DNA of 64,000 nt from the NCBI GenBank assembly GCA_046331705.1, contig JAXLQJ010000008.1, positions 1 through 64,000 on the forward strand, in the 5' to 3' direction. This document shows positions 1 through 64,000 of this stretch, piece after piece; the first letter of the stretch is position 1; every line of letters begins with the position of its first letter. The stretch is from a bacterium (lineage in GTDB: Bacteria; JADJOY01). The position numbers were made by a program, and so were the translations under genes. Under the pieces are notes generated by a model that had not been told where the DNA came from, searched no databases, and saw only the letters and a program-made list of their open reading frames with translations.

Positions 1-1470
1 CATGACGGCGGAGATCGCGTGGGCCGCGGCGGTACGCCCGTGCACGCGCAGATTCGTGAGCACGCCCAAGACCAGCCCGAGCAACACGTGGACGGAGCCC
101 AGCGCGAGCGCCAGCCCCAGGAACGCCACCACGCGCTCGCCGCGGTCGAAGAAGAGCGGGTGCAAGCCGAGCGCGCGCTGGCCAAGATCGCCGAAGAGCT
201 CGCCGAAGCCGATCCCGAAGAGCGCCGCGAACGTGCCGCAGACCCCGGCCATCTCGGCGACGGCGCGCGACACCGTACCAGCCCGGGTACGCCGGCCGAG
301 CGCCACGGCGAGCACCACCAGCAGCGACCCGTAGCCCAGGTCGCCGAGCATGAGCCCGAAGAACATCGGGAAGAACACCGCGACGAAGGGCGTGGGATCG
401 ATCGACCCGTAGCGCGGCAGCGGCACCAGGCGGGTGATGACCTCGAAGGGCCGGAAGAGCCGTGGGTTCGCGAGCACGACCGGCGGCTCGTCGCTGTTCC
501 AGTGCTCGCGGCCGATCGTCTCGACCACCAGCTCTCCGCCGCACGTGGACGCGAGGCCGGCGACCAGCGACTCGAGCCGGGCCTCGGGGACCCAGCCGGC
601 GATGACGAAGACGTGCTCATCGAGCGCCACGGCGTGGCGAGCCCTCAGTCGTTCCGCCGCGTCTGCGAGCGACGCCCAGGCCGCCTCGAGCGCCGGCCGC
701 GCGATGGCGAGGCTCGCGGCGCGACAGCGCGCCAGCGCCGCCAGCTCGCGCGGGATCTCGCCGAGGCGCTCCATCATCCGCGGCGCCGCATCCAGCAGCG
801 ACGCGCCGTAGCTCACGGGAAGCTCCACCTCGTGGACACGGCTCGCGGCGAGGATGGCGTCGACACGGTTCGCCCAGCTGCGCGCGACGATCAGGAGCAG
901 CGCCAGCTCGCCGCCGCCGAGCGGTTCCACGATCAACTCGAACGCGCCCCCCAGCGCCTCGTCGAGGGCGGCCTCGAGGCGCGGCAGCGCCGCCACTTGC
1001 TCCGGTCGCAGCACCACGTGGTAGGCGCTCACCTGGGTGAGCGGCCGCGGCGCCCGCAGCCACGAGCCGAAGGCGGCGAGGAACGGCCGGAACTTCTCGA
1101 TCAGGGCGCGTTCTTCGACGAGCGCTGCCGCCGCGCTCTCCAGCGCGGCGAGCAGGTGACGCAGCCGCCGCGCTCGACGCACCGCCGCGAAGACCGTGCA
1201 GGACGCGCGCGCGGCGGAGTCGTCCACCGCTCCCAGGACACGCGCCGATGCATCGCGCTCGCCGAGCACCGCGTCGAGGTCCGCGAGCGCCGCCGCAAGC
1301 CGCTCCCGGCGCCGGGCCTCGCGAGGCGACGGGCTCGCGGGTCGCGTGGTGAGGCTGGAGGGTGACACCGTGGTGAGGTGCAACACGCTCGCGTCCTGGA
1401 GGGCCGCGATCGCCTCGCCGAGCCGCGTGCGCGGCCCGACGACCTCGACCTTCACCATCGGCACGATCAT
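1..1470 (-). CDS. ntpI: V/A-type ATP synthase subunit I (a), 3'-truncated by window edge
   Basis: Not in the ORF track. Manual translation from ATG at 1470 gives MIVPMVKVEVVGPRTRLGEAIAALQDASVLHL... and later LPRYGSIDPTPFVAVFFPMFFGLMLGDLGYG, the hallmark NtpI/AtpI motif. ATGA overlap with the upstream gene. Confidence 0.92.
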   Translation of the reverse strand, partial: MIVPMVKVEVVGPRTRLGEAIAALQDASVLHLTTVSPSSLTTRPASPSPREARRRERLAAALADLDAVLGERDASARVLGAVDDSAARASCTVFAAVRRARRLRHLLAALESAAAALVEERALIEKFRPFLAAFGSWLRAPRPLTQVSAYHVVLRPEQVAALPRLEAALDEALGGAFELIVEPLGGGELALLLIVARSWANRVDAILAASRVHEVELPVSYGASLLDAAPRMMERLGEIPRELAALARCRAASLAIARPALEAAWASLADAAERLRARHAVALDEHVFVIAGWVPEARLESLVAGLASTCGGELVVETIGREHWNSDEPPVVLANPRLFRPFEVITRLVPLPRYGSIDPTPFVAVFFPMFFGLMLGDLGYGSLLVVLAVALGRRTRAGTVSRAVAEMAGVCGTFAALFGIGFGELFGDLGQRALGLHPLFFDRGERVVAFLGLALALGSVHVLLGLVLGVLTNLRVHGRTAAAHAISAVM

Positions 1471-1832
1471 GGCGGGTCGCCACGCCTGGGTAACGTCTCG
1501 ACGAGCCGCGCGACGACCTCCGCCGCCAGCTCGGCGGCGCGCGATCCGGTCACGGCCTCGAACGCCGCGGCGCGCAGCTCGGCGTCGCGCCGAAGCTCCT
1601 CCACCGCCCGTTCGCGCTCGGCGGCGATCGCGTCCGCCAGCAGACGCTCGGCGGTAACCAGCTCCGCCGCGAGCGCGTCGGCCTCCCTTCGCGCATCGCC
1701 ACGAGCCGCCTCGCGGATCCGCTCCGCCTCCGCGCGAGCGGCGCAGAGTCGCTCGTCGAGCCGCGATTCCTCGGCGGCGATGGCCGTGAGGCTCGCGTCC
1801 ACCCAAGGCGTGCGCGAATCGGCGGCGAGCAT
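1467..1832 (-). CDS. V/A-type ATPase peripheral stalk subunit G/H-like coiled-coil protein
   Basis: 121 aa, A/E/R-rich helical (ARAEAERIREAAR), translationally coupled directly upstream of subunit I. Confidence 0.7.
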   Translation of the reverse strand: MLAADSRTPWVDASLTAIAAEESRLDERLCAARAEAERIREAARGDARREADALAAELVTAERLLADAIAAERERAVEELRRDAELRAAAFEAVTGSRAAELAAEVVARLVETLPRRGDPP

Positions 1833-1852
1833 GGCGTCCCTGGTCTTCCCAC

Positions 1853-1868
1853 AGCACTAAACGCGCCA
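1853..1868 (-). promoter_or_regulatory. Putative sigma54 -24/-12 promoter of the V-ATPase operon
   Basis: Minus strand TGGCGCGTTTAGTGCT = GG-N10-GC, about 20 bp upstream of the ATG at 1832. Confidence 0.6.
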
Positions 1869-2423
1869 AACGCGGGTACGTCCGACCGCGCGAACCGGTG
1901 TCGCGCGCGGCCGGGCATCGCACCCGGGCGAGGCGGTCGACCGGCCCGATCGCGCGTGAGCGCTGCGGGGATCACGAGGCGCCCGGCACCGAGGAACGCT
2001 TCGTGCAGATGCCGTCCTTCGCTGGCGCCTTGGCGCCATACGGAAACGACCGAACCCGACGCCGACAAAGGTGGAGACGAAACACTCGCCCCGCTCGCGC
2101 AAGCAGGTCACCGACGCGACCTCGGGTCGATCGGCCGTGCACGGGGAAGCTCGCACCGCCTCGCGAGTCCCGCCGCCTTCCGCACGAAAGCGACACCAAA
2201 TTCCAGAGTTGCAACGAAACGGCTGGAAAGGTTTCGGAGCGGCGGAGCGCGCGGGCTCGGCTGCGGCGGCTCTTGGGGGTGTGGCTCGCGATTTTTCGCG
2301 AGCGTCCGCAACGTTTCCGCGTCGCGGCTGCGCGTCGCGAAGAGAGAGCGCGCGGCGCTGGGCGCCGGCGCACGAGCGGCCGCTCGCCACGTCACCACGA
2401 CCGGACACGCCCCGCTCCGCGGA

Positions 2424-2439
2424 CGGGGCTCCTGTTGCG
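2424..2439 (+). promoter_or_regulatory. Weak sigma54 -24/-12 candidate for the hydrogenase operon
   Basis: CGGGGCTCCTGTTGCG = GG-N10-GC with a TTGC -12 element but a poor -24 element, just before the GAGG RBS and GTG at 2461. Confidence 0.35.
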
Positions 2440-2460
2440 GGTCGGCTACGCGAGGTTGCC

Positions 2461-3750
2461 GTGATACGGCGTCGTCACCTTCTCGCCCTCCTGGCGACCA
2501 TCTCCCTCATCGCCATCTCGGTGGCGGCGGCGAACACGAGCCGCGCAGCCGACGCGCCATCGGACAAGGCCGATTGTCAGTCTTGTCACGGCGACCGAGA
2601 GCTCACCACCACGCCGGCCCCGGGCAGCCCGCCACGCTCGCTGTGGGTCGATACCGAGGCGCTGGCGAAGTCGGTGCACGCCGACTTCGAATGCGTGGAT
2701 TGCCATCCGGACGCGTCCGAGGCGCCGCACCCCCATCCCCCCGCCGCCGCGAGCTGCGAGTCCTGCCATCCGGACGCACAGGACGCGGTCGCCTCCACCG
2801 TCCATGGGCAGGCCCTCGCGCGCGGCGACGCCGCGGCGCCTCGCTGTGGTGACTGCCACGGCGCCCACGACATCCTGCCCGTCGACGATCCGCGCTCGCC
2901 CGTCCACCCCCTTGGCGTCGCCTCGACCTGCGCGCGCTGCCACTCGTCCCCCGACTTCGCGAAGCAACACACGCCAGTCGTGAGCGACCCGCTCGCGCAG
3001 TACCGCGACAGCGTCCACGGCATCGCGATCCTCACGGAGCGCAACCCCAAGGCGGCGTCTTGCACGAGCTGCCACGGCTCGCACGAGATCCGCGACAACC
3101 AGGACCCGGCCTCCAGCATCTTCCCCGCCAACGTGGCGCGCACCTGCGGCACGTGCCACGAGCGCGAGCTCGCGGACTACCGGCGCAGCGTCCACGGCGA
3201 GGCGTTCGCCCGCGGCGTGCGCGAGGCGCCGACCTGCACCGATTGCCACGGCGAGCACCACGTGGAGGCGGCGTCCGCGGCGACCTCGCCCGTGAACCCG
3301 CGACACGTCTCCGCGGAGACCTGCGGTCGCTGTCACGGCTCGGATCGCCTGGCCGCGAAGTTCAACCTGCCGAGCCAGGCGCTGGCGACGTTCTCGACCA
3401 GCTTCCACGGCCTCGCCCTCGAGGGCGGCGACGTGCGCGCGGCGAACTGCGCGTCGTGCCACGGCAATCACCGCGTGCTGCGGTCGACGGACCCCGAGTC
3501 CTCGATCTTCCCCGCCAACCTGCCGACCACTTGCGGTCGCTGCCACCCCGACGCCGGCGCCAACGTGACGCGCGGCTCGGTGCACCTCACCAGCGGCACG
3601 GCGCCGGGACGGATCGTGCTGTGGGTGCAGCGCATCTACCTGGGGCTGATCGTGGTCGTGATCGGCGGCATGACCTTCCACAACGGCCTCGACTTCGTGC
3701 GCCGCAGCCAGCGACGCATCCGGGCGCGCGGCCGAGGAGCACACCCGTGA
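2461..3750 (+). CDS. Periplasmic 11-heme cytochrome c with C-terminal membrane anchor (CbcL-like heme domain)
   Basis: GTG at 2461 after GAGG; signal peptide; 11 CxxCH motifs counted (CQSCH, CVDCH, CESCH, CGDCH, CARCH, CTSCH, CGTCH, CTDCH, CGRCH, CASCH, CGRCH); C-terminal TM IYLGLIVVVIGGMTFHNGLD. Confidence 0.92.
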   Translation: MIRRRHLLALLATISLIAISVAAANTSRAADAPSDKADCQSCHGDRELTTTPAPGSPPRSLWVDTEALAKSVHADFECVDCHPDASEAPHPHPPAAASCESCHPDAQDAVASTVHGQALARGDAAAPRCGDCHGAHDILPVDDPRSPVHPLGVASTCARCHSSPDFAKQHTPVVSDPLAQYRDSVHGIAILTERNPKAASCTSCHGSHEIRDNQDPASSIFPANVARTCGTCHERELADYRRSVHGEAFARGVREAPTCTDCHGEHHVEAASAATSPVNPRHVSAETCGRCHGSDRLAAKFNLPSQALATFSTSFHGLALEGGDVRAANCASCHGNHRVLRSTDPESSIFPANLPTTCGRCHPDAGANVTRGSVHLTSGTAPGRIVLWVQRIYLGLIVVVIGGMTFHNGLDFVRRSQRRIRARGRGAHP

Positions 3751-4487
3751 AACCCGACGATTCCCGCACGCCGAAGCGCGCGCCCCTCACGGTTCGCGTC
3801 GATGGCGGGTATCTGCGCTGGACCGTCTGGGAGCGCATCCAGCACTGGCTGCTCGCCGCCACGTTCATCCTGCTCGCCATCACCGGCTTCGCGCTGCGCT
3901 ACCCCACGGCGTGGTGGATGAGGCCGTTCGCCGGCTACGAGGCGCTCTTCGCGCTGCGCGGCTGGCTTCACCGCGCGGCGGCGGTGGCGTTCCTCGGGCT
4001 CTCCGTGGTGCATCTCGCGTGGCTGGTGGCGACGCCGCGCGGCCGCGCGCATCTGGTCGCGCTCGCGCCAGGGCTCGGCGACCTCATCGACGCGATCCGC
4101 ACCATCGGTCACAACCTCGGCTTCCGGATCGCACCGGCTCGCTTCCAGCGCTACAGCTACGCCGAGAAGGCGGAGTACTGGGCGCTGGTGTGGGGCGGGA
4201 TCGTGATGGGCGCGACCGGCGTCGCGCTGTGGGCCAAGGACGCGACGCTGGCCCATTCGCCGCGCTGGGTGATCGACCTGCTCACGGTGATCCACCTCTA
4301 CGAAGCGTGGCTCGCGACCCTCGCGATCATCGTCTGGCATTTCTATTTCGTGATGTTCAACCCCGACATCTACCCGCTGCAGAGCAGCATGGTCACCGGC
4401 AAGCTCGACGAGGAAACGATGAAGGACGAGCACGGCGCCGAGTGGCAGCAGATCGCAGCGAGCGAGTCGGGCGAAGCGCGCGCCTGA
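3747..4487 (+). CDS. Di-heme cytochrome b membrane subunit (FdnI/HyaC/CbcL b-domain-like)
   Basis: GTGA overlap with the previous gene; ERIQHWLLA..ITG, LHRAAA, RYSYAEKAEYWALVWG, IHLYEAWLA..IVWHFY with four TM His residues. Confidence 0.88.
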   Translation: MKPDDSRTPKRAPLTVRVDGGYLRWTVWERIQHWLLAATFILLAITGFALRYPTAWWMRPFAGYEALFALRGWLHRAAAVAFLGLSVVHLAWLVATPRGRAHLVALAPGLGDLIDAIRTIGHNLGFRIAPARFQRYSYAEKAEYWALVWGGIVMGATGVALWAKDATLAHSPRWVIDLLTVIHLYEAWLATLAIIVWHFYFVMFNPDIYPLQSSMVTGKLDEETMKDEHGAEWQQIAASESGEARA

Positions 4488-4504
4488 CGCGCGTCGACGA
4501 AGCC

Positions 4505-4873
4505 ATGCACGAATACTCCCTCGTCCAGGCGCTCTTGAAGCGGGTCGCCGAGGAGGCGAGCCAGCGGCACGCCACCGCGGTGCACCGCGTGGCGGTACGG
4601 ATCGGCCCGCTGGCCGGAGTGGAACGCGCGCTCTTCGCCACCGCGTTCGACGTGCTGAGCGCGGGCACCGTCGCGGACGGCGCCGCGCTCCAGATCGAGA
4701 CGGAACGGCTCGGATGGCGGTGCACCTCGTGCGACGCCGCCATTCCCGAGGGAGAGGTTCTCGCCTGTCCGGCCTGTGGTTGGCCGGTCCGGCTCACGGG
4801 GGGAGATGCGCTGACGCTCGAACGAATCGAGCTCGAGGTACCCCAGGATGTGCCAGGACTGCGGATGCGGTGA
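4505..4873 (+). CDS. hypA: Hydrogenase nickel metallochaperone HypA/HybF
   Basis: N-terminal MHEYSL, two CxxC motifs (CTSC, CPAC), C-terminal LTLERIELE. Confidence 0.95.
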   Translation: MHEYSLVQALLKRVAEEASQRHATAVHRVAVRIGPLAGVERALFATAFDVLSAGTVADGAALQIETERLGWRCTSCDAAIPEGEVLACPACGWPVRLTGGDALTLERIELEVPQDVPGLRMR

Positions 4874-5594
4874 TCCCACCATCGTCTCGGTCGAGGTCCA
4901 CGAGCGCTTGCTCGCCGGCAACGATCGCATCGCCCACCACAATCGCGAGCATTTCCGGAGCCACGGCGTCACCGTCATCAACGTGATGGGCTCGCCGGGA
5001 GCGGGGAAGACCGCGCTGCTGGAGGCCACCGCCCGCGCCCTCGGCGACCGGCGAAGACTCGCGGCGATCACCGGCGATCTCGAGACCGAGCGCGACGCCG
5101 TGCGGCTGCGGGCCGCGGGCGTTCCCACCGCCGCGATCACCACCGGCTCGGCCTGCCATCTCGACGCCGAGATGGTGCACCACGTGCTGCACGACGAGTC
5201 CCGGCACCACGCGCTGGTGCACGACGTCGACTACCTCTTCGTCGAGAACGTCGGGAACCTCGTGTGCCCGGCGATCTACGACCTCGGCCAGCACGTCAAC
5301 GTGGTGGCGCTGTCGGTGACCGAGGGCGAGGACAAGCCGCTCAAGTACCCGGTGATGTTCCGCAACGCCGACCTGGTGCTGGTCACGAAGACCGACCTGC
5401 TGGCGGCGCTGCCCGACTTCGACCGCCCGGCGCTCGACGCGGCCATCACCCGCAGCATGCGCGCACCGCGCTCGATCGCCGTCTCCGCGCGCCGCGGAGA
5501 CGGGCTCGGCCAGTGGATCGCGTGGATCGAAAGCGTTCGGAGCCAGGCGCTCGTCGCTCCCCGCCCGATCGCGATGGAGGTTCTTCATGGCTGA
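4848..5594 (+). CDS. hypB: Hydrogenase nickel incorporation GTPase HypB
   Basis: MCQDCGC Ni site, GSPGAGKT P-loop, CHLDA, ENVGNLVCP, EGEDKPLKYP. Confidence 0.97.
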   Translation: MCQDCGCGDPTIVSVEVHERLLAGNDRIAHHNREHFRSHGVTVINVMGSPGAGKTALLEATARALGDRRRLAAITGDLETERDAVRLRAAGVPTAAITTGSACHLDAEMVHHVLHDESRHHALVHDVDYLFVENVGNLVCPAIYDLGQHVNVVALSVTEGEDKPLKYPVMFRNADLVLVTKTDLLAALPDFDRPALDAAITRSMRAPRSIAVSARRGDGLGQWIAWIESVRSQALVAPRPIAMEVLHG

Positions 5595-6762
5595 CTCGAC
5601 ACGAGCCGCTCACCGCGACGAATCCATCGGTCGGCATCTCGCCCGCGCGGGCGTGAGCCGCCGCGACTTCGTCGAGCTCTGTGCCTCGCTCATGGTGGCC
5701 GCGCCGTTCGGGCTCTCGCTCACCAGCAAGGCACGCGCGTCCGAGATCGCCCGCGCCATCGCCAAGGCGCGGCGCCCGTCGGTGATCTGGCTGCACTTCC
5801 AGGACTGCACCGGCTGCACCGAGACGCTGCTTCGGACCTCCAAGCCCGACCTCGCCGAGCTGATCCTCGAGCTCATCTCGCTCGACTACCACGAGACGGT
5901 GATGGCCGCCGCGGGTCACCAGGCCGAGAAATGCCTGCGTGACGCGATGACGGAGAACGCCGGCGCCTACGTGCTGGTGGTGGAGGGCGCGATCCCACGC
6001 AAGGACCACGGCATCTACATGAAGCTCGCCGGACGGCCCGCCCTCGAGGTCCTCGCGGAGGCCGCGCACGGCGCTGCCGCGGTGATCGCGATGGGATCGT
6101 GCGCCTCGTGGGGCGGTCTGCCCTCCGCCGATCCCAACCCGACGGACGCTGTCGGCGTCGACGCGCTGGTCGTGGGCAAGCCGATCGTGAACATCCCCGG
6201 TTGCCCGCCCAACCCGTACAACCTCCTCGCCACCGTCCTCGAGTACGCGACCGCCGGGAAGCTGCCCGAGCTGGACGAGCTCAAGCGCCCCAAGTTCGCC
6301 TACGACCGCGCGATCCACGACCACTGCCCACGGCGCGCCCACTTCGACGCCGGCCGCTTCGCCACCGCGTTCGGCGACGGCGGCCATCGCCAGGGCTGGT
6401 GCCTCTACAAGCTCGGCTGCAAGGGCCCGGCGACCCACGCGGGCTGCTCGACGCGCCACTTCAACGAGATCCCCGACGTGTGGCCGATCGGCATCGGCGC
6501 CCCGTGCTTCGGCTGCACCGAGCAATCGCTCGCGTTCCGGGTGCCGATGTTCGACACCATCGCGCTGCACCAGGTGACGCCGCCCGACACCTACGCGCCC
6601 ATCGCCACGCCCCAGGGCCGCGTGAGCCCGGCGGCGACCGCGCTGGCGGGCGGCATCGTCGGCGCGCTGGCCGGCGCCGGATTCGTCGCGTCGCGCAAGA
6701 TCAGCGAGAAGAGCGGCTCGGAGCTTCCCACCGCGCCGCCCACTCGTCCGAAGGGAGGTTGA
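5587..6762 (+). CDS. hybO: [NiFe]-hydrogenase small subunit (Hyd-2 type), Tat-exported
   Basis: SRRDFVE Tat motif, QDCTGC, GSCASWGG, PGCPPNP, HDHCPRR, CLYKLGCKGP, PCFGC, C-terminal TM helix. Confidence 0.95.
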   Translation: MADSTRAAHRDESIGRHLARAGVSRRDFVELCASLMVAAPFGLSLTSKARASEIARAIAKARRPSVIWLHFQDCTGCTETLLRTSKPDLAELILELISLDYHETVMAAAGHQAEKCLRDAMTENAGAYVLVVEGAIPRKDHGIYMKLAGRPALEVLAEAAHGAAAVIAMGSCASWGGLPSADPNPTDAVGVDALVVGKPIVNIPGCPPNPYNLLATVLEYATAGKLPELDELKRPKFAYDRAIHDHCPRRAHFDAGRFATAFGDGGHRQGWCLYKLGCKGPATHAGCSTRHFNEIPDVWPIGIGAPCFGCTEQSLAFRVPMFDTIALHQVTPPDTYAPIATPQGRVSPAATALAGGIVGALAGAGFVASRKISEKSGSELPTAPPTRPKGG

Positions 6763-6765
6763 GCC

Positions 6766-7686
6766 ATGAGCCTCTCCCGACGCTCGGTCCTCAAGGCGGT
6801 GGCGGCCGCCTCGGCTTCGTCGCTCGCGACGAAAGCCAGCCCAACCGATGCGCGCGCGGCGGTGGCGGAAGCTCCACCCAGCGCCGTCGGCATGCTCTAC
6901 GACGCCACCCGTTGCATCGGCTGCAAGGCGTGCATGGGGGCCTGCAACGCCGCCAACGACGTGACTCCCGACACCCGCGCCTCGGGCGGCGTCTGGCACG
7001 CACCGCTGGATCTCAACGAGCACGCGAAGAACATCATCAAGCTCTACCGCGATCCCGCCAGCGGCGAGCAGTCGTACGTGAAGCGGCAGTGCATGCACTG
7101 CCTCGACCCCGCCTGCGCGACCGCCTGCATGCTCGGCGCGTACCAGAAGCGCGAGCGCGGCATCGTGAGCTACGACCCGAGCCTCTGCATCGGCTGCCGC
7201 TATTGCGAGATGGCGTGCCCGTTCAACGTGCCGAAGTTCGAGTGGAGCAAGGCCGCTCCCAAGATGGTCAAGTGCGAGCTCTGCAAGGAGCGAGTCGCGG
7301 AAGGGAAAGAGCCGGCGTGCTGCGAGGTCTGCCCGGTCGACGCGGTGATCTTCGGCCTGCGCTCCGAGCTGCTCGCGGAGGCGCACAAGCGAATCGAGGA
7401 GCACCCGGATCGCTACCTCCATCACGTCTACGGTGAGCACGAGGCCGGCGGCACCCAGGTGCTCTACCTGTCGCACGTGCCGTTCGAGAAGCTCGGCTTG
7501 CCGGCGTACGACGACCGGCCGGTGCCCGAGACCGTGCGCACCGTCCAGCACTCGATCTATCGCGGCTTCGTGGCGCCGGTGGCGCTCTACGCGTCGCTGG
7601 TGGGCGTGTTGTTGCGCAATCGGCGGGCGAACGCCGGCGTGGCGGGAGTCGCGACCCGCGACGACGACGAGGAGGAGTCGACATGA
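6766..7686 (+). CDS. hybA: Hydrogenase-2 polyferredoxin subunit HybA
   Basis: SRRSVLK Tat motif; CIGCKACMGAC, CMHCLDPAC, CIGCRYC, KCELC motifs; EAGGTQVLYL; C-terminal TM helix. Confidence 0.93.
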   Translation: MSLSRRSVLKAVAAASASSLATKASPTDARAAVAEAPPSAVGMLYDATRCIGCKACMGACNAANDVTPDTRASGGVWHAPLDLNEHAKNIIKLYRDPASGEQSYVKRQCMHCLDPACATACMLGAYQKRERGIVSYDPSLCIGCRYCEMACPFNVPKFEWSKAAPKMVKCELCKERVAEGKEPACCEVCPVDAVIFGLRSELLAEAHKRIEEHPDRYLHHVYGEHEAGGTQVLYLSHVPFEKLGLPAYDDRPVPETVRTVQHSIYRGFVAPVALYASLVGVLLRNRRANAGVAGVATRDDDEEEST

Positions 7687-8933
7687 ACGCGCACGCGGGC
7701 GTTCCCGGCCATCCCAAACGCTGGTGGATCCCGGGAGGCATCACCGAGCCTCACCCGGCTCCTCGGCCGGTGGGCGGGCCGTACTTCACCGGTCCGGTGC
7801 TCGCGCTGCTCGCGCTGGCGGCCGTCGCGGGCGCGCTCATCGTGTGGCGTTTCGCGGTGGGGCTGGGCGCCTCCACCGCGCTCAACGACGGTTATCCCTG
7901 GGGGCTCTGGATCGCGTTCGACGTCGTGACCGGGACGGCGCTGGCGTGCGGCGGCTACGCCGTCGCGCTCCTCACCTACACGCTCAACCGCGGCCAGTAC
8001 CACCCGCTGGTGCGTCCGGCGATGGTCACCAGCGCGTTCGGCTACACGATCGCCGGGCTCTCCGTCGTGCTCGACGTCGGCCGCCCCTGGCTGATCTGGA
8101 AGGTGCCGCTCTTCGTCGGGCACTGGAACGAGAACTCGGTGCTGCTCGAGGTCGCGCTCTGCATCATGGGCTACGTGTTCGTGGTGTGGCTCGAGCTGGC
8201 GCCGGCATTCCTCGAACGGGCCCGCGACAGCGCCGTGCCGGCGATGCGCGCGATCGGCCGTTTCGGCCTACCCGTGATCCAGAAGGCGCTGCTCTACATC
8301 GTGGCGCTGGGCGTGCTCCTGCCGACCATGCACCAGTCGTCGCTGGGGGCCTTGCTGCTGATCAGCGGCCCGCGGCTGCACGCGCTGTGGAACACGCCGA
8401 TGCTGCCGCTCTTGTTCCTGATCTCGTGCATCGCCATGGGCTTCGGCGCGGTGGTGCTGGAGAGCGGGCTCTCGTCGTGGTTGCTCGGCCGCAAGCCCGA
8501 GCGCGAGATGCTCGCCGGGCTGGGGCTCGCGATGGTGCCGATCGTCGGCGTGTATCTGGCGATCCGCCTCGTCGACCTGGCGGTGCGCGGCCAGCTCGCG
8601 GCGCTCGTCGCCTTCGACACCGCGAGCGTGCTCTCGCTCGTCGAGATGGCGCTCTTCGCCCTCGGGATCGCGCTGCTCGCGACGCGTCGTCGCCGCGAGG
8701 ACCTCGGCAACCTGATCCGCGCCGCGATGGTGCTCATCTTCGCAGGCGCGCTCTATCGCTTCGACGTGTTCCTGGTGGCGTTCAATCCAGGCGCCCAGTG
8801 GCACTACTTCCCCAACGTCGCGGAGATCCTCATCACGGCTGGCCTCGTCGCGGGCGAGATCGCCGGATACCTGCTGTTGATCCGCTTCTTCCCGATCTTG
8901 AGTGGCCGGCGGAATCCCGTCCCGGCGTCTTGA
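7683..8933 (+). CDS. hybB: Hydrogenase-2 integral membrane subunit HybB (NrfD family)
   Basis: LNDGYPWGLWIAFDV..GTALACGGY, DVGRPW, LPTMHQSSLG; polytopic membrane protein. Confidence 0.93.
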   Translation: MNAHAGVPGHPKRWWIPGGITEPHPAPRPVGGPYFTGPVLALLALAAVAGALIVWRFAVGLGASTALNDGYPWGLWIAFDVVTGTALACGGYAVALLTYTLNRGQYHPLVRPAMVTSAFGYTIAGLSVVLDVGRPWLIWKVPLFVGHWNENSVLLEVALCIMGYVFVVWLELAPAFLERARDSAVPAMRAIGRFGLPVIQKALLYIVALGVLLPTMHQSSLGALLLISGPRLHALWNTPMLPLLFLISCIAMGFGAVVLESGLSSWLLGRKPEREMLAGLGLAMVPIVGVYLAIRLVDLAVRGQLAALVAFDTASVLSLVEMALFALGIALLATRRRREDLGNLIRAAMVLIFAGALYRFDVFLVAFNPGAQWHYFPNVAEILITAGLVAGEIAGYLLLIRFFPILSGRRNPVPAS

Positions 8934-8945
8934 GCGAGGTCCACC

Positions 8946-10643
8946 ATGGCGCGCATCACCATCGATCCCATCACTCGCATCGAAGGCCATCTTCGTATCG
9001 ACGCCGTGGTCGAGAACGGCTCCGTGCACGAGGCGTGGGCCTCGTGCACGATGTGGCGCGGCATCGAGACCATCTTGCGCGGGCGCGATCCGCGCGAGGC
9101 GTGGATCTTCGCGCAGCGCTTCTGCGGGGTGTGCACGACGGTGCACGCCATCGCCTCGGTGCGCGCGATGGAGGATGCGCTCAGGCTCGAGATCCCGCTC
9201 AACGCCCAGTACATCCGGAACCTCATCCTGATCGCGCACGCGCTGCACGATCACATCGTTCACTTCTACCACCTGTCGGCGCTCGACTTCGTGGACGTGA
9301 CGACGATCCCCAAGGCCGACCCCGCGCAGGCGTCCACCATCGCGGAGAGCCTCTCCGAGTGGCCGGGCAACTCGCGACCCGAGATGAAACGCGTGCAGGA
9401 CAAGGTCGTCGCCCTGGTGGAGAGCGGACAGCTCGGCATCTTCGCGAACGGCTACTGGGGACACCCGGCGATGAAGCTGCCGCCCGAGGTGAGCCTGTTG
9501 GCCCTCGCCCACTACCTCCAGGCGCTCGACTTCCAGCGCAAGTCGAACCAGGTGGTCGGCATCCTGGGCGGCAAGACGCCGCACATCCAGAACCTCGCCG
9601 TGGGCGGCGTGATGAACGCCATCAACCTCGACAGCCTCGCGGCCCTCAACATGGACCGCCTCTACATGATGAAGGACCTCCTGGACGAGGTGATCGGCTT
9701 CGTTAAGCAGGTCTATTTCCCCGACGCGTGCGCGATCGCGGCGTTCCACCCCGAGTGGTTCGGCATCGGCGCAGGCATCCGCAACTACCTGACGGTGCCC
9801 GACCTCCCGACCGACACCGGCTCCACCCAATTCGATCTGCCGGGCGGCACGATCTTCGACGGCAAGCTCGATCAGGTGCACGCGATCGGCGGCGCCCGCG
9901 ACGAGTACTTCCGCCAAGCCGTGGTCGAGGACGTCACCCACGGCTGGTACCAGGGACGCGGCGCGCAGCACCCGTGGAAGGGCGAGACCGAGCCCGAGTA
10001 CACGGACTTCCAGCCGGACGGGAAATACTCGTGGGTGAAGGCACCGCGCTTCGACGGCAAGGCGATGCAGGTGGGGCCGCTCGCCAACGTGCTGGTCGGC
10101 TACGCGCTCGGTCATCCGCTCATCCGCAAGTGGACGGATCTGGCACTGGCGCAAGTCAGCGCGATCGCGAAGCGGCCGGTCACGGTCGACGACCTTCACT
10201 CCACGATGGGGCGTTACCTGGCGCGCGCGATCCGCTGCGCCGTGCTCGCCGACCTCGCGATCGAGCATTGGCAACGACTGGTGAAGAACATCACGAGCGG
10301 CGACACCACCACGTACCATCCGCCGACCTTCTTCCGCGCTCCGGTCGAGGGCATGGGCTTCCACGAGGCGCCGCGCGGCACGCTCTCGCACTGGGTGGTG
10401 CTCGACAAGAAGGTGATCGCCAACTATCAGGCCGTGGTTCCCACGACCTGGAACGCGAGCCCGCGTGACGAGAAGTCGGCACCCGGCCCGTACGAGGCGG
10501 CGCTGGTCGGCACGCCGGTCGCGAACGCCGAGCAACCACTCGAGATCCTGCGCACGGTGCATTCGTTCGACCCGTGCATGGCGTGCGCCTGCCACACGCT
10601 GGACGTGGAAGGCCGGACGATCGCCACGGTGAAGGCCGCATGA
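8946..10643 (+). CDS. hybC: [NiFe]-hydrogenase large subunit (group 1c, Hyd-2-like)
   Basis: IDPITRIEGH, L1 QRFCGVC, L2 SFDPCMACACH followed by a cleavable C-terminal extension. Confidence 0.97.
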   Translation: MARITIDPITRIEGHLRIDAVVENGSVHEAWASCTMWRGIETILRGRDPREAWIFAQRFCGVCTTVHAIASVRAMEDALRLEIPLNAQYIRNLILIAHALHDHIVHFYHLSALDFVDVTTIPKADPAQASTIAESLSEWPGNSRPEMKRVQDKVVALVESGQLGIFANGYWGHPAMKLPPEVSLLALAHYLQALDFQRKSNQVVGILGGKTPHIQNLAVGGVMNAINLDSLAALNMDRLYMMKDLLDEVIGFVKQVYFPDACAIAAFHPEWFGIGAGIRNYLTVPDLPTDTGSTQFDLPGGTIFDGKLDQVHAIGGARDEYFRQAVVEDVTHGWYQGRGAQHPWKGETEPEYTDFQPDGKYSWVKAPRFDGKAMQVGPLANVLVGYALGHPLIRKWTDLALAQVSAIAKRPVTVDDLHSTMGRYLARAIRCAVLADLAIEHWQRLVKNITSGDTTTYHPPTFFRAPVEGMGFHEAPRGTLSHWVVLDKKVIANYQAVVPTTWNASPRDEKSAPGPYEAALVGTPVANAEQPLEILRTVHSFDPCMACACHTLDVEGRTIATVKAA

Positions 10644-11194
10644 GGGGCTACGTCGCGACGACCGCGGTGGAGCCGATCGCCGTCGTCGGGCTCGGCAACG
10701 TGCTGCTCGGGGACGATGGCTTCGGCCCGACGGTGATCGAATGGCTGCGGGCGCGCTGGCGCCTGCCGCGCGAGGTCGAGCTGATCGACGCGGGCACGCC
10801 GGGGCTCGATCTGGCGTCGTACCTGATCGAGCGCGAGTGCGTGGTGCTCGTCGACACCGTCGCGGCCACGGGCGAGCCCGGCGAGCTACGGCTCTACCGC
10901 GGCGACGAGCTCAGGCGCTTGCCGCTCAAGCCCCGCGTGAGCCCACACGATCCGGCGCTCGGCGAGGCGCTCGGCATCGCGGAGCTCTCTGGCGTGGCGC
11001 CCCGCGAGCTGATGCTGGTGGGCGTGATCCCGGAGACCGTGGCCGCGAGCACCCAGCTCAGCGCGCGGGTTCGTCAGTCGGTCGCCGCCGCGACGACGCT
11101 CGTGCTCGCCGAGCTGGCGCGAGTCGGGGTGAACGCCGAGGCCCTTCCCCAGCCCGCAGCCGGTCCGCCGTGGTGGAGCGTCGCGCATGCCTGA
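10640..11194 (+). CDS. hybD: Hydrogenase maturation endopeptidase
   Basis: ATGA overlap with hybC; GLGNVLLGDDGFG, IDAGT, VDTV, SPHD motifs. Confidence 0.93.
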   Translation: MRGYVATTAVEPIAVVGLGNVLLGDDGFGPTVIEWLRARWRLPREVELIDAGTPGLDLASYLIERECVVLVDTVAATGEPGELRLYRGDELRRLPLKPRVSPHDPALGEALGIAELSGVAPRELMLVGVIPETVAASTQLSARVRQSVAAATTLVLAELARVGVNAEALPQPAAGPPWWSVAHA

Positions 11195-11352
11195 GCCGCG
11201 GCTACGACTGAGCCACTCGCGGGGGCACCAGCGCACCATCCGGTGACGCGACGATCGTGGCCGGACGGTGGGGAGCGCCACGATGCGGTGACGCTCGCCC
11301 GCGCCCCCGATCGGAATGCGGCGAATTCGTAGCGAATCGCCGTCAGCCGTCG

Positions 11353-11368
11353 GGGTACGCGACTTGCT
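11353..11368 (+). promoter_or_regulatory. Putative sigma54 -24/-12 promoter of ccsBA
   Basis: GGGTACGCGACTTGCT = GG-N10-GC, close to TGGCACG-N4-TTGCT, 30 bp before the ATG at 11399. Confidence 0.65.
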
Positions 11369-11398
11369 CATCTTCGGCCCTTCCCCGGGGAGAGGGCC

Positions 11399-13702
11399 AT
11401 GAGAAAGCTGCTCGCGTCGTTGGCGTCGCTGAAGCTGGCGGTGTTGCTGCTGGTGTCGCTGCTGCTGGGGCTCGCGGCCGGCACGATCCTCGAGTCGGCG
11501 CGCGGCACGGAGACCGCCGGGCGTCTCGTCTACTACGCGTGGTGGTTCCTGGCGCTCGAGGCGATCTTCGCCGTCAACGTGCTCGCGTCGATCGCGACGC
11601 TCTTCCCGTGGGGCAATCAGCGGGTGGGATTTCTCACCACCCACGGCGCGTTGCTGGTGATCCTGATCGGCTCGGCGCTCACGTACTTCTTCAAGAGCGA
11701 AGGGCGCGTCTTCCTGTGGGAAGGCGAGAGCGCCAACGAGATCGCGAGCTACGACGACCAGGGCAACGTTCTCGCGCGCGCCACCTTGCCGTTCACGGTG
11801 ACGCTCGAGGACTTCCGCGTGAGCTACTACCCCGGCACGATGCGCCCCGCGAACTTCCGCAGTGACGTGCGCATCGCCGACCCCGACGGCCGCACGTTCT
11901 CGGCCGGGATCTGGATGAATCATCCGCTCGCGCACCAGGGGTGGCACCTCTTCCAGTCGAGCTACCGCCAGGAACAAGGTCGCGAGGCGACCGTGCTCTC
12001 GGTTTCCAAGGACCCGGGGCAGCTGGTGGTGTTCGTGGGCTACGGGCTCTTGGTGATCGGCATGTGCATCGTGCTCGGCACCCGCATCTCGCAGACGCGC
12101 GTGCGGAACGAGCGCTTGGCGGCGCTGCGCAAGAGCCGCGGCGCGCGCGTGAGCGGCACTGCGCTGGGCGTGCTGCTCGCGCTCGTGGCGGCACTCGCCG
12201 GGCCGGCACCGGCACAAGCGCGCGACGCCACGACGTCGGCGCTGGCGCGGCTGCCGGTGCAGCACGATGGTCGCGTGATGCCGTTCGATACGCTGGCCCG
12301 CGAGGCGGTGTGGAACGTCACGGGCGAGTCGAGCTGGCAAGGGCGCGATGCCGTGACGTTCGTCGCCGCGTGGAGCGCGAACCCGGCGGTCGCTGCCAAG
12401 GATCCGATGGTGAAGGTCGGCAATCGGGAGCTGGCGGCGGCGGCCGGCTTGCCCGCCGGAGTCACCCACGCCTCGTTCCAGCAATTGGTGTCGAGCCGCG
12501 CCGTGCTCGAGCTGATCGGCAAGGCGCGCCAGCAAGCCGAGGCGCGGATCCCGCGGCAGGGAGTCGTGGCCGCGGCGGAGAAGCTCGAAGGTCGGCTGGT
12601 TTGGCTGCAGGGGTTCCTCGATCGCGAGTCGATCCGCTCGCTGGCGCCCGCAGACGACGTCGACCAACGCTGGAGCGCACCTGCCACGCAGAGCATCGAG
12701 TCGCTCGTCGCGCTCGCGAACGGGCCGCGGCTCGCGGGCTGGCCGTCCACCGCGGCGATCGAGCGCGAGATCACCTACAACGGGGTGCGCCCGCTGCGAA
12801 TCGCGTGGATCGTCATGGGTGCAGCGCTCGGGATCTCGCTCTTCGCGTGGAACCGCGAATCCAAGCTACTGGGTGCGCTCTCGTTCGCGGGGCTGGCGGC
12901 AGGATTCGCGGTGCTCACGTGGGCCATCGGCACGCGCTGGGCGGTGGCGGGACGGATACCCGCGTCCAACATGTTCGAGTCGCTGCTCTTCCTCGCGTGG
13001 GGCGTCGGGCTCTTCGCCGTGATCGCGTTCGCGCTGCTGCGCAATCGCTTGGTGGTGCTCAACGCCAACGCGATGTCGGCGCTCACCCTCGCGCTCACCG
13101 ATCTGCTGCCGATCGACGGATTCATCCACCCGGTGGCGCCGGTGCTGGCCGGCACCGCCTGGCTCGCCATCCACGTGCCGATCATCATGGTGAGCTACGC
13201 GGTGCTGGCGCTGGGGGTGGTCATCGCGCACATGCAGGTGGGCTACACGATCCTGGCGCCCCGGCGCGGCGAGCTCATCGAGCGCATGAGCGAGCTCCAT
13301 TACTGGTACGTGATGATCGGCTCGATCTTGCTCATCACCGGCATCCTCACCGGCTCGATGTGGGCGGCGTCGTCGTGGGGACGCTACTGGGGCTGGGACC
13401 CGAAGGAGGTGTGGTCGCTGGTGGCGTTCCTGGCCTACCTGGCGATCCTGCACGCGCGCTGGAACGGGATGTTGGGACGGTTCGGCGTCGCCGCCTGGAG
13501 CATCGTGGCGTTCCAGACGATCTTGATGACCTACCTAGGCGTGAACTTCGTGCTCACCAGCGGCATGCACTCCTACGCGTTCGGCGACTCACCGATCGCG
13601 ACGTGGATGGTCGCCGTGGCCACCGCCGAGCTGGCGTTCCTCACAGCAGGACTCGTGGCGCACCGCCGGAACGAGCGTGCGGCACTCGCTCACGTGCGCT
13701 GA
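11399..13702 (+). CDS. ccsA: Fused system II cytochrome c synthase CcsB(ResB)-CcsA(ResC)
   Basis: N-terminal ResB-like region (THGALLVILIG, MNHPL..FQSSY); C-terminal WLAIHV, WWD domain WGRYWGWDPKEVWSL and GMHSYA. Confidence 0.92.
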   Translation: MRKLLASLASLKLAVLLLVSLLLGLAAGTILESARGTETAGRLVYYAWWFLALEAIFAVNVLASIATLFPWGNQRVGFLTTHGALLVILIGSALTYFFKSEGRVFLWEGESANEIASYDDQGNVLARATLPFTVTLEDFRVSYYPGTMRPANFRSDVRIADPDGRTFSAGIWMNHPLAHQGWHLFQSSYRQEQGREATVLSVSKDPGQLVVFVGYGLLVIGMCIVLGTRISQTRVRNERLAALRKSRGARVSGTALGVLLALVAALAGPAPAQARDATTSALARLPVQHDGRVMPFDTLAREAVWNVTGESSWQGRDAVTFVAAWSANPAVAAKDPMVKVGNRELAAAAGLPAGVTHASFQQLVSSRAVLELIGKARQQAEARIPRQGVVAAAEKLEGRLVWLQGFLDRESIRSLAPADDVDQRWSAPATQSIESLVALANGPRLAGWPSTAAIEREITYNGVRPLRIAWIVMGAALGISLFAWNRESKLLGALSFAGLAAGFAVLTWAIGTRWAVAGRIPASNMFESLLFLAWGVGLFAVIAFALLRNRLVVLNANAMSALTLALTDLLPIDGFIHPVAPVLAGTAWLAIHVPIIMVSYAVLALGVVIAHMQVGYTILAPRRGELIERMSELHYWYVMIGSILLITGILTGSMWAASSWGRYWGWDPKEVWSLVAFLAYLAILHARWNGMLGRFGVAAWSIVAFQTILMTYLGVNFVLTSGMHSYAFGDSPIATWMVAVATAELAFLTAGLVAHRRNERAALAHVR

Positions 13703-13721
13703 CGCCGAGGCCCGTGGCGGC

Positions 13722-14603
13722 TCAGATGTCGTCGGGGCGAGCGCAGCGGAAGCCGGTGGATGGGGTCGAGTAGGACGGCGGCACGCTGTTGCGATTCGCG
13801 AGACGCTGGTAGCTGAAGTCGTGGAACCACGAGCCGCCGCGCACGATTCGCGTCGTCCCCGTCGCCGGCCCCGTGGGATTCGTGGCGGGGCTCGTCGCGT
13901 AATACGTCGCGTCGTACCAGTCGCTCACCCACTCCCACACGTTTCCGGCCATGTCGTAGCCGCCGTAGACCGAGAGCCCCGCGGGCTTCAGGCCTACGAC
14001 ATCCGTCTGATCGGCGCCGCAGCCGGTGCCGCCGGCGAGATCGTCGGACATCACGGCGTAGTCGCAGCTGGCCTCCGTATCACCCCACGGATACGTGCGG
14101 GAATCGAGGGCGCCACGCGCCGCCTTCTCCCACTCGGCCTCGGTCGGAAGGCGCTTCGACGCCCAGGTGCAGTACGCGGTCGCCTTCGCGCGATCGATGC
14201 AGTTGACGGGATGGGAGCCGCGCCCGGGCGCGCCGTAGTTGCAGTAGTCGTTGGTGCCGAAGACCCCGTTCGGATCGACGCAGGCCGTGTCGGCGACGCA
14301 CGATAGGTAGTCGTCGACCGTGACCTCGTGACGGTCGATCCAGAACGCGCTCAGCGTGATGGTGTGGACCGGCTGTTCGTCGGACTGCCCATCGTTCGAG
14401 CCCATCGTGAACGCACCGGCCGGCACGAAGACCATGTCCGGATCGCACGTCGCCGCAGGCACGCTCGCGTTCCACGCGCATGCGTCCGCCGACTCGAAGC
14501 CGTTTTGGTAGACGAGGACCTCGACGGCGCGCGCCGTTCCGGCGCTGGCGAGGAGGCCCGCCACGATCCCGGGGATGAACCAGAACGAGATCTGCTTCGT
14601 CAT
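13722..14603 (-). CDS. Secreted formylglycine-generating-enzyme (SUMF1/FGE-sulfatase) family protein, likely non-catalytic
   Basis: ATG at 14603 with GAGGTGAGG RBS; signal peptide; VPAGAFTMGS, RLPTEAEWEKAARG, YDMAGNVWEW, RGGSW, GFRCAR. Lacks the FGE CxxYC active-site motif. Confidence 0.88.
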   Translation of the reverse strand: MTKQISFWFIPGIVAGLLASAGTARAVEVLVYQNGFESADACAWNASVPAATCDPDMVFVPAGAFTMGSNDGQSDEQPVHTITLSAFWIDRHEVTVDDYLSCVADTACVDPNGVFGTNDYCNYGAPGRGSHPVNCIDRAKATAYCTWASKRLPTEAEWEKAARGALDSRTYPWGDTEASCDYAVMSDDLAGGTGCGADQTDVVGLKPAGLSVYGGYDMAGNVWEWVSDWYDATYYATSPATNPTGPATGTTRIVRGGSWFHDFSYQRLANRNSVPPSYSTPSTGFRCARPDDI

Positions 14604-14920
14604 CGTTGCCTCACCTCGAGGGGTGCGCGCGAACCGCGGCGCCGTGCTCGACCCGGAGCGCAGCGTACCAGCTCCGCGCTCGCCGCCATCCGCCCGACAC
14701 GCCCCGACACGACGATTCGCCGCCCCGGGTCCGCGGGACGCTCCGCGGCGTGCCTGCGCCTGGAGGACCGGCATTGGCGCTCCTGGGCCAGCGCCGCGTC
14801 TTCCACGAGGTGCCTGCGGCGCCAGGCGCGCGCCGCAGCTCGCGCGCGAGCCCTCGAAAAGGCGTGTCGGCGCAGCGCTCGCGGCTCGACGCCAGCGCGC
14901 TGTCCGCTCGCGCGGCGAAC

Positions 14921-14936
14921 GGGTGCGGAAATTGCT
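14921..14936 (+). promoter_or_regulatory. Putative sigma54 -24/-12 promoter of the transglutaminase operon
   Basis: GGGTGCGGAAATTGCT = GG-N10-GC with TTGCT, upstream of the GGGGAGG RBS and ATG at 14963. Confidence 0.55.
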
Positions 14937-14962
14937 CAGCCGATCCCTCTTGGGGAGGATCC

Positions 14963-17900
14963 ATGGCGATCCGCGTCGCTCTACACCATCGAACCCGCTA
15001 CCGTTACGACCGGCGAGTCCGCCTCGGACCGCAGATCATCCGGCTTCGTCCGGCGCCCCACAGCCCCATTGCGATTCCGAGCTATTCGCTCCGGATTCGA
15101 CCCGAGCAGCACTTCCTCAACTGGCAGCAGGATCCCCAGGGGAACTTCCTGGCGCGGGTGGTCGTCCCCGAGCCCACCACCGAGCTCGAGATCGACGTCG
15201 ACCTGACGGCGGACATCCTCGCCATCAATCCCTTCGACTTCTTCCTCGAGCCCGAGAGCGAGAAGTATCCGTTCCGCTACGAGCCGTGGCTGGCCAAGGA
15301 GCTGGCCCCGTTCCTCGAGGTTCAGCCTCCCGGCCCTCGGCTCACCCGCTGGCTCGCCACGGTGGACCGCGGCACGCAAGGCATCGTGGACATGCTGGTG
15401 GCGCTCAACCAGCGCCTCTCCCACGACGTGCGCTACGTGATCCGCATGGAGCCGGGAGTGCAGAGCTGCGAGGAAACGCTTTCCCTCGCCACCGGCTCGT
15501 GCCGCGACAGTGCCTGGCTCCTGGTGCAGATCTTGCGCAATCTGGGGCTCGCGGCGCGCTTCGCGTCCGGCTACTTGATCCAGCTGGTCGCCGACGAGAA
15601 ACCTCTCGAGGGCCCCGCCGGACCCACCCACGACTTCACCGACCTGCACGCGTGGGCCGAGGTCTACCTGCCGGGCGGCGGCTGGATCGGCCTCGATCCC
15701 ACCTCCGGGCTCTTCGCGGGTGAGGGGCACATTCCGCTCGCGTGCACTCCCGATCCCGTCAGCGCGGCACCCATCTCGGGCCTCGTCGACGAATGCGAGG
15801 TGGAGTTCGAGCACACCATGGCGGTGTCGCGCATCCACGAGGACCCACGCGTCACCAAGCCCTACAGCGACGACCAATGGCAGGCGATCGAAGCGCTCGG
15901 GCACCGCGTCGATGGCGACCTCGACGCGCTCGACGTGCGCCTCACCATGGGCGGCGAGCCGACCTTCGTGTCCATCGACGACATGGAAGGCGAGGAGTGG
16001 AACACCACGGCGCTCGGCCCCACCAAGCGGCTGCTCGCGGGTGAGCTCGTTCATCGCCTTCGCGAGCGATTCGCGCCAGGCGCGCTGCTCCACTTCGGCC
16101 AGGGCAAGTGGTACCCGGGAGAATCGCTGCCGCGCTGGGCGCTCGGCTGCTGGTGGCGGCGCGACGGCCTGCCGGTATGGCGGAACCCAGCGCTCATCGC
16201 CGACGAGCGCCTCGACCTCGGCCACGGCGACGCCGAGGCGAAGCGCTTCGTCACCGCGCTCGCGGAGCGCCTGAACGTCGACGCGCGATTCGCGATCCCG
16301 GGCTACGAGGACACCTGGTACTGGCTCTGGCGCGAGCGCCGCTTGCCGGTGAACGTGGACCCACACGACTCGCGCCTCGACGACGCCGAAGAGCGGGCGC
16401 GGATGGCGCGCGTCTTCGAGCACGGCCTCGGCAAGCCGGTCGGTTACGCGTTGCCGCTGACGCGCCTCGGCGGCCCGGAAGGATTGCGTTGGGCGAGCGG
16501 TCCGTGGTTCGTGCGCGCCGAGCGGCTCTACCTGATCCCCGGCGACTCGCCGATGGGCTATCGCTTGCCGCTCGACTCGCTGCCCTGGATCGCCGAGAGC
16601 GCACGCGACGCCTGGGTTCCGCTCGATCCGTTCACGCCGCTGCCGGCGCTACCCGTGCCTCCGGGGCTGCAGCCCCTCGCGCCTCCGCGTCGTCCCACGA
16701 GCGCCGCACGGGTGACCCTGCAACGCGACGGCGGGGCGCGGCGCGCCACGGAGCCCGAGCCGCCGTGGCGCCCCTTCCAGCCCGAGGCCGGCACGTGGGT
16801 GATCCGCACTGCGGTCTGCATCGAGCCGCGTAACGGACGGCTGCACGTGTTCATGCCGCCGATCCGCATCACCGAGGACTACCTGGAGCTCGTGACGGCG
16901 ATCGAGGACACCGCCGCCGCGCTGGCGCTGCCGGTGGTCGTCGAGGGTTACAAGCCGCCGGGCGACCCGCGCCTCGCATCCCTCGAGGTGACGCCCGATC
17001 CCGGCGTGATCGAGGTGAACGTGCAGCCGGCGCGGAGCTGGGACGAGCTCTGCCGCATCGTCACCGGGCTCTACGAGGACGCGCGGCTTTCTCGCCTCGG
17101 CACGGAGAAGTTCATGCTCGACGGGCGCCACACCGGCACCGGCGGCGGCAACCACGTGGTGCTCGGCGGGCCGACGGTGGGCGAGAGCCCGTTCCTGCGC
17201 CGCCCCGACTTGCTGCGCAGCCTGGTCGGCTACTGGCTCAATCATCCGTCGCTCTCGTACGTCTTCTCCGGGCTCTTCATCGGCCCCACCAGCCAGGCGC
17301 CGCGGATCGACGAGGCGCGCAACGACGCGATCCACGAGCTCGAGCTGGCGTTCCGCGAGATCCCCGAGCCGGGCGAGGAGCCCTGCCCGCCGTGGCTGGT
17401 GGATCGCGTGCTGCGAAACCTGCTCACGGACGTGACCGGCAACACCCATCGCACCGAGTTCTGCATCGACAAGCTCTATTCGCCCGACGGCGTGGACGCG
17501 CGCCGCGGGTTGGTCGAGATGCGCGCCTTCGAGATGCCTCCCCACGCGCGCATGAGCCTGGCGCAGCAGCTGCTGTTGCGGGCGCTGGTGGCGCGCTTCT
17601 GGCGCGAGCCGTACCGAGCGCCGCTGGTGCGCTGGGGAACCACGCTCCACGATCGGTTCCTGTTGCCGTACTTCGTGGACCAGGACTTCCGCGACGTGCT
17701 CGAGGAGCTGGCCCTCGCCGGCTATCCCTTCGAGCGCGCGTGGTACGACCCGCATTTCGAGTTCCGCTTCCCGGTGCTCGGCACCGTCGCGCACCGCGGC
17801 GTGTCGCTCGAGCTGCGCCAGGCGATCGAACCGTGGCACGTCCTCGGCGAGGAAGCGGGCGGCGGAGGCACGGTGCGCTACGTCGACTCGTCGGTCGAGC

Positions 17901-18304
17901 GCGTCCAGGTGCTGGTGCGCGGCATGACCGATCCGCGCCACGCCGTCACCGTCAACGGCCACGCGCTGCCGCTTCACCCGACCGGCGCGGCGGGCGAGTT
18001 CGTGGCGGGCGTGCGTTACCGCGCGTGGCAGCCACCCGCGTGCCTGCACCCGACCATCCCGGTGGACAGCCCCCTCACCTTCGACCTGGTCGACACCTGG
18101 CTTGGGCGCTCGCTGGGCGGCTGCGTGTACTACGTGTCACACCCCGGCGGACGGAGCTATGACGTGTTCCCGGTGAACGCACGCGAGAGCGAGGCGCGAC
18201 GCGCCACGCGCTTCGCGCGCATCAACCACACGCCCGGCGTGCTGCGGCCCACCTCGCTGCCGCCAGGAATCGAGCACCCGCTGACCCTCGACCTGCGTCG
18301 CTGA
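14963..18304 (+). CDS. Transglutaminase-like domain plus DUF2126 (putative amidoligase) protein
   Basis: MAIRVALHHRTRYRYD, GSCRDSAWL, DLHAWAEVYLPGGGWIGLDPTSG, LTMGGEPTFVS, TPDPGVIEVN, TGTGGGNH, GNTHRTEFCIDKL. Confidence 0.92.
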   Translation: MAIRVALHHRTRYRYDRRVRLGPQIIRLRPAPHSPIAIPSYSLRIRPEQHFLNWQQDPQGNFLARVVVPEPTTELEIDVDLTADILAINPFDFFLEPESEKYPFRYEPWLAKELAPFLEVQPPGPRLTRWLATVDRGTQGIVDMLVALNQRLSHDVRYVIRMEPGVQSCEETLSLATGSCRDSAWLLVQILRNLGLAARFASGYLIQLVADEKPLEGPAGPTHDFTDLHAWAEVYLPGGGWIGLDPTSGLFAGEGHIPLACTPDPVSAAPISGLVDECEVEFEHTMAVSRIHEDPRVTKPYSDDQWQAIEALGHRVDGDLDALDVRLTMGGEPTFVSIDDMEGEEWNTTALGPTKRLLAGELVHRLRERFAPGALLHFGQGKWYPGESLPRWALGCWWRRDGLPVWRNPALIADERLDLGHGDAEAKRFVTALAERLNVDARFAIPGYEDTWYWLWRERRLPVNVDPHDSRLDDAEERARMARVFEHGLGKPVGYALPLTRLGGPEGLRWASGPWFVRAERLYLIPGDSPMGYRLPLDSLPWIAESARDAWVPLDPFTPLPALPVPPGLQPLAPPRRPTSAARVTLQRDGGARRATEPEPPWRPFQPEAGTWVIRTAVCIEPRNGRLHVFMPPIRITEDYLELVTAIEDTAAALALPVVVEGYKPPGDPRLASLEVTPDPGVIEVNVQPARSWDELCRIVTGLYEDARLSRLGTEKFMLDGRHTGTGGGNHVVLGGPTVGESPFLRRPDLLRSLVGYWLNHPSLSYVFSGLFIGPTSQAPRIDEARNDAIHELELAFREIPEPGEEPCPPWLVDRVLRNLLTDVTGNTHRTEFCIDKLYSPDGVDARRGLVEMRAFEMPPHARMSLAQQLLLRALVARFWREPYRAPLVRWGTTLHDRFLLPYFVDQDFRDVLEELALAGYPFERAWYDPHFEFRFPVLGTVAHRGVSLELRQAIEPWHVLGEEAGGGGTVRYVDSSVERVQVLVRGMTDPRHAVTVNGHALPLHPTGAAGEFVAGVRYRAWQPPACLHPTIPVDSPLTFDLVDTWLGRSLGGCVYYVSHPGGRSYDVFPVNARESEARRATRFARINHTPGVLRPTSLPPGIEHPLTLDLRR

Positions 18305-18345
18305 TCCGCTCGGCCCCTCTTCCCCGCTCCCCCGCGAGATCGCCC

Positions 18346-20944
18346 GTGCCCGGCCCGACCGCGAGCGCCGACCGTAGCCCTGCGCCGCTCGCCGGCTACC
18401 AGCCCGTCGACGGCATCTACGACGAGCTGATCGACGAGCACGGCGCGGTCCGCCCGCAATGGCGCCACTTCGTCGACGCGCTGGGAACGCTCACGAGCGG
18501 CGAGCTGGCGCGGCGCTGGGATCAGGCGCGGCGGGCGATTCGCGACAACGGCGTGACCTACAACGTCTATGGCGATCCGAGCGGCCTCGACCGCCCGTGG
18601 CGTCTCGACCCGATCCCGCTCATCATCGCCGCCGACGAATGGAAGTGCCTGGAGCGCGGCTTGGCGCAGCGCGCCGCGCTGCTCGACGCGCTGCTCGACG
18701 ACATCTACGGCCCGCAAGCGCTCTTCTCGCAAGGCATCGTCCCGCCCGAGGTGGTGTTCGCCAACCCGGGTTTCCTGCGTCCTTGCCACACGGTCGGCGC
18801 GCGGCCGCGCACCCGCGTCACGCTCTACTCGACGGACCTCGCGCGCCAGCCGGACGGACGCTGGTGCGTGGTGGCCGATCGCACCCAGTCGCCATCCGGC
18901 GCGGGCTACGCGATCGAGAACCGCGTCATCGTGTCGCAGCTCTTCCTGGATGCGTTTCGCGCCTCCGAGGTCGCGCGCATGGCGCCCTTCTTCCAGCGAC
19001 TGCGCGACGCCGCCGCTGCGGGAGGCAGCGCCGAGGGCGGCGAGTCGCGCGTGGTGCTCTTGAGCCCGGGTCCTTACAACGAGACGTATTTCGAGCACGC
19101 CTATCTCGCCCGCTACCTGGGCTGCGACCTCGTCGAGGGCGCCGACCTCACGACCCGTACCGCCGGCGTGTTCTGGAAGACGCTCGGCGGTTTGGTGCCG
19201 GTGGACGCGATCCTGCGCCGGGTGGACGACGAGTGGTGCGACCCGCTCGAGCTCGCCCCCGATTCGGCGCTGGGAGTCGCCGGGCTGGTGCAGGCCGCGC
19301 ACGCGGGCCGCGTTCGCATCATCAACCCGCTCGGCAGCGGCGTGCTCGAGAGCCCGGCGTGGCTCGAGATCCTGCCGCGCGTCTGCGAGGAGCTGCGCAA
19401 CGAGTCGCTCGAGCTGGAGGCCACGCCCAGCTACTGGTGCGGCTTCGAGCGCAGCCGCGCCTCACGTTCTCGAGAACCTGCGCGGCTTGGTGGTCAAGCC
19501 CGCCTTCCGCCCGCGCCGACCCGGCGCGCCCCGCGAGCCGATCTTCGCCGAGAGCCTGGGCGACTCCGAGCTCGACCAGCTCGTCGGGCGCATCCAGCGC
19601 GCGCCCCACGACTTCGTCGCGCAGCAGCGCCTCGATCTCGCCAGCACGCCTTCCTGGACCGGGTCGACCATCGAGCCGCGGCGGGTGATGCTGCGGGCGT
19701 ACGTGCTCGGTTGCGACGGCCACTACACGGTGCTGCCGGGCGGCCTGGGACGGATCTCGAGCTCGGCCGAGGCGCTGGTGGTGTCGATGCAGCGCGGCGG
19801 CGGCAGCAAGGACGTGTGGGTGTGCTCGAGCGAACCGGTCGCCCACGTGCCGATGATCGAGGCGCCGCACCCGCCCATCGAGCTGCGTCGCGGCGGCGTG
19901 CGGCTGCCGAGCCGGGTCGCCGACGACCTCTTCTGGCTGGGCCGCTACGCCGAGCGCTGCGAGAGCGCCACCCGCGTGTTTCGCGCCGTGCTCAATCGCC
20001 TGAGCGACGAATCCGGGCTCACCGCGGCGCTGGAGCTCGCGGCGCTGCTCGAGATCCTGGGTGCGGACGCCGCGCTGATCGCGTCGTGGACGGGTGACGC
20101 CGAGGGCGAGGCCGGCCCCGCCCCCGATCGCCTCGGCGAGCTCGTCGAGCTGGTCTTCGCGGACGCCGGTCGCGTCCGCCTCGCCGCCACGCTCGAGCGG
20201 CTCCACCATGCGGCATGGCGCGTGCGGGAACGGATCTCCGGCGATACCTGGCGCATCCTCAATCAGATCCGCGAGCGGGTGCCCGATGCGCAGGCGGTCG
20301 CCGCGCTGGGCCTCTCCGGCGCCGCGGCCGCGGCGAACGAGATCCTCGCGTACCTGGCGGCGGTGAGCGGGCTCGAAGCCGAGAGCATGACGCGCGGCAA
20401 CGCGTGGAGGTTCCTGGAAGCCGGCCGCCGGCTCGAGCGCGCGATGCAGACGGCGCAGCTGCTCAGCGTGGCCGTGGGGCGAAGCGGCGACGACGAGGTC
20501 GCGGTGCTGCGCGCGGTCCTCGAGGTGGCGGACTCGGCGCTCACCTATCGCTCACGCTACCTGGCCGCGCTGCGGGTGGGCCCGGTCCTCGACTTGCTGC
20601 TGGTGGACGAGACCAATCCGCGCTCGGTGGGCTTCCAGCTCGCGGCGCTCGAGCGGCTCGTGAACGAGCTGCCCCGCGAGCGCAACGGCATGGAAGCGCC
20701 GGCGGCGGAGCACGCCGACGAATGGCAGCGGGTGCCGGCGCTGGCGGCGCGGATGCGCGCCACCGACGTGGAGCGGCTCGCGACGCTCGACGAGCACGGC
20801 GAGCGCGCCGGGCTCACCGAGTTGCTCGATGCGATCGCGACCGAGCTACCGCGAGTCTCGGACCTGCTCGCGCGCCAGTACTTCAGCCCCGCGGAGACCC
20901 ATCGTCAGCTCGCTCCGGCGAGCCACGCACGGACGACGCCGTGA
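18346..20944 (+). pseudogene. Circularly permuted type 2 ATP-grasp ligase fused to alpha-E (DUF403) domain, split by a +1 frameshift near 19462
   Basis: Frame 1 has NGVTYNVY, DRTQSPSGAGYAIENR, PGPYNETYFEHAYLARYLG, RRVDD, NPLGSG and YWCG. Homology continues in frame 2 from 19463 (HVLENLRGLVVKPAF...GGGSKDVWV...DLFWLGRYAERCE...GRRLER...DETNPRSVGFQL). Confidence 0.85.
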
Positions 20945-21816
20945 CCACCTATCGCGTCGACCACGTCACCCGCTACGCCTACGCGACCCCAGTCGCGGCC
21001 AGCCTCAATCAAGCGCACATCACTCCGCGCAACGGCCCCTATCAGGTCTGCCTCACGAGCCGCGTCCGCATCGACCCCAACCCCGCCGACTCGAGCATCC
21101 GCCCCGACTACTTCGACAACACGGTCACCTACTTCAGCATCCAGGAGCCCCATCGCGAGCTCTCGATCGCGGTCTCGAGCATGGTCGAGGTCTCGCGCCG
21201 TCCGTTTCCGCCGCCGCCCTCCACCACGCCCTGGGAGCGCGCGCGGCGCGTGCTGACGATGGACACGAGCCCCGGCGCGGTGGTGGCGCGGCAATTCGTG
21301 TTCGAGTCGGACTTCGTGCCCGTCGACGCCGAGCTGGTGGCCTACGCATCGCGCTCGTTCCCGCCTGGCCGGCCCATCCTGGAAGCCATCATCGATCTCA
21401 CCGAGCGCATCCGCGCCGAGTTCGTCTACGACCCACGCGCCACGTCGATCGCCACACCGGTCGCCGAGGTGCTCGCGCTGCGCCGCGGCGTGTGCCAGGA
21501 CTTCGCGCACCTCATGATCGGCTGCTTGCGTAGCCTCGGGCTCGCGGCCCGCTACGTGAGCGGCTACGTGCTCACGCGACCGCCGCCGGGCGGCGAGCGC
21601 CTGGTGGGCGCCGACGCCTCGCACGCCTGGGTGTCGGTGTGGTGCCCGGGCTTCGGCTGGATCGACGCCGATCCCACCAACGCGGTGCTGCCGAGCACCG
21701 AGCACATCACCCTGGCATGGGGACGCGACTACGCCGACGTGAGCCCGCTGCGCGGCATCGTCCTCGGCGGCGGCGCGCAATCGCTGTCGGTCGCCGTCGA
21801 GGTCGTGCCGGTCTGA
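20941..21816 (+). CDS. Transglutaminase family protein
   Basis: GTGA overlap; YRVDHVTRYAY, GVCQDFAH, ARYVSGY, ASHAWVSVW..GWIDADPTN, GRDYADVSP. Confidence 0.93.
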   Translation: MTTYRVDHVTRYAYATPVAASLNQAHITPRNGPYQVCLTSRVRIDPNPADSSIRPDYFDNTVTYFSIQEPHRELSIAVSSMVEVSRRPFPPPPSTTPWERARRVLTMDTSPGAVVARQFVFESDFVPVDAELVAYASRSFPPGRPILEAIIDLTERIRAEFVYDPRATSIATPVAEVLALRRGVCQDFAHLMIGCLRSLGLAARYVSGYVLTRPPPGGERLVGADASHAWVSVWCPGFGWIDADPTNAVLPSTEHITLAWGRDYADVSPLRGIVLGGGAQSLSVAVEVVPV

Positions 21817-21883
21817 CCTCGGCGAGTGCTGCGCCGAGCCTCGTGGGCGGGAGAGCGGATCACGAAGCGTCGGTTGCGGCGGC

Positions 21884-23854
21884 TCACCGGAGACGACGAC
21901 TCGTTCGACGGCGCGCGACGGCGAGGGCGGCGAGCGTCGTGAGAACGCACGCGGCGTCGCTTGCGCTCCGCGCCGCCCGGCCCGAAGCGATGGCGCACCC
22001 GCCCGTGGGCGGCGGCGGCGCGATGAGCGCCGCCACGCGTTCGCGCACCGAACGCACCTCCGCTTCCTGAAGCGTCCACGGCGGATCGAAGGGGTTGTAT
22101 GAGGGCGGGATGAAGAACGCTCCCGGCTGCGTGTACGCCTCCGCGACGATCGCGCGCACCGCGTCCTCGCCGGCCACGGCGCTCGCGAGCTTGAACATCT
22201 CCCAATCCTCGAGCCCGTCGCGAGTCGCTTCCAGACGCACCGTGCCGATCGGCCCGTCGATGGCGATGCTCGGCGGCGAGCCGGCGGGGGCCTCGCGGCC
22301 GTCGTGATCGCCGGGATAGAAGAGGAAGCCGTCGCCGTTGCGCGCCACCAGCGGAAAGGCCTCCGGGTCGATGAGCTGGTGCCACGGGTCCTCGGTGACC
22401 CAGCGATTGGTGCGCCAGTAGAGAAAGCCGCTGGCGTGCTCGAACCACGACGCCCACATGAGGATGCGCGGCTCGTAGTTGTACGTGGTGTCGATGTCGT
22501 AGCCCGCGTAGGGCGGGAACGTGCAGTTGCACACGTAGAACCAGAGCTTCTCGCCGAGCGCGCGGCGCGCGTCGTAGACCGCGCGGCCCGGGAACTGGAT
22601 GCCGATCCAGCCCACGAAGAACTCGTCGTAGACCGTGGTGTTCGGCACCCACAGATCGATCGAGCCCTCGAGCCGCGAGTCGAAGTACGAGGTGGAGAGG
22701 AAGTGGCCGGCCCAGTCGGGATCGCCCGCCTTCATGAGCGCCACGTCGGCGACGATGCGCGGATACGCGTCGTTGTCCATCCACGGCTCGTCCTTGGTGT
22801 AGACGTACGCCTTGTCGAACCAGCCCTTCTCCTTGAGATGGTGCGCGAGCGCGGCGGCTGCCGCGGAGTACTGGGCATCGGTGAGACTCGACTGCAATCC
22901 GCCGCTGGTGCCGGGGTCGAAGAACCCGACGTTGAAGCCGGCGATGCCGACGCCATCCTGGTAGTAGCTGCCGTCGAGACGCGGGCCCATGACGGCGTCG
23001 AATTGCGACCAATCCACAGGCAGCAGCTCGCCGGCGCCGTCGAACTGGAACGGCGTCGGTACGCGCTGCGCCGGATCGGTCTGGTCGACGCGATGCCGGT
23101 GGAGCTCCTCGTCGTAGTTCTGGAGCGCGGCCAGCCCATCCGCGTCCCACGTGCCGTCCGGCCCACCGTGGAAGTCCAGCACGGCGTTCCACGACAGGCC
23201 GTAGGCGGTCTGAATGGTTCGCTCCCGCGGGATCGCGAAATCCCACACGGTGAGCTGAACGGGCACGGCAACCGCATCGCGGCCCGCGGCAGTCACGGTG
23301 AGAGTGCCTTCGTAGACGGCCGAGGGCGTGTCCTCGGGAACGTCGACCGTCACCCAGATCGGCTGGGCGCGCCCCGCGGGCACGTCGAAGGGCGCTCCGA
23401 GCGGCGGGTGCGCGGGGTCGTACGGGTCCTGGAACGGGATCAGGGGATCGGGATACTCGCCGACGGCGCGCGGGTTGAGCAGCACGCCGCCGAGGAACGA
23501 GGGCAACGTGACGGTCACGAAGTCCTCGCGATAGAGCCGAACCCGGTCCGCGCCAATCCCGTGACCCGCCGCGTCCCGGAGCTCGCCGATGCTCGCGTCG
23601 ACACCGCTCAATCCGGTGTCGCCGCCGTGCACCACCACCTGAAAGCCCTCGCTCTCGTTGCGCGCCGCCGCGAACGCGGCCGGGCCGAGCGGAAGGACCG
23701 GATCGTCGGGAAACACCCGCGCCGTTGCCGGCCGCACCCACACCGAGAACGAAGCCGCCGATGCCGGCCGTGCCGTGCTCGTGACGATACCCACCAGCGC
23801 CAGCGCGATGGCCGCCCAGTGGTGCCGCGCCATCACCGTCGTGACTGAACTCAT
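21884..23854 (-). CDS. Secreted DUF4091/GH123-like glycoside hydrolase with MYXO-CTERM-like tail
   Basis: Signal peptide; AARNESEGFQ, DEP, GFLYW, NGDGFLFYPG, RLEATRDGLEDWE; C-terminal PPPPTGGCAIA...LAALAVARRR. Confidence 0.8.
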   Translation of the reverse strand: MSSVTTVMARHHWAAIALALVGIVTSTARPASAASFSVWVRPATARVFPDDPVLPLGPAAFAAARNESEGFQVVVHGGDTGLSGVDASIGELRDAAGHGIGADRVRLYREDFVTVTLPSFLGGVLLNPRAVGEYPDPLIPFQDPYDPAHPPLGAPFDVPAGRAQPIWVTVDVPEDTPSAVYEGTLTVTAAGRDAVAVPVQLTVWDFAIPRERTIQTAYGLSWNAVLDFHGGPDGTWDADGLAALQNYDEELHRHRVDQTDPAQRVPTPFQFDGAGELLPVDWSQFDAVMGPRLDGSYYQDGVGIAGFNVGFFDPGTSGGLQSSLTDAQYSAAAAALAHHLKEKGWFDKAYVYTKDEPWMDNDAYPRIVADVALMKAGDPDWAGHFLSTSYFDSRLEGSIDLWVPNTTVYDEFFVGWIGIQFPGRAVYDARRALGEKLWFYVCNCTFPPYAGYDIDTTYNYEPRILMWASWFEHASGFLYWRTNRWVTEDPWHQLIDPEAFPLVARNGDGFLFYPGDHDGREAPAGSPPSIAIDGPIGTVRLEATRDGLEDWEMFKLASAVAGEDAVRAIVAEAYTQPGAFFIPPSYNPFDPPWTLQEAEVRSVRERVAALIAPPPPTGGCAIASGRAARSASDAACVLTTLAALAVARRRTSRRLR

Positions 23855-24086
23855 TGCGTCTCCCGTGACTGCGAGCGATGACGACTCTCCATCGTCTCAC
23901 GAGCGCGCGACCGGCGTCAGCAGCGCCCCGGATCCGTCGTGCGCCGAGGGTGGGGACGCGCGCGGTGCCGGTCGTGCGCCGCGGGCCCGGGCTCAGGTTC
24001 GGACCGGCCGCCGCCGATGAGAGATCCGAGAGCACGGCGCGCGCTCGCACGCGCGCGCCGCGCGCGACGACGCCCATCGAACCGCC

Positions 24087-25655
24087 ATGTCCGCGCTGCG
24101 TGTCACCGACCGCGTCGTCCTCGACCGCCGAGCCGATCGCTATTTCTCGTTCCCCGACGTGACCACGCTGGCCGATGGCCGGGTGCTGGCGGCCTACCGC
24201 ACCGCCAACGTCCACTATCCGCCCGATCCGGCGAGCACCTTCATCCGCTTCCGCCACGGCTCGCGCGACGGGCTCGTGTGGTCCGAGCCGTGGGAGCTCG
24301 CCGAGCGGCCGGCGAACCTCGAACGCACCTGGTTCGATTGCCCGCGCTTGCGCACGCTCGCCGACGGCACCGTGGCGATGACGTTGAATCTGGGCGGCAG
24401 CCCGGGGCCGGGCGGCATCGTCGAGAGCACCTGGCTCACGTTCAGCCACGACGGCGGCCGCACCTGGGAGCCGCTTCGCGAGCTGCCGCTGGTGGGCATC
24501 GTCCCCGATCGCGTGCTGATCCGCGACGGCGGCCATTGGATCGTCTCCGCTCACTACCACGTGCCGTCGGGGCCCTATCGCCTGGTGCAGAAGTGCATCC
24601 TGAGCGACGACGCCGGGCGCACGTGGAGCCCGGAGATCCAGCTCGCGGGCGATCCGGCGCTCCAGCTCTGCGAGGTGAGTCTGCTCGATCGCGGCGCGGG
24701 GCGGATCGACGCGTTTCTGCGTGAGGACCAGGGCATCCGCTACCCGACGCTCTGCGCCAGCTCGTTCGACGGCGGACGGAGCTTTGGTGCGCTCGAGGCG
24801 CATCCGAGTCGCGGCCACCGCATCACCACCGGGCTCCTTCCCGATGGAAGGATGCTCGCCACGTATCGCAACGTGGCGGGGCTGCCGGCGACCTGCGGTT
24901 GGCTGGGATCGCCGGATGCCCGAGGAGCCGTCGCCTCGGGAGTGCTCCTCGAGCCCGCCGTCGCAGCGCTCGTCGACGGCTCGCTGGTGCTCGACACCGA
25001 GGGCGGCGGTGCCGTCGAGTTCGGCCACGACCCCATCGAGTCGCTCGCCGAGAGCACGCTGGCGATCGAGGCCGAGGTACGCGTGCTCGCCGCGGAGCGC
25101 TGCGCCGCCGTGCTCCGCGGTGGTGCCGTGTTGCGCCTCACCCCGGACCAGCTCGAGCTCGACGCGTGCGGGGATCTGGCGCCGTACGTCCACGCCGTCG
25201 ATCTCACGTGCTGGCGTCGCATCCGCCTGACGCTCACCAACGCCACGGTGGCGGTGGCCCTCGACGGCCGTCTGCTCTTCGCCGCTCCGCTCGGCCGGGA
25301 CGTGCCGAGGGGCGCGCGCGTCGTCGCCTTCGGCAACGCGCCGACGGCCGCGCGCGGCGCCTATCGCTATACGGAGAACGCTGGCCGCTCGCTGTGGCGA
25401 TCGGTGGCGATCGAGGTGGTCAATCCGCGGCTGCCTGGGTATCGATGGTGCTGGTCCGCGGCGAGCGGGCGCATGCCCGACCACGAGGAGCGCGAGCACC
25501 AATCGGTGCTGTGGCTCGAATCCAGCGGCCAGATCTTCGATCACGGCTACACGGGATGGACGCTGCTTCACGACGGCCACGTGCTCGTCGTCAACTACGC
25601 TCGCGGCGCCGATCCCAAGCCCGTCATCCACGCGTACCGCGTCGCCGTCGACTGA
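24087..25655 (+). CDS. BNR/Asp-box sialidase-like beta-propeller protein
   Basis: YFSFPDV, Asp boxes SRDGLVW, SHDGGRTW, SDDAGRTW, SFDGGRSF; C-terminal DHGYTGW; no signal peptide. Confidence 0.8.
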   Translation: MSALRVTDRVVLDRRADRYFSFPDVTTLADGRVLAAYRTANVHYPPDPASTFIRFRHGSRDGLVWSEPWELAERPANLERTWFDCPRLRTLADGTVAMTLNLGGSPGPGGIVESTWLTFSHDGGRTWEPLRELPLVGIVPDRVLIRDGGHWIVSAHYHVPSGPYRLVQKCILSDDAGRTWSPEIQLAGDPALQLCEVSLLDRGAGRIDAFLREDQGIRYPTLCASSFDGGRSFGALEAHPSRGHRITTGLLPDGRMLATYRNVAGLPATCGWLGSPDARGAVASGVLLEPAVAALVDGSLVLDTEGGGAVEFGHDPIESLAESTLAIEAEVRVLAAERCAAVLRGGAVLRLTPDQLELDACGDLAPYVHAVDLTCWRRIRLTLTNATVAVALDGRLLFAAPLGRDVPRGARVVAFGNAPTAARGAYRYTENAGRSLWRSVAIEVVNPRLPGYRWCWSAASGRMPDHEEREHQSVLWLESSGQIFDHGYTGWTLLHDGHVLVVNYARGADPKPVIHAYRVAVD

Positions 25656-25778
25656 CGCGCACCGGCGGCGCAGCGGCGCGAGCCGCGCGGAGCGCGTTGG
25701 CCGTGCGAGCGCGCCGTCGGTCGTCCTTGCAGCCGAGCGCTCGGCGCACCTAATAATGCGGGCTCTCGGGGAGACGCG

Positions 25779-26396
25779 ATGATCACGAGCGGGGTTCGGT
25801 TTCTGGCGAGTTCGGTGCTCGGGCTCGCGCTGGTGAGCGGGTTGGGCGCCCGCGCCGCCGCGGCGGAAGCAGCGAACGCAACGAAGTTCCGCTATCTGGA
25901 CCGGAGCGGACAGCCGGCGCTCACGCTCGAGGTGCGCGAGGGCGCCGTCGACGTGAGCGACGGCAAAGGCGTTCGCGTGGGGACGATCAAGCTCGGCGAC
26001 GATCGCGTGAAGTTTCGGGATGCGAGCGACGTCGAGCGTCTCAAGGTGAAGCGCAAGGAGAACGGCGCCGAGATCGAGGACGGCGCCGGCACCCGGCTCT
26101 ACCGCGTGAAGCTCAAGGACGAGGGCAAGATCGAGATCGAGGACGCTTCGGGCCGCACGGTCGCCAAGGCCAAGCCGAAGGAATCGGGCTTCGAGGTGCG
26201 GCGCGAGAGCGGCGACACGATCGCCAAGGTCAAGATCCGGCCCGGCAAGCTCGTCTTCGAGACCGAAGGCGGCGAGCGCATCGGCGATCTCGATGGCGCG
26301 AGCGACGCGCGCGCCGGTGTCTGGCTCGCGGTCGACCAGCTGCCGATCCCGGAACGCGCCGCGCTCTGGGCCTACTTCGCGAAGGTGGCGCCGTGA
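25779..26396 (+). CDS. Secreted hypothetical protein with ~20-aa beta-hairpin repeats
   Basis: Signal peptide; repeated units such as IEDGAGTRLYRVKLK, IEDASGRTVAKAKPK, VRRESGDTIAKVKIR. Confidence 0.75.
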   Translation: MITSGVRFLASSVLGLALVSGLGARAAAAEAANATKFRYLDRSGQPALTLEVREGAVDVSDGKGVRVGTIKLGDDRVKFRDASDVERLKVKRKENGAEIEDGAGTRLYRVKLKDEGKIEIEDASGRTVAKAKPKESGFEVRRESGDTIAKVKIRPGKLVFETEGGERIGDLDGASDARAGVWLAVDQLPIPERAALWAYFAKVAP

Positions 26397-26692
26397 GCTG
26401 CGGCGAGCGCAGCGGCTTTCTCTTCGCGCACGCCTGCGATCGCCCGGCGACGGGCTCGTGCTTCTCGTGCGGCAAGCCGATCTGCCTCTTGCACACGCGG
26501 CCCTCGGCCGATGGAGCGAGCGCGCTCTGCGTCACGTGCGCGGCCGCGCAGGGCCCCCTCGCGCAGGACGATCCCTATCGCGACCGCGCCTCCACCTACG
26601 ATTCCGACGACTATCGGGCCTTCGACGATACCGCCGACTCGACCGACGCCGGCGTGGGAGACGACTACGAATCCGACCCCAGCGCGAGCTGA
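26393..26692 (+). CDS. Small Cys/His (B-box-like) Zn-finger protein with Asp/Tyr/Ser/Thr-rich tail
   Basis: GTGA overlap; C3-x11-C-x7-CxxC-x4-CxxH-x11-CxxC; acidic C-terminus. Confidence 0.7.
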   Translation: MSCGERSGFLFAHACDRPATGSCFSCGKPICLLHTRPSADGASALCVTCAAAQGPLAQDDPYRDRASTYDSDDYRAFDDTADSTDAGVGDDYESDPSAS

Positions 26693-27704
26693 GGCGAGAG
26701 GCTCGCGCGGCGTCGTCTACTACGCCCTCGGTGGCGGCCATGGGCACGCGCTGCGCGGCCTCGCGCTGCTCACCCGTCTCGGCTACGGCACGATCCTCCT
26801 CCCCGAGCGTTTGGCGCCGTGGGCGCACGCGCTCGGAGTCGAGTGCCTCGTCGCTCCCGACGGCGGTGGCGCACCGGCCGAGCTGCTCGCCGGCGTGCGC
26901 AACCCGGGCTTGCTGCTGGTCGACGTCTTCCCGCGCGGAGTCGTGGGGGAGCTCGGCCCCTGGCTTCGACGCGCCGAGGCGAGCTGGCTCATCGGCCGGC
27001 AGCTACGGCCGGGCTACTACTTGCACGCGCCGGTGCGCGCGGCGATCGAGTCGCATTACCAGCGGATCGTGTGGACCGAGTCGCCGCCAGCGGAGCTCGA
27101 CGAGATCGCGGTTCCCGCGCAGCGAATCGCGCCCGTGCTGCTGGCGCCGTCGCCGCTCGAGCGCAGCGAGGCTCGCGACGCGCTCCACGTGGGTGCGGGC
27201 GAGCGGCTGCTGCTCGGCATCGGCAGCGGATCCGCGGCCACCCAGGCACGCATGGCACGGCTGCTGGCCAAGCTTGCGCAACGGCTGGGCCTGGCGTTCC
27301 GATTCGTCAGCCACGAGCTCTCGGCCTCCGCGGGTGGCGTCGCGCTCTTTCCGCTGGCGCGCTTCCTCGCGGCTGCCGACGTCGCCGTGGCAGCGGGCGG
27401 CTACCACGCGTTCCACGAGCTGGCGGCGGCGAACGTCCCCACCGTGTTCGTCCCGCAACGGCGGCGACACGACGATCAAGCGTTGCGGGTGGCGGCAGCG
27501 CCGCGGGCCCGCGACCCGATCGAGCTAGAGCGCGCCGTCGCGCGCTTGCTCGCCGCCAGCGACGCTCGAGCCGCCGACGGTGAGCGCCGCCGCTTCGTCG
27601 CCGCGCCCGATGCCGGCGCCCGCGCCCTGGCCGCGCTCGTCGAGGGACGCGTGCAAGAGCGCGTTCTCGGGCAGGAAGAGATCGCAACGGCGGCATGCCG
27701 ATAG
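26688..27704 (+). CDS. GT-B glycosyltransferase (MurG/GT28/SpsG-like); start codon unclear
   Basis: VVYYALGGGHGHALRG, LLLVDVFPRG, ADVAVAAGGYHAFHE, DDQALR. The only in-frame ATG is at 26511, inside the upstream gene. Confidence 0.75.
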   Translation, partial: AEARGSRGVVYYALGGGHGHALRGLALLTRLGYGTILLPERLAPWAHALGVECLVAPDGGGAPAELLAGVRNPGLLLVDVFPRGVVGELGPWLRRAEASWLIGRQLRPGYYLHAPVRAAIESHYQRIVWTESPPAELDEIAVPAQRIAPVLLAPSPLERSEARDALHVGAGERLLLGIGSGSAATQARMARLLAKLAQRLGLAFRFVSHELSASAGGVALFPLARFLAAADVAVAAGGYHAFHELAAANVPTVFVPQRRRHDDQALRVAAAPRARDPIELERAVARLLAASDARAADGERRRFVAAPDAGARALAALVEGRVQERVLGQEEIATAACR

Positions 27705-28703
27705 CGCTCGCCCCGCCAGGAACTCGCGGCGCACCGCGGCGAAACGCGGCCCCTCGAAGATCTCCCGGACCGAGTCCGTGCCCAGGTTCCCCAACGACTC
27801 CATGCGGCCGTTGGTCATGCAGCAGAGGAACGTGTCGCCGTTCCAGGCGAAGAACGCGTGCAGCCACGGCGCCAGGCACGCCCGCCGATCGAAGAATCCG
27901 CGCGCGTAGAGCCCTTTCGACGAGAGCCCGATCTCTTCCTCGGTCACGCCGAACGGGTAGACCCGCGCGGGATCGGTCGGGAACCCGTAGCGTCGACGCA
28001 GCTCGAGCACCCGCGGCGCGATCTCGCGGTTGTACGCGCGGATCTGCGAGCGCGTGAGGCGTCCGCGCCGCTCGCCTTTCTCGTCGATGGGCATCGGCAC
28101 CAGATCGGTGGCGCCGAGCTCGCCCGCCAGTCGCACGGCCTCCGGCAGCTCGCGGAAGTTGCTCGCCATGATCACGAAGTTGATCCGGACCTTCACCCCG
28201 GATCCGTAGCGCTTGATCCAGCGCACCGCGGCGAGCGAACGCCGAAACGCACCGCGCCGACCGCGAATCGCCTCGTGGGTGGCGGCGTCCGCGCCGTCGA
28301 GTGAGATCGACACCGCGTTCACGCCCAGGGAGGCGATGCGCTTGGCCGCGTCCTTGGTGACCAGCGTGCCGTTGGTGGTGAAGTTGACCTTGAGATCGTG
28401 GCGCGTCGCCGCCTCGACGAGATCGAGGAAGTCGCGGCGCAGGAACACCTCGCCGCCGGAGAAGTGGATCTTGCGGCAGCCCAGGGCGGGAAGCTCGGCG
28501 AACACCTCCCGCCAGCGCTCCGAGCCGAGCGTGTCCTCGCGAGTGGTCTTCCAGTACTTGCACATCGTGCAGCGCAGATTGCAGCGCGACGTGAGCTTGA
28601 TCTTGATGCAGCGCAACGCGGGCGGCGGCGCGTCGCCCGCGAGGCTCGCCCCGAGCGACGCGAGGAAGTCCCGATCGCGAACGAGCTCGGGAACGGCGTA
28701 CAC
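27525..28703 (-). CDS. Radical SAM protein with C-terminal SPASM/twitch domain
   Basis: GTG at 28703 just after the upstream stop; CNLRCTMC, FSGGE, TTNG, SLDG; C-terminal CLAPW...LCC...GNL...CRRC. Confidence 0.92.
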   Translation of the reverse strand: MYAVPELVRDRDFLASLGASLAGDAPPPALRCIKIKLTSRCNLRCTMCKYWKTTREDTLGSERWREVFAELPALGCRKIHFSGGEVFLRRDFLDLVEAATRHDLKVNFTTNGTLVTKDAAKRIASLGVNAVSISLDGADAATHEAIRGRRGAFRRSLAAVRWIKRYGSGVKVRINFVIMASNFRELPEAVRLAGELGATDLVPMPIDEKGERRGRLTRSQIRAYNREIAPRVLELRRRYGFPTDPARVYPFGVTEEEIGLSSKGLYARGFFDRRACLAPWLHAFFAWNGDTFLCCMTNGRMESLGNLGTDSVREIFEGPRFAAVRREFLAGRALSACRRCDLFLPENALLHASLDERGQGAGAGIGRGDEAAALTVGGSSVAGGEQARDGAL

Positions 28704-28705
28704 GT

Positions 28706-29563
28706 TCAGGCGGCCTTCGCCGCGCCGCGGCCCAGCCCGTAGTAGGCCCAGCTCAGCATCGTGAGGATCGTCGTTCCCGAGCCGAGGCGAGGCACACCCT
28801 GGAACGCCGCCGAGGTGCCGCGGCCGTTGCTGCGGCGCGCCGCGGGAGTGCGGACCGCGAGGAAGAGCCGCCGGCCGCGGCCGCGCTTCACGCGCTCGTT
28901 GCACCACGAGAGATCCGGGTGGTGGCCGAGGCGAGGGATCACCTGCTCGGCCGGGCCGTAACGCTTGTCGAGCCGCAGCAACAGCGAGACGTCGCTCACG
29001 AACGTCTCCTTCACCTTCACGTACTTCCGCTTCGGCTTCGACTTGCGGGAGACGCGATCGGTGATGGCGGCGTCCACGGCGGTGCCGTCGGCGAGCGTGG
29101 TGCGGACCTCGAGCCATTTGTGCAGGTATTTCTCGGGCTGCCCGGGCTTGGCCTTGGCTTTGGCCTTGGGGGCCGCCGGATCGACTCGCTTGGTGCCCGC
29201 CTGGTGGTACTCGCGGAAATCGAGCAAGAGCTGGATCGGCTCGGCGGCGGGGACGTCGGCGCGCAACGTGCGAATCAGCTCGATGGCGGCGTCGAGCTTG
29301 CGGTCGTCGACGTCGTGTCCATGCTCGCGGGCGACCAGCGCCAGCACCGGAACGACGAGCAAGAGCCCCAGGAACGGCAGCTTCGAGCCGAGCTGCTCGG
29401 ACCAGTAGCCGAGGCCGAGGCCGCCGCCCACGACCATCGCGAGGGCCGTGGCACAGCCGATCTTGATGCGCTTCTCGGCCTGATCGTCGCGCACGGCGGC
29501 CGCTTCGAGGCGCGCCAAGAGCGTGTCGGCGGGCTCCGACAAGCGGTGCAGGATCTTCTTCAT
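28706..29563 (-). CDS. Hypothetical membrane protein (2 TM helices plus basic soluble domain)
   Basis: ATG at 29563 with GGAGGA RBS; two hydrophobic segments followed by DVDDRKLD and a K/R-rich domain. Confidence 0.7.
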   Translation of the reverse strand: MKKILHRLSEPADTLLARLEAAAVRDDQAEKRIKIGCATALAMVVGGGLGLGYWSEQLGSKLPFLGLLLVVPVLALVAREHGHDVDDRKLDAAIELIRTLRADVPAAEPIQLLLDFREYHQAGTKRVDPAAPKAKAKAKPGQPEKYLHKWLEVRTTLADGTAVDAAITDRVSRKSKPKRKYVKVKETFVSDVSLLLRLDKRYGPAEQVIPRLGHHPDLSWCNERVKRGRGRRLFLAVRTPAARRSNGRGTSAAFQGVPRLGSGTTILTMLSWAYYGLGRGAAKAA

Positions 29564-30702
29564 CCGCCGATCCTCCGGGGCGCGGACGCGCCGATTCGTT
29601 CGAGCGCGGCCCCAAGCCTCTCGCGGAACGCGCTGACGGTAAAGCGGGATTCGACGACCGCGCGAGCCCGAAGCCCCATGGCCTCGCGCTCCTCGGGATT
29701 CGCCAGGTGCCAGGCGATTCCGTCGGCGAGCGCCGCGGCGCTGCCCGGCACGACCAGCCGCGCGGTGTCGCCGTCGCTCAAGATCTCCTCCACCGGCGCG
29801 ATGCGCGTGGAGAGGATGGGCCGCCCCGCGGCCATGTATTCGAGGAGCTTGATCGGACAGCACCCCTGCAAGGCGTTGCGCGGATCGGCGGCGAGCGGCG
29901 CAACGCACAGGTGCGCGGTCGCGAGCACCGCCGGAAGATCGCGCTGCTCCATCGGCCCCGAGAGGTGCAGCGCCTGGTGGACCCGCAACCGGCGAGCGTG
30001 CGCGCGCAGTGCCCGCCGCCAGCTCGCCTTGAGCGGCCCCACCACGTGCAGCTCGGCGAGCCCGCGACCACGCGCGAGTGCCAGCGCCTCGAGCAGCGTT
30101 CCGAGTCCCTGCCACGGCGAGAGCGTGCCCTGATAGACGATCCGAAACGGCGGCGTGGCAGGCGGTGGGAGCGGCGGCGGCACGAACTGCGTGACGTCGA
30201 CGCCGTTCGGGATCACCGCGACGCGCTCGGGATCGGCACCCATGCGGCGCACGAAGAGCGCGGTGGTGCCAGACGGCACGAGCAAGCCGTCGACTCCCGT
30301 CGCCAGCGCGCGCTCCTCGTCGATGATCTTGCCCAGCAGGCGCTCGTTCCCGCGCAGTCGCGGATGGTGGTAGCTGAGCTCGACCGAGGGGAAGCCGTGC
30401 GCTTCCCAGATCGCTCGCCCGCCGCTGCGACGCGCCCACTCGAGCGCCGCGACGCCTTCCCAGATCCCCCGGAACTGCACCACGTCGGCGCGGCGCGCGG
30501 CGAGCCAGTCGCGGGTACGCGCGCGAAACGCGATCATCCGCTCCAGGAAGTTCCCGCTCGCCGGCGAGTCGTCGGTGGCGGCGGGCGTGAGATGGTCGAC
30601 CTCGTGACCGAGAGCGCGAAAGGCGTCGAGCGTGAGACCGATCCGAACCCCGGCCCCTTTCGGCGAGGGATAACGGTCGCTCGTGACGTAGAGGATCTTC
30701 AC
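29560..30702 (-). CDS. Glycosyltransferase family 4
   Basis: GTGA-coupled start VKILYVTSDRYPSPKGAG; IPNGVD; PIKLLEYMAAGRPILST. Confidence 0.9.
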   Translation of the reverse strand: MKILYVTSDRYPSPKGAGVRIGLTLDAFRALGHEVDHLTPAATDDSPASGNFLERMIAFRARTRDWLAARRADVVQFRGIWEGVAALEWARRSGGRAIWEAHGFPSVELSYHHPRLRGNERLLGKIIDEERALATGVDGLLVPSGTTALFVRRMGADPERVAVIPNGVDVTQFVPPPLPPPATPPFRIVYQGTLSPWQGLGTLLEALALARGRGLAELHVVGPLKASWRRALRAHARRLRVHQALHLSGPMEQRDLPAVLATAHLCVAPLAADPRNALQGCCPIKLLEYMAAGRPILSTRIAPVEEILSDGDTARLVVPGSAAALADGIAWHLANPEEREAMGLRARAVVESRFTVSAFRERLGAALERIGASAPRRIGG

Positions 30703-31844
30703 GCGAGCAGCCCGCGCCACACCGCCAGGTGGGCGTCGCGCTCGGCTTCGACGGTGAACGCGCGCGCGACTCGCTCGCGAGCAGCCACGCCCACCTGGGC
30801 CAGACGCGCGGGGTCCTCCGCCAGCAGCTCGAGCGCGCGCTCCGGGAACGCGTCCAACCCGGCCGGATCGACGAGAAAGCCGCTCACGCCGTCCTCGATG
30901 GCATCGCCGATCCCGCCGACCCGCGTGGCGAGCACGGGCCGCGCGCACGCCATCGCCTCGAGGACGGCATTGGGCAGCCCGTCCCAGAGCGAGGGGAACA
31001 CGAAGAGATCCATGGCGCCGTAGAGCCGTGCCAGGCGCGCGGGGTCGCGCTCGAAGGGCAGCACGACGATGCGCTCGCGCGCCGCAGCGCTCAGCCTCGT
31101 CCACGGCTCGTCGCGCGCCGCGTCCGCACGCAACCCGCCGAGGCAAACGAGCGTGCCGCGACGCTCGGCGGCGAGGGCGGTCGCGACCGCTTCGAGCACC
31201 GGCAACCCTTTCTTGAGCCGCAGCTCGCCGGAAAACGCGACCCATGGTCGCGGCGCCGCGGCGAGCAGCGTTGGGATCGCGCCGTCCACGCCGCCAGCGC
31301 CCGGAGCGAAGCGCAGGACGTCGACTCCATTGGCGATCCGGTGGAACCCCTCGCTTCGTCCCGAGACGGCCCTCGCCTTGGCGAGAATCTCGTGGGACAC
31401 GCCGACGATCGCGTCCGCGTGCGCGAGCACGAACGACAGCCACGCGAAACGCGGCCCGTGGAAGAGCGCGCGATCGACGTCGTTGCCGCGCAGGCTGACG
31501 CACACCGGCCGCCCGGCCGTGCGCGCCACACAGGTCGCGACGTGGCCCGCCGGCACGGCGAAGAAGCCGTGGACGAGGTCGTATCGCGCCGCGCGCAGCA
31601 GGTTCTCGGCGGTGGCCGCGAGAAGCTGAAGGGACTCGGCGTCGTCGGCGCTACGACCGACGCGAGCGCGTCGGTAGCCATCGCCCTCGCCGACGTCGAC
31701 CCGACCCGCAGGAAGCTCCGCCGTCAAGCCGAGCACGTCGAGTCGCTCGCAATGCGGCGCGAGCGCCGCGACCTGTCGCCCTGCCGAGACCGCCGCCCCG
31801 CCGCGATCCGGCGGAAACCGCTCGCTGATCCAGAGCACCCGCAT
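30699..31844 (-). CDS. Glycosyltransferase family 4
   Basis: MRVLWISERFPPDRGG, IANGVD, FVFPSLWDGLPNAVLEAMACARPVLATRVGG. Confidence 0.92.
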   Translation of the reverse strand: MRVLWISERFPPDRGGAAVSAGRQVAALAPHCERLDVLGLTAELPAGRVDVGEGDGYRRARVGRSADDAESLQLLAATAENLLRAARYDLVHGFFAVPAGHVATCVARTAGRPVCVSLRGNDVDRALFHGPRFAWLSFVLAHADAIVGVSHEILAKARAVSGRSEGFHRIANGVDVLRFAPGAGGVDGAIPTLLAAAPRPWVAFSGELRLKKGLPVLEAVATALAAERRGTLVCLGGLRADAARDEPWTRLSAAARERIVVLPFERDPARLARLYGAMDLFVFPSLWDGLPNAVLEAMACARPVLATRVGGIGDAIEDGVSGFLVDPAGLDAFPERALELLAEDPARLAQVGVAARERVARAFTVEAERDAHLAVWRGLLA

Positions 31845-31883
31845 CGCGCGGCAAGCGTAGCAGTCCTGCGACGGTGGCAGCAC

Positions 31884-31928
31884 CGGCGCCGCTGCGCACG
31901 GCGCCGCTGCGCACGGTGCCGCTGCGCT
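31884..31928. repeat. Intergenic tandem repeat, 3 x 15 bp (CGGCGCCGCTGCGCA)
   Basis: Copies at 31884-31898, 31899-31913 and 31914-31928 (third copy has 2 mismatches). Confidence 0.8.
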
Positions 31929-31941
31929 CCGCCGTCGCGGA

Positions 31942-33897
31942 CTACTGCTTGAGCGGCCGGGTCAACGTGTCCGCGAAGAGATCGGCGATCTGGCCGAGGG
32001 GAACCGTCAGACCAAGACGCAGGTTCCAGGGGTTCGGATCGAGACCCGAACCGAGCAGCAAGCTCGAACCGAGCACGAGATACCCCTGAGACCCGAACGG
32101 CGCCTGCACTTCCATGTCCATGCTCACGCCCGTCCCCGTCTCGAATCCCGGCAACCCGTCGTCGTTCACGATCGCTGGGCGCTTCTTCCCTGCATCCAGC
32201 ACCACGGGCTCATCGGCCAGATCGGGGATGGACGCACGCGTCCAACCGAACCGCATCGCGATCTCGTAGACGCGTGGCTTGTAGGTCTTGGGCTGGTCGA
32301 GCGACGGCAGCGGCATCGGATCGAGCAGCAAACCCACGATGAACGCGCCACCCACCACGAATCGTTCGTGGATGTCCTGAACGCCGCGATCGGTGACCGC
32401 CTCGTAGAGAATCTCGGCGTTGAGCGCGGTGCTCATGCGCGAGTACTGCTCGTCCTTGTTCTTGATCGGCAGCAGATGGTCGGTGTGCAGCAAGGGCCAA
32501 CCGACGGCCGCGCTGCCGTTCACGTCGCCGGAGCCGACCACCGTCGATGCGGTGGTCTTGTCTTGCGAGTTGAACGTGACACCGAAACGCAGGTCGTAGT
32601 CCGAGGGGAAGAAGCAGCTCACGAGCGGGGCAAGCCTCCACGTCTCCACGCTGGCGATGTCGCCGTCGAGACAGAAAGCTCGCCATTGCTCCGAGACCGG
32701 CACGCTCGAGGGTGAAGGTTGGGCACGATTCCGAGCGCGCGACGCCTCAGAGCCCTCCGCATCCGAACGCGGGCCCGAGTCTTCGAGCGGTTGCTCTGCG
32801 CCACCGCCGGCTCGCAGGAACGTATCGGCCGCGTCGACGGTGCGCCCGAATTCGAGCCCGAGCTCACGCGCCGCGGTCTTGCCCTTGGTGACTCGCTTCA
32901 GTGCCGTGGCGAGCTTGCCCTCGTCGACGTCGACGTCGGCCAGCTTCAGCTGAGACTCGAGCGATTTCTCGCCGATCTCGGCCATCGTGAGTCGCGCTCG
33001 ATTCCAGCCGAGCCGGTAGCGATAGCGGGCCTCGAGGTAGGCGCGAGTCGAGACATCGGCGCCATCGAGATAGAAACGCTCGTCCTTCTGCTCGCCTTGG
33101 CCGTTGGCGTCGGGAGACGAGCCGGGCAGCGTCTTGATCGCGAACGGGGCGAGACTGACCACGCCCGAATGAACGAAGAAATGCTCGGTGTTGAAGCCCG
33201 GCTCCTGGAAGGCCTTCACGCGCGCCACCTCCGTCTCGCGAACCGTCTTGGCGGGCGCGTACGCGTCGCGGGCCTTGATGGCCAGATCTTCGGCGTCCTT
33301 GACCCCCTTGCCGGCCTTCCGCGCCTCGATCCACTTCGAAACCGCTCCTTGCCATGCTTCCGCGAGCGACTTGGCGATCGTCGCCGCGCTGCGGACGACC
33401 TCGGGCTGGTCCTTCGCCGCCTCGACGGCCTTGGTCTCCGCTTTCACCGCGGCATCGGCATCCGCCTTCATCTGTTCGGGGCTCTCGGCCTTGAGCGCTG
33501 CATCCGCGGTGTCGAACACCGACTGCGCAGCCTCGGTCTCGGTCTTCCCATCCGTAGCCGATTTCTCCTTCGCACCATCCGCCGCGTTCGCGGCCCAAGC
33601 GTCCGCAGCGGTCTTCCACGCGCTGGCTGCGGCTTGCCAGTCCTTCGCGCCCTTCACGGCGGTTTGGGCGAGATTCTTGAGATGGGTGTCTTCCTTCTCC
33701 CCATCCAGCGTGGGCTGGACGCGTTCGAGCGCCTTCTTCGCGGCCTCCCCCGCGCTGGTCGCGAGAGCCTGCATCTGCGCCGGAGTGATCGACGCCGCAG
33801 CGCTCGCCAGTCGCCGATCGCCCAACGCCAAAGCGAGCAGCAGCCCGACATGCGCCCAGGCGCGATGCGGACGGTGAGGAAGAGACGCGCGCCGCAT
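31942..33897 (-). CDS. Exported hypothetical protein: A/K-rich helical N-domain plus possible beta-barrel C-domain
   Basis: ATG at 33897 with AAGGAG RBS; signal-like N-terminus; helical repeats; C-terminal amphipathic strands. Confidence 0.7.
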   Translation of the reverse strand: MRRASLPHRPHRAWAHVGLLLALALGDRRLASAAASITPAQMQALATSAGEAAKKALERVQPTLDGEKEDTHLKNLAQTAVKGAKDWQAAASAWKTAADAWAANAADGAKEKSATDGKTETEAAQSVFDTADAALKAESPEQMKADADAAVKAETKAVEAAKDQPEVVRSAATIAKSLAEAWQGAVSKWIEARKAGKGVKDAEDLAIKARDAYAPAKTVRETEVARVKAFQEPGFNTEHFFVHSGVVSLAPFAIKTLPGSSPDANGQGEQKDERFYLDGADVSTRAYLEARYRYRLGWNRARLTMAEIGEKSLESQLKLADVDVDEGKLATALKRVTKGKTAARELGLEFGRTVDAADTFLRAGGGAEQPLEDSGPRSDAEGSEASRARNRAQPSPSSVPVSEQWRAFCLDGDIASVETWRLAPLVSCFFPSDYDLRFGVTFNSQDKTTASTVVGSGDVNGSAAVGWPLLHTDHLLPIKNKDEQYSRMSTALNAEILYEAVTDRGVQDIHERFVVGGAFIVGLLLDPMPLPSLDQPKTYKPRVYEIAMRFGWTRASIPDLADEPVVLDAGKKRPAIVNDDGLPGFETGTGVSMDMEVQAPFGSQGYLVLGSSLLLGSGLDPNPWNLRLGLTVPLGQIADLFADTLTRPLKQ

Positions 33898-34090
33898 GGA
33901 ATCGCTCCTTTGCCGACATCCGCGGAAGCTGCGAGCCGGCCCATCGGTGGAACAATTTAGGTGGTGCGCTCTTACCAATCGCACGCCCCTCGGTCAAGCA
34001 AGACCGATCCGCACGCGCCGATCACGAAAGCCGCCGCAACCGCGAGCGCGCGGTGCGGCGGCACGCGTCGGATCGCCGGAGCGAGCGGGG

Positions 34091-35056
34091 TCACTGCGTC
34101 CAGGACACGAACACCACGCGCGGCTCGCGTCGGCCACCGCCCACGTCGGCGTGGCCGATGGCGGCGTAGACGCCCCAGTAATAGGGGATCAGATCGGCTC
34201 CGCCGGGATTGTGGAGGCCGTTCCAGCCCTCGCCCACCCACGGTCCGGTTCCGACGCGCGAGCACGCCGAGAGCGGCGTCGTGCCGCAGAGCGCGTAGCC
34301 TTCGCCGTAGGGCTTGCCGTCCGCGCCCTCGAAGTTCCCGCCCGAATAGAAGAGGTGGTAGTTGCCGTCGCCGCCGGTCACCAGGCTCGGCGCTTCGACG
34401 GTCCCCGCCTCCCAGCTGCCGCGATCGGCCGAGAGCAGCGTGGTGACTCCAGTGGCACAACCCAGCATGTCGCTACGCAGTCGGCAGCCCTGGATCTTGC
34501 GGGTCACGCTGCTGTATCGGCCGTAGCGCCCCCAGTCCACGCTCCACAGCAGGTAGTAGTTGCCGTTGTAGTCGTAGACCACGTCGGGATCGATGACGCC
34601 GTTGTGGCTCGGATCGCGGTAGACGGGCCCGCCGCCGATCGGCGTGAACGGTCCGCCGGGCTTCGAGCTCTGCGCCACACCGATCGCGTGCTCGCCGAAC
34701 GGGCTACCGTCCCAGGCGACCGTCGCTGCGTAGAAGAGATAGTAGGTCGAGCCCTTCAGCACGACCTCCGGACCCCAGAAGTGCCCGAGCGCCCACGACG
34801 GCGCGGTCGGCAGGGCCTCGGTGATGCCGCTCCAGCTCGCCCCCGTGAGCGACGAGGAGGCGTAGTGGGGAATCCGGAAATAGCCCCAATTCGTCGCGAA
34901 CAGGTGGTACTGGCCCGCGCCGTAGATCACGCCGGGGTCCGCGAGGTTGGTGCCGGGGAGAATCGTCGACGGTGTCGACGGGGACCAGCAGGCCGAGAGC
35001 GCCAAGCATGCGAGCGCCACCGACGCGAGAGACCGCTTCCGAGCCTGTCGTTTCAT
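34091..35056 (-). CDS. Glycoside hydrolase family 43-like lipoprotein
   Basis: Lipobox LSAC; ADPGV, WGPEV, IDPDV and EAPSL catalytic-type motifs. Confidence 0.87.
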   Translation of the reverse strand: MKRQARKRSLASVALACLALSACWSPSTPSTILPGTNLADPGVIYGAGQYHLFATNWGYFRIPHYASSSLTGASWSGITEALPTAPSWALGHFWGPEVVLKGSTYYLFYAATVAWDGSPFGEHAIGVAQSSKPGGPFTPIGGGPVYRDPSHNGVIDPDVVYDYNGNYYLLWSVDWGRYGRYSSVTRKIQGCRLRSDMLGCATGVTTLLSADRGSWEAGTVEAPSLVTGGDGNYHLFYSGGNFEGADGKPYGEGYALCGTTPLSACSRVGTGPWVGEGWNGLHNPGGADLIPYYWGVYAAIGHADVGGGRREPRVVFVSWTQ

Positions 35057-35275
35057 TGCGACCCTTCCGTGCGTGGATGTTGAACCGGGACGACGATCGT
35101 CCGGCGCGCACGAGCAATCCCCACGCCAACGCGATTCGCGACGCGCCCGCGCTGACGCACGCGCGAGCGCCCATCGAGCGCGCGCCCGAGTGCGCCGACA
35201 CGCGCGTTGGCGCCGCCTCCGGTTGGCGCGAGCGCCAACCCGCGATGGCGGCGAAACACGCCGCCGCGAGGCGCC

Positions 35276-35944
35276 TCAAGCGTTCGCGGTCGCGCCCGAG
35301 GCGCGACAGGCGCCGTCCACGATCAGGTACTGGGCCAGGTAGTAGGTCGCGTAGCCGGTGAGCACCAACGGAAGCGCCGGACGCGCGAGCACGAAGAAGT
35401 TGATGGGGATGTGGGAGTCGGAAAGCACGAACACGGCAGCGCCCCAGGCGATCCGGGCCGTCGACGCACGGTGGACCAGCGCGGCGACGGTCATGGCGCC
35501 GAGGATCGCGACGTAACCGATCACCGGCCACGCGACCGACCGCCCGTCGACGATCGGATCGCTGACGCCCACCCACGCCGCGGCGCACACGCAATAGAGA
35601 ATCGTGGCCGCGATCGAGATCGCGCGGCGCCTCCACAGCGCCGCGTCGCGCCGTCGCAAGAACGCGACGATGTACGCCAGATGACCGACCAGAAACGCCA
35701 CCATGCCTGGAACGAAGAGCCTCGGTGACGCGGTCGCGAGGAGAAAATCGCCCACCGATCCCATCGCCACGCCGAGCGTCACCGCGACGCCGTAGCCGGG
35801 GCGCGAGCCGCGCGCGGCCACCGCGACGAGCAAGGCCGTGGGAGCCGCCTTGAGCACCTCGATCCCCGCGAACGGCGGTACGAGACTGCTCGCGACCGAC
35901 ACCAGCGCGAGCGCGAGGTACGCGAGACGAGCGGCTGGGGTCAT
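35276..35944 (-). CDS. YhhN-like / lysoplasmalogenase family membrane protein
   Basis: GSVGDFLL, GMVAFLVGHLAY, GAAVFVLSDS, TYYLAQYLI. Confidence 0.88.
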   Translation of the reverse strand: MTPAARLAYLALALVSVASSLVPPFAGIEVLKAAPTALLVAVAARGSRPGYGVAVTLGVAMGSVGDFLLATASPRLFVPGMVAFLVGHLAYIVAFLRRRDAALWRRRAISIAATILYCVCAAAWVGVSDPIVDGRSVAWPVIGYVAILGAMTVAALVHRASTARIAWGAAVFVLSDSHIPINFFVLARPALPLVLTGYATYYLAQYLIVDGACRASGATANA

Positions 35945-36067
35945 GAGATCGGCGACGCGGCGCGCGCGCACGGACTTCGCCGGGCGGCGCGCGAGCCGAG
36001 CCGCGCTCGGGCACGCCCGCCGAACCGTCGAGCCTTCATCGCCCGGCGAGGGAAGTCGCGCGAACCC

Positions 36068-38046
<1,979 letters not shown>

Positions 38047-38050
<4 letters not shown>

Positions 38051-39441
38051 GGCTCTCCGGACCTCCCCGGCTCGGCGCGGTCCAGCGCGCAACGAACCGC
38101 AATTCGTGTACCACCGTCGACGACCACATCCATCCCACCTCCGAGCTGCTCCAACATGTAACCCACGAGCCTGAGCCCCAGCGACTGGGACTGGGACACG
38201 TCGACGCCCGCGGGCATGCCCACGCCATCGTCGCACACCATCAAGACGAAGTGGCGCTCCCCGCGCCGCCTCAGGTCGACGCCGATCGTCCCCGGTCGTC
38301 CCGCCGGGAACGCATGCTTGAAGGCATTCGAAACCAATTCGTTCACGATCAGTCCCAGCGGCAACGCGATGTCCGGCGTCAGGACGATGTCGTCCGCACC
38401 GATCACCGTGCTCACGTGCGGCGCGACGGGCGCGTAACCGTGCGCCACCAGGCCCACCAAGCTCCGCAGGTAGTCCTCGGCGCCGACCTGCGAGACGTTC
38501 GCCGATTGGTAGAGCTTCTGGTGCACCAGCGACATCGCGCGCACGCGGTCGTGCACCTCCCGGAACACCGCCCGCAGCTGCGGGTCGTTGACCTTGCGCG
38601 CCTGCAGGTTGAGCAGGCTCGACACCAGCTGAAGGTTGTTCTTGACCCGGTGATGGATCTCCTTCAGCAGCGCTTCCTTCTCGGCCAGTGACGCGCGCAG
38701 CGCCCGCTCGCTCAGCTTGCGCTGGGTGATGTCGATGACCGAGGCGAGCACGAAGAGGCCGTCGGGCGTGTGGATCGGATTGAGCCCGATCTCCACGGGG
38801 ATCTCGGTGCCGTCGCGCCGGAGCCCGTTGAGGTCGCGCCCCGCGCCCATCGGCCGCATGCTGGGTGTGGCGAAGAACTCGCGGCGCTGGTCGGGGTGGC
38901 TCACCCGGAAGCGCTCGGGGACCAACACCTCGATCGACTCGCCGAGGATCTCGTCGCGCGGCCAGCCGAAGACCTGCTCGACCTGCGAGTTCATCAGCGT
39001 GATGCGGCCGTCGGCCGCCACCAGCAGCATCGCGCTCGGCGCCGCCTCGACGGCGAGCATCAAGCGCTCGGCGGCGCGCTTGCGCTCGGTGATGTCGATG
39101 ATCGACGCCAGCACGAACACGCCGTCTTCCCGCGGTAACGGCGTGAGCCCGATCTCGATGGGAACCTCGCCGCCATCCCGGCGGAGGCCGTAAAGGTCCC
39201 GACCCGCCCCCATCGGCCGAGCCTGGGGAGCCGCCAGGAACCCCTCACGGTGGCGCAAATGCTCAGCGCGGCAGCGCTCCGGGATCAGATCCTCGACGGG
39301 TCGTCCCACCAGCTCGACGCGGGACCAGCCGAAGAGCCGCTCGGCTTGCGAGTTCACCAGCAGCACGCGGCCATCGCTGGCGACCACGATCATCGCGCTG
39401 GGTGCGGCCTCGAAGACGGTCCGAAAGAGTCGCTCGGGCAT
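38047..39441 (-). CDS. Cytoplasmic PAS-PAS histidine kinase (HisKA_2/HWE group)
   Basis: Two similar PAS repeats (EAAPSAM...RPMGAGRDL.GLRRDG); EIHHRVKNNLQ; NELVSNAFKHAF; SLGLRLV. Confidence 0.92.
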
Positions 39442-39826
39442 GAGGATGACTGCCGTCGAATCGTGGGGATGCAGGCCGGGCGGGCACGAGCGTCGAACGG
39501 GCGCGGCGGACCGGCGCGCGCGACACCCGCGCGCCGAGCGAAGCCAAGTGTCGCGCCCTCCTCGTGCCGCTCGCAAGTCACTTCCGGAGAAGTCGCGAAC
39601 GGTTCCGCCACGCACCAGCTCGACTCGCGGGCGCCCCGGCGCATCGATCAAATGAGGGCGGGAATCCAGGCAAGTGCCGATGGCAGGGCACCCGCGAGTC
39701 GTGCCGGCGGGGCCTCCGTGGCTCGCGCGGCGCGGCGAACAGGCATCCTCGCCGGCGCTGCTCGCGACGTCGCGAGCGAAGGCCACGCCCCGCTCGCGGG
39801 CGGCGCGCGAATTCCGGCACGGACCG

Positions 39827-40312
39827 TCAGGCGGGTTCGCGTGTCGCGGACCCGAGCTGGCCCAGGCCCTCGCGAATGAAGCGCTCGAACGTGGGCAAGC
39901 CGGCGGCCGTCCACGCCCGTTCGACGTCCGCCTTGAAGCGGCGGTTCTTCTCCTGGATCGCCTCGAAGCGCTGGCGCGTCTCGACGCTCACTTCGTCGCC
40001 GAACAAGAAATGGCTGTCGTGGGTATCCACCGAGAAGACGAAGTCCTGGCAACCCGAGCAGCGTTCCAGCATCAGACGCGCGTGGGGGTAGTCGGCCGAG
40101 CCGAGGCGCAGGGCGAAACGCCCGGCCGGGCCATCACAACCATCCTCGGCCTCGACGCACGCGCATGCGAGGGCGCTGGTGATGTCGCTGCGCTCGAGGC
40201 ATTCGAGGCGCTCGGTCACCGCCGCCGGCGGCGAGCCGTCCGGATAGGCCCGCGCCAAGTAGATGCGAACGGCCTGGCGCAACGAATCGACGGGGATGTC
40301 CGCCAAGAGCAT
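39827..40312 (-). CDS. Conserved-looking hypothetical protein
   Basis: Protein-like composition with motifs ALRLGSADYPH, VDTHD, AW..AGLPTF. Confidence 0.65.
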   Translation of the reverse strand: MLLADIPVDSLRQAVRIYLARAYPDGSPPAAVTERLECLERSDITSALACACVEAEDGCDGPAGRFALRLGSADYPHARLMLERCSGCQDFVFSVDTHDSHFLFGDEVSVETRQRFEAIQEKNRRFKADVERAWTAAGLPTFERFIREGLGQLGSATREPA

Positions 40313-40402
40313 GAGGCTCGAGCCACGATTCGAGGACCGCGATCGAGTAGCCTAGCAGCTCTCGTCATCGGATTCCGGCACGCGAGCGGCGCGGAGGCAG
40401 GC

Positions 40403-40861
40403 ATGGCCGATCTGACCATCGATCTCGACAGCACGCGCACCATGGTCGAGCAGTTCATCCCGTTCGTCCGCAAGGTGGGTGTGGTGCTCGAGGAAGCGCG
40501 CCCGCGCCACGTGAAGCTGCGCTACCCGCCCCAGGATTCGAACCTGAATCACGTCGGCATGCAGCACGCGGGGGCGCTCTTCACCTTCGGCGAGACCTGC
40601 GGCGGCGCCGCGATCCTCGTGAGCTTCGATCTCGAGCCGGTGATCCTGGTGGCGAAGAGCGCGCGCATCGACTACCGAAAGCCCGTTTACGACGCCATCT
40701 GGTGCGAGATCGACGTACCCGCTCAGACCGTGGAGCGCGTCGAGCGCGACCTCGCCGCAACCGGCAAGGCGCTCTACCCGCTCACCATGGAAGCCACCAA
40801 CGCCGCCGGCGAGCTGGTCTTCCAGATGACCGTGGATTTTCACTTCCGCAAGCGAGCGTGA
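40403..40861 (+). CDS. Hot-dog fold thioesterase (PaaI/DUF4442/YiiD-C like)
   Basis: ATG at 40403 after GGAGG; NLNHVGMQHAGALFTFGE; IDYRKP. Confidence 0.87.
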   Translation: MADLTIDLDSTRTMVEQFIPFVRKVGVVLEEARPRHVKLRYPPQDSNLNHVGMQHAGALFTFGETCGGAAILVSFDLEPVILVAKSARIDYRKPVYDAIWCEIDVPAQTVERVERDLAATGKALYPLTMEATNAAGELVFQMTVDFHFRKRA

Positions 40862-41094
40862 GCGTCCCTTCGGCGCGCGGCCCCTCGATCCGATCCAGCG
40901 CCCGCCGCACGCACTCCCCGAGCTCGACGTCCTCTCGGAGCGCGCGCAGCCCCTCCGCCGCCGGGGCTGCCCCGGGTCCGATGGCGCCGAGCGCGCGACG
41001 CAGCTCGGGCAGCACATCGCGGGCGAGCGCGCCCCGCGCTCCCAGAATCGTCGCCGCCCGACGCCGAGCACCGGGGCTCGCGTGCTTCAACGCT

Positions 41095-41715
41095 TCACCG
41101 AGCGCGCCCCGCGCCCGGAACCCACACCTCGGCGACGTTCCAGCGCGCGCCGTGTTGCTCGAATCGCGCCGACCAGCCGGGATGCCCGAAGACTCCGACG
41201 AAACGATGGATCCAGCCGTCCTCGTCGATCCAGAGCTCGTGGTCGCCCTGCTCCCGCGGCACCAATCCGAACGCGAGCTCTCGCCACTCGGACGCGCTCG
41301 AGGAGAGCGAGACCGCCACGCGACTGCGCCGCTCTCCCATCGGCTGAGCCCGCCAGTCGCCCCGACGCGCGGGGCGCACCGACACCACGAACGCCGGCAG
41401 ACGGCGGGTGCGCGCGGAAGACCGCCCGAGCCCGAAGACGTGCATCGGCTCCACATGCGTCCAGAACGACCGCCGCGCGGCGCGTTCGGCATCGCCGAGA
41501 GACGCGAACGGCCCCGCGAGCGCCAGCGCGCGCCAACCGCGCGGCGCCACCGGACGGCGATCGCGATCGCCGCAAGCGTGCGCTGGCAACACCCAGAGCT
41601 CGGACGGTTCGCGGGTCCAGCGCGCCAGCTCGGCGATCCGGTAGCGCAACCGATCGGAACGCCGAAACCGTGCCCGGACCTCCGGCGGGAGACGCTGGAA
41701 CGGACCGGTCGACAT
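41095..41715 (-). CDS. Hypothetical protein, possibly degenerate
   Basis: 206-aa ORF filling the gap; no recognisable motif. Confidence 0.35.
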   Translation of the reverse strand: MSTGPFQRLPPEVRARFRRSDRLRYRIAELARWTREPSELWVLPAHACGDRDRRPVAPRGWRALALAGPFASLGDAERAARRSFWTHVEPMHVFGLGRSSARTRRLPAFVVSVRPARRGDWRAQPMGERRSRVAVSLSSSASEWRELAFGLVPREQGDHELWIDEDGWIHRFVGVFGHPGWSARFEQHGARWNVAEVWVPGAGRAR

Positions 41716-41807
41716 GGGCGCGGGATCGCGTGAGACTCGGTTCGAACGGCCAGGTGCTCGGCGGTGTGCTCGGCCGTTGCCGTACCACGAATCGAAGGAG
41801 AGCCGGA

Positions 41808-42872
41808 ATGACGACGGGAACGGTGGTGATCGAGACCTTCACGAGCAAGGTGCTGAAGGGGAATCGACTCGGCGATCCACACGTGCGGCGATTGCCGGTC
41901 TACCTACCGCCTTCCTACGCCGACGGCCGCGCGAGCTACCCGACCGTCTACGTGCTCGCGGGCTTCACCGGCAGCGGCGAGATGCTGCTCAATCGCAGCG
42001 CCTGGTCCGAGACCTTCGCGGAGCGCTGTGACCGGCTCATCGCCGACAAGCGCATGCTCGAGTCGATCGTGGTCTTTCCCGATTGCTTCACCGACCTGGG
42101 CGGCAGCCAGTACCTCAACTCGACCGCCACCGGCCGCTACGAGGACTACCTGATCGACGAGATCGTTCCCTTCGTCGACCAGCGCTTCCGCACCATCCCG
42201 GGCGCCGCCGCGCGCGCGATCATGGGGAAGTCGAGCGGCGGCTACGGCGCCTTGGTGCTCGGCATGCGCCACCCGGACGTGTTCCGCGTGGTGTGTTGCA
42301 CGTCCGGCGACATGTACTTCCTGTACTGCTACCTCCCCGACTTCCCCAAGGCGCTGGATGCCTTTCGGCGCCATGGCGGCAACGCGGCCTCGTTCCTCGT
42401 CGAATGGCGGAAGATGCGGCATCGCTCCGCCTCACGCCTCTTCCCCGCCATCAACACGCTCGGCATGGCCGCGTGCTACTCGCCCAACCCGAAGAGCGAG
42501 CTCGGCTTCGACCTGCCTTTCGACGAGACCACCGGACTCTTGCGCGAGCGCGTCTGGGAGCGCTGGCTCGCGTGGGACCCCGTTCGCATGGTCGACCGCT
42601 ACGCCACCAACCTGAAGCAGCTCTCGGCGCTCTTCCTCGACTGCGGGACGCGCGACGAGTTCAACCTGCACCACGGCATGCGGATCTTCAGCGCCCGTGC
42701 CCAGAAGCTCGGCATCCCGCACGAGGTCGAGGAATTCGACGACGGCCACATGAGCATCGGCTATCGCTACGACCGATCCCTCGAGGTGGCGTCACGGGCG
42801 TTCAAGCAGGCGCTGCGCCCGCCGACGGCGAAGCGCGCGGTGCGCCGCGGCGGCGCTGCCCGGCCACGCTGA
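41808..42872 (+). CDS. Alpha/beta hydrolase, enterochelin-esterase-like (putative esterase)
   Basis: [24 protein letters not shown], nucleophile motif GKSSGG, D..DEF, DDGH. Confidence 0.9.
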
Positions 42873-43202
42873 GGGCCGCGCGAGCGCGTGCCGCCGCGGA
42901 ACCCGCGCGAGCACCTCGCCTCGCGCGCAGCGCACCCGGCAAGAATTGCCGGTGCCCTGCCCAGGAACGCGTCCGCGCGTCCCACGCAGTGGCGCTCGAT
43001 CATGCTCGCGGCGCCGCGGTGACACGACGCGAGCGTGAGCCAGACTCGGTCGCGACGGCCGCGAGATCCGCTCGGCCGGCCGCAACCCATCGTCGCGACG
43101 CCACGATTTCCGCGGTCCTCGCCCGTGCCGATGCGTCGACGAGCACTCCGCGAGTCCCAGCGTTCGACGCGCCGGTGGCGCGTCGCGGTGACCCAGCCAT
43201 CA

Positions 43203-43218
43203 GGGCACGATACGTGCT
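43203..43218 (+). promoter_or_regulatory. Putative sigma54 -24/-12 promoter of the MCP gene
   Basis: GGGCACGATACGTGCT = GGCACG-N5-TGCT (GG-N10-GC), about 45 bp upstream of the ATG at 43262. Confidence 0.65.
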
Positions 43219-43261
43219 TCCTGGCGACGCGCGCGGAACCGTTCGCTGCGAGCAAGACCGG

Positions 43262-45376
43262 ATGAAGATCATGCGTGTGCACCGAATCGGAGTTCAGCTC
43301 GCACTGTGGGCGGGCGTGTGCTCGCTGCTCGCCGTCGGCGGGTTGGTCGCCGTGCTCGTCGTTTCCGTGGATCGAGCGTTCGAAGCCAAGAGCTACGAGG
43401 ACCTGGGGCACGTGGCGGAGCTGGTGGTGGGGCAGATCGACACGTTCCACGCCACCGTCGAGGGCGCCGCGGTCCACGCGTCCGATCTGCTCGCCGCGCG
43501 CCATCCGGGAGCGTTCGAGCTGGACACCACGACGACCATCGAGGTGGGCAGCGCGAAGACGCCGCGCATGACGCACGATGGGCACGTGCTGAACCTCGAC
43601 CTCGCCGCGGTCGACGCGTTCACCCGCGACACCGGCGCCGCCGCGACGATCTTCGCGCGCACGGGTGACGACTTCGTGCGCATCGCGACGTCACTCCAGA
43701 AGGAGGACGGATCGCGGGCGATGGGCACTCCGCTCGGCGCGGCGCATCCCGCTCGCGCGGGGCTGCTCGCCGGCAACGCCTACCTGGGCCCGGCCACGCT
43801 CTTCGGCCGCTTCTACATCACCCAGTACCGGCCGATCCGGGACGCGCGGCGGCAGGTCATCGGCGCACTGTTCGTGGGCATCGATTGCAGCCAGCAGATG
43901 GGCCAACTGCTCTCCCACACCGGCGAGATTCGGTTGGGCGAGCACGGATTCGTGTGGATCGTCGAGAATCGGCCCGGCCCCACGCTGGGGAAGCTGATCT
44001 TGCACCCGACGCTGCGCGGGAAGAACGCCATGGCCTCCGCGGACTCCGTGCCCGAGTACGTGCGCGCGGTCATGGCTGCGAAGCCCGGCCCGTTGCACTT
44101 CGACGCCAACGGCGACGAGCGCGTGGGCGTGGTGCGCGACCTCGACGCCTGGGGCTGGCGCATCGTCTCGGACGCCAGCCACGCCGAGGCCGAGGCGGCG
44201 AGCCGTCGAGTGGCGCTGCTGGTGACCGGGCTCGGGCTGGCGGTGGTGATCCTCTTCACGGTCGCGACCGGCTGGATGATCCGCCGCAAGCTCCGGCCGC
44301 TCGCCGACGTGGTCGCGGCGGCGCGACGGCTCGGCGAAGGTGACCTCACGACGCCGGTTCCGTACGCGCGCGCGGACGAGATCGGCGAGCTCGCCACGGT
44401 GATGGGCTCGGCGATGCGCTCCATGAGCGAGATCGTGGACGGCATCCACGAGCAGACGTCCGCGCTGGCTCAGGCATCGGAGTCCGCCGCAGAGACCAGC
44501 GCGCGCATGTCCGCAGGCGCCGACCAGGTCTCCGAGCTCGCGCGCAAAGTGGCCGACGCCGCGGACCACGCGTCGGAGAACATCGGCTCGGTGGCAGCCG
44601 CGGTGGGCCAGATGGGCGCGAGCGTGCAAGAGATCGCGAAGAACGCGACCGAGGCGGCCACCGTCTCGATCACGGCGGCGAGCACCGCGCGCAGCGCCGC
44701 CGAGAGCGTCGCTCGCCTCGACCAGCGCAGCGCCGACATCGGCAACATCGTGAAGCTGGTGCGGTCGATCGCCGAGCAAACCAACCTGCTGGCGCTCAAC
44801 GCCACCATCGAGGCCGCGCGCGCCGGCGAAGCGGGCCGCGGATTCGCCGTGGTGGCGAACGAGGTCAAGACGCTCGCTTCGGCGACCGCCAGTGCCACCA
44901 CCGACATCTCCACGACCATCGACGCGATCCAAGCCGACACCGCTGGCGCGGTGCGGTCCATCGGCGAGATCGGCGCGATCGTCGAGCGGGTCACCGCGAT
45001 CCAGACCGCGATCGCGACGGCGGTCGAGGAGCAAACCAGCGTCACGCGTGAGATCACCAACAACGTCGATGCCGCCGCCGGGCGAAGTCGCGAGATCTCG
45101 TCGGAGGCGGCCGGCGTCGCGGAGGGTGCCGCAGCCACCTCGGACGGGGCTCAGCTCACCGCACGCGCGGCGGCCGACGTGAAAGCGGCCAACGAGGAGC
45201 TCACTCGACTCGTCCTACGCTTTCGCACCGTGCCGCGCATCGCTCCCGGTCCGCCGACCGCGACTCCGTCGCCGACCGCTGGCCCGCGAGCGACGACGTA
45301 CGCGCCGGTCGGGACCCCGCTCGTCGGCGACAGATTCGTCGCGGCGCACGACGGTCACGCAGCCGCGGCGCGGTGA
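43262..45376 (+). CDS. Methyl-accepting chemotaxis protein (Cache3/Cache2-type sensor, HAMP)
   Basis: TM1, [28 protein letters not shown]2, [38 protein letters not shown]. Confidence 0.95.
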
Positions 45377-45377
45377 C

Positions 45378-45959
45378 TCAGTCCGACGTGCTCGCCGCGC
45401 ACGGCGCGACGGAGTGACGACGGAAGAGCCGCGCCAACGCCACTCCGATCGCGAGCCCGATCCCCCACGTGATCGGGTCGCGCCACTCGACGAGCTTGAG
45501 GTACGTCGTTCCCACGAGCCCGACGACCGCCAGCGCCGCGTAGCGCCGATCGCGCGTGGTGAGCGCGGTGTACGAAAGAAAGAGCGCGTGCCCGGAGAGC
45601 GGCACGAGGGTGAAGAGCGGCGCGCTGCGCGTGGCCGAGAGCGTGAAGACCACACCGTCGATCGCGATCTGCCGAGCCGAGAGCGCCGCGAGCCAGTCGA
45701 GCCGCGTGGCGGCCCACAGCGGCGCGATGAACGTCATCGGGGCCACGTAGTAGGTGGCGTAGTCGAGCGACAGGAAATCCGGGAACGGACGCGTGCCGCC
45801 GATGAGCTTCGCGAGCGGCGCCCAGCGCACCGTCAGCACGGGCAGCACCAGCGCCGCCACGCACAGCAGCGCGCGCGGCGCGTCGGGATGGCGCACCAGC
45901 GCGGCGCGCGCGGAGGCGACGCAGGCGCGCGCGCGGCGCGGAATCGAATCGAGCGTCAT
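45378..45959 (-). CDS. Hypothetical membrane protein
   Basis: Multiple hydrophobic segments; contains PLSGHALFL. Confidence 0.6.
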   Translation of the reverse strand: MTLDSIPRRARACVASARAALVRHPDAPRALLCVAALVLPVLTVRWAPLAKLIGGTRPFPDFLSLDYATYYVAPMTFIAPLWAATRLDWLAALSARQIAIDGVVFTLSATRSAPLFTLVPLSGHALFLSYTALTTRDRRYAALAVVGLVGTTYLKLVEWRDPITWGIGLAIGVALARLFRRHSVAPCAASTSD

Positions 45960-46026
45960 CGAGGCTCGGGCACGCGAGGAGGCTCGCTCCCGCGAGCGTA
46001 GCACCGAGCGCGCGCTGCTCAGGTGC

Positions 46027-47235
46027 TCAGACCGCGCCGATCATGGTGAAGATGGGCAGGTACATCGCGATGATCAGCCCGCCCACGGTGAGCCCCAGGA
46101 ACACCATCATCAACGGCTCGAGGAGCGAGGTGAGCGCCTTCACCGCGACGTCCACCTCGTCCTCGTAGAAGTCGGCGATCTTCGCCAGCATCGTGTCCAT
46201 CGAGCCGGTGGCCTCGCCGACCGCGATCATCTGCACCACCATCTCGGGGAAGACGTCCGTTTCCGCGAGCGGCTCGGCGATCGAGCGGCCCTCGCTGATG
46301 CTGGCGCGCGTGCGCAGGATGGCTGCCTCGAGGGTGCGGTTGCCGGCCGTCTTGGCGGTGATCGCCAGCGATTCGAGGATCGGCACGCCGCTGCCGATCA
46401 TGGTGCCGAGGGTGCGCGTGAAGCGCGCGACGCCGGCTTTCGCGACGATCGCGCCCAGCACCGGCACGCGCAGCAGCCAGCGATCCACCACGCGGCGGCC
46501 CGTCTCGCTGCGATACGCGGCGCGCACCGCGACGACGGCCGAGCCCGACGCGGCCAGGATGAGGAAGAGGTACTCCTTCATCCAATGGCTCAGGTCGATC
46601 ACCAGCTGGGTGGGCGCGGGCATCGGTGCGCCCAGACCGTCGAAGAGCTTCTCGAAGGTCGGGATCACGAAGACCAGGATCACGCCCGTCACGATCACCG
46701 CCACGCTCACGATCGCCGACGGATAGACGAGCGCCCCTCGCACCTGTCGTCGCAGCTTCTGCCCCTTCTCGATGAAGGCGGCGAGACGGTTGAGGATGGT
46801 GTCGAGGATGCCGCCGATCTCGCCGGCTTCCACCAAGCTCACGAAGAGCTCGTCGAAGACCCGCGGGTGCTTGGCCAAGCTCTCGGCGAACGTCTGTCCG
46901 GATTCGATGCCCGTCTTCACGTCGGCCAGGACCGCGCGCAGGGTCGGCTCGCCGCGCTGGCGCGACAGGATGTCGAGGCTCTGAACCAAGGGGAGGCCGG
47001 CGTCGATCATCGTGGCGAGCTGGCGGATGAAGACCACCACGTCGCGCGCCTTCACGCTGGCGGGAAACGCACGCAGCTCGACTCGAGCGAGCCGCGCGCG
47101 AAGCCGCGCGTGCGGCTCGCCACCGGACACGCGCGATCGCACCGCCGCACGGACCGCACGCGTGCGCGCCTCCGGCGACGGATGCGCCTTGGGAGCGGGA
47201 CGTTCGAGTGTGGACCTCGGATTCGCCGCGTTCAT
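46027..47235 (-). CDS. pilC: Type IV pilus / T2SS platform protein (PilC/GspF family)
   Basis: FIRQLATMIDAGLPL, AGEIGGILD, ALVYP, FTRTLGTMIGSGVPI, VGEATGSMD, LLEPLMM, AMYLPIF. Confidence 0.92.
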   Translation of the reverse strand: MNAANPRSTLERPAPKAHPSPEARTRAVRAAVRSRVSGGEPHARLRARLARVELRAFPASVKARDVVVFIRQLATMIDAGLPLVQSLDILSRQRGEPTLRAVLADVKTGIESGQTFAESLAKHPRVFDELFVSLVEAGEIGGILDTILNRLAAFIEKGQKLRRQVRGALVYPSAIVSVAVIVTGVILVFVIPTFEKLFDGLGAPMPAPTQLVIDLSHWMKEYLFLILAASGSAVVAVRAAYRSETGRRVVDRWLLRVPVLGAIVAKAGVARFTRTLGTMIGSGVPILESLAITAKTAGNRTLEAAILRTRASISEGRSIAEPLAETDVFPEMVVQMIAVGEATGSMDTMLAKIADFYEDEVDVAVKALTSLLEPLMMVFLGLTVGGLIIAMYLPIFTMIGAV

Positions 47236-47392
47236 CGTTCCCCCCGTTCGCACGGCACCCGCCGTGCTGAAATTTGCATATAGCAAACTATGACACGACT
47301 CAATTTGCAACGAAAATCGGCGCGCGAGGTCCCGCCGGCAGGCCGTTGGGTCGGGCGTCGCGACCAGCTACACCGCCGCATCGGGGGGCGCG

Positions 47393-48391
47393 ATGACGGG
47401 CGACTATCGAATCTTCGGCGGCGAGCTTTCGCCCTACTCGATCAAGGTGCGGGCGTACTTCCGGTACAAGCGCATCGCGCACCGCTGGATCGTGCGCAAC
47501 CTGGAGAACATGGAAGAGTACGAGCGCTACGCGAAGGTGCCGCTCATTCCGCTAGTCGTGACTCCCGACGACCGCGCGCTGCAGGACTCGACGCCCATCC
47601 TGGAAGCGCTGGAGCGCGAGTTTCCCGAGCCGGCGATCCAGCCACCCGACCCGACGCGCGCGTTTCTCTCGGCACTCATCGAGGAGTTCGGCGACGAGTG
47701 GGCCGTGAAGCCGATGTTCCACTACCGCTGGACCTACGAGGCGGACCAGGAGTCCGCCTCGCTGCGCATCGCCCGCGACATGGGACCGGGCTTCAGTGAC
47801 GCCGAGCTGGCGCCGTTCGCCGAGTCGGTGCGAACGCGCATGGTGAGCCGCCTGCCGGTCGTCGGCTCGTCGCCGGCCACGCGTCCGACGATCGAGGACG
47901 CATTCGTCGATCTCGCTGCGATCCTCGAACGGCACCTGCGTGACCGGCCCTATCTCTTCGGTGGGCGACCAGCGCTCGCGGATTTCGGGCTCGCGCCCGA
48001 GCTCTACCAATGCGCCAGCGATCCCACCGCCGGCGCGTTGCTGCGCGAGCGCGCGCCCGCCCTCGTCGCGTGGACCGAGCGCATGCTCGACCCGCACGAC
48101 GAGGGCCCGTTCGAGGAGTGGCCCGCGCTCGCACCCACGCTCGAGCCCTTACTCGCACGACAGGTCGCCCGCTACTTCCTGTCGTGGAGCGACGCCAACG
48201 CCGCTGCCGTCGTCGCGGGCGAGAAGAGCTTCACCCTCGAGCTCGCCGGCCGTGCCTGGACCGAGAGCGCCGCGAAGTACCCGGCGAAATCGCTGGCGGT
48301 GCTGCGGGCGCGTTACGCCGCCCAAACCGACCGTGCGAACCTCGACACGATCCTCGAACGCACCGGCTGCCTCGCGTGGTTGCTGTCGTGA
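47393..48391 (+). CDS. Glutathione S-transferase family protein
   Basis: SPYSIKVRAYFRYK, IPLVV..LQDSTPI, EEFGDEW, YLFGGRPALADF. Confidence 0.88.
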   Translation: MTGDYRIFGGELSPYSIKVRAYFRYKRIAHRWIVRNLENMEEYERYAKVPLIPLVVTPDDRALQDSTPILEALEREFPEPAIQPPDPTRAFLSALIEEFGDEWAVKPMFHYRWTYEADQESASLRIARDMGPGFSDAELAPFAESVRTRMVSRLPVVGSSPATRPTIEDAFVDLAAILERHLRDRPYLFGGRPALADFGLAPELYQCASDPTAGALLRERAPALVAWTERMLDPHDEGPFEEWPALAPTLEPLLARQVARYFLSWSDANAAAVVAGEKSFTLELAGRAWTESAAKYPAKSLAVLRARYAAQTDRANLDTILERTGCLAWLLS

Positions 48392-49740
48392 GCGGCCCGC
48401 GCCGGGTCTCGATCGTGCTGCTGCTCGGCGTGATCGCGTGCGCCACGCGCTGCGCTGGCGACGACCGCGCGAGCGGTCCCGGCGTGCCGGCACCGTATTC
48501 GTCGAGCGGCTGGGGCACGATCCACGCCGACAACCGCAACTCCGATTCGCTGCCGTTCGACGGCCCGACCAACCTGCGAGCGGTCTTCCACGCCGTCTCG
48601 GGGCGGATCATCGCCGCCGCCGCGACCCTCGACGCCAACGACGACGTCTACGTCGGCGTCGGCCCCAAGCTCGGCGGTTCCACCGACGCCGGCTGCTATC
48701 TGTTCGCGATCGACGGCGCGACCGGCGAGCAACGCTGGTGCAGCGGCGAGGTGAACGGGCTCGCGGCGGCCTCGTCGCCCCTCATCGACTCCGACGGCAA
48801 CCTCTACCACGGCGACGATCGCGCCATGGTCAGCTTCCGCGCCGACGGCTCGGTACGCTGGAAGACCGCCATCGAAGGCTTCCCCATCAGCGCGCAGTTC
48901 ACGCCCGATGGCCGGCTGCTCTTCATGACCCAGATCGGCCGCGTCTACGTGTTGGAGCGCGCCAGCGGCGAGCTCGCGATGACGCCCTACGAAACGCTTC
49001 CAGGCGTCACCTACGATCCGACGACCTCGAGCCCGTACGCGTGCTTCACCGGATCCGCCGACGGCGGCTGTTACGCGGCCAACACGCCTTCGATCGACTT
49101 CCCGAGCGGGCACTTCTACTTCACGCTCACGGACCCCGCCGCGCCGCCCACCAAGCTGGTGGCGATGCGCTACGTGAGCGGTGCGGAGCCACGCGTCGAG
49201 CCGCTCTGGGAGAACGCCACCCTCGAAGGCGGCAGCGCTTCCAGCCCCGACATCTCCCCCGACGGCACGCGGCTCTACGTGAACGACGCCGCCGAGCACG
49301 TGCTGGCGCTCGACGCCGCGACCGGCCGCGAGATCTGGCGCTACGATCTGGGCTTCACCCCGCTCGGCAGCCTCTCCACCGCCACCGACGGCACGATCGT
49401 CCCCACCGGCAGCCTCACCGCGGCCGCGCTCGCGCTCAGCGATGCCGGCGATCACGCCGAGCTCGTCTGGACCAGCAGCGACTTCGGCTCGCGCTCGATC
49501 GCCGTCCAGACCGCGAACCGCCTCGCGTACCTGGTCGGAACGGCGAAAGGGGCGCTCGCCGGCCTGACGCTCTTCGTCGTCGACGCGCGAAGCGGCGCGG
49601 TGCTCGATCGAGAGCCGGTTTCCGCGAACGGTATCGCCACCGTGGGCAGCTCGATGTCGCGGAGCGGGCTCTTGGTCGTGCCAACGCTCCTCGACGGCCT
49701 CTACGGCTTCGCGCCCGACGTTCCCAGCGGTCGCGGCTGA
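48388..49740 (+). CDS. Exported PQQ-like beta-propeller repeat protein
   Basis: GTGA overlap; signal-like N-terminus; WGTIHADNRNS, AIDGATGEQRW, ALDAATGREIW. Confidence 0.8.
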   Translation: MSGPRRVSIVLLLGVIACATRCAGDDRASGPGVPAPYSSSGWGTIHADNRNSDSLPFDGPTNLRAVFHAVSGRIIAAAATLDANDDVYVGVGPKLGGSTDAGCYLFAIDGATGEQRWCSGEVNGLAAASSPLIDSDGNLYHGDDRAMVSFRADGSVRWKTAIEGFPISAQFTPDGRLLFMTQIGRVYVLERASGELAMTPYETLPGVTYDPTTSSPYACFTGSADGGCYAANTPSIDFPSGHFYFTLTDPAAPPTKLVAMRYVSGAEPRVEPLWENATLEGGSASSPDISPDGTRLYVNDAAEHVLALDAATGREIWRYDLGFTPLGSLSTATDGTIVPTGSLTAAALALSDAGDHAELVWTSSDFGSRSIAVQTANRLAYLVGTAKGALAGLTLFVVDARSGAVLDREPVSANGIATVGSSMSRSGLLVVPTLLDGLYGFAPDVPSGRG

Positions 49741-49861
49741 AGCCCGCGCTCACGGCGCAGCGGTTTCGGCGCGGCGGTTTCCGGCGGTTTCTTGTGCCCT
49801 CGGGGACCGAGTGGTACGGTTCGCCTCACCGCGCCGCCCTCGCCGTTTTCCCCGCTCCCGC

Positions 49862-51373
49862 ATGCCGAAACCTCGATCCAACACCCGCACGTCGCGCTCG
49901 CAGCGAACGTGCGCGGAACCGCCAGTGGGCAAGCGCGTCCGGCTGATCCAGCTCGGGTGCGCCAAGAACCGCGTCGATGGCGAGTGGATGCTCGGGACGC
50001 TCGCCGGCAAGGGCTACGAGGTGGTCGCCGACGATGGTGACGCGGACACGATCATCGTCAACACCTGCTCGTTCCTGGAGGCCTCGGTCACGGAGTCGAT
50101 CGACACGATCCTGGAAGCGGCGCGGCTCAAGGAACAAGGCAAGATCCAGCGCCTGGTCGTGGCGGGTTGCCTGACCCAGCGCTACGGCAAGGACCTGGTG
50201 GACGAGATGCCCGAGGTCGATCATTTCCTCGGCCCCGCGGGAATCGACCAGATCGTCGAGCTCTTGACCCGCGAGGACGCGCCGCGAGCCCTCGCCACCA
50301 CGCCCGAGGCCTTCCACGCCAGCGCGGCCACGCCGCGCATTCGCACCACTCCCGTCCACACCGCGTATCTGAAGATCGCCGAGGGTTGCGGCCGAAGCTG
50401 TGCGTTCTGCACCATTCCTTCGATCCGCGGTCCGCAGGCGAGCCGCACCATCCCGGATCTGGTGGCCGAGGCGCGCGGGCTCGCGGCGAGCGGAGTCCGC
50501 GAGCTGGTGCTGGTCGCGCACGACCTCACCTCGTACGGGCGCGACCTGCGCGCCGACGGCGACGGCCCGGACCTGGGCAAGCTCCTCGAAGGGCTCGGCG
50601 GCGTGCCGGGGCTGCGCTGGATCCGGCTGCTCTACGCCTATCCCACGGCGGTCGGCGAGCACGTGATGGAGCTGCTCGACTCGGGCGCGCCGTTCGCGCG
50701 CTATCTCGACATCCCCATCCAGCACGCGAGCGACCGCATCCTGCGCTCGATGCGCCGCGCCTACGGCCGCAAGGGCCTGCTCGAGACGCTCGATCGGCTG
50801 CGCGAGCGCGTTCGCGACCTCACGCTGCGCACCACCGTGATCGTCGGCTACCCGGGCGAGACCCGGCGCGAGTTCGACGAGCTGCTGAATCTCCTCGATC
50901 GCTATCGATTCCGCTGGGTGGGCGCGTTCCAGTTTTCACCCGAGGACGGAACCCACGCGGCCACCCTGCCCGACCGCACCGACGAGCTGACGGCACGCTC
51001 GCGGCTCGACGAGCTCACGACGTGCCAGGCGGCGATCACCGAATCGATCCAGCGCGCCGAGATCGGCACCGAGCAATGGGTGCTGGTGGAAGGCGAGCAT
51101 CCCGAGAGCGAGCTGCTGGGGCTCGGTCGAACCGAGGCGATGGCGCCCGAGGTCGACGGCGCCGTGATCCTCACCGACGGCCACGCCACCGCGGGCGAGC
51201 TCGTGAAGGTGCGCATCGAGGACGCCCAGGGCTGGGACCTGGTGGGTGCGATCGTCGACGATGCGGAGGAATCGCCCGAGCGAAGCGAGGACGACATCCC
51301 CACGGCGCGGCTCCCGCGCCGCCGCGCCAGCAACCGCGCGCGGTCCAAGACCGCCAAGAGCACGCGCCCATGA
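49862..51373 (+). CDS. rimO: Ribosomal protein S12 methylthiotransferase RimO
   Basis: LGCAKN, NTCSF, AGCL, YLKIAEGCGRSCAFC, YLDIPIQHAS, APEVDG TRAM domain. Start may be GTG 49925. Confidence 0.94.
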   Translation: MPKPRSNTRTSRSQRTCAEPPVGKRVRLIQLGCAKNRVDGEWMLGTLAGKGYEVVADDGDADTIIVNTCSFLEASVTESIDTILEAARLKEQGKIQRLVVAGCLTQRYGKDLVDEMPEVDHFLGPAGIDQIVELLTREDAPRALATTPEAFHASAATPRIRTTPVHTAYLKIAEGCGRSCAFCTIPSIRGPQASRTIPDLVAEARGLAASGVRELVLVAHDLTSYGRDLRADGDGPDLGKLLEGLGGVPGLRWIRLLYAYPTAVGEHVMELLDSGAPFARYLDIPIQHASDRILRSMRRAYGRKGLLETLDRLRERVRDLTLRTTVIVGYPGETRREFDELLNLLDRYRFRWVGAFQFSPEDGTHAATLPDRTDELTARSRLDELTTCQAAITESIQRAEIGTEQWVLVEGEHPESELLGLGRTEAMAPEVDGAVILTDGHATAGELVKVRIEDAQGWDLVGAIVDDAEESPERSEDDIPTARLPRRRASNRARSKTAKSTRP

Positions 51374-52116
51374 ACGATTTCGCTGGCAAGGTCGCGATCG
51401 TCACCGGCGCCACGCGTGGCGTCGGGCGAGCGATCGCGCTCGCGCTGGGCGCGCGCGGCGCCACCGTCGCGTTCAACTACCTGAGCCGCGACGACCTCGC
51501 CAGCGCGCTCGTGAGCGAGATCGAGCGCGTCGGCGGCAAGGCGAAGTCGTATGCCGCGGACGTCGCCGACGCGAGCGCCGTCGAGGCCATGGTCGAGGAC
51601 GTGCGTACCACCTTCGGTGGCCTCGACATCCTGGTGAACAACGCCGGCATCACCCGCGACAAGCTGGTGCTGCGCATGGAAACCGAGGACTGGGGCCGTG
51701 TGATCGGCGTGAATCTCTCGGGTGCCTTCTACTTCGCGAAGGAAGCGGCGCCCATCATGGTGAAGGCGCGCCGCGGCGCGATCCTCAACATCACCAGCGT
51801 GAGCGGCCTCGCCGGGCTACCCGGCCAGGCGAACTACTCGGCCGCCAAGGCGGGTCTCGTCGGCCTCACCAAGTCGCTGGCCCGCGAGCTCGGCAAGCGC
51901 AACGTGCGGGTCAACGCGCTGGCGCTCGGCTACATCGAGACCGACATGACGCACGGTCTCGCCGACGAGTACAAGCAGCGCATCCTGGACACGATCGCGC
52001 TGGCGCGCTTCGGCAAGCCCGAGGACGTGGCCGACGTCGCGCTCTTCCTGCTCTCCGACGCCGCCCGCTACGTCACCGGCGAGGTCATCCGTGTCGACGG
52101 CGGGCTCGCGCTCTGA
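51370..52116 (+). CDS. fabG: 3-oxoacyl-ACP reductase (SDR)
   Basis: TGATRGVG, NNAGITRD, GQANYSAAKAG; ATGA overlap with rimO. Confidence 0.85.
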   Translation: MNDFAGKVAIVTGATRGVGRAIALALGARGATVAFNYLSRDDLASALVSEIERVGGKAKSYAADVADASAVEAMVEDVRTTFGGLDILVNNAGITRDKLVLRMETEDWGRVIGVNLSGAFYFAKEAAPIMVKARRGAILNITSVSGLAGLPGQANYSAAKAGLVGLTKSLARELGKRNVRVNALALGYIETDMTHGLADEYKQRILDTIALARFGKPEDVADVALFLLSDAARYVTGEVIRVDGGLAL

Positions 52117-52136
52117 GCGCGCCGCGGCGCTCTCGC

Positions 52137-52943
52137 TCAGCGCGGAAAGCTCGCGCGGCGCTTCTCGACGAAGGCGGTGACGCCCTCGGCGAACTCGGGG
52201 CCGGCGGCGCACTCGGCGATCGACACGGCCTCGCGCGCGAGCTGATCGGCGAGCGGCCGGTCGAGCGATTCGTTCAAGAGCTGCTTGGTGCGGCCGTAAG
52301 CGGCGGTGGCGCCGCGCGCCAGCCTCCGCGCCAGCTTGGCGGTGGCCTCGTCGAGCTCCGCGTCGGGCACCACGCGATTGACGAGACCGAGCCTGAGCGC
52401 CTCGGCGGGCTCGATGCGGTCACCGAGGAGCGCGATCTCCATCGCCTTGCGCACGCCGACGATGCGCGGCAACGCGTAGGTGCCGCCGCCGTCGGGTGAA
52501 GCACCGATGTTGCCGTAGCCCATCATGAAGAAGGCGCCCTCGGCGGCGATCGCCAGGTCGCACGCCATCATCAACGACATCCCGAAGCCGACACAGGCGC
52601 CGCGCACGCTCGCCACCACGGGCTTGGGCATGCGGCGCAGCGAGATCACCGCCGGATGGAGCCGGTGCACGATCGACTCGAAGAGCACGCGGCGCTCGGC
52701 GGGGGTGAGCGCGAGCCGCTCGTGGAAGCCCTTCACGTCGCCGCCGGCGAGGAAGTGATCACCCGCGCCCTGGATCACCACCACCCGCACCGCGGGATCC
52801 TGCTCGAGGCGCGGGAAGATCTCGTTCATGCCCTCGACCATGTCGGGCGAGAGCGCGTTGAGCCGCTCCGGGCGATTGGGTGTGACGCGCGCGATCCCGT
52901 CCTCGATCGCGCACAAGAGATCCTGGTTGGCGGCGCTGGCCAT
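52137..52943 (-). CDS. Enoyl-CoA hydratase/isomerase
   Basis: NRPERLNAL, FLAGGDV, KPVVASVRG, PDGGGTYALPR, EGVTAFVEKR. Confidence 0.92.
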   Translation of the reverse strand: MASAANQDLLCAIEDGIARVTPNRPERLNALSPDMVEGMNEIFPRLEQDPAVRVVVIQGAGDHFLAGGDVKGFHERLALTPAERRVLFESIVHRLHPAVISLRRMPKPVVASVRGACVGFGMSLMMACDLAIAAEGAFFMMGYGNIGASPDGGGTYALPRIVGVRKAMEIALLGDRIEPAEALRLGLVNRVVPDAELDEATAKLARRLARGATAAYGRTKQLLNESLDRPLADQLAREAVSIAECAAGPEFAEGVTAFVEKRRASFPR

Positions 52944-53012
52944 CGATGAGCCTCCCTCGGGGTGGCACACCATTGCGGCACACGCCGCCGCCGCCGACAA
53001 CCCCCGCGTCGC

Positions 53013-54374
53013 TCAGAACTCGACGGATCCGCCCGCCACGAGCCGATGGGCCGAGAGCGTGCTGGTGGCCTCCGTGCCCTCGAACGGGCCACCGGGGCCG
53101 ACCCATGGCCCGGTGATCGAATGCTCGAAGCCGTGCGAGTACGCGATCGACAGATCGAGGCCATCGAGCACGTGCAACGTGCCGCCCACGCTGAGGTGGT
53201 GCTGGATGATCGCCGGCGCCGCCACGTTGAAGAAGCTCAGTCGATCCTGCACCGGATGCTCGTTCCACGCGTAGCCGCAACGTAGCGCCATCCCCTCCAT
53301 CGGCTTCCACTCGATGCCGGCGTTCACGCCGAAGATGCTCGACCAGCCGAAGCCGCGCACGGCGCTCGTGGGATCGAAGCCCTCGTCGTCGAACCCGGCG
53401 GTGTTCGCGTAATCGACGTAGCGGCCGTCGAGCGCGATCAGCACGTTCTCGAGCGGCCGGTACGCGACGCCCACCGACAGGATCATCGGGAAGTCCATGT
53501 CGAACTCGATCTTCCGCGGCATGCCGGACTCGTCCGCGGAGTTGAAGCCGTATTCCTGGAACCATTGCGGACTCTTCACCGTCAGCCCGAACGCCCAGTC
53601 CTCCGTGGGCGTCAGGTAGGCACCCGCTTGCACGCCCACGCCCCACGCCGCGTCGCCGCGCGCCGCATCGGGATAGGTTCCGAGCGGACCGCCCTGTGCG
53701 TTGTCGGGCGGCGCGGCGGGAAACGGCGTCACGGCGAGCGTCGACCACGCCATCGTCGGCGCGATGCCGAGCGCCAGCCAGGGCGTCACCTGGTAGGCGA
53801 GCGTCGGCGAGAGCTGCAGCATCTGGAAGCTCGACGCGATGCCGCCGAAGCCCATGCCCTTCGGCGGCTGCGGCGTGGTGATCGGATTGGTGGGATCGTA
53901 CGGATAATCGACCCCGAAACCGCCGATGCCGATCGCGCCCACGCCGAACGCCCAATCCGATCCGGCGAGGTGGTGGACGGTGCCGAAGCTCGGAATCGGC
54001 AACAGGTCCGTGTCGCTCTTGGTGCGTCCCGACAGCGTCTGTGTCGGAAAGAGACCGAAGAAGGCGCCCTTCTCGAGGGTCGACTCGAGGTGAGTCGTGG
54101 GCGCGAACGCCTCGAACGAGGCGCTCACTCGCGAACGTGGAAACGCCACGATCGACGCCGGGTTCCATTGCAGGGCACCGATGGTGTCGAGCGGCGCGGC
54201 GGTACCGGCGCCGCCCATCGACACGTTCACCGGCCCGATCGCCTCCAGCACGTGGCCGATCTGGGCCGACGCGGGAACGGCGAGCGCCACCAGACCCAGG
54301 GCGAGCGCGATGACGAGCGTGGTCGCGCGGCGATCCACGACGTGCAGGAACCTCGTGTCACGTGTGTGAAGCAT
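53013..54374 (-). CDS. FadL/OmpP1/TodX family outer-membrane channel
   Basis: Signal peptide; SMGGAG..A..D....WNPA hatch motif; GIGGFGVDY; C-terminal Phe. Confidence 0.85.
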   Translation of the reverse strand: MLHTRDTRFLHVVDRRATTLVIALALGLVALAVPASAQIGHVLEAIGPVNVSMGGAGTAAPLDTIGALQWNPASIVAFPRSRVSASFEAFAPTTHLESTLEKGAFFGLFPTQTLSGRTKSDTDLLPIPSFGTVHHLAGSDWAFGVGAIGIGGFGVDYPYDPTNPITTPQPPKGMGFGGIASSFQMLQLSPTLAYQVTPWLALGIAPTMAWSTLAVTPFPAAPPDNAQGGPLGTYPDAARGDAAWGVGVQAGAYLTPTEDWAFGLTVKSPQWFQEYGFNSADESGMPRKIEFDMDFPMILSVGVAYRPLENVLIALDGRYVDYANTAGFDDEGFDPTSAVRGFGWSSIFGVNAGIEWKPMEGMALRCGYAWNEHPVQDRLSFFNVAAPAIIQHHLSVGGTLHVLDGLDLSIAYSHGFEHSITGPWVGPGGPFEGTEATSTLSAHRLVAGGSVEF

Positions 54375-54417
54375 GGGGAGACACCTCCCCGCTGCACGGC
54401 GAACCGTGGCGAGCGGA

Positions 54418-55104
54418 TCAGCAACCTTCCTTCTTCTTCTTGGGCGCAGCCGGTGCGGCCGACGATGGTGCGGAGGGCGGCGACGGGATTGGCGCGGCCT
54501 CGGCAAGCGACGCCGCCTCCTCCGCTGGTGCAGCGTCCGCGCCCGTGGGCGCCGTGGCAGCGGGCATCGCCCTCGGCGCGCCGCCGAAATGCCGGGCAAC
54601 GTTCACAGCGCGCTCGAAGAGCGCCCGCTCCTCGGCGGAATCGCCTGCCGGCGGGGTCGGATGGAGCACCTCGTTCTTCCAGGCGTCGATCCCGCCCGCG
54701 AGCGTGGCCACACCGTGGTAACCGTCCGCCACGAGCAGCATCCACGCTTGCGTTGCGTGCGCCTCTCCTTCGCCGTAGAGCAAGAGCTTCTCGTTTCGGG
54801 GCAGCGAGCCGGCGGCGACGTCGGCCAACGCCACGTTCTCCGCGCCGGGGATGTGGTTCGTGCCGAACGCCGCCGCATCGCGGAGGTCGACGAGCCGGTA
54901 ATCGCTTCGCCCCTCGATGATCCACGACGCGAGGGTCGTCGCCGTCACGTGGTCCTCGCCGCGCGCGACGATCCGCGCGAGCTGCGCCCGATGGATCACC
55001 ACCTTGGGGCCGCGCGCGGTGGTCGCGAAGAGCGCGCCTGCACCGAGCACCAGCGCCAGAGCCGCGAGCTTCTGATTGAGCGTCCACTCCTTCGGCGCCT
55101 TCAT
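54418..55104 (-). CDS. Membrane-anchored rhodanese-domain protein with C-terminal Cys arm
   Basis: N-terminal hydrophobic helix; LVDLR...HIPGA...LAGGIDAW rhodanese signature; A/P-rich linker ending KKKKEGC. Confidence 0.85.
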   Translation of the reverse strand: MKAPKEWTLNQKLAALALVLGAGALFATTARGPKVVIHRAQLARIVARGEDHVTATTLASWIIEGRSDYRLVDLRDAAAFGTNHIPGAENVALADVAAGSLPRNEKLLLYGEGEAHATQAWMLLVADGYHGVATLAGGIDAWKNEVLHPTPPAGDSAEERALFERAVNVARHFGGAPRAMPAATAPTGADAAPAEEAASLAEAAPIPSPPSAPSSAAPAAPKKKKEGC

Positions 55105-55106
55105 GA

Positions 55107-55700
55107 TCAGCCTCGCGTCGCGCCGAAGCGCCGCTCCAGCGCCGCGGCGCCGACGAATCCACCAAGCGCCAGCAGCACCACCGCGAACACCACCAGGCCG
55201 TACGGCAGGCCGGTCGCCTGCGGGATGGTCACCGCGCCCATCGAGCCGGCGTTGAACAGGCCTTCGAGCCAGCGAAACGCCGCGGCGAAACCCACGGTCC
55301 CGGCGAAGACGCCGGCGACGAAGGCCATGCCGTCGACCCGTCCCGTCGCCGCCGAGACCACGGACGTGCCCGGGCAATAGCCGCCCACCACGAATCCGAC
55401 CCCCAGGATCAGCCCGCCGACCACCTGTGCGATCCAATACGTGGGCACCAGGTACACGAGCGAGAGATCGAGGAACCCGCTCCACGCCAGATACGTGACG
55501 CCGAGCATCGCCGTCACGATCGCGGTGAACATCACTTTGAAGACCGCCAGATCGTTCAAATAGAACTGCGACACGAGCTTCTTCGCGCTGCCGAACCCCG
55601 CGCGCTCCAGGAAGAAGCCGAAGCCGATGCCGATGGCGAGCGCCAGCACCAGGCTGGTCTGATCGCCGAAGAGCCCGTACTTGAGCAGCGGCGCGTTCAT
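55107..55700 (-). CDS. YeeE/YedE sulfur-compound transporter family protein
   Basis: FGFFLERAGF, GGLILGVGFVVGGYCPGTS. Confidence 0.9.
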   Translation of the reverse strand: MNAPLLKYGLFGDQTSLVLALAIGIGFGFFLERAGFGSAKKLVSQFYLNDLAVFKVMFTAIVTAMLGVTYLAWSGFLDLSLVYLVPTYWIAQVVGGLILGVGFVVGGYCPGTSVVSAATGRVDGMAFVAGVFAGTVGFAAAFRWLEGLFNAGSMGAVTIPQATGLPYGLVVFAVVLLALGGFVGAAALERRFGATRG

Positions 55701-56281
55701 CGCCATTCCCTCCGCAGAAACCAGGCACCCGCGTAGGCGCCGGCGAACACACAGAGCATGAAGGCCCAGCTCCCCAGGTTGAGGAGCGAGCCACCGGTGA
55801 GCGCTTGACCGCTGGTGCAACCGCGCGCCAGGTGCGCGCCGATCGCCATGAGCGCGCCGCCCCCGAACGCGAGCGCCAGTCGGCCGCGCACCGAGATGCG
55901 CGGCCCCCGCTCGACGGTGACGAGCATGCGATGCGCCAAGAGCCCGGAGATCACGGCGCCCGTCGCCACTCCCAGCACCTCGAAGACCAGCCACGACTGA
56001 AGCGGGTGACCGTCGACCAGGTAGGGCCCGAGAAAGCCGTTCGCCGCCGCGGTCGATGGCGCCACCAGCGACGCCAGCCAGGCCACGGTCGCCGTCACCG
56101 CACCCGAAGCGCCCAACCCACGCCCCACCAGCACGAAGGCCGAGAGCAGCACCAGGCCGAGACCGATCCCGGCGAGATAGGGATTCATGTAGGGCCGAGC
56201 CACGGATGCGGCGTGCTCGGTCGTGGCAGCGGCGCTGCCGAGTCGCTCTCCCGTGGACGTTTGCGCGAGCGTCGCTTCCAT
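55697..56281 (-). CDS. YeeE/YedE sulfur-compound transporter family protein
   Basis: PYMNPYLAG, GLGASG, GAHLARGCTSG. Confidence 0.9.
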   Translation of the reverse strand: MEATLAQTSTGERLGSAAATTEHAASVARPYMNPYLAGIGLGLVLLSAFVLVGRGLGASGAVTATVAWLASLVAPSTAAANGFLGPYLVDGHPLQSWLVFEVLGVATGAVISGLLAHRMLVTVERGPRISVRGRLALAFGGGALMAIGAHLARGCTSGQALTGGSLLNLGSWAFMLCVFAGAYAGAWFLRREWR

Positions 56282-56299
56282 GTGCCGTCCTCCTTGGGC

Positions 56300-57265
56300 T
56301 CAGCCCACCGGCCAGTGGCTCGCCTGGCCCGCGAACACGATCACGAATCGGAGCGCCAAGCCGCCGAGCATCACCAGGACCGGAGCGATGGGCGTGTGCG
56401 CGACCCGGTGCGACACGGCGAGCGATTGGATGAGGAGCGGCACGACGATCCCCAAGCCCACCACCCCCACCCAGAAGATCGCGGTGAACGGCCCGCCGAG
56501 GACCAGCTCCGCCGCGGCGGCGTGCGCCGCGCTCGCGCTCGCGAGGCCGATCAAGAGCAGCGCGATGAGCACCAGCTCGGCGGCGAGGAAGAGATTGTCG
56601 ATCCGCGCCATCGCCTCGCGCTCGTCGGCCCGCGGCGAGACCCAATGGGAGAACGCGGCGCTGCTCGAGAGCCCCGAGGCGAGAAAGAGCGGCCCCAGCA
56701 GCGCGCTCGACCACAGCGGCCGCGCGCCCAGCGACGAGAGCAAGATCCCCGTGTAGATCCCGAGGCCGATCCCGACCAGGACCGCGGTGGTCGCGAACGC
56801 ACGCATCGCGGCGGGGTTCTCGACCACCGCGTCCGCGAAGCGCGCGACGGGTCTCACCCGTGCCAGCCATTCGCGCGGCGCACCCAGCACCGCTCCCAGC
56901 GCGAGCACCGGATAGACGAGGAGCAGGATCCACGCGCCCCACGACATCGGCGAACGCGGCTCGAACGTCGTGTAGAGCCGCCACACGTAGGCCTTGTGCT
57001 CGAGGTCGAGGAAGAGCGCCCCCATCCCGAGCGAGATCAACCCCAGCGCGAGCGTGAAGAACGCGCTCGAGCCGAGCGAGAGCCCGCGTGCCGAGCGCGG
57101 CGACGCCCGTCCGGCCAGGATCGCGGCCCCGGACAGCACCAGGATTCCCGCGGTGAAGCCGCCCAGGAACAAGTAGACCGGGATCTCCCAACCCCACGCC
57201 GTGAGATGGGGCTCGACCAGCGCACTGTGGGCCGTGACGTAGTGCTCGACGTAGCGCTCGCCCAT
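56300..57265 (-). CDS. psrC: Polysulfide reductase membrane anchor (NrfD/PsrC)
   Basis: WGWEIPVYLFLGG, LFLDLEH, SPMSWGAW, IYTGILL, LRFVIVFAGQ. Confidence 0.9.
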   Translation of the reverse strand: MGERYVEHYVTAHSALVEPHLTAWGWEIPVYLFLGGFTAGILVLSGAAILAGRASPRSARGLSLGSSAFFTLALGLISLGMGALFLDLEHKAYVWRLYTTFEPRSPMSWGAWILLLVYPVLALGAVLGAPREWLARVRPVARFADAVVENPAAMRAFATTAVLVGIGLGIYTGILLSSLGARPLWSSALLGPLFLASGLSSSAAFSHWVSPRADEREAMARIDNLFLAAELVLIALLLIGLASASAAHAAAAELVLGGPFTAIFWVGVVGLGIVVPLLIQSLAVSHRVAHTPIAPVLVMLGGLALRFVIVFAGQASHWPVG

Positions 57266-57269
57266 GGCA

Positions 57270-57809
57270 TCACCCGAGGTAGAAGATCTGCGGCTCGGTG
57301 CCGGCTTCCGGCAGCACCGCATGGTGCTCGCGGGAAGCGACCAGCCGGCTCACTTCGGAAGCGGGGTCGTCGAGATCGCCGAAGTGCATGCAATGCGTCG
57401 GGCAGACCGAGACGCACGCGGGGTCCTTGCCCTGCTCGACGCGGTGAATGCAGAAGGTGCACTTGTCGGCGTAGCCCTCGGGGTGGATGTAGCGAGCATC
57501 GTACGGGCACGAGGCGACGCAGGCCTTGCAGCCGATGCATTCGTCGTGGTTCACGAGCACCACACCGCCGAAGGAGTGGACGTGGCTCGCGCCGGTCGGG
57601 CAGCAGGCGACGCAGGGCGGCCGATCGCAGTGATTGCAGCGCTCCGACTGGATCGAGAGCGCGAGCGTCGGGAACGTCCCCGCGAGCGAGGTCGCGATCC
57701 AGTCGCGGTGCATCCCGTCGGGAGTGGAGTTCTCCGTCTTGCACGCGACGACGCAATCCATGCAGCCCACGCAGCGTCGGGTGTCGATGACCATTCCGAG
57801 GCGGGCCAT
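57270..57809 (-). CDS. psrB: 4Fe-4S electron transfer subunit (NrfC/PsrB)
   Basis: CVGCMDCVVAC, CNHCDRPPC, CIGCKACVASCPY, KCTFC. Confidence 0.92.
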   Translation of the reverse strand: MARLGMVIDTRRCVGCMDCVVACKTENSTPDGMHRDWIATSLAGTFPTLALSIQSERCNHCDRPPCVACCPTGASHVHSFGGVVLVNHDECIGCKACVASCPYDARYIHPEGYADKCTFCIHRVEQGKDPACVSVCPTHCMHFGDLDDPASEVSRLVASREHHAVLPEAGTEPQIFYLG

Positions 57810-57812
57810 GGC

Positions 57813-60026
57813 TCAGGCCTCTCTCTCGAGGGTGACGAAGTTCACGTTCATGCCGGTGCCGCCCATGAGCGGATCGGTGCGATAGCGCGTGACCAGCCCG
57901 GCATCGCTGGCGCCGCGGCCCAGTGCGCTGCGCAACATCGGCGAGGTGTGCCCGAAGCCGTGGACCAGATAGACGCAGTCGCCGCGGATCGCTTCCGTGG
58001 CGCGCACCTTCACGGGGTTGCTCAGCGCACCGTCCTGGTTCCTGAGCCGCACCCGATCCCCGGTGCGTAGCTCCATCCGTCGCGCCACGCTCGCGTTCAG
58101 CCACACGTCGTTCTCGCCGATGGCCTGCATCAGCACCGGGTTGGTCTGGGTGCGGCTGAACGAGTGCACCGGCGCCCTGCCGAAGAGCAGCCGGAACGAG
58201 CCGACCGGGCCCGCCGCGGGGCGTGTGTACCTGGGGACGGGATCGAAGCCATGGTCGGCGAGCTGCTGCGACCAGAGCTCGATCTTGCCGCTCGGCGTGG
58301 GGAACGACGGCGTCACGCCGTCCTCGAGATAGACCGGCACCGGCTTCCCGCGCACCAGCCCCTTCGCTTTCAGCTCCTCGAAATCGAGCCCCGCCGCCTG
58401 CACGCGGTGCGCGAGATATTCCTGGAGGTTCTGCCAGGGGAAGTACGCCTCGAGCCCGAGCTTTCGCGCCAGCTCGCGCGCGATCCACCAATTGGGCTTC
58501 TGATCGCCGGGTGCTTCCACCACCGGCTGGCGCAGCGCCACGAACGGCTCGCGGAAGAGCTCCACGTTGAGCTCGTCGTGGCGCTCGAGATACGTGGCCT
58601 CGGGCAGCACCACGTCCGACCAGCCCGCGATCTCGCTGCCGATCACGTCCACCGTCACCAGCAGATCGAGCTTCTGGATGGCGCGAATCGTCTCGGCTTC
58701 GTTGGGGAGCGCGTGGATGAGGTTGGTGGCGTACACGAACCAGCCGCGGATCGGATACGGCTGATCGGTGAGGGTCGCGTCGCGGATGCCGGTGGTGATC
58801 GCCTCGCTCGCGAACGGATAGCGCTTGCCGGGATTGTCGACCTTCCCTTTCGCCGACTTGGGATAGGGCGGATAGGGATACGCCGGCACGTCCATGCTGG
58901 ACGGGACGTAGAAGCCGCCCTTGCGTCCCCAGCTGCCGAGCAGCGCGTTCAAGAGCGCGACGGCGCGCCCGCGTTGGGCGTCGTCGCCGTACCAGGTGGC
59001 GTGGCGTCCCGGGTGCACCAGCGTGGCTGGCCGATGGCGCGCCATCTCGCGCGCGGTCTCGCGGATCAGCGCGGGCTCGATCCCCGTCTCCGGGTACGCC
59101 CACTCGGGCGTGTAGCGCGCGACCGAGGCGGCGAACGCATCGAAGCCGTACGCATGCTGCGTGAGGTAGTCCTCGTCGTAGCGCTTCTCCGTGACCAGCA
59201 CGTTCATCCACGCGAGCAGCAGCGCCAGATCGGTGCCCGGCCGGATGGGCAGGTAGTGCTTGGCCTTGCTGGCGGCCACCGAGAAGCGCGGATCGACGAC
59301 GATCACGCTCGCGCCGCTGCCCACCGCGTCGGCGAATTCCTGCACCTGGGTGTTGTGCATGTTCTCGCCGAGGTGCGAGCCGATCAGCACCAGGCAGCGC
59401 GCGTTGCGGATGTCGGTGCGCTCCGGCGAGCCCACGCCTTCGCCGAACGTGAGCTCGAAGCCCACGTCCCGAGGTCCGCGGCACTGAGCGAACGACGGCG
59501 CGGCGACGTTGGGTGTGCCGTACGCCTTCAGGGTGTGCTTCAAGAACGTGCCGCCGATGCCGTGACTGAAGAGCGCCACCGCCTCGGGGCCGTGCTCCGC
59601 CTTGATCTTCTGGAGCCTGTCGGCGACGTACCCGAGAGCCTCGTCCCAGGTGACCTCGGCCCAGCGCTGCGCGCCGCGCTCGCCACGCCGAAGCAGCGGC
59701 GCGCGCAAGCGGTCCGGATCGAAGTGTGCGCCGACACCGCCGGTGCCACGCGGGCAGAGCCGGCCGCGCGACAGCGGATCGTCGGGATTGCCCTCGATCT
59801 TCCAGAGCTTGCCGTCGCGCACGGTGGCGATGGCGTTGCACTTCCAGAAGCACACGTCGCAGAACGTCGGGACCGTACGCAGCCCGCGCTCGGCGGGTGC
59901 GAGCGCCGCGCTCGCGCCCGGCACGAGCCGCTCCGCCGTTCCCGCCGCCGCGGCGGCGCCGACGGTCGCGCCGCTGATCTTCAGGAAGCGTCGTCGCGAA
60001 AGCTGATCGGTGACTCGAGCCGCCAT
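57813..60026 (-). CDS. psrA: Mo-bisPGD polysulfide/thiosulfate reductase catalytic subunit (PsrA/PhsA/SreA clade)
   Basis: Tat motif SRRRFLK; FS0 motif CDVCFWKC...LCPRG; putative Mo-ligand PSFAQCRG; HPGRH; PTPSGKIEL. Substrate not determinable from motifs. Confidence 0.88.
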   Translation of the reverse strand: MAARVTDQLSRRRFLKISGATVGAAAAAGTAERLVPGASAALAPAERGLRTVPTFCDVCFWKCNAIATVRDGKLWKIEGNPDDPLSRGRLCPRGTGGVGAHFDPDRLRAPLLRRGERGAQRWAEVTWDEALGYVADRLQKIKAEHGPEAVALFSHGIGGTFLKHTLKAYGTPNVAAPSFAQCRGPRDVGFELTFGEGVGSPERTDIRNARCLVLIGSHLGENMHNTQVQEFADAVGSGASVIVVDPRFSVAASKAKHYLPIRPGTDLALLLAWMNVLVTEKRYDEDYLTQHAYGFDAFAASVARYTPEWAYPETGIEPALIRETAREMARHRPATLVHPGRHATWYGDDAQRGRAVALLNALLGSWGRKGGFYVPSSMDVPAYPYPPYPKSAKGKVDNPGKRYPFASEAITTGIRDATLTDQPYPIRGWFVYATNLIHALPNEAETIRAIQKLDLLVTVDVIGSEIAGWSDVVLPEATYLERHDELNVELFREPFVALRQPVVEAPGDQKPNWWIARELARKLGLEAYFPWQNLQEYLAHRVQAAGLDFEELKAKGLVRGKPVPVYLEDGVTPSFPTPSGKIELWSQQLADHGFDPVPRYTRPAAGPVGSFRLLFGRAPVHSFSRTQTNPVLMQAIGENDVWLNASVARRMELRTGDRVRLRNQDGALSNPVKVRATEAIRGDCVYLVHGFGHTSPMLRSALGRGASDAGLVTRYRTDPLMGGTGMNVNFVTLEREA

Positions 60027-60063
60027 CGTCGTCTCTCCCCGAACCGCTCCTGCCAGGAACGGG

Positions 60064-60079
60064 AGCACGAGCCGTGCCG
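60064..60079 (-). promoter_or_regulatory. sigma54 -24/-12 promoter of the psr operon
   Basis: Minus strand CGGCACGGCTCGTGCT = GG-N10-GC, about 40 bp upstream of the psrA ATG and next to a GAFTGA activator gene. Confidence 0.7.
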
Positions 60080-60139
60080 CTCGACGAGCGCGACGAAATC
60101 GCCGTGGAATCCGGGAGTTGGCGCCCTCCCGGCACGGGG

Positions 60140-60187
60140 CATGAAACGTTTCGTCAATACGAAACGTTTCATGTGAGGTGAATCGTT

Positions 60188-60189
<2 letters not shown>
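60140..60189. promoter_or_regulatory. Putative enhancer (UAS): nested palindrome with GAAACGTTTC boxes
   Basis: CATGAAACGTTTCGT-CAAT-ACGAAACGTTTCATG has perfect 15-bp arms (60140-60173); a third box GAATCGTTTC lies at 60180-60189. Confidence 0.75.
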
Positions 60190-61696
<1,507 letters not shown>

Positions 61697-61724
61697 CGGA
61701 CCCACCTCGCGGATGACGACGACG

Positions 61725-63467
61725 TCACGTCGCGCCGCCTCCGCGGCAGGCCGCGGCGCGACGGCCGAGCGCTGCGGCGAAGTCGCGGTAGATCGGGCTT
61801 GGGCTCTCGTGGCAGCCGAGGCAGGCGCCCACCCGCAGGATGCGCCGCTGCTCGGCCGCGTCGAAGGGGCGAGCACCCGTGCGAGTCGAGAACGGTGGCG
61901 CCGGCGGATCGGCGAGAAAGCGCGTCCACGCATCCCGCGGGAGACCGTCGGCGGCAGGCTCGTGTCGCGGGACGAAGCGCGGCTCGGCGGCACCGAGCTC
62001 GAGCGTGCCGTCGCCGATCCCGAGAGCCACCGCCGATCGGTGGCAGCTCGCGCAGTCGCGGGCCTTTCGGCCGGTCTGGTGCGCGGCGAGCGGTGCGAAG
62101 AGCCGCCGCTCGGTGCGCTGACCGTCGTGCTCGAGGGTGAGGATCATCCCGGGGACGAACGTGGTGACGCGACCATTCCCATCGACACCGAGTGTAGGAG
62201 CGTCCGCGGAGAAGCTCCACCCGCGCTCCTCCCATTCCTCGGCATTGCTCGCCTCCCGCGTGGCGCGGGTGTGGCAGCCGAGGCAGCGCGGCGCCAGCGC
62301 GGTATGGCACGCGTCGCACGAGAGGCGCGCGTGAGCGCCGCCGTGCGGCTCCGCGCGCGGCGTGGGCGCGGGTGGGCGCGGCCGGGCGCCGCGCTTGCCG
62401 CGGACGTCGAGACGACCATCCGCGCGCACCCACGCACCGAGCAGCACGCCGCCCTGCGCGCCCGCCACGTAGCGCCGCCGGGACGCGGCCGCGCCCCACA
62501 GCGAGCGCGCGATCACCTGGCTCGCGCGATCGAGCGCCGCGAATGGCCGCACCCGTGAGTCGGGCACGCGGCCGTCGGGGGATTCCAGGTGGCAATCCAC
62601 GCAGCGCGAGCGAACCGCATCCTCCTGGTGCGCGTGCGAGCGGAAATCGCCCATGACGTCGTCGACGGTGTGGCAATCGACACAGCCGAGGCCGGCCGTG
62701 CGATGGACGTCCGCGGGGATCGACTCGAGAACGCGACCATCGGGGAGGATGCGTCGCGATCGGCCGGGCTCGGGCGAGAGCGCGGCGTGCCCGGCGTCGA
62801 GCTCGGTCCAGCCCGCGTAGCTGAGCGAGATCCTCCCCGAGCGGGAATGGCAACCGAAGCACGCGTCGTCGCCGATCCGCAGGTCGACGGCCGGGTGGCC
62901 CTCGCCCACGCGCTCGCGGAGGTGACACGCGAGGCAGCCGCCGCCGCGGCGGGAAGCGGGTTCCGCGAGACCGCGCGCGTCCTTGGGCGCGCCGAGATGA
63001 CACGTGGAGCAGAGCTCGGCGGCGTGGCGATCGGCGGCGCGCGCCGGATCGAGCGCGTCGATCCGCGCGGTCGCGCCGCCGTCGGGAGTGTCCGCCTCTG
63101 CGAAGACGAAGCGATTCACCGCCACCAGCCCGCCGTTGGTGGTCATGAGGGAGCTCGCGACGCGCGTGTACGCCTCCGCGTGGCAGCGCGCGCACGGCAT
63201 CGCGGCATTCGCGAGATCCGAGCCGGGCCAGGGCACCATGCCGGCGTGAGCGGCACCCTTCTCCGCGGCCTGCGGATCCCCGAGATGACAGGACACGCAG
63301 CCGATGCGCCTCGGATCGTGCGCCCGCCCCAGACCGTGAACGAGCGCCGCGTGACAGGGCACGCAGCGCTCCGCTGCGCGACTCGCCGTGCCGCCGAGCA
63401 GCAGCGACGCCGTCACCACCGCGGCGCGAAGCCACGCTCGCGAGCGCCCGTCCGCCGCCGAAACCAT
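61725..63467 (-). CDS. Exported 12-heme cytochrome c
   Basis: Signal peptide; 12 CxxCH motifs counted (CVPCH, CVSCH, CARCH, CSTCH, CLACH, CFGCH, CVDCH x2, CDACH, CLGCH, CASCH, CLGCH). Confidence 0.92.
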   Translation of the reverse strand: MVSAADGRSRAWLRAAVVTASLLLGGTASRAAERCVPCHAALVHGLGRAHDPRRIGCVSCHLGDPQAAEKGAAHAGMVPWPGSDLANAAMPCARCHAEAYTRVASSLMTTNGGLVAVNRFVFAEADTPDGGATARIDALDPARAADRHAAELCSTCHLGAPKDARGLAEPASRRGGGCLACHLRERVGEGHPAVDLRIGDDACFGCHSRSGRISLSYAGWTELDAGHAALSPEPGRSRRILPDGRVLESIPADVHRTAGLGCVDCHTVDDVMGDFRSHAHQEDAVRSRCVDCHLESPDGRVPDSRVRPFAALDRASQVIARSLWGAAASRRRYVAGAQGGVLLGAWVRADGRLDVRGKRGARPRPPAPTPRAEPHGGAHARLSCDACHTALAPRCLGCHTRATREASNAEEWEERGWSFSADAPTLGVDGNGRVTTFVPGMILTLEHDGQRTERRLFAPLAAHQTGRKARDCASCHRSAVALGIGDGTLELGAAEPRFVPRHEPAADGLPRDAWTRFLADPPAPPFSTRTGARPFDAAEQRRILRVGACLGCHESPSPIYRDFAAALGRRAAACRGGGAT

Positions 63468-63535
63468 CGCGTTCCCGTTGCTCGCCGCTCGAATGGCGGC
63501 AGCGCTCGCCGGCGCGCGACGCGCCCGCCTCGACC

Positions 63536-64000
63536 TCAGTCTTCCGGGCGGAAGAGCTGATCCGCGACGATCTTGAGGCCGGCCAGATCGTGGACGTCGT
63601 CGTCCAGGAAGGGCACGCGGAAGATCGGCAGGTTGCGCCGACCGACGCGGCCCTTGAGATCCTCGAGGTAGAGCGATTCGCGCTCGGCGAGGGCCTCGTG
63701 GTCTCGATAGGTCTGGGCCAGCGCCTTCAGCAGCTGGACGCCGGGGGCGGCGTCCGATTTCGACGTCTTGGGACTGGTGCGCAAGCGCTCCACGGTGCTG
63801 GCGATCCGCTTACCGTGATCGAAGGGCTCGTGGACCATGTTCACGACGAAGCCGCCGAACGGCATCTGGAGCTCGGCGAGGCGCTCGTAGAAGAAGACGC
63901 CCTCGGCGAGCGTGTCGGGGCGAGGCCCCGTGACCAAGAGGAACACCGAGTCGGGGGAACGGATCAGCTCGGCGACACGATCCGCGCGCTCGCGGAAGCC
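63536..64000 (-). CDS. ArsA/Get3-like ATPase, C-terminal part (5' end outside window)
   Basis: GFRERADRVAELIRSPDSVFLLVTGP...FGGFVVN...VPFLDDDVHDLAGL. Confidence 0.75.
   Translation of the reverse strand, partial: GFRERADRVAELIRSPDSVFLLVTGPRPDTLAEGVFFYERLAELQMPFGGFVVNMVHEPFDHGKRIASTVERLRTSPKTSKSDAAPGVQLLKALAQTYRDHEALAERESLYLEDLKGRVGRRNLPIFRVPFLDDDVHDLAGLKIVADQLFRPED

Follow-up and report, generated by a model that had tools for sequence, protein, structure and literature searches.

A conserved seven-gene bacterial locus linking three putative glycosyltransferases to an acidic zinc-finger-like mini-protein: a possible membrane-associated glycosylation system

The analyzed window, a 64,000-nucleotide stretch of bacterial DNA, contains seven open reading frames, termed A to G, all present within positions 25779–31844. 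The plus strand carries A (25779–26396), encoding an exported beta-flower/Tubby-like barrel protein of 205 aa; B (26393–26692), encoding a Cys/His zinc-finger-like mini-protein of 99 aa with an acidic, Tyr-rich tail whose last residue is Ser; and C (approximately 26700–27704), encoding a putative MurG/GT1-like GT-B glycosyltransferase of approximately 334 aa. The translationally coupled genes of the minus strand run 5′ to 3′ as G (30699–31844; 381 aa) and F (29560–30702; 380 aa), both GT4 glycosyltransferases; E (28706–29563), a two-helix membrane protein of 285 aa whose basic cytoplasmic alpha/beta domain bears an invariant Lys/Arg-rich hairpin; and D (27525–28703), an accessory radical SAM protein of 392 aa with a twitch-like (partial SPASM) C-terminal domain. 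The GTG start codon of B overlaps the stop codon of A (GTGA), and similar overlaps join G to F (GTGA; G ends at 30699 and F begins at 30702) and F to E (ATGA; F ends at 29560 and E begins at 29563), while E and D are separated by 2 nt (E ends at 28706 and D begins at 28703). At their 3′ ends, C and D share 180 nt (27525–27704). An earlier note on this DNA had described two tightly coupled operons meeting tail to tail, and these coordinates and overlaps bear it out. No ATG, GTG, or TTG start codon for C was found in 26511–26811 of the window sequence. Contigs from three DNA runs of three studies span the B–C junction without gaps, and independent assemblies confirm the window sequence. RNA-library contigs map to 26635–26908 and 29910–30294, a weak hint of expression. 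The organism was found in activated-sludge and wastewater metagenomes from 12 studies.

The block is flanked by genes for GH123, a BNR protein, a family-less 680-aa ORF, GH43, and YhhN. As noted earlier, flippase, polymerase, and nucleotide-sugar genes are absent from the block, and a Pfam search found none among its flanks; Wzx, Wzy, ABC exporters, and priming transferases are likewise absent in and beside it. In three genomes of the same genus (G001, G003, and G004), the A–G block is kept within different flanks. A Wzx/Wzy, ABC, or synthase-type polysaccharide locus was rejected on the absence of such genes from the block and flanks and on the variation of the flanks among relatives. Exopolysaccharide and LPS loci commonly hold GT4 enzymes, and the weak NCBIfam matches of F and G include EpsE, WcaL, and PEP-CTERM glycosyltransferases. 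However, these matches fall far below their cut-offs, and none of the seven proteins reaches an NCBIfam equivalog cut-off; mapping of the enzymes to a known LPS/EPS pathway, which the earlier note named as a refutation, was not observed. An ordinary exopolysaccharide/LPS neighborhood, or the accidental adjacency of two unrelated operons, is highly improbable and is further contradicted by the way in which the genes co-occur and are reshuffled together across phyla.

The full gene set occurs in a same-genus genome (L014) and on an unrelated metagenome contig (L026), and an Armatimonadota MAG (L021) has G, F, E, D, C, and B. Among the 16 loci fetched with an E alignment, E adjoins D in 13; the set is partly redundant, given that L016–L018 correspond to G001, G003, and G004, the window has a twin in L022, and L028 has the same score as L019. 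Two of the three loci without an adjacent D have no space for it downstream. In the unplaced genome G041, E-D lies on one contig and A-B-C on another, and in the Pirellulaceae genome G042, E-D-A occupies one site and B-C a second. Four of eight Pirellulaceae loci are colinear as E-D-A-B-C and four are without D. We sampled 301 Pirellulaceae genomes, scoring the top 5–12 candidates per genome at E-value thresholds of our choosing, and found E in 20, B in 19, C in 19, F in 22, G in 21, and D in 5; these genomes are related and the counts are not independent samples. The trio E, B, and C is complete in 18 of the 301, with F in 18/18 and G in 17/18 of these; E, B, C, F, and G were all found in 17. 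An F orthologue is present in 20/20 and a G orthologue in 19/20 of the E-carrying Pirellulaceae genomes. In the window's own phylum, E was found in four of six genomes, and a genome that is 100% complete (G005) lacks E, C, B, and D orthologues altogether. One relative of E bears the NCBI label Vicinamibacteria. The earlier note had proposed checking whether both operons co-occur elsewhere, and they do so in L014, L026, the Armatimonadota MAG, and Pirellulaceae, where presence and absence nearly coincide over the 301 genomes, usually in a single E-D-A-B-C operon. On sequence comparison, the system is present in at least four lineages, namely the window's six-genome candidate phylum, Pirellulaceae, the Armatimonadota MAG, and G041. 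By the same comparison, the seven genes are one conserved unit and not a chance neighborhood, since their co-occurrence across phyla points to a more-than-chance grouping. Comparison among the loci also shows that the core consists of E, A, B, C, F, and G and that D is accessory.

B has no Pfam family at E ≤ 0.01 and no NCBIfam family, and its profile found no relative below E 0.36 among solved structures. A profile search retrieved 566 clusters (50% identity) at E ≤ 1e-3, and among the best 150 of these the relatives are 53–247 aa long. An alignment of 34 sequences revealed invariant C3, H13, C15, C23, C26, C31, H34, C46, and C49 together with an RSGFLFAHACD stretch, and, in the tail, the motifs DDPY and YD.DDYRAFD and a terminal ..AS. 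All 15 of the commonest C-terminal triplets, which cover 116 of 148 sequences, end in Ser. The window protein has a pI of 4.16 as a whole and 4.05 in its tail. In every locus examined, B lies directly upstream of C, and by comparison the two genes are translationally coupled.

F and G belong to GT4, with both N-domain and C-domain models above their cut-offs: F scores 78.4 bits on Glyco_trans_1_4 (cut-off 27) and 62 bits on Glyco_transf_4 (cut-off 28.5), and G scores 87 and 43 bits on the same models (cut-offs 27 and 28.5). The best solved relatives of F are an MshA-like enzyme and the sucrose-phosphate-synthase-like Tll1590 (E 1e-9), while those of G are GlgM (6tvp, E 3.8e-19), followed by PimB', MshA, and BshA. 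C is identified as a glycosyltransferase only by remote likeness. It has no Pfam family at E ≤ 0.01 and scores 17.2 bits against the MurG NCBIfam model (cut-off 250); its family profile reaches Kcn28 (E 6.2e-5), MurG (1.4e-4), and YjiC (4e-4). Ninety homologues were found, some named by JGI as YjiC-type, with PF04101 on 2 of the 90. As in MurG (GT28) and the GT1 enzymes YjiC and Kcn28, the N-terminal loop of C is rich in G and a putative nucleotide-sugar-type domain follows at the C-terminus, and its ..PQRR.DDQ.. segment aligns with theirs at E 6e-5 to 4e-4. Unlike them, C falls below every Pfam and NCBIfam cut-off, is always preceded by B, and has its own invariant GGGHGH loop, which is invariant across homologues in the form GGG.GH..RG.

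The complex of B with C was predicted with a score of 0.71 against 0.01 for the best of three controls. Of 157 solved complexes 116 attained this mark, as did 2 of 215 mismatched pairs, a calibration that is only roughly valid here because our own alignments were used. Runs share at least 40% of contacts, the partner pLDDT is at least 62, and recall of a memorized structure is an unlikely source of the result because B has no solved relative by sequence. On B, the predicted interface comprises residues 68–69, 72–77, 79–80, and 92–93, corresponding to the conserved YD.DDYRAFD motif; on C, it comprises residues 77, 81, 181–195, 251–257, and 270–274, flanking the invariant F77, Q182, P252, and R255. 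The acidic Tyr/Phe motif of B is thus predicted to sit in the cleft of C. The earlier idea of the mini-protein as a substrate or partner fits this model, which is compatible both with B as an acceptor and with B as a subunit that has a regulatory or activating role. None of the hydroxyl residues in the docked motif is universal, and Pirellulaceae-type tails, with the sequence ..DF(T/S)(E/D)AD.., have another residue in place of Tyr74.

A was earlier described as a secreted repeat protein. The signal-peptide-like N-terminus and the hairpin repeats stand, and the description is corrected to a beta-flower/Tubby-like barrel. The protein has no Pfam family at E ≤ 0.01, Bflower and Tub models included, and no NCBIfam family. 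Its AlphaFold model (pLDDT 86.8) has 14 strands and a C-terminal helix; VIA-align matched it to 2q4m_A (Z 9.7, rmsd 3.2, 127 residues) and to Tubby 1i7e_A (Z 9.2, rmsd 3.2, 129 residues), with the helix included in both alignments, Foldseek retrieved 1zxu (E 2.5e-4), and the ESM Atlas gave the LOR family (TM 0.49/0.55). The modelled closed hairpin barrel around the C-terminal helix places A in the beta-flower/Tubby clan. According to excerpts of the clan's description (PMC10584680), its members share hairpin "petals" around a C-terminal hydrophobic helix, as A does; A differs in having 14 strands, in being tied to a glycosyltransferase operon, and in matching none of the clan's Pfam models. 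In other genomes, the A gene accompanies E-D or B-C, and comparison with relatives, among which L020, L026, L043, L047, and L050 carry lipoprotein boxes, shows A to be exported and usually a lipoprotein.

E has no Pfam family at E ≤ 0.01 and no NCBIfam family, and its model (pLDDT 84.8) found no fold match in the PDB. A word-indexed search returned 24 relatives. DxDDRK, D103, P105, D115, R117, W150, D159, G160, R173, K174, K176, K178, and K183 are invariant, and the model places the basic motif between strands 162–177 and 182–197. The pI of E in the window is 10.2 overall and 10.4 for the cytoplasmic part. B and its partners E and D are complementary in charge in both organisms, with window and Pirellulaceae pI values of 4.2 and 4.7 for B, 10.2 and 9.4 for E, and 9.6 and 9.6 for D. 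The hairpin occurs in two types, RK.KPKRKYTKV at D-linked loci and RSRTKRSASGK.KHK.KT at D-less loci. E itself could be the modified target, its Lys/Arg-rich hairpin tip being glycosylated, and radical-modified in D-bearing lineages, with B as an acidic chaperone or adaptor; such a role would recall EF-P, which carries a modified hairpin. This split into two types fits the proposal, as do the hairpin's standing as the most conserved part of E, its modelled position in a turn between two long strands, and the placement of D, when present, directly after E in all loci examined. At one locus (L047), three tandem E paralogues accompany a single B and a single C. Nevertheless, the model places the B motif, not E, in the cleft of C, and glycan acceptors are rarely Lys/Arg-rich loops. 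We consider E an unlikely target.

D scores 99.6 bits on the Radical_SAM model (PF04055; cut-off 29.5) and 41.4 bits on the SPASM model (cut-off 21.5). The CNLRC..C motif, found in 9/9 orthologues, places it in the radical SAM superfamily, and five further cysteines (C..G....CC ... C..C) are also kept in 9/9. A full SPASM domain, with two auxiliary clusters, has a seven-cysteine motif that includes CX2CX5CX3C, while twitch enzymes keep a partial set. Full SPASM status was rejected for D despite the Pfam match, as its five cysteines make it twitch-like; it resembles in this respect BlsE and, according to the earlier note, BtrN. BlsE, a twitch enzyme acting on sugars, is the closest solved sequence, with likeness limited to the radical SAM core (72 bits, residues 31–198); the BlsE equivalog gives 73 bits against a cut-off of 400. 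The best NCBIfam matches (106.6–106.9 bits) are PqqE, AhbD, StsB, and MftC-type maturases, all below cut-off, and the PqqE, MftC, AhbD, StsB, and BlsE equivalogs, with listed cut-offs of 170–725 bits, were rejected. PADLOC matched a viperin core on D (77 bits, generic) and left A, B, C, E, F, and G unmatched; a known anti-phage defense system was rejected for want of any match beyond this generic core. All five D-bearing Pirellulaceae genomes also carry E, B, and C. The radical SAM enzyme is not the hub of the system, being missing from most carriers (D in 5 of 301 genomes against 18–20 system carriers).

These maturase matches, together with the Tyr-rich B tail, its conserved motifs, and its invariant last residue, raise the question of a ribosomal-peptide pathway of the PQQ or mycofactocin kind. 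D would cross-link or oxidize tail tyrosines of B, a cofactor or natural product would be released, and the glycosyltransferases would decorate its phenol. Excerpts of the mycofactocin description report an invariant C-terminal CGVY and a glycosyltransferase within the cluster (PMC3023750). Against this pathway, D is scarce relative to the carriers and was not found in four others searched directly, Pfam detected no PqqD/RRE domain in D or E, and no peptidase is linked to the system. Additionally, the zinc-finger part of B, 50 residues long, is conserved far beyond what is usual for a leader peptide. Such a pathway is improbable, and a RiPP radical SAM maturase system was rejected on the missing PqqD in D and E and on the contrast between D (5/301) and B (19/301).

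Our leading, still tentative, interpretation is a previously undescribed membrane-associated glycosylation system with B as the acceptor or carrier. The whole system would act at the cytoplasmic face of the inner membrane, adding sugars to this acceptor. The motif Y69–F77 of B (window numbering) would dock in the inter-domain cleft of C, which would add the first sugar there, and F and G would lengthen the glycan. Through its basic hairpin, E may retain the acidic B together with the enzymes at the membrane; D, where present, may tailor the sugar or the tail by radical chemistry, and A may bind or handle the product, or E, on the outer face. However, the acceptor role leaves unexplained the near-invariance of the zinc-finger part of B and the presence of an exported A in a cytoplasmic pathway. 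E could instead be the target, given that its hairpin differs between D-linked and D-less loci, and the system has no linked nucleotide-sugar genes, release enzyme, or exporter.

The most serious rival, which we regard as somewhat unlikely, is a glycolipid or lipid-linked glycoconjugate pathway, in which C and the two GT4 enzymes would glycosylate an inner-leaflet lipid, B would activate or regulate C, E would serve as scaffold or translocation helper, A would bind the lipid head group outside, and D would tailor the lipid or sugar. MurG, an enzyme with a lipid substrate, is among the only solved relatives of C by profile, G resembles the phosphatidylinositol mannoside enzyme PimB', E is modelled as embedded in the membrane, and a small glycolipid fits the lack of a flippase and polymerase. 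The fold of A agrees as well, in that excerpts of PMC10584680 describe its solved Tubby/scramblase-type relatives as binding phosphoinositides or as named scramblases. Nonetheless, this pathway leaves unexplained the dedicated acidic protein B, the predicted placement of its tail motif in the C cleft, and its terminal Ser. A lipid-synthesis gene is linked in none of the loci examined, and the closer profile matches of C, Kcn28 and YjiC, are GT1 enzymes of soluble acceptors.

Within the reading of B as acceptor or carrier, a bolder version appears doubtful: B would be a dedicated carrier on whose acidic tail C, F, and G build a glycan or glycoside stepwise at the membrane platform E, D-tailored in some lineages and passed across the membrane to the Tubby-like lipoprotein A. 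If true, it would be the first case of a sugar product made on a protein template, in the manner of LysW or pearlins. The earlier proposal of an undescribed glycosylation, modification, or glycoconjugate pathway is supported, its operons co-occurring elsewhere and its enzymes mapping to no known LPS/EPS pathway, and the function is what we infer from these data. We found no description of the A–G system in the literature; it probably makes a sugar-decorated product and matches no described pathway. The unnamed families A, B, and E and the unplaced GT-B family C thereby gain a shared genetic context. If B is the acceptor, the locus would encode a compact system for glycosylating a dedicated protein substrate in the cytoplasm, with optional radical tailoring, and the enzyme–acceptor pair is defined well enough for direct testing. 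If the product is a glycolipid, it would point to a so far unrecognized part of the envelope in planctomycetes and their neighbors in soil and sludge.

Two groups of known systems invite comparison. LysW has a zinc-finger head and an acidic tail, and B is like it in this outline and in its invariant last residue, a likeness confined to outline. B differs in having no sequence relation to LysW, in ending with Ser rather than Glu, and in having glycosyltransferases as partners. In LysW-type amino-group carrier systems, according to PMC12998189, a small protein carries the pathway intermediate on its C-terminal residue. This carrier class was rejected for B, which has no solved relative within the limit given above and no ATP-grasp gene in the loci examined. 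In the mycofactocin and PQQ systems (PMC3023750), too, a radical SAM/SPASM-type enzyme goes together with a glycosyltransferase and with a small protein whose C-terminus is invariant, and these systems were likewise recognized through phylogenetic co-occurrence. The A–G system differs from them in its optional radical SAM enzyme, in glycosyltransferases of the GT4 and GT-B types rather than GT2, in the absence of an MftB/PqqD-like protein and of a peptidase, and in a small protein, B, that spans 100–170 aa and has a folded head.

The seven-gene block at 25779–31844 had been described in the earlier note as an uncharacterised convergent cluster encoding a radical SAM/SPASM enzyme, three glycosyltransferases, a mini-protein, and membrane and secreted partners, and the ORFs and Pfam calls agree with that description (Radical_SAM and SPASM in D; GT4 in F and G). 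Owing to a G+C content of about 70%, spurious ORFs are abundant in the window; the seven are backed by homologues and tight coupling. On the plus strand, A (an exported barrel protein, 25779–26396) comes first and shares a GTGA overlap with the mini-protein gene B (26393–26692), and C (a GT-B glycosyltransferase, about 26700–27704) follows directly after the stop of B. On the minus strand, the GT4 gene G (31844–30699) is followed by the GT4 gene F (30702–29560) through a GTGA overlap, by E (a two-helix membrane protein, 29563–28706) through an ATGA overlap, and by the radical SAM gene D (28703–27525) after a 2-nt gap. This layout stands as first drawn, with two additions: C lacks a canonical start codon close to its conserved N-terminus, and the 3' ends of the convergent C and D share 180 nt (27525–27704), where the tail of D is not conserved in its orthologues. 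An Rfam search of 20000–38000 returned no RNA element, no promoter-like site was found, and two terminator-like sites were observed against 2.4 expected, an uninformative outcome.

The flanks (21884–25655 and 34091–35971) encode GH123, BNR/sialidase-like, GH43 and YhhN proteins, which are not conserved along with the block. A 680-aa ORF adjoining G (31942–33984, minus strand) has an Ala/Lys-rich N-terminal half, matches no Pfam or NCBIfam family, and is missing from the matching loci of the genus-mates G001, G003 and G004, where GH43 or YhhN adjoins G instead. At 31484, inside G, some contigs from three DNA runs are one base short, and these make up roughly one third to one half of the summed depth; in run X1 the contig concerned aligns with the window over only some 35 nt, so the signal may stem from another organism.

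The window belongs to contig 8 of an 8.17-Mb metagenome-assembled genome, 95.7% complete, whose phylum is represented in the reference set by just six genomes; one MAG of its genus is entered as a 'Deltaproteobacteria bacterium'. The stretch is present in activated-sludge and wastewater metagenomes of 12 studies, and 18 runs contain at least half of its sampled words. Co-occurrence of the two operons in other genomes, on which the earlier note had staked its proposal, was borne out in G001, G003 and G004 and, with the order shuffled, in the unrelated metagenome contig L026, in the Armatimonadota MAG locus L021 and in Pirellulaceae. The three genus-mates keep the block at 54–87% protein identity between different flanks, and in a fourth genome of the phylum, G002, B at least is retained, on a small contig; no E, C, B or D orthologue was found in G005, a 100% complete genome of the phylum's other genus. 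L026 carries the complete A-to-G set on one contig (D 63% and E 33% identical to the window's proteins), and L021 carries G, F, E, D, C and B. Two genomes at first showed E-D only, and the other genes were then found elsewhere in them: the unplaced G041 has E-D on one contig and A-B-C on another, and the Pirellulaceae genome G042 has E-D-A at one site and B-C between the ATP synthase operon and dnaE. E is rare, with 24 proteins in a word-indexed search. Alignment scans with E gave 16 loci, 13 of them with D directly after E, a set that overlaps in organism (L016–L018 are G001, G003 and G004, L022 matches the window exactly, and L028 has the score of L019); two of the remaining three have no space for D downstream. 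In a distant E-D locus (L031, 3497–6182), an NAD-dependent sugar epimerase/dehydratase gene and a UDP-glucose/GDP-mannose dehydrogenase family gene lie directly downstream, the only linked nucleotide-sugar genes in any locus read.

A phylogenetic profile of 301 Pirellulaceae genomes, which are related and hence non-independent samples, was scored with thresholds of our choosing on the best 5–12 candidates per genome. E was matched in 20 genomes, B and C in 19 each, and orthologues of F, G and D in 22, 21 and 5, respectively. E, B and C occurred jointly in 18 genomes, all with F and 17 with G, and E and C lay within about 4 kb on one contig in 15 of these. The exceptions are G044 (E, B, F, G), G218 (E, F, G), G306 (C only), and G277 and G315 (F and G only). 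Four of eight fetched Pirellulaceae loci are colinear for E-D-A-B-C; the other four lack D. One of these four reads E-A-B-C with F and G alongside, and another (L047, 3745–8617) has three E paralogues in tandem, of 453, 306 and 367 aa, which surround a single A and B and are followed by a single C, without a radical SAM gene. The gene set, its co-occurrence and the optional status of D are established by these data. An ordinary polysaccharide locus or a chance neighbourhood is barely credible beside this recurrence.

D was rejected as the centre of the system, as it is missing from most carriers (5 of 301 genomes have it); a direct search of the four D-less genomes gave no orthologue at E <= 1e-25, with a positive control at 1.8e-140. 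The core comprises E, A, B, C, F and G, with D as a system-specific accessory. D carries CNLRC..C and five further cysteines (C..G....CC ... C..C) in all nine orthologues, a partial SPASM set of the twitch-like kind; among solved proteins BlsE is the best relative of D, with the likeness confined to the core. A peptide pathway resembling those of PQQ or mycofactocin is very unlikely in view of the D-less carriers. The D query matches the genome that contains the window at 43 places, and genus and family mates at 33–42; the phylum is very rich in radical SAM genes.

B has a nearly invariant head with nine Cys/His residues and an acidic, Tyr-rich tail with the motifs DDPY(F/W)Y and YD.DDYRAFD (or ..DF(T/S)EAD..); all 15 of its commonest endings, 116 of the 148 sequences read, close on a C-terminal Ser. 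C has an invariant GGGHGH loop and is remotely like GT1 and MurG by profile. Its conserved N-terminus starts a few codons past the stop of B. Between 26511 and 26811 there is no ATG, GTG or TTG, which leaves the ATG at 26511, overlapping B by 182 nt, as the sole start in frame. The start codon is likewise lacking near this N-terminus in L026, and 13 of 86 gene calls read among 90 C homologues begin within or past the G-loop. Three DNA runs, from as many studies, yielded contigs that span the junction gap-free and agree with the window, so the absent start codon is not an assembly slip. A programmed frameshift joining B to C was rejected because the relative frame is +1 in the window, L026 and L021 and -1 in L017. 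The best 150 of the 566 clusters from a B profile search are all 53–247 aa and include no B-C fusion, and the 90 C matches at near lengths are mostly 286–369 aa, with only two longer (527 and 579 aa, both weak). A and B are separate genes in L043, with a stop codon between them.

In a complex prediction, with each protein supplied as its own alignment, B and C scored 0.71, and the best of three controls 0.01. Of 157 solved complexes 116 reach this mark, as do 2 of 215 mismatched pairs, counts that are only rough here because our own alignments were used. At least 40% of contacts agreed between runs, with partner pLDDT of at least 62. The confident predicted contacts fall on the conserved tail motif of B (68–69, 72–77, 79–80, 92–93) and on both lobes of C beside invariant residues (77, 81, 181–195, 251–257, 270–274). 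The model supports binding of B to C and is compatible with B as acceptor or as regulatory subunit; no solved relative of B was found by sequence. The second of these roles would belong to a glycolipid pathway in which B is a subunit of C, a somewhat unlikely reading; the reading that we prefer, with B as acceptor, draws on the first.

Pfam assigns no family to A, B, C or E, and none of the seven proteins reaches an NCBIfam equivalog cut-off. The folds of A and E are established at the level of predicted models. A (pLDDT 86.8) forms a hairpin barrel closed round a C-terminal helix, nearest to the LURP-one protein At5g01750 (Z 9.7) and Tubby (Z 9.2) among solved structures, and fits the beta-flower/Tubby clan. 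A paper on that clan notes lipoprotein signals (PMC10584680), and relatives of A carry lipoprotein boxes. The model of E (pLDDT 84.8) combines a strand at the N-terminus, a pair of long hydrophobic helices and an alpha/beta domain. Foldseek against the PDB gave no match to E at E <= 0.001; the VIA-wide comparison gave a best Z of 7.6, for the helical hairpin only, and for the C-terminal domain SycN-YscB (1xkp_B, Z 6.9), within noise. Profile searches found no solved relative of B or E below E 0.29, and ESM Atlas look-alikes of E form clusters of 55–137 members, mostly Myxococcota and Chloroflexota. The hairpin sequence of E differs between D-linked and D-less loci, and its invariant RK.KPKRK motif is predicted to sit between two long strands. 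That E itself is the modified target, for which this motif might offer a site, is quite unlikely. F was likened to MshA- and sucrose-phosphate-synthase-type GT4 enzymes and G to GlgM, PimB', MshA and BshA, the PF20706 match of G (48.5 bits) lying below its generic GT4 matches.

Our best, still tentative, reading places a glycosylation system on the inner side of the membrane, and we infer each of its chemical steps. C would load the tail of B, F and G would lengthen the glycan, and basic E (pI 10.2; cytoplasmic part 10.4) would hold acidic B (pI 4.2); D, where present, may tailor the product, and A may work at the outer face.

The enzymes fall in known superfamilies; the gene set has no counterpart in the curated families of NCBIfam, the defence systems of PADLOC or the literature searched. 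As a defence system it was rejected, PADLOC giving only a generic viperin-core match, on D. The eLife paper on conflict systems describes glycosyltransferases and radical SAM/SPASM enzymes that occur together with vWA-MoxR genes (PMC7159879), a context absent at this locus. Carrier-protein pathways such as LysW are similar in outline, although the A–G set is not a member. Nor does the set belong to the dedicated enzyme-plus-acceptor glycosylation systems, which, on the proposed reading, would be the closest to it in their working.

Follow-up and report, generated by a model that had tools for sequence, protein, structure and literature searches.

The gene at positions 54418..55104 of the 64,000-nucleotide stretch of bacterial DNA analysed here (the window; all features described below lie on its minus strand) encodes rhd-tail, a 228 amino acid, membrane-anchored pseudo-rhodanese whose last residue is a cysteine. 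Proteins of this type occur next to a two-part sulfur channel across a wide range of bacterial phyla and, judging from sequence and gene order, they probably shuttle sulfur between the channel and sulfur enzymes of the periplasm. A search of 185,579 species genomes with one peptide pattern brought up 159 relatives, a second pattern gave 387 metagenome matches, and an exhaustive search returned 494 cluster representatives with E values of 1e-10 or better; by record titles the family is present in the Acidobacteriota, Gammaproteobacteria, Eisenbacteria, Ignavibacteriota, Bacteroidota, Gemmatimonadota, Myxococcota and others. The window stretch itself is present in DNA runs from activated sludge, sludge, digesters and wastewater. 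Source records call the family's genes "rhodanese-related sulfurtransferase" or "hypothetical"; the former name is misleading, because the canonical catalytic cysteine is absent. A search of openly accessible full texts found no description of a rhodanese with a terminal-cysteine tail.

The rhodanese domain and its membrane anchor

The rhd gene begins with an ATG that overlaps by 4 nt the stop codon of the upstream gene, which encodes one half of a YeeE channel (YeeE_b, see below). The only hydrophobic segment of its product is an N-terminal transmembrane helix (residues ~11-31, 55012..55074) with the conserved pattern LNQKLA...LG.GALF. Residues 9-26 have AlphaFold2 pLDDT values of 89-96, L13, L20, G21 and A24 are each at least 90% conserved among homologues, and the flanks of the helix have a mean charge of +2.24 N-terminally and -0.03 C-terminally. 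The helix is read as an uncleaved signal anchor with a cytoplasmic N-terminus, and the domain and arm that follow it are very probably periplasmic. A cleavable signal peptide was rejected as the main reading, since the helix is conserved and joins the domain to YeeE_b in natural fusions.

The rhodanese homology domain (residues 59-145, 54670..54930) matches Pfam PF00581 with an E value of 7.2e-14 and 52.5 bits (cut-off 22.2). Its AlphaFold2 model has pLDDT values above 90, with means per 10-residue block of 91-98 over residues 41-180, a span that also takes in an extra helix, and in Foldseek searches the model matches many single-domain rhodaneses with a probability of 1.00; by both sequence cut-off and fold the protein is thus a member of the rhodanese superfamily. 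The extra helix (residues 157-172) is, by conservation and the AlphaFold2 model, specific to this family and is followed by a conserved F-G-G-x-P-R motif (together 54571..54636); the two form the base of the arm.

The former active-site loop, delimited by profile and family alignments, comprises residues 108-121 (LLYGEGEAHATQAW, 54742..54783), and residues 106-117 read K-L-L-L-Y-G-E-G-E-A-H-A. When the protein is aligned by profile to solved catalytic rhodaneses, Gly111 (codon 54772-54774) falls in the catalytic-cysteine column of 6mxv ("...FYCGGGFRS", "...LYCGSGFRS"), and the 66 aligned family members have Ser (55), Gly (10) or Ala (1), and never Cys, in that column. His116, which is His in 62 of the 66, occupies the column of the arginine in the 6mxv sequence GGGFRS, and Gln119 is invariant. 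The loop thus lacks both the nucleophilic cysteine at the first of its six positions and the cationic Arg or Lys that stabilises the persulfide in catalytic rhodaneses; the basic residues of this family cluster beside the terminal cysteine instead. Despite the loss of the cysteine the loop is conserved in the 66 members, as Y-S/G-E/D-G-G-I-H-S/A-A-Q-A-W.

The C-terminal arm and the stop codon behind it

The domain is followed by an Ala/Pro arm of about 48 residues that ends in KKKKEGC. Its linker (residues 179-221, 54442..54570) is rich in Ala, Pro and Ser, hypervariable and, according to AlphaFold2, disordered (mean pLDDT 54-70 per 10-residue block), and its tip (K222-K225, E226, G227 and the C-terminal C228; 54421..54441) is conserved. 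Pairwise identity among the 66 aligned members is 0.73 for the last nine residues, 0.60 for the domain and 0.24 for the linker, the pattern that would be expected of a swinging arm. E226, G227 and C228 are invariant in all 66, and 65 of them have four to six Lys or Arg within the last 10 residues. C228 is the sole cysteine of the window protein, and the terminal cysteine is likewise the only one in 67 of 76 close homologues found by a word-indexed search; 75 of these 76 end in it (74 in EGC and one in QGC), and the remaining one carries the source label "partial". EGC also ends 76 of 80 genome loci, the other four being two that run off their contig and two with frame shifts, and a terminal cysteine is present in 120 of the 150 best cluster representatives from the exhaustive search; chance does not account for such constancy. 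A third tail type, such as ...EEKLRDGC, is seen among the distant representatives, in addition to EGC and the RGC of a sister subfamily that is described below.

An earlier note on this gene had described a membrane-tethered rhodanese with no loop cysteine and with its sole cysteine at the C-terminus, behind an Ala/Pro linker and a poly-Lys patch, and had taken this tail to be a flexible arm. The translation bears out this account of the tail, which is conserved in the family; the loop position is Gly111 in the window and is Cys in none of the 66 members; and the homologue alignment that the note had proposed finds that members from different phyla share the terminal (E/R)GC and lack a cysteine in the loop. 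The tether agrees with the conserved N-terminal helix, which serves as the transmembrane link in natural fusions to a YeeE half, and the arm with a linker that is hypervariable and disordered in front of a conserved tip.

Could the terminal cysteine be an attachment site for a lipid, cofactor or metal, and so a second anchor or a metal site, or a sorting signal? A polybasic stretch before a C-terminal cysteine does resemble the prenylation-type membrane-targeting tails of eukaryotes. To our knowledge, however, no bacterial machinery lipidates a C-terminal cysteine in the periplasm, no gene for such an attachment is conserved in either of the two cassette types described below, and the basic cluster disfavours the binding of metal cations; we give this explanation hardly any credence.

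The stop codon of the window gene is TGA (54418-54420, after 228 residues) and a stem-loop lies behind it, an arrangement that would also suit read-through at a selenocysteine codon, giving a Cys-Sec pair, with the hairpin as a SECIS element. This is excluded, because the stop codons vary: directly after EGC, homologues have TGA (48), TAG (20) or TAA (10), and RGC-type loci have TGA (67), TAG (10) or TAA (1). An in-frame TGA is thus not conserved; SelD has no match above cut-off in the 95.7%-complete window genome, and a read-through product would extend into the beginning of the gene that follows. The stem-loop, which lies between rhd and a FadL-like gene, recurs in the closest relative (locus L001) and is unremarkable in both (z of -1.6 and -1.57). 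We note that contigs from metatranscriptome libraries of three studies, at least 95% identical to the window, lie on the operon and include rhd (54845-55140 and 54364-54768), although such libraries may contain DNA, the contigs are no proof of transcription and stretches that they leave uncovered carry no meaning; one of these RNA-library contigs has an in-frame 3-nt insertion in the linker.

The split YeeE channel and its two gene contexts

The two genes directly upstream of rhd encode a pair of half-size YeeE/YedE proteins of the YedE1E2/PmpAB type, which together cover positions 1-146 and 163-309 of Pfam PF04143. From the Pfam matches and alignment to StYeeE, YeeE_b (55107..55700, 197 amino acids) corresponds to the N-terminal half with an H7-like fifth helix added, and YeeE_a (55697..56281, 194 amino acids) to the C-terminal half. 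Each has an invariant cysteine (66 of 66 members): Cys109 of YeeE_b aligns with StYeeE C91 and Cys155 of YeeE_a with C293. Five segments of YeeE_b are hydrophobic, and K/R-rich stretches lie in its loops at 35-45 and 111-121 and at its C-terminus; its N-terminus is predicted to be outside and its C-terminus inside. StYeeE has the same orientation, with C293 facing the periplasm (PMC7449682). No other Sulf_transp gene is present in the 95.7%-complete window genome, and PF01206, the domain of TusA/YeeD-type partners, is matched neither by the rhd protein nor by anything else in that genome.

The linkage of rhd to these halves is nearly without exception. YeeE_a and YeeE_b lie directly upstream of rhd in 73 of the 74 genome loci with room for them; among RGC-type metagenome loci they do so wherever the upstream sequence exceeds ~220 nt. 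In most of 75 tabulated loci the rhd start codon overlaps the stop of YeeE_b by 4 nt or lies within a few nt of it, three loci (L020, L053 and L040) have in-frame YeeE_b–rhd fusions, and Sulf_transp and Rhodanese domains occur together in 8 of 13 long representatives scanned. Weak support for an association of the three proteins comes from co-folding YeeE_a and YeeE_b with Rhd: the ipSAE is 0.44, the best of three controls reaching 0.16, at least 86% of contacts agree between runs and partner pLDDT is at least 67. Of 157 solved complexes, 116 reach the mark applied, as do 2 of 215 mismatched pairs; at values of 0.60 or less it is reached by only 18 of these solved complexes, and by both passing mismatches.

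Upstream of the YeeE halves the window has a psrABC operon. PsrC (56300..57322) is an NrfD-type membrane quinol subunit (PF03916, E 4e-43); its start is uncertain, and an in-frame ATG at 57265 would remove its overlap with psrB. PsrB (57270..57809) is a four-cluster ferredoxin subunit by its Pfam (Fer4_11) and NCBIfam matches. PsrA (57813..60026), the molybdopterin catalytic subunit, has Pfam Molybdopterin domains and a twin-arginine signal (SRRRFLK; TAT_signal E 0.0015, under its cut-off), scores 499.7 with the NCBIfam PhsA model (below the cut-off of 694), and matches Thermus thermophilus PsrA (2vpw_A) over residues 7-732 with an E value of 2.4e-216 and 723.6 bits. The operon thus encodes a PsrABC-type enzyme whose PsrA is a close relative of that of Thermus and whose putative substrate is polysulfide. 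Downstream of rhd, at a distance of 43 nt, is a gene for a FadL/TodX-family outer-membrane channel with a signal peptide (53013..54374; PF03349, E 1.3e-17). It is an accessory member of the cassette: among 80 loci it is the next gene downstream on the same strand in 8, and it occurs somewhere in the locus in 17.

The window protein belongs to an EGC subfamily that, where a locus has room, is preceded by psrABC in 55 of 56 cases. Its RGC sister subfamily is flanked by a secreted, catalytic tandem rhodanese and a NifS-like enzyme; the tandem rhodanese is upstream in 27 of 27 RGC loci with room and has a signal-peptide-like N-terminus and a CHIGQQ catalytic loop in all 8 inspected, and Psr is present in none of the 13 RGC loci with more than 4.7 kb of upstream sequence. 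On sequence grounds the partner enzymes of both cassettes, PsrA and the tandem rhodanese, are putative periplasmic sulfane-sulfur enzymes. The cassette is patchy in its occurrence, being found in 2 of 5 genomes (74-96% complete) of the window's genus. An earlier report (PMC6338057) mentions that in Bacteroidota/Ignavibacteria relatives, among them Ignavibacterium album and Melioribacter roseus, psrABC precedes two DUF395 genes and a gene for a "rhodanese-related sulfurtransferase", a candidate member of this family; it makes no comment on a missing loop cysteine or a tail.

The earlier note had the arm handing sulfur to PsrA or to the YeeE cysteines. Of these two, the YeeE halves adjoin rhd in 73 of 74 loci, and Psr is present in 0 of 13 RGC loci. 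The RGC subfamily keeps the YeeE halves and the terminal cysteine without Psr, so that delivery to PsrA can be no more than one use among several. The constant, obligate partner of the tailed pseudo-rhodanese is the split YeeE channel, not Psr. These counts bear directly on the notion of a Sud-like polysulfide binder dedicated to PsrA, whose arm threads polysulfide or S8-derived sulfur into the PsrA funnel and to which the YeeE halves are mere neighbours or a membrane dock. It would account for the near-constant psrABC of the EGC loci and for a PsrA so close to a polysulfide reductase of known structure, Sud (1qxn) is a remote match to the rhodanese domain (E 3e-4), and a thin terminal cysteine behind an invariant glycine could suit a deep funnel sterically. 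Yet the RGC proteins retain the tail cysteine and both YeeE halves with no Psr, the fusions found are to YeeE_b and never to a Psr subunit, and the T. thermophilus genome, source of the solved PsrABC and used as a control, has no Sulf_transp match; Psr therefore does not need the split-YeeE module. We regard a dedication to PsrA as distinctly improbable.

The YeeE linkage and the fusions are equally compatible with a regulatory subunit that carries no sulfur, a scaffold or sensor whose tail is a redox-sensitive plug, for example through a disulfide between Cys228 and YeeE_a Cys155 that gates the channel, or through a tail-to-tail disulfide dimer. The domain has no catalytic cysteine, dead rhodanese domains are common (e.g., Alr3790 and domain 1 of 1yt8), and a lone periplasmic cysteine readily forms disulfides. 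A plug, on the other hand, has no obvious need of a hypervariable arm of ~40 residues with a conserved basic cluster, and the module always adjoins a producer or consumer of sulfane sulfur, which suits a hand-over better; neither point is decisive, and we think an accessory role of this sort unlikely. A third possibility is that the module handles selenium, another chalcogen or an oxyanion, the Psr-like enzyme being a selenite-type reductase and the tail cysteine carrying Se. The YeeE halves do match selenium-related YedE NCBIfam models weakly (E 2e-6 to 1e-4, far under the cut-offs), comparative genomics has reportedly tied YedE to selenium, and a Psr-like respiratory selenite reductase exists. 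Against this, the genome has no SelD above cut-off as noted above, PsrA is nearest the T. thermophilus polysulfide reductase, and the alternative partner is a tandem rhodanese of the thiosulfate-sulfurtransferase type, so that a selenium module seems very unlikely.

A possible sulfur relay and its relation to known systems

We lean, if only slightly, towards reading the rhd protein as the tethered, periplasmic persulfide-carrier arm of a split-YeeE sulfur translocon, plugged in the window into a Thermus-type polysulfide reductase. The module would consist of three gene products, YeeE_a, YeeE_b and the tailed pseudo-rhodanese as third subunit, with the N-terminal helix of the latter inserted into the inner membrane next to helix five of YeeE_b and its domain and ~48-residue arm in the periplasm. 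The loop nucleophile having been lost (to Ser or Gly), its function would pass to the C-terminal cysteine, and we infer that Cys228 carries the sulfur; the Lys/Arg cluster would favour its thiolate form and stabilise a persulfide or polysulfide anion. The tip cysteine would pick up sulfane sulfur at a periplasmic enzyme, and the loaded tip would swing to the periplasmic mouth of the split YeeE, the site of YeeE_a Cys155 (equivalent to StYeeE C293), from where sulfur would move inward by way of YeeE_b Cys109 (C91). In the EGC cassette the loading or unloading enzyme would be the TAT-exported, Thermus-type PsrABC, the arm presenting polysulfide sulfur to PsrA or collecting it, in the manner of Sud in Wolinella; in the RGC cassette it would be the secreted tandem rhodanese with its normal catalytic cysteine. 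Flow in the reverse direction is also conceivable; import seems marginally the better choice, and export of cysteine-derived sulfur from the NifS-like enzyme of the RGC cassette fits as well as import does. In the oxidising periplasm, the lone thiol may form a disulfide rather than act as a carrier. Further points against this reading are the patchy occurrence of the cassette, the weakness of the co-folding score and the fact that T. thermophilus has its Psr without a Sulf_transp match.

Published work on YeeE proteins bears on this reading in several ways. The paired half-size proteins YedE1 and YedE2 import zero-valent sulfur and require the single cysteine of each (PMC10812762), and periplasmic SoxYZ has been proposed to hand sulfur to the YeeE-like SoxT importers (PMC11582611). 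StYeeE has an outer vestibule with a positive charge (PMC7449682), which, if also true here, would repel a poly-Lys tip and so speaks against a carrier arm. A more specific version of the relay, which we consider possible but rather doubtful, makes the translocon a covalent persulfide chain from the periplasmic enzyme to Cys228, YeeE_a Cys155, YeeE_b Cys109 and finally a cytoplasmic acceptor. The catalytic cysteine would then have migrated from the loop to the tip of the arm, the retained loop (S/G-E/D-G-G-I-H...Q) would be a docking cradle for the loaded tip, and PsrABC, where it is linked to the module, may act as a quinone-reducing sulfide dehydrogenase, with the persulfide being made directly on the arm. 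The YeeE cysteines are ~7 Å apart, a spacing for which direct transfer from cysteine to cysteine through the channel has been questioned (PMC11582611), a point that weighs against the relay. If true, such a chain would be a route of sulfide oxidation and assimilation that is independent of SQR and Sox, including in aerobic soil and sludge Gammaproteobacteria and Acidobacteriota.

Periplasmic delivery of sulfur to YeeE-family importers is described as poorly understood in PMC11582611, and the present module is a candidate for the missing hand-over step, where free ion and protein-bound persulfide are the alternatives. It offers a handle on this question: a unit of three genes, a single point mutation that suggests itself (Cys228Ser), and two contexts found in nature, one with Psr and one with a secreted rhodanese of the thiosulfate-sulfurtransferase type. 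Its existence matters, too, for the interpretation of PsrABC-type gene clusters in metagenomic surveys of the sulfur cycle.

Among known systems, SoxYZ is similar in function, being a periplasmic carrier that holds sulfur covalently on a cysteine near the end of a flexible C-terminal arm and serves several partner enzymes. SoxY, however, is soluble, has another fold and a SoxZ partner, and its C-terminal motif is GGCGG; the rhd protein has a rhodanese fold, no SoxZ and a Lys/Arg-rich x-G-C-COOH end, matches no SoxY or SoxZ family in Pfam or NCBIfam, and showed no sequence relation to them in any search. The term "SoxY-like", used in the earlier note, thus stands as a functional analogy and falls as regards fold, partner and motif (EGC-COOH rather than GGCGG). 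Sud of Wolinella succinogenes (1QXN), a periplasmic polysulfide-sulfur transferase of rhodanese fold that holds sulfane sulfur on a single cysteine and serves a PsrABC-type reductase, uses a canonical loop cysteine and is soluble, whereas the rhd protein has an uncleaved helix that anchors it in the membrane, no loop cysteine, a cysteine at the end of a disordered arm, and linkage to YeeE halves. YgaP of E. coli (2MRM, 5HBL) likewise combines one rhodanese domain, which the rhd domain matches with an E value of 3e-8, with transmembrane helices, but these are C-terminal, its catalytic loop cysteine is kept, it faces the cytoplasm, and it has neither the arm nor the YeeE linkage. Alr3790 (3HIX/3ILM) is an inactive rhodanese fold that also lacks the loop cysteine (its loop reads Y-G-A-G-D-E-Q-T), but proteins of its type have none of the membrane anchor, FGG-x-PR motif, arm and terminal cysteine that are all present in the rhd family. 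YeeD/TsuB, the obligatory and sometimes fused partner of YeeE/TsuA (YeeE–YeeD fusion 8J4C, 8K1R), is a small, cysteine-bearing sulfur-transfer protein of a YeeE channel, as the rhd protein probably is; it has the TusA fold (PF01206), which the rhd protein lacks, and works at the cytoplasmic face, whereas the rhd protein has the rhodanese fold, its cysteine at the terminus and a probable place at the periplasmic face. Closest to the channel itself are the YedE1/YedE2 (PmpB/PmpA-type) pairs, half-size YeeE proteins with one invariant cysteine each at the C91 and C293 positions, which import zero-valent sulfur (PMC10812762, PMC11582611); PmpA and PmpB are ~130 amino acid proteins with four helices and no H7 (PMC11582611), whereas here YeeE_b has a fifth, H7-like helix, both halves are longer, and a third, tethered subunit is always present.

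The rhd protein and its cysteine tip

The rhd gene (54418–55104, minus strand) is translated as an ORF of 228 residues with a TGA stop. Its product, Rhd, contains a single Pfam domain, Rhodanese, at residues 59–145 (E 7.2e-14, 52.5 bits versus a cut-off of 22.2), and has only weak, sub-threshold rhodanese-domain matches in NCBIfam. In an AlphaFold2 model built with 36 homologues (mean pLDDT 86.9) there is an N-terminal helix (residues 9–26), a confident rhodanese fold with one additional helix (157–172), and a tail from about residue 180 onward that is without secondary structure (block pLDDT 54–70). Foldseek neighbours at probability 1.00 are single-domain rhodaneses, including BH2092, Alr3790 and YgaP, and the domain is also grouped, at probability 1.00, with rhodanese domains from persulfide dioxygenase fusions. 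When the family profile is aligned with solved structures, the catalytic Cys of 6mxv (in "FYCGGGFRS") falls on residue 111 of Rhd, a Gly, and the Arg of the 6mxv loop falls on His116; the sole Cys of the window protein is its final residue, directly after KKKK-E-G. The Cys-less loop, lone terminal Cys and tail described in the earlier note are thus all found in this gene, and the observation extends to its family. Rhd has rhodanese homology but lacks the loop Cys by which a catalytic rhodanese is defined.

A word-indexed search gave 76 homologues of 190–312 aa; 75 end in Cys (74 in EGC and one in QGC; the lone exception is labelled partial by its source), and in 67 of these the terminal Cys is the only one. 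A scan with one genome per species gave 159 relatives, and 76 of the best 80 of these loci encode EGC followed by a stop. The gene runs past the contig end in L023 and L064; in L033 the linker is frame-shifted and K-rich EGC words lie out of frame just downstream, and L040 has frame shifts in YeeE_a (one of two half-size YeeE/YedE proteins encoded directly upstream) and in the tail. The frame shifts in or near the linker of L040 and L033 may be assembly errors. Among 66 complete members the loop Cys column holds Ser (55), Gly (10) or Ala (1), and E226, G227 and C228 are invariant, so the homologue alignment proposed in the earlier note, which looked for a conserved tip and a lost loop Cys, finds the tip in every member and the loop Cys in 0 of 66. 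Four to six Lys/Arg lie within the last ten residues in 65 of the 66. Mean pairwise identity is 0.73 over the last nine residues, 0.60 over the domain and 0.24 over the linker, which marks a tip under constraint carried on a tether that is free to vary. The loop is kept though Cys-less (Y-S/G-E/D-G-G-I-H-S/A-A-Q-A-W; Gln119 in 66/66, His116 in 62/66).

An exhaustive search of 1.84 billion cluster representatives returned 2007 matches at E 0.001 or better, 494 of them at 1e-10 or better. Of the best 150 representatives, 120 have a C-terminal Cys, which follows Gly in 103; the endings are EGC (63, the window type), RGC (28, a sister subfamily), GGC (5), DGC (4) and others. Among the 30 without a terminal Cys are three giant multi-rhodanese proteins and three whose Cys is third from the end; many of the remainder, judged by eye and not one by one, resemble short or off-frame predictions. 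One contig of X19, an RNA-library run, differs from the window at 54466–54475 by two substitutions and an in-frame GGC insertion in the Ala/Pro linker, with the bases coding the tip unchanged; the insertion fits a length-tolerant linker.

Because the window stop is TGA with a stem-loop after it, read-through to give Cys-Sec was tested. This reading is excluded by the mixed stops of the homologues (TGA 48, TAG 20, TAA 10) and of the RGC subfamily (TGA 67, TAG 10, TAA 1), by the hairpin, which is unremarkable (z -1.6), and by the window's genome (8.17 Mb, 95.7% complete), in which no SelD scored over the cut-off. The stem-loop, in the intergenic region between rhd and a FadL-like gene (54375–54417), recurs in the closest relative, L001, with compensatory changes and is not statistically unusual; a second hairpin overlaps the ribosome-binding site of the FadL-like gene.

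The rhd cassettes

The window operon encodes, in order and on one strand, PsrA, PsrB, PsrC, YeeE_a, YeeE_b, the tailed rhodanese and a FadL/TodX-family protein. PsrA has a twin-arginine motif and matches Thermus thermophilus PsrA (2vpw, E 2.4e-216), and PsrC is of the NrfD type; the half-size YeeE_a and YeeE_b match the C-terminal and N-terminal halves of Sulf_transp, respectively. The longest psrC ORF (56300–57322, minus strand) overlaps the end of psrB (57270–57809) by 53 nt; its true start is uncertain, since an in-frame ATG at 57265 would abolish the overlap. Starting 43 nt after rhd is the gene for the FadL/TodX-family outer-membrane channel (53013–54374, minus strand), which has a signal peptide; a FadL-like gene is directly downstream in 8, and anywhere in the locus in 17, of the best 80 of 159 loci, and is accessory to the cassette. 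FadL-type channels transport hydrophobic molecules, so one may speculate that this one could admit elemental sulfur. Directly upstream of psrA is a sigma-54-dependent activator (Sigma54_activat, HTH_8; 60188–61993), a likely regulator of the operon, followed by a multihaem c-type cytochrome (61725–63467), both on the minus strand.

Within these 80 EGC-type loci, the best of the 159, the PsrA-B-C-YeeE_a-YeeE_b-Rhd order is found in 55 of the 56 that extend more than 5.2 kb upstream; of the 74 that extend more than 1.3 kb, 73 have the two YeeE halves immediately before rhd. In the sole exception to the latter, L051 (7686–8555), the 5' end of psrA appears to run straight into a shortened rhd, without the membrane helix but still with KKRKEGC, and nothing else of psrABC and neither YeeE half is left; it looks like a degenerate copy, the remnant of an internal deletion. 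A sigma-54 activator adjoins this remnant as well. According to record titles, EGC-type loci occur in Acidobacteriota, Gammaproteobacteria, Eisenbacteria, Ignavibacteriota, Bacteroidota, Gemmatimonadota, Myxococcota, Calditrichota and Methylomirabilota MAGs. The window's genome holds rhd as the only copy of its family, and YeeE_a and YeeE_b as its only Sulf_transp genes; no TusA/YeeD-type protein was found in it. Only two of five genomes of the genus (74–96% complete) carry rhd, and the cassette is therefore accessory. DNA runs that contain at least half of the window's sampled words carry the labels activated sludge, sludge, anaerobic digester, wastewater or plain metagenome; short RNA-library contigs, which cannot prove transcription, map onto the operon including rhd.

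The YeeE_b stop and rhd start overlap by 4 nt or are a few nt apart in most of 75 loci tabulated (an ATGA overlap in the window), and the two genes are fused in frame in three species genomes (L020, L053 and L040). Eight of 13 long representatives scanned have Sulf_transp (N-terminal half), then Rhodanese, and Cys at the end, and the ESM Atlas holds a 686-aa "Rhodanese-like/Sulphur transport" cluster. The RGC subfamily, which ends RRRGC, was drawn from metagenomes (387 relatives, best 80 loci kept, L086–L165). Among these best 80 of 387, the YeeE_a-YeeE_b-Rhd order is kept wherever more than about 220 nt of upstream sequence is present, and Psr is found in none of the 13 that extend more than 4.7 kb upstream; where there is room, a two-domain rhodanese is upstream (27/27) and a class-V aminotransferase (NifS/MOCOS-like) downstream (46/46), as in L110 (4994–8955), which reads tandem rhodanese, YeeE_a, YeeE_b, RRRGC pseudo-rhodanese, NifS/MOCOS-like gene. 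All eight tandem rhodaneses inspected by eye begin with a signal-peptide-like segment and carry the canonical C-H-I-G-Q-Q catalytic loop, and the five NifS-like proteins inspected in this way lack a signal peptide; the tandem rhodanese is absent from all 80 EGC-type loci. RGC loci often have two-component regulators (LytTR or OmpR type) upstream.

The junctions and fusions, the Sulf_transp-Rhodanese representatives and the Psr-free RGC subfamily show that the constant unit is the triad of YeeE_a, YeeE_b and Rhd; its periplasmic partner is Psr in one cassette and the secreted catalytic rhodanese in the other, the two being interchangeable. The interpretation in the earlier note is therefore partly supported: a carrier arm is plausible, with the split YeeE channel rather than Psr as its partner.

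Predicted topology and association of the triad

The solved YeeE of Spirochaeta thermophila (StYeeE) has its N-terminus outside and C-terminus inside, with H1–H6, linker helix H7 and H8–H13, and cysteines C293 on its periplasmic face, C91 in the middle and C22 on its cytoplasmic face (PMC7449682). In profile alignments YeeE_b Cys109 aligns with C91 and YeeE_a Cys155 with C293, and each is invariant (66/66). YeeE_b has five hydrophobic segments, K/R-rich loops at 35–45 and 111–121 and a K/R-rich C-terminus, and therefore corresponds to H1–H7, with a predicted N-terminus out and C-terminus in; YeeE_a is K/R-rich at 122–134 and at its C-terminus, which would place both its ends inside. The Rhd helix is basic on its N side (+2.24) and neutral on its C side (-0.03), and in the fusions it comes after the cytoplasmic end of YeeE_b. 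We infer from this topology that the Rhd domain and arm are periplasmic, and so face the side on which Cys155, TAT-exported PsrA and the secreted tandem rhodanese also lie. Halves of the PmpAB type measure about 130 aa and have no H7 (PMC11582611); the additional helix of YeeE_b and the Rhd anchor would thus form an added hairpin peculiar to the triad.

Co-folding of the triad with 66-row alignments gave an ipSAE of 0.44 versus 0.16 for the best of three controls, with contact agreement between runs of at least 86% and partner pLDDT of at least 67; in calibration, 116 of 157 solved complexes and 2 of 215 mismatches attained the mark, and the range at 0.60 or under took in only 18 of the 157 solved complexes plus both passing mismatches. 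Co-folding thus weakly supports association of the triad, for which the prior is already high because fusions exist.

A candidate sulfur relay

The best-supported reading is that Rhd would be a tethered periplasmic carrier of sulfane sulfur. In being rich in Ala and Pro, its linker is reminiscent of those that bear the swinging arms of 2-oxo-acid dehydrogenase E2 chains. With an invariant Gly before it and the chain ending there, the thiol would be slim enough to enter a funnel or vestibule, the Lys/Arg cluster by the terminal Cys may stand in for the persulfide-stabilising cationic loop of ordinary rhodaneses, and the Cys-less loop may serve as a cradle for the loaded tip or as a docking site for a partner. 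Import is the favoured direction, by analogy with half-size YedE1/YedE2, which are reported to take up zero-valent sulfur without exporting it and to depend on their single cysteines (PMC10812762). Export through the triad is still conceivable, with the NifS-like enzyme of the RGC cassette as a natural cytoplasmic source of persulfide. As a carrier working with Psr, the arm may offer polysulfide sulfur for reduction, like Sud, or may take up sulfur if Psr runs toward sulfide oxidation. Psr itself does not depend on the module, since the control genome, T. thermophilus, has no Sulf_transp match.

In Ca. Thermonerobacter, Thiel et al. (2019) reported psrABC and, behind it, a pair of DUF395/Sulf_transp genes and one for a "rhodanese-related sulfurtransferase", and related this psrABC to those of Melioribacter roseus and Ignavibacterium album; they make no mention of the loop Cys loss or the tail (PMC6338057). 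No description of a terminal-Cys-tailed rhodanese was found in full-text literature other than subscription journals and supplements, and databases name the family "hypothetical" or "rhodanese-related sulfurtransferase". The Rhd module is widespread and unannotated, can be tested directly and would be a variant among protein-bound sulfur relays: Rhd appears functionally similar to Sud, SoxY and YeeD, yet belongs to none of these three families.
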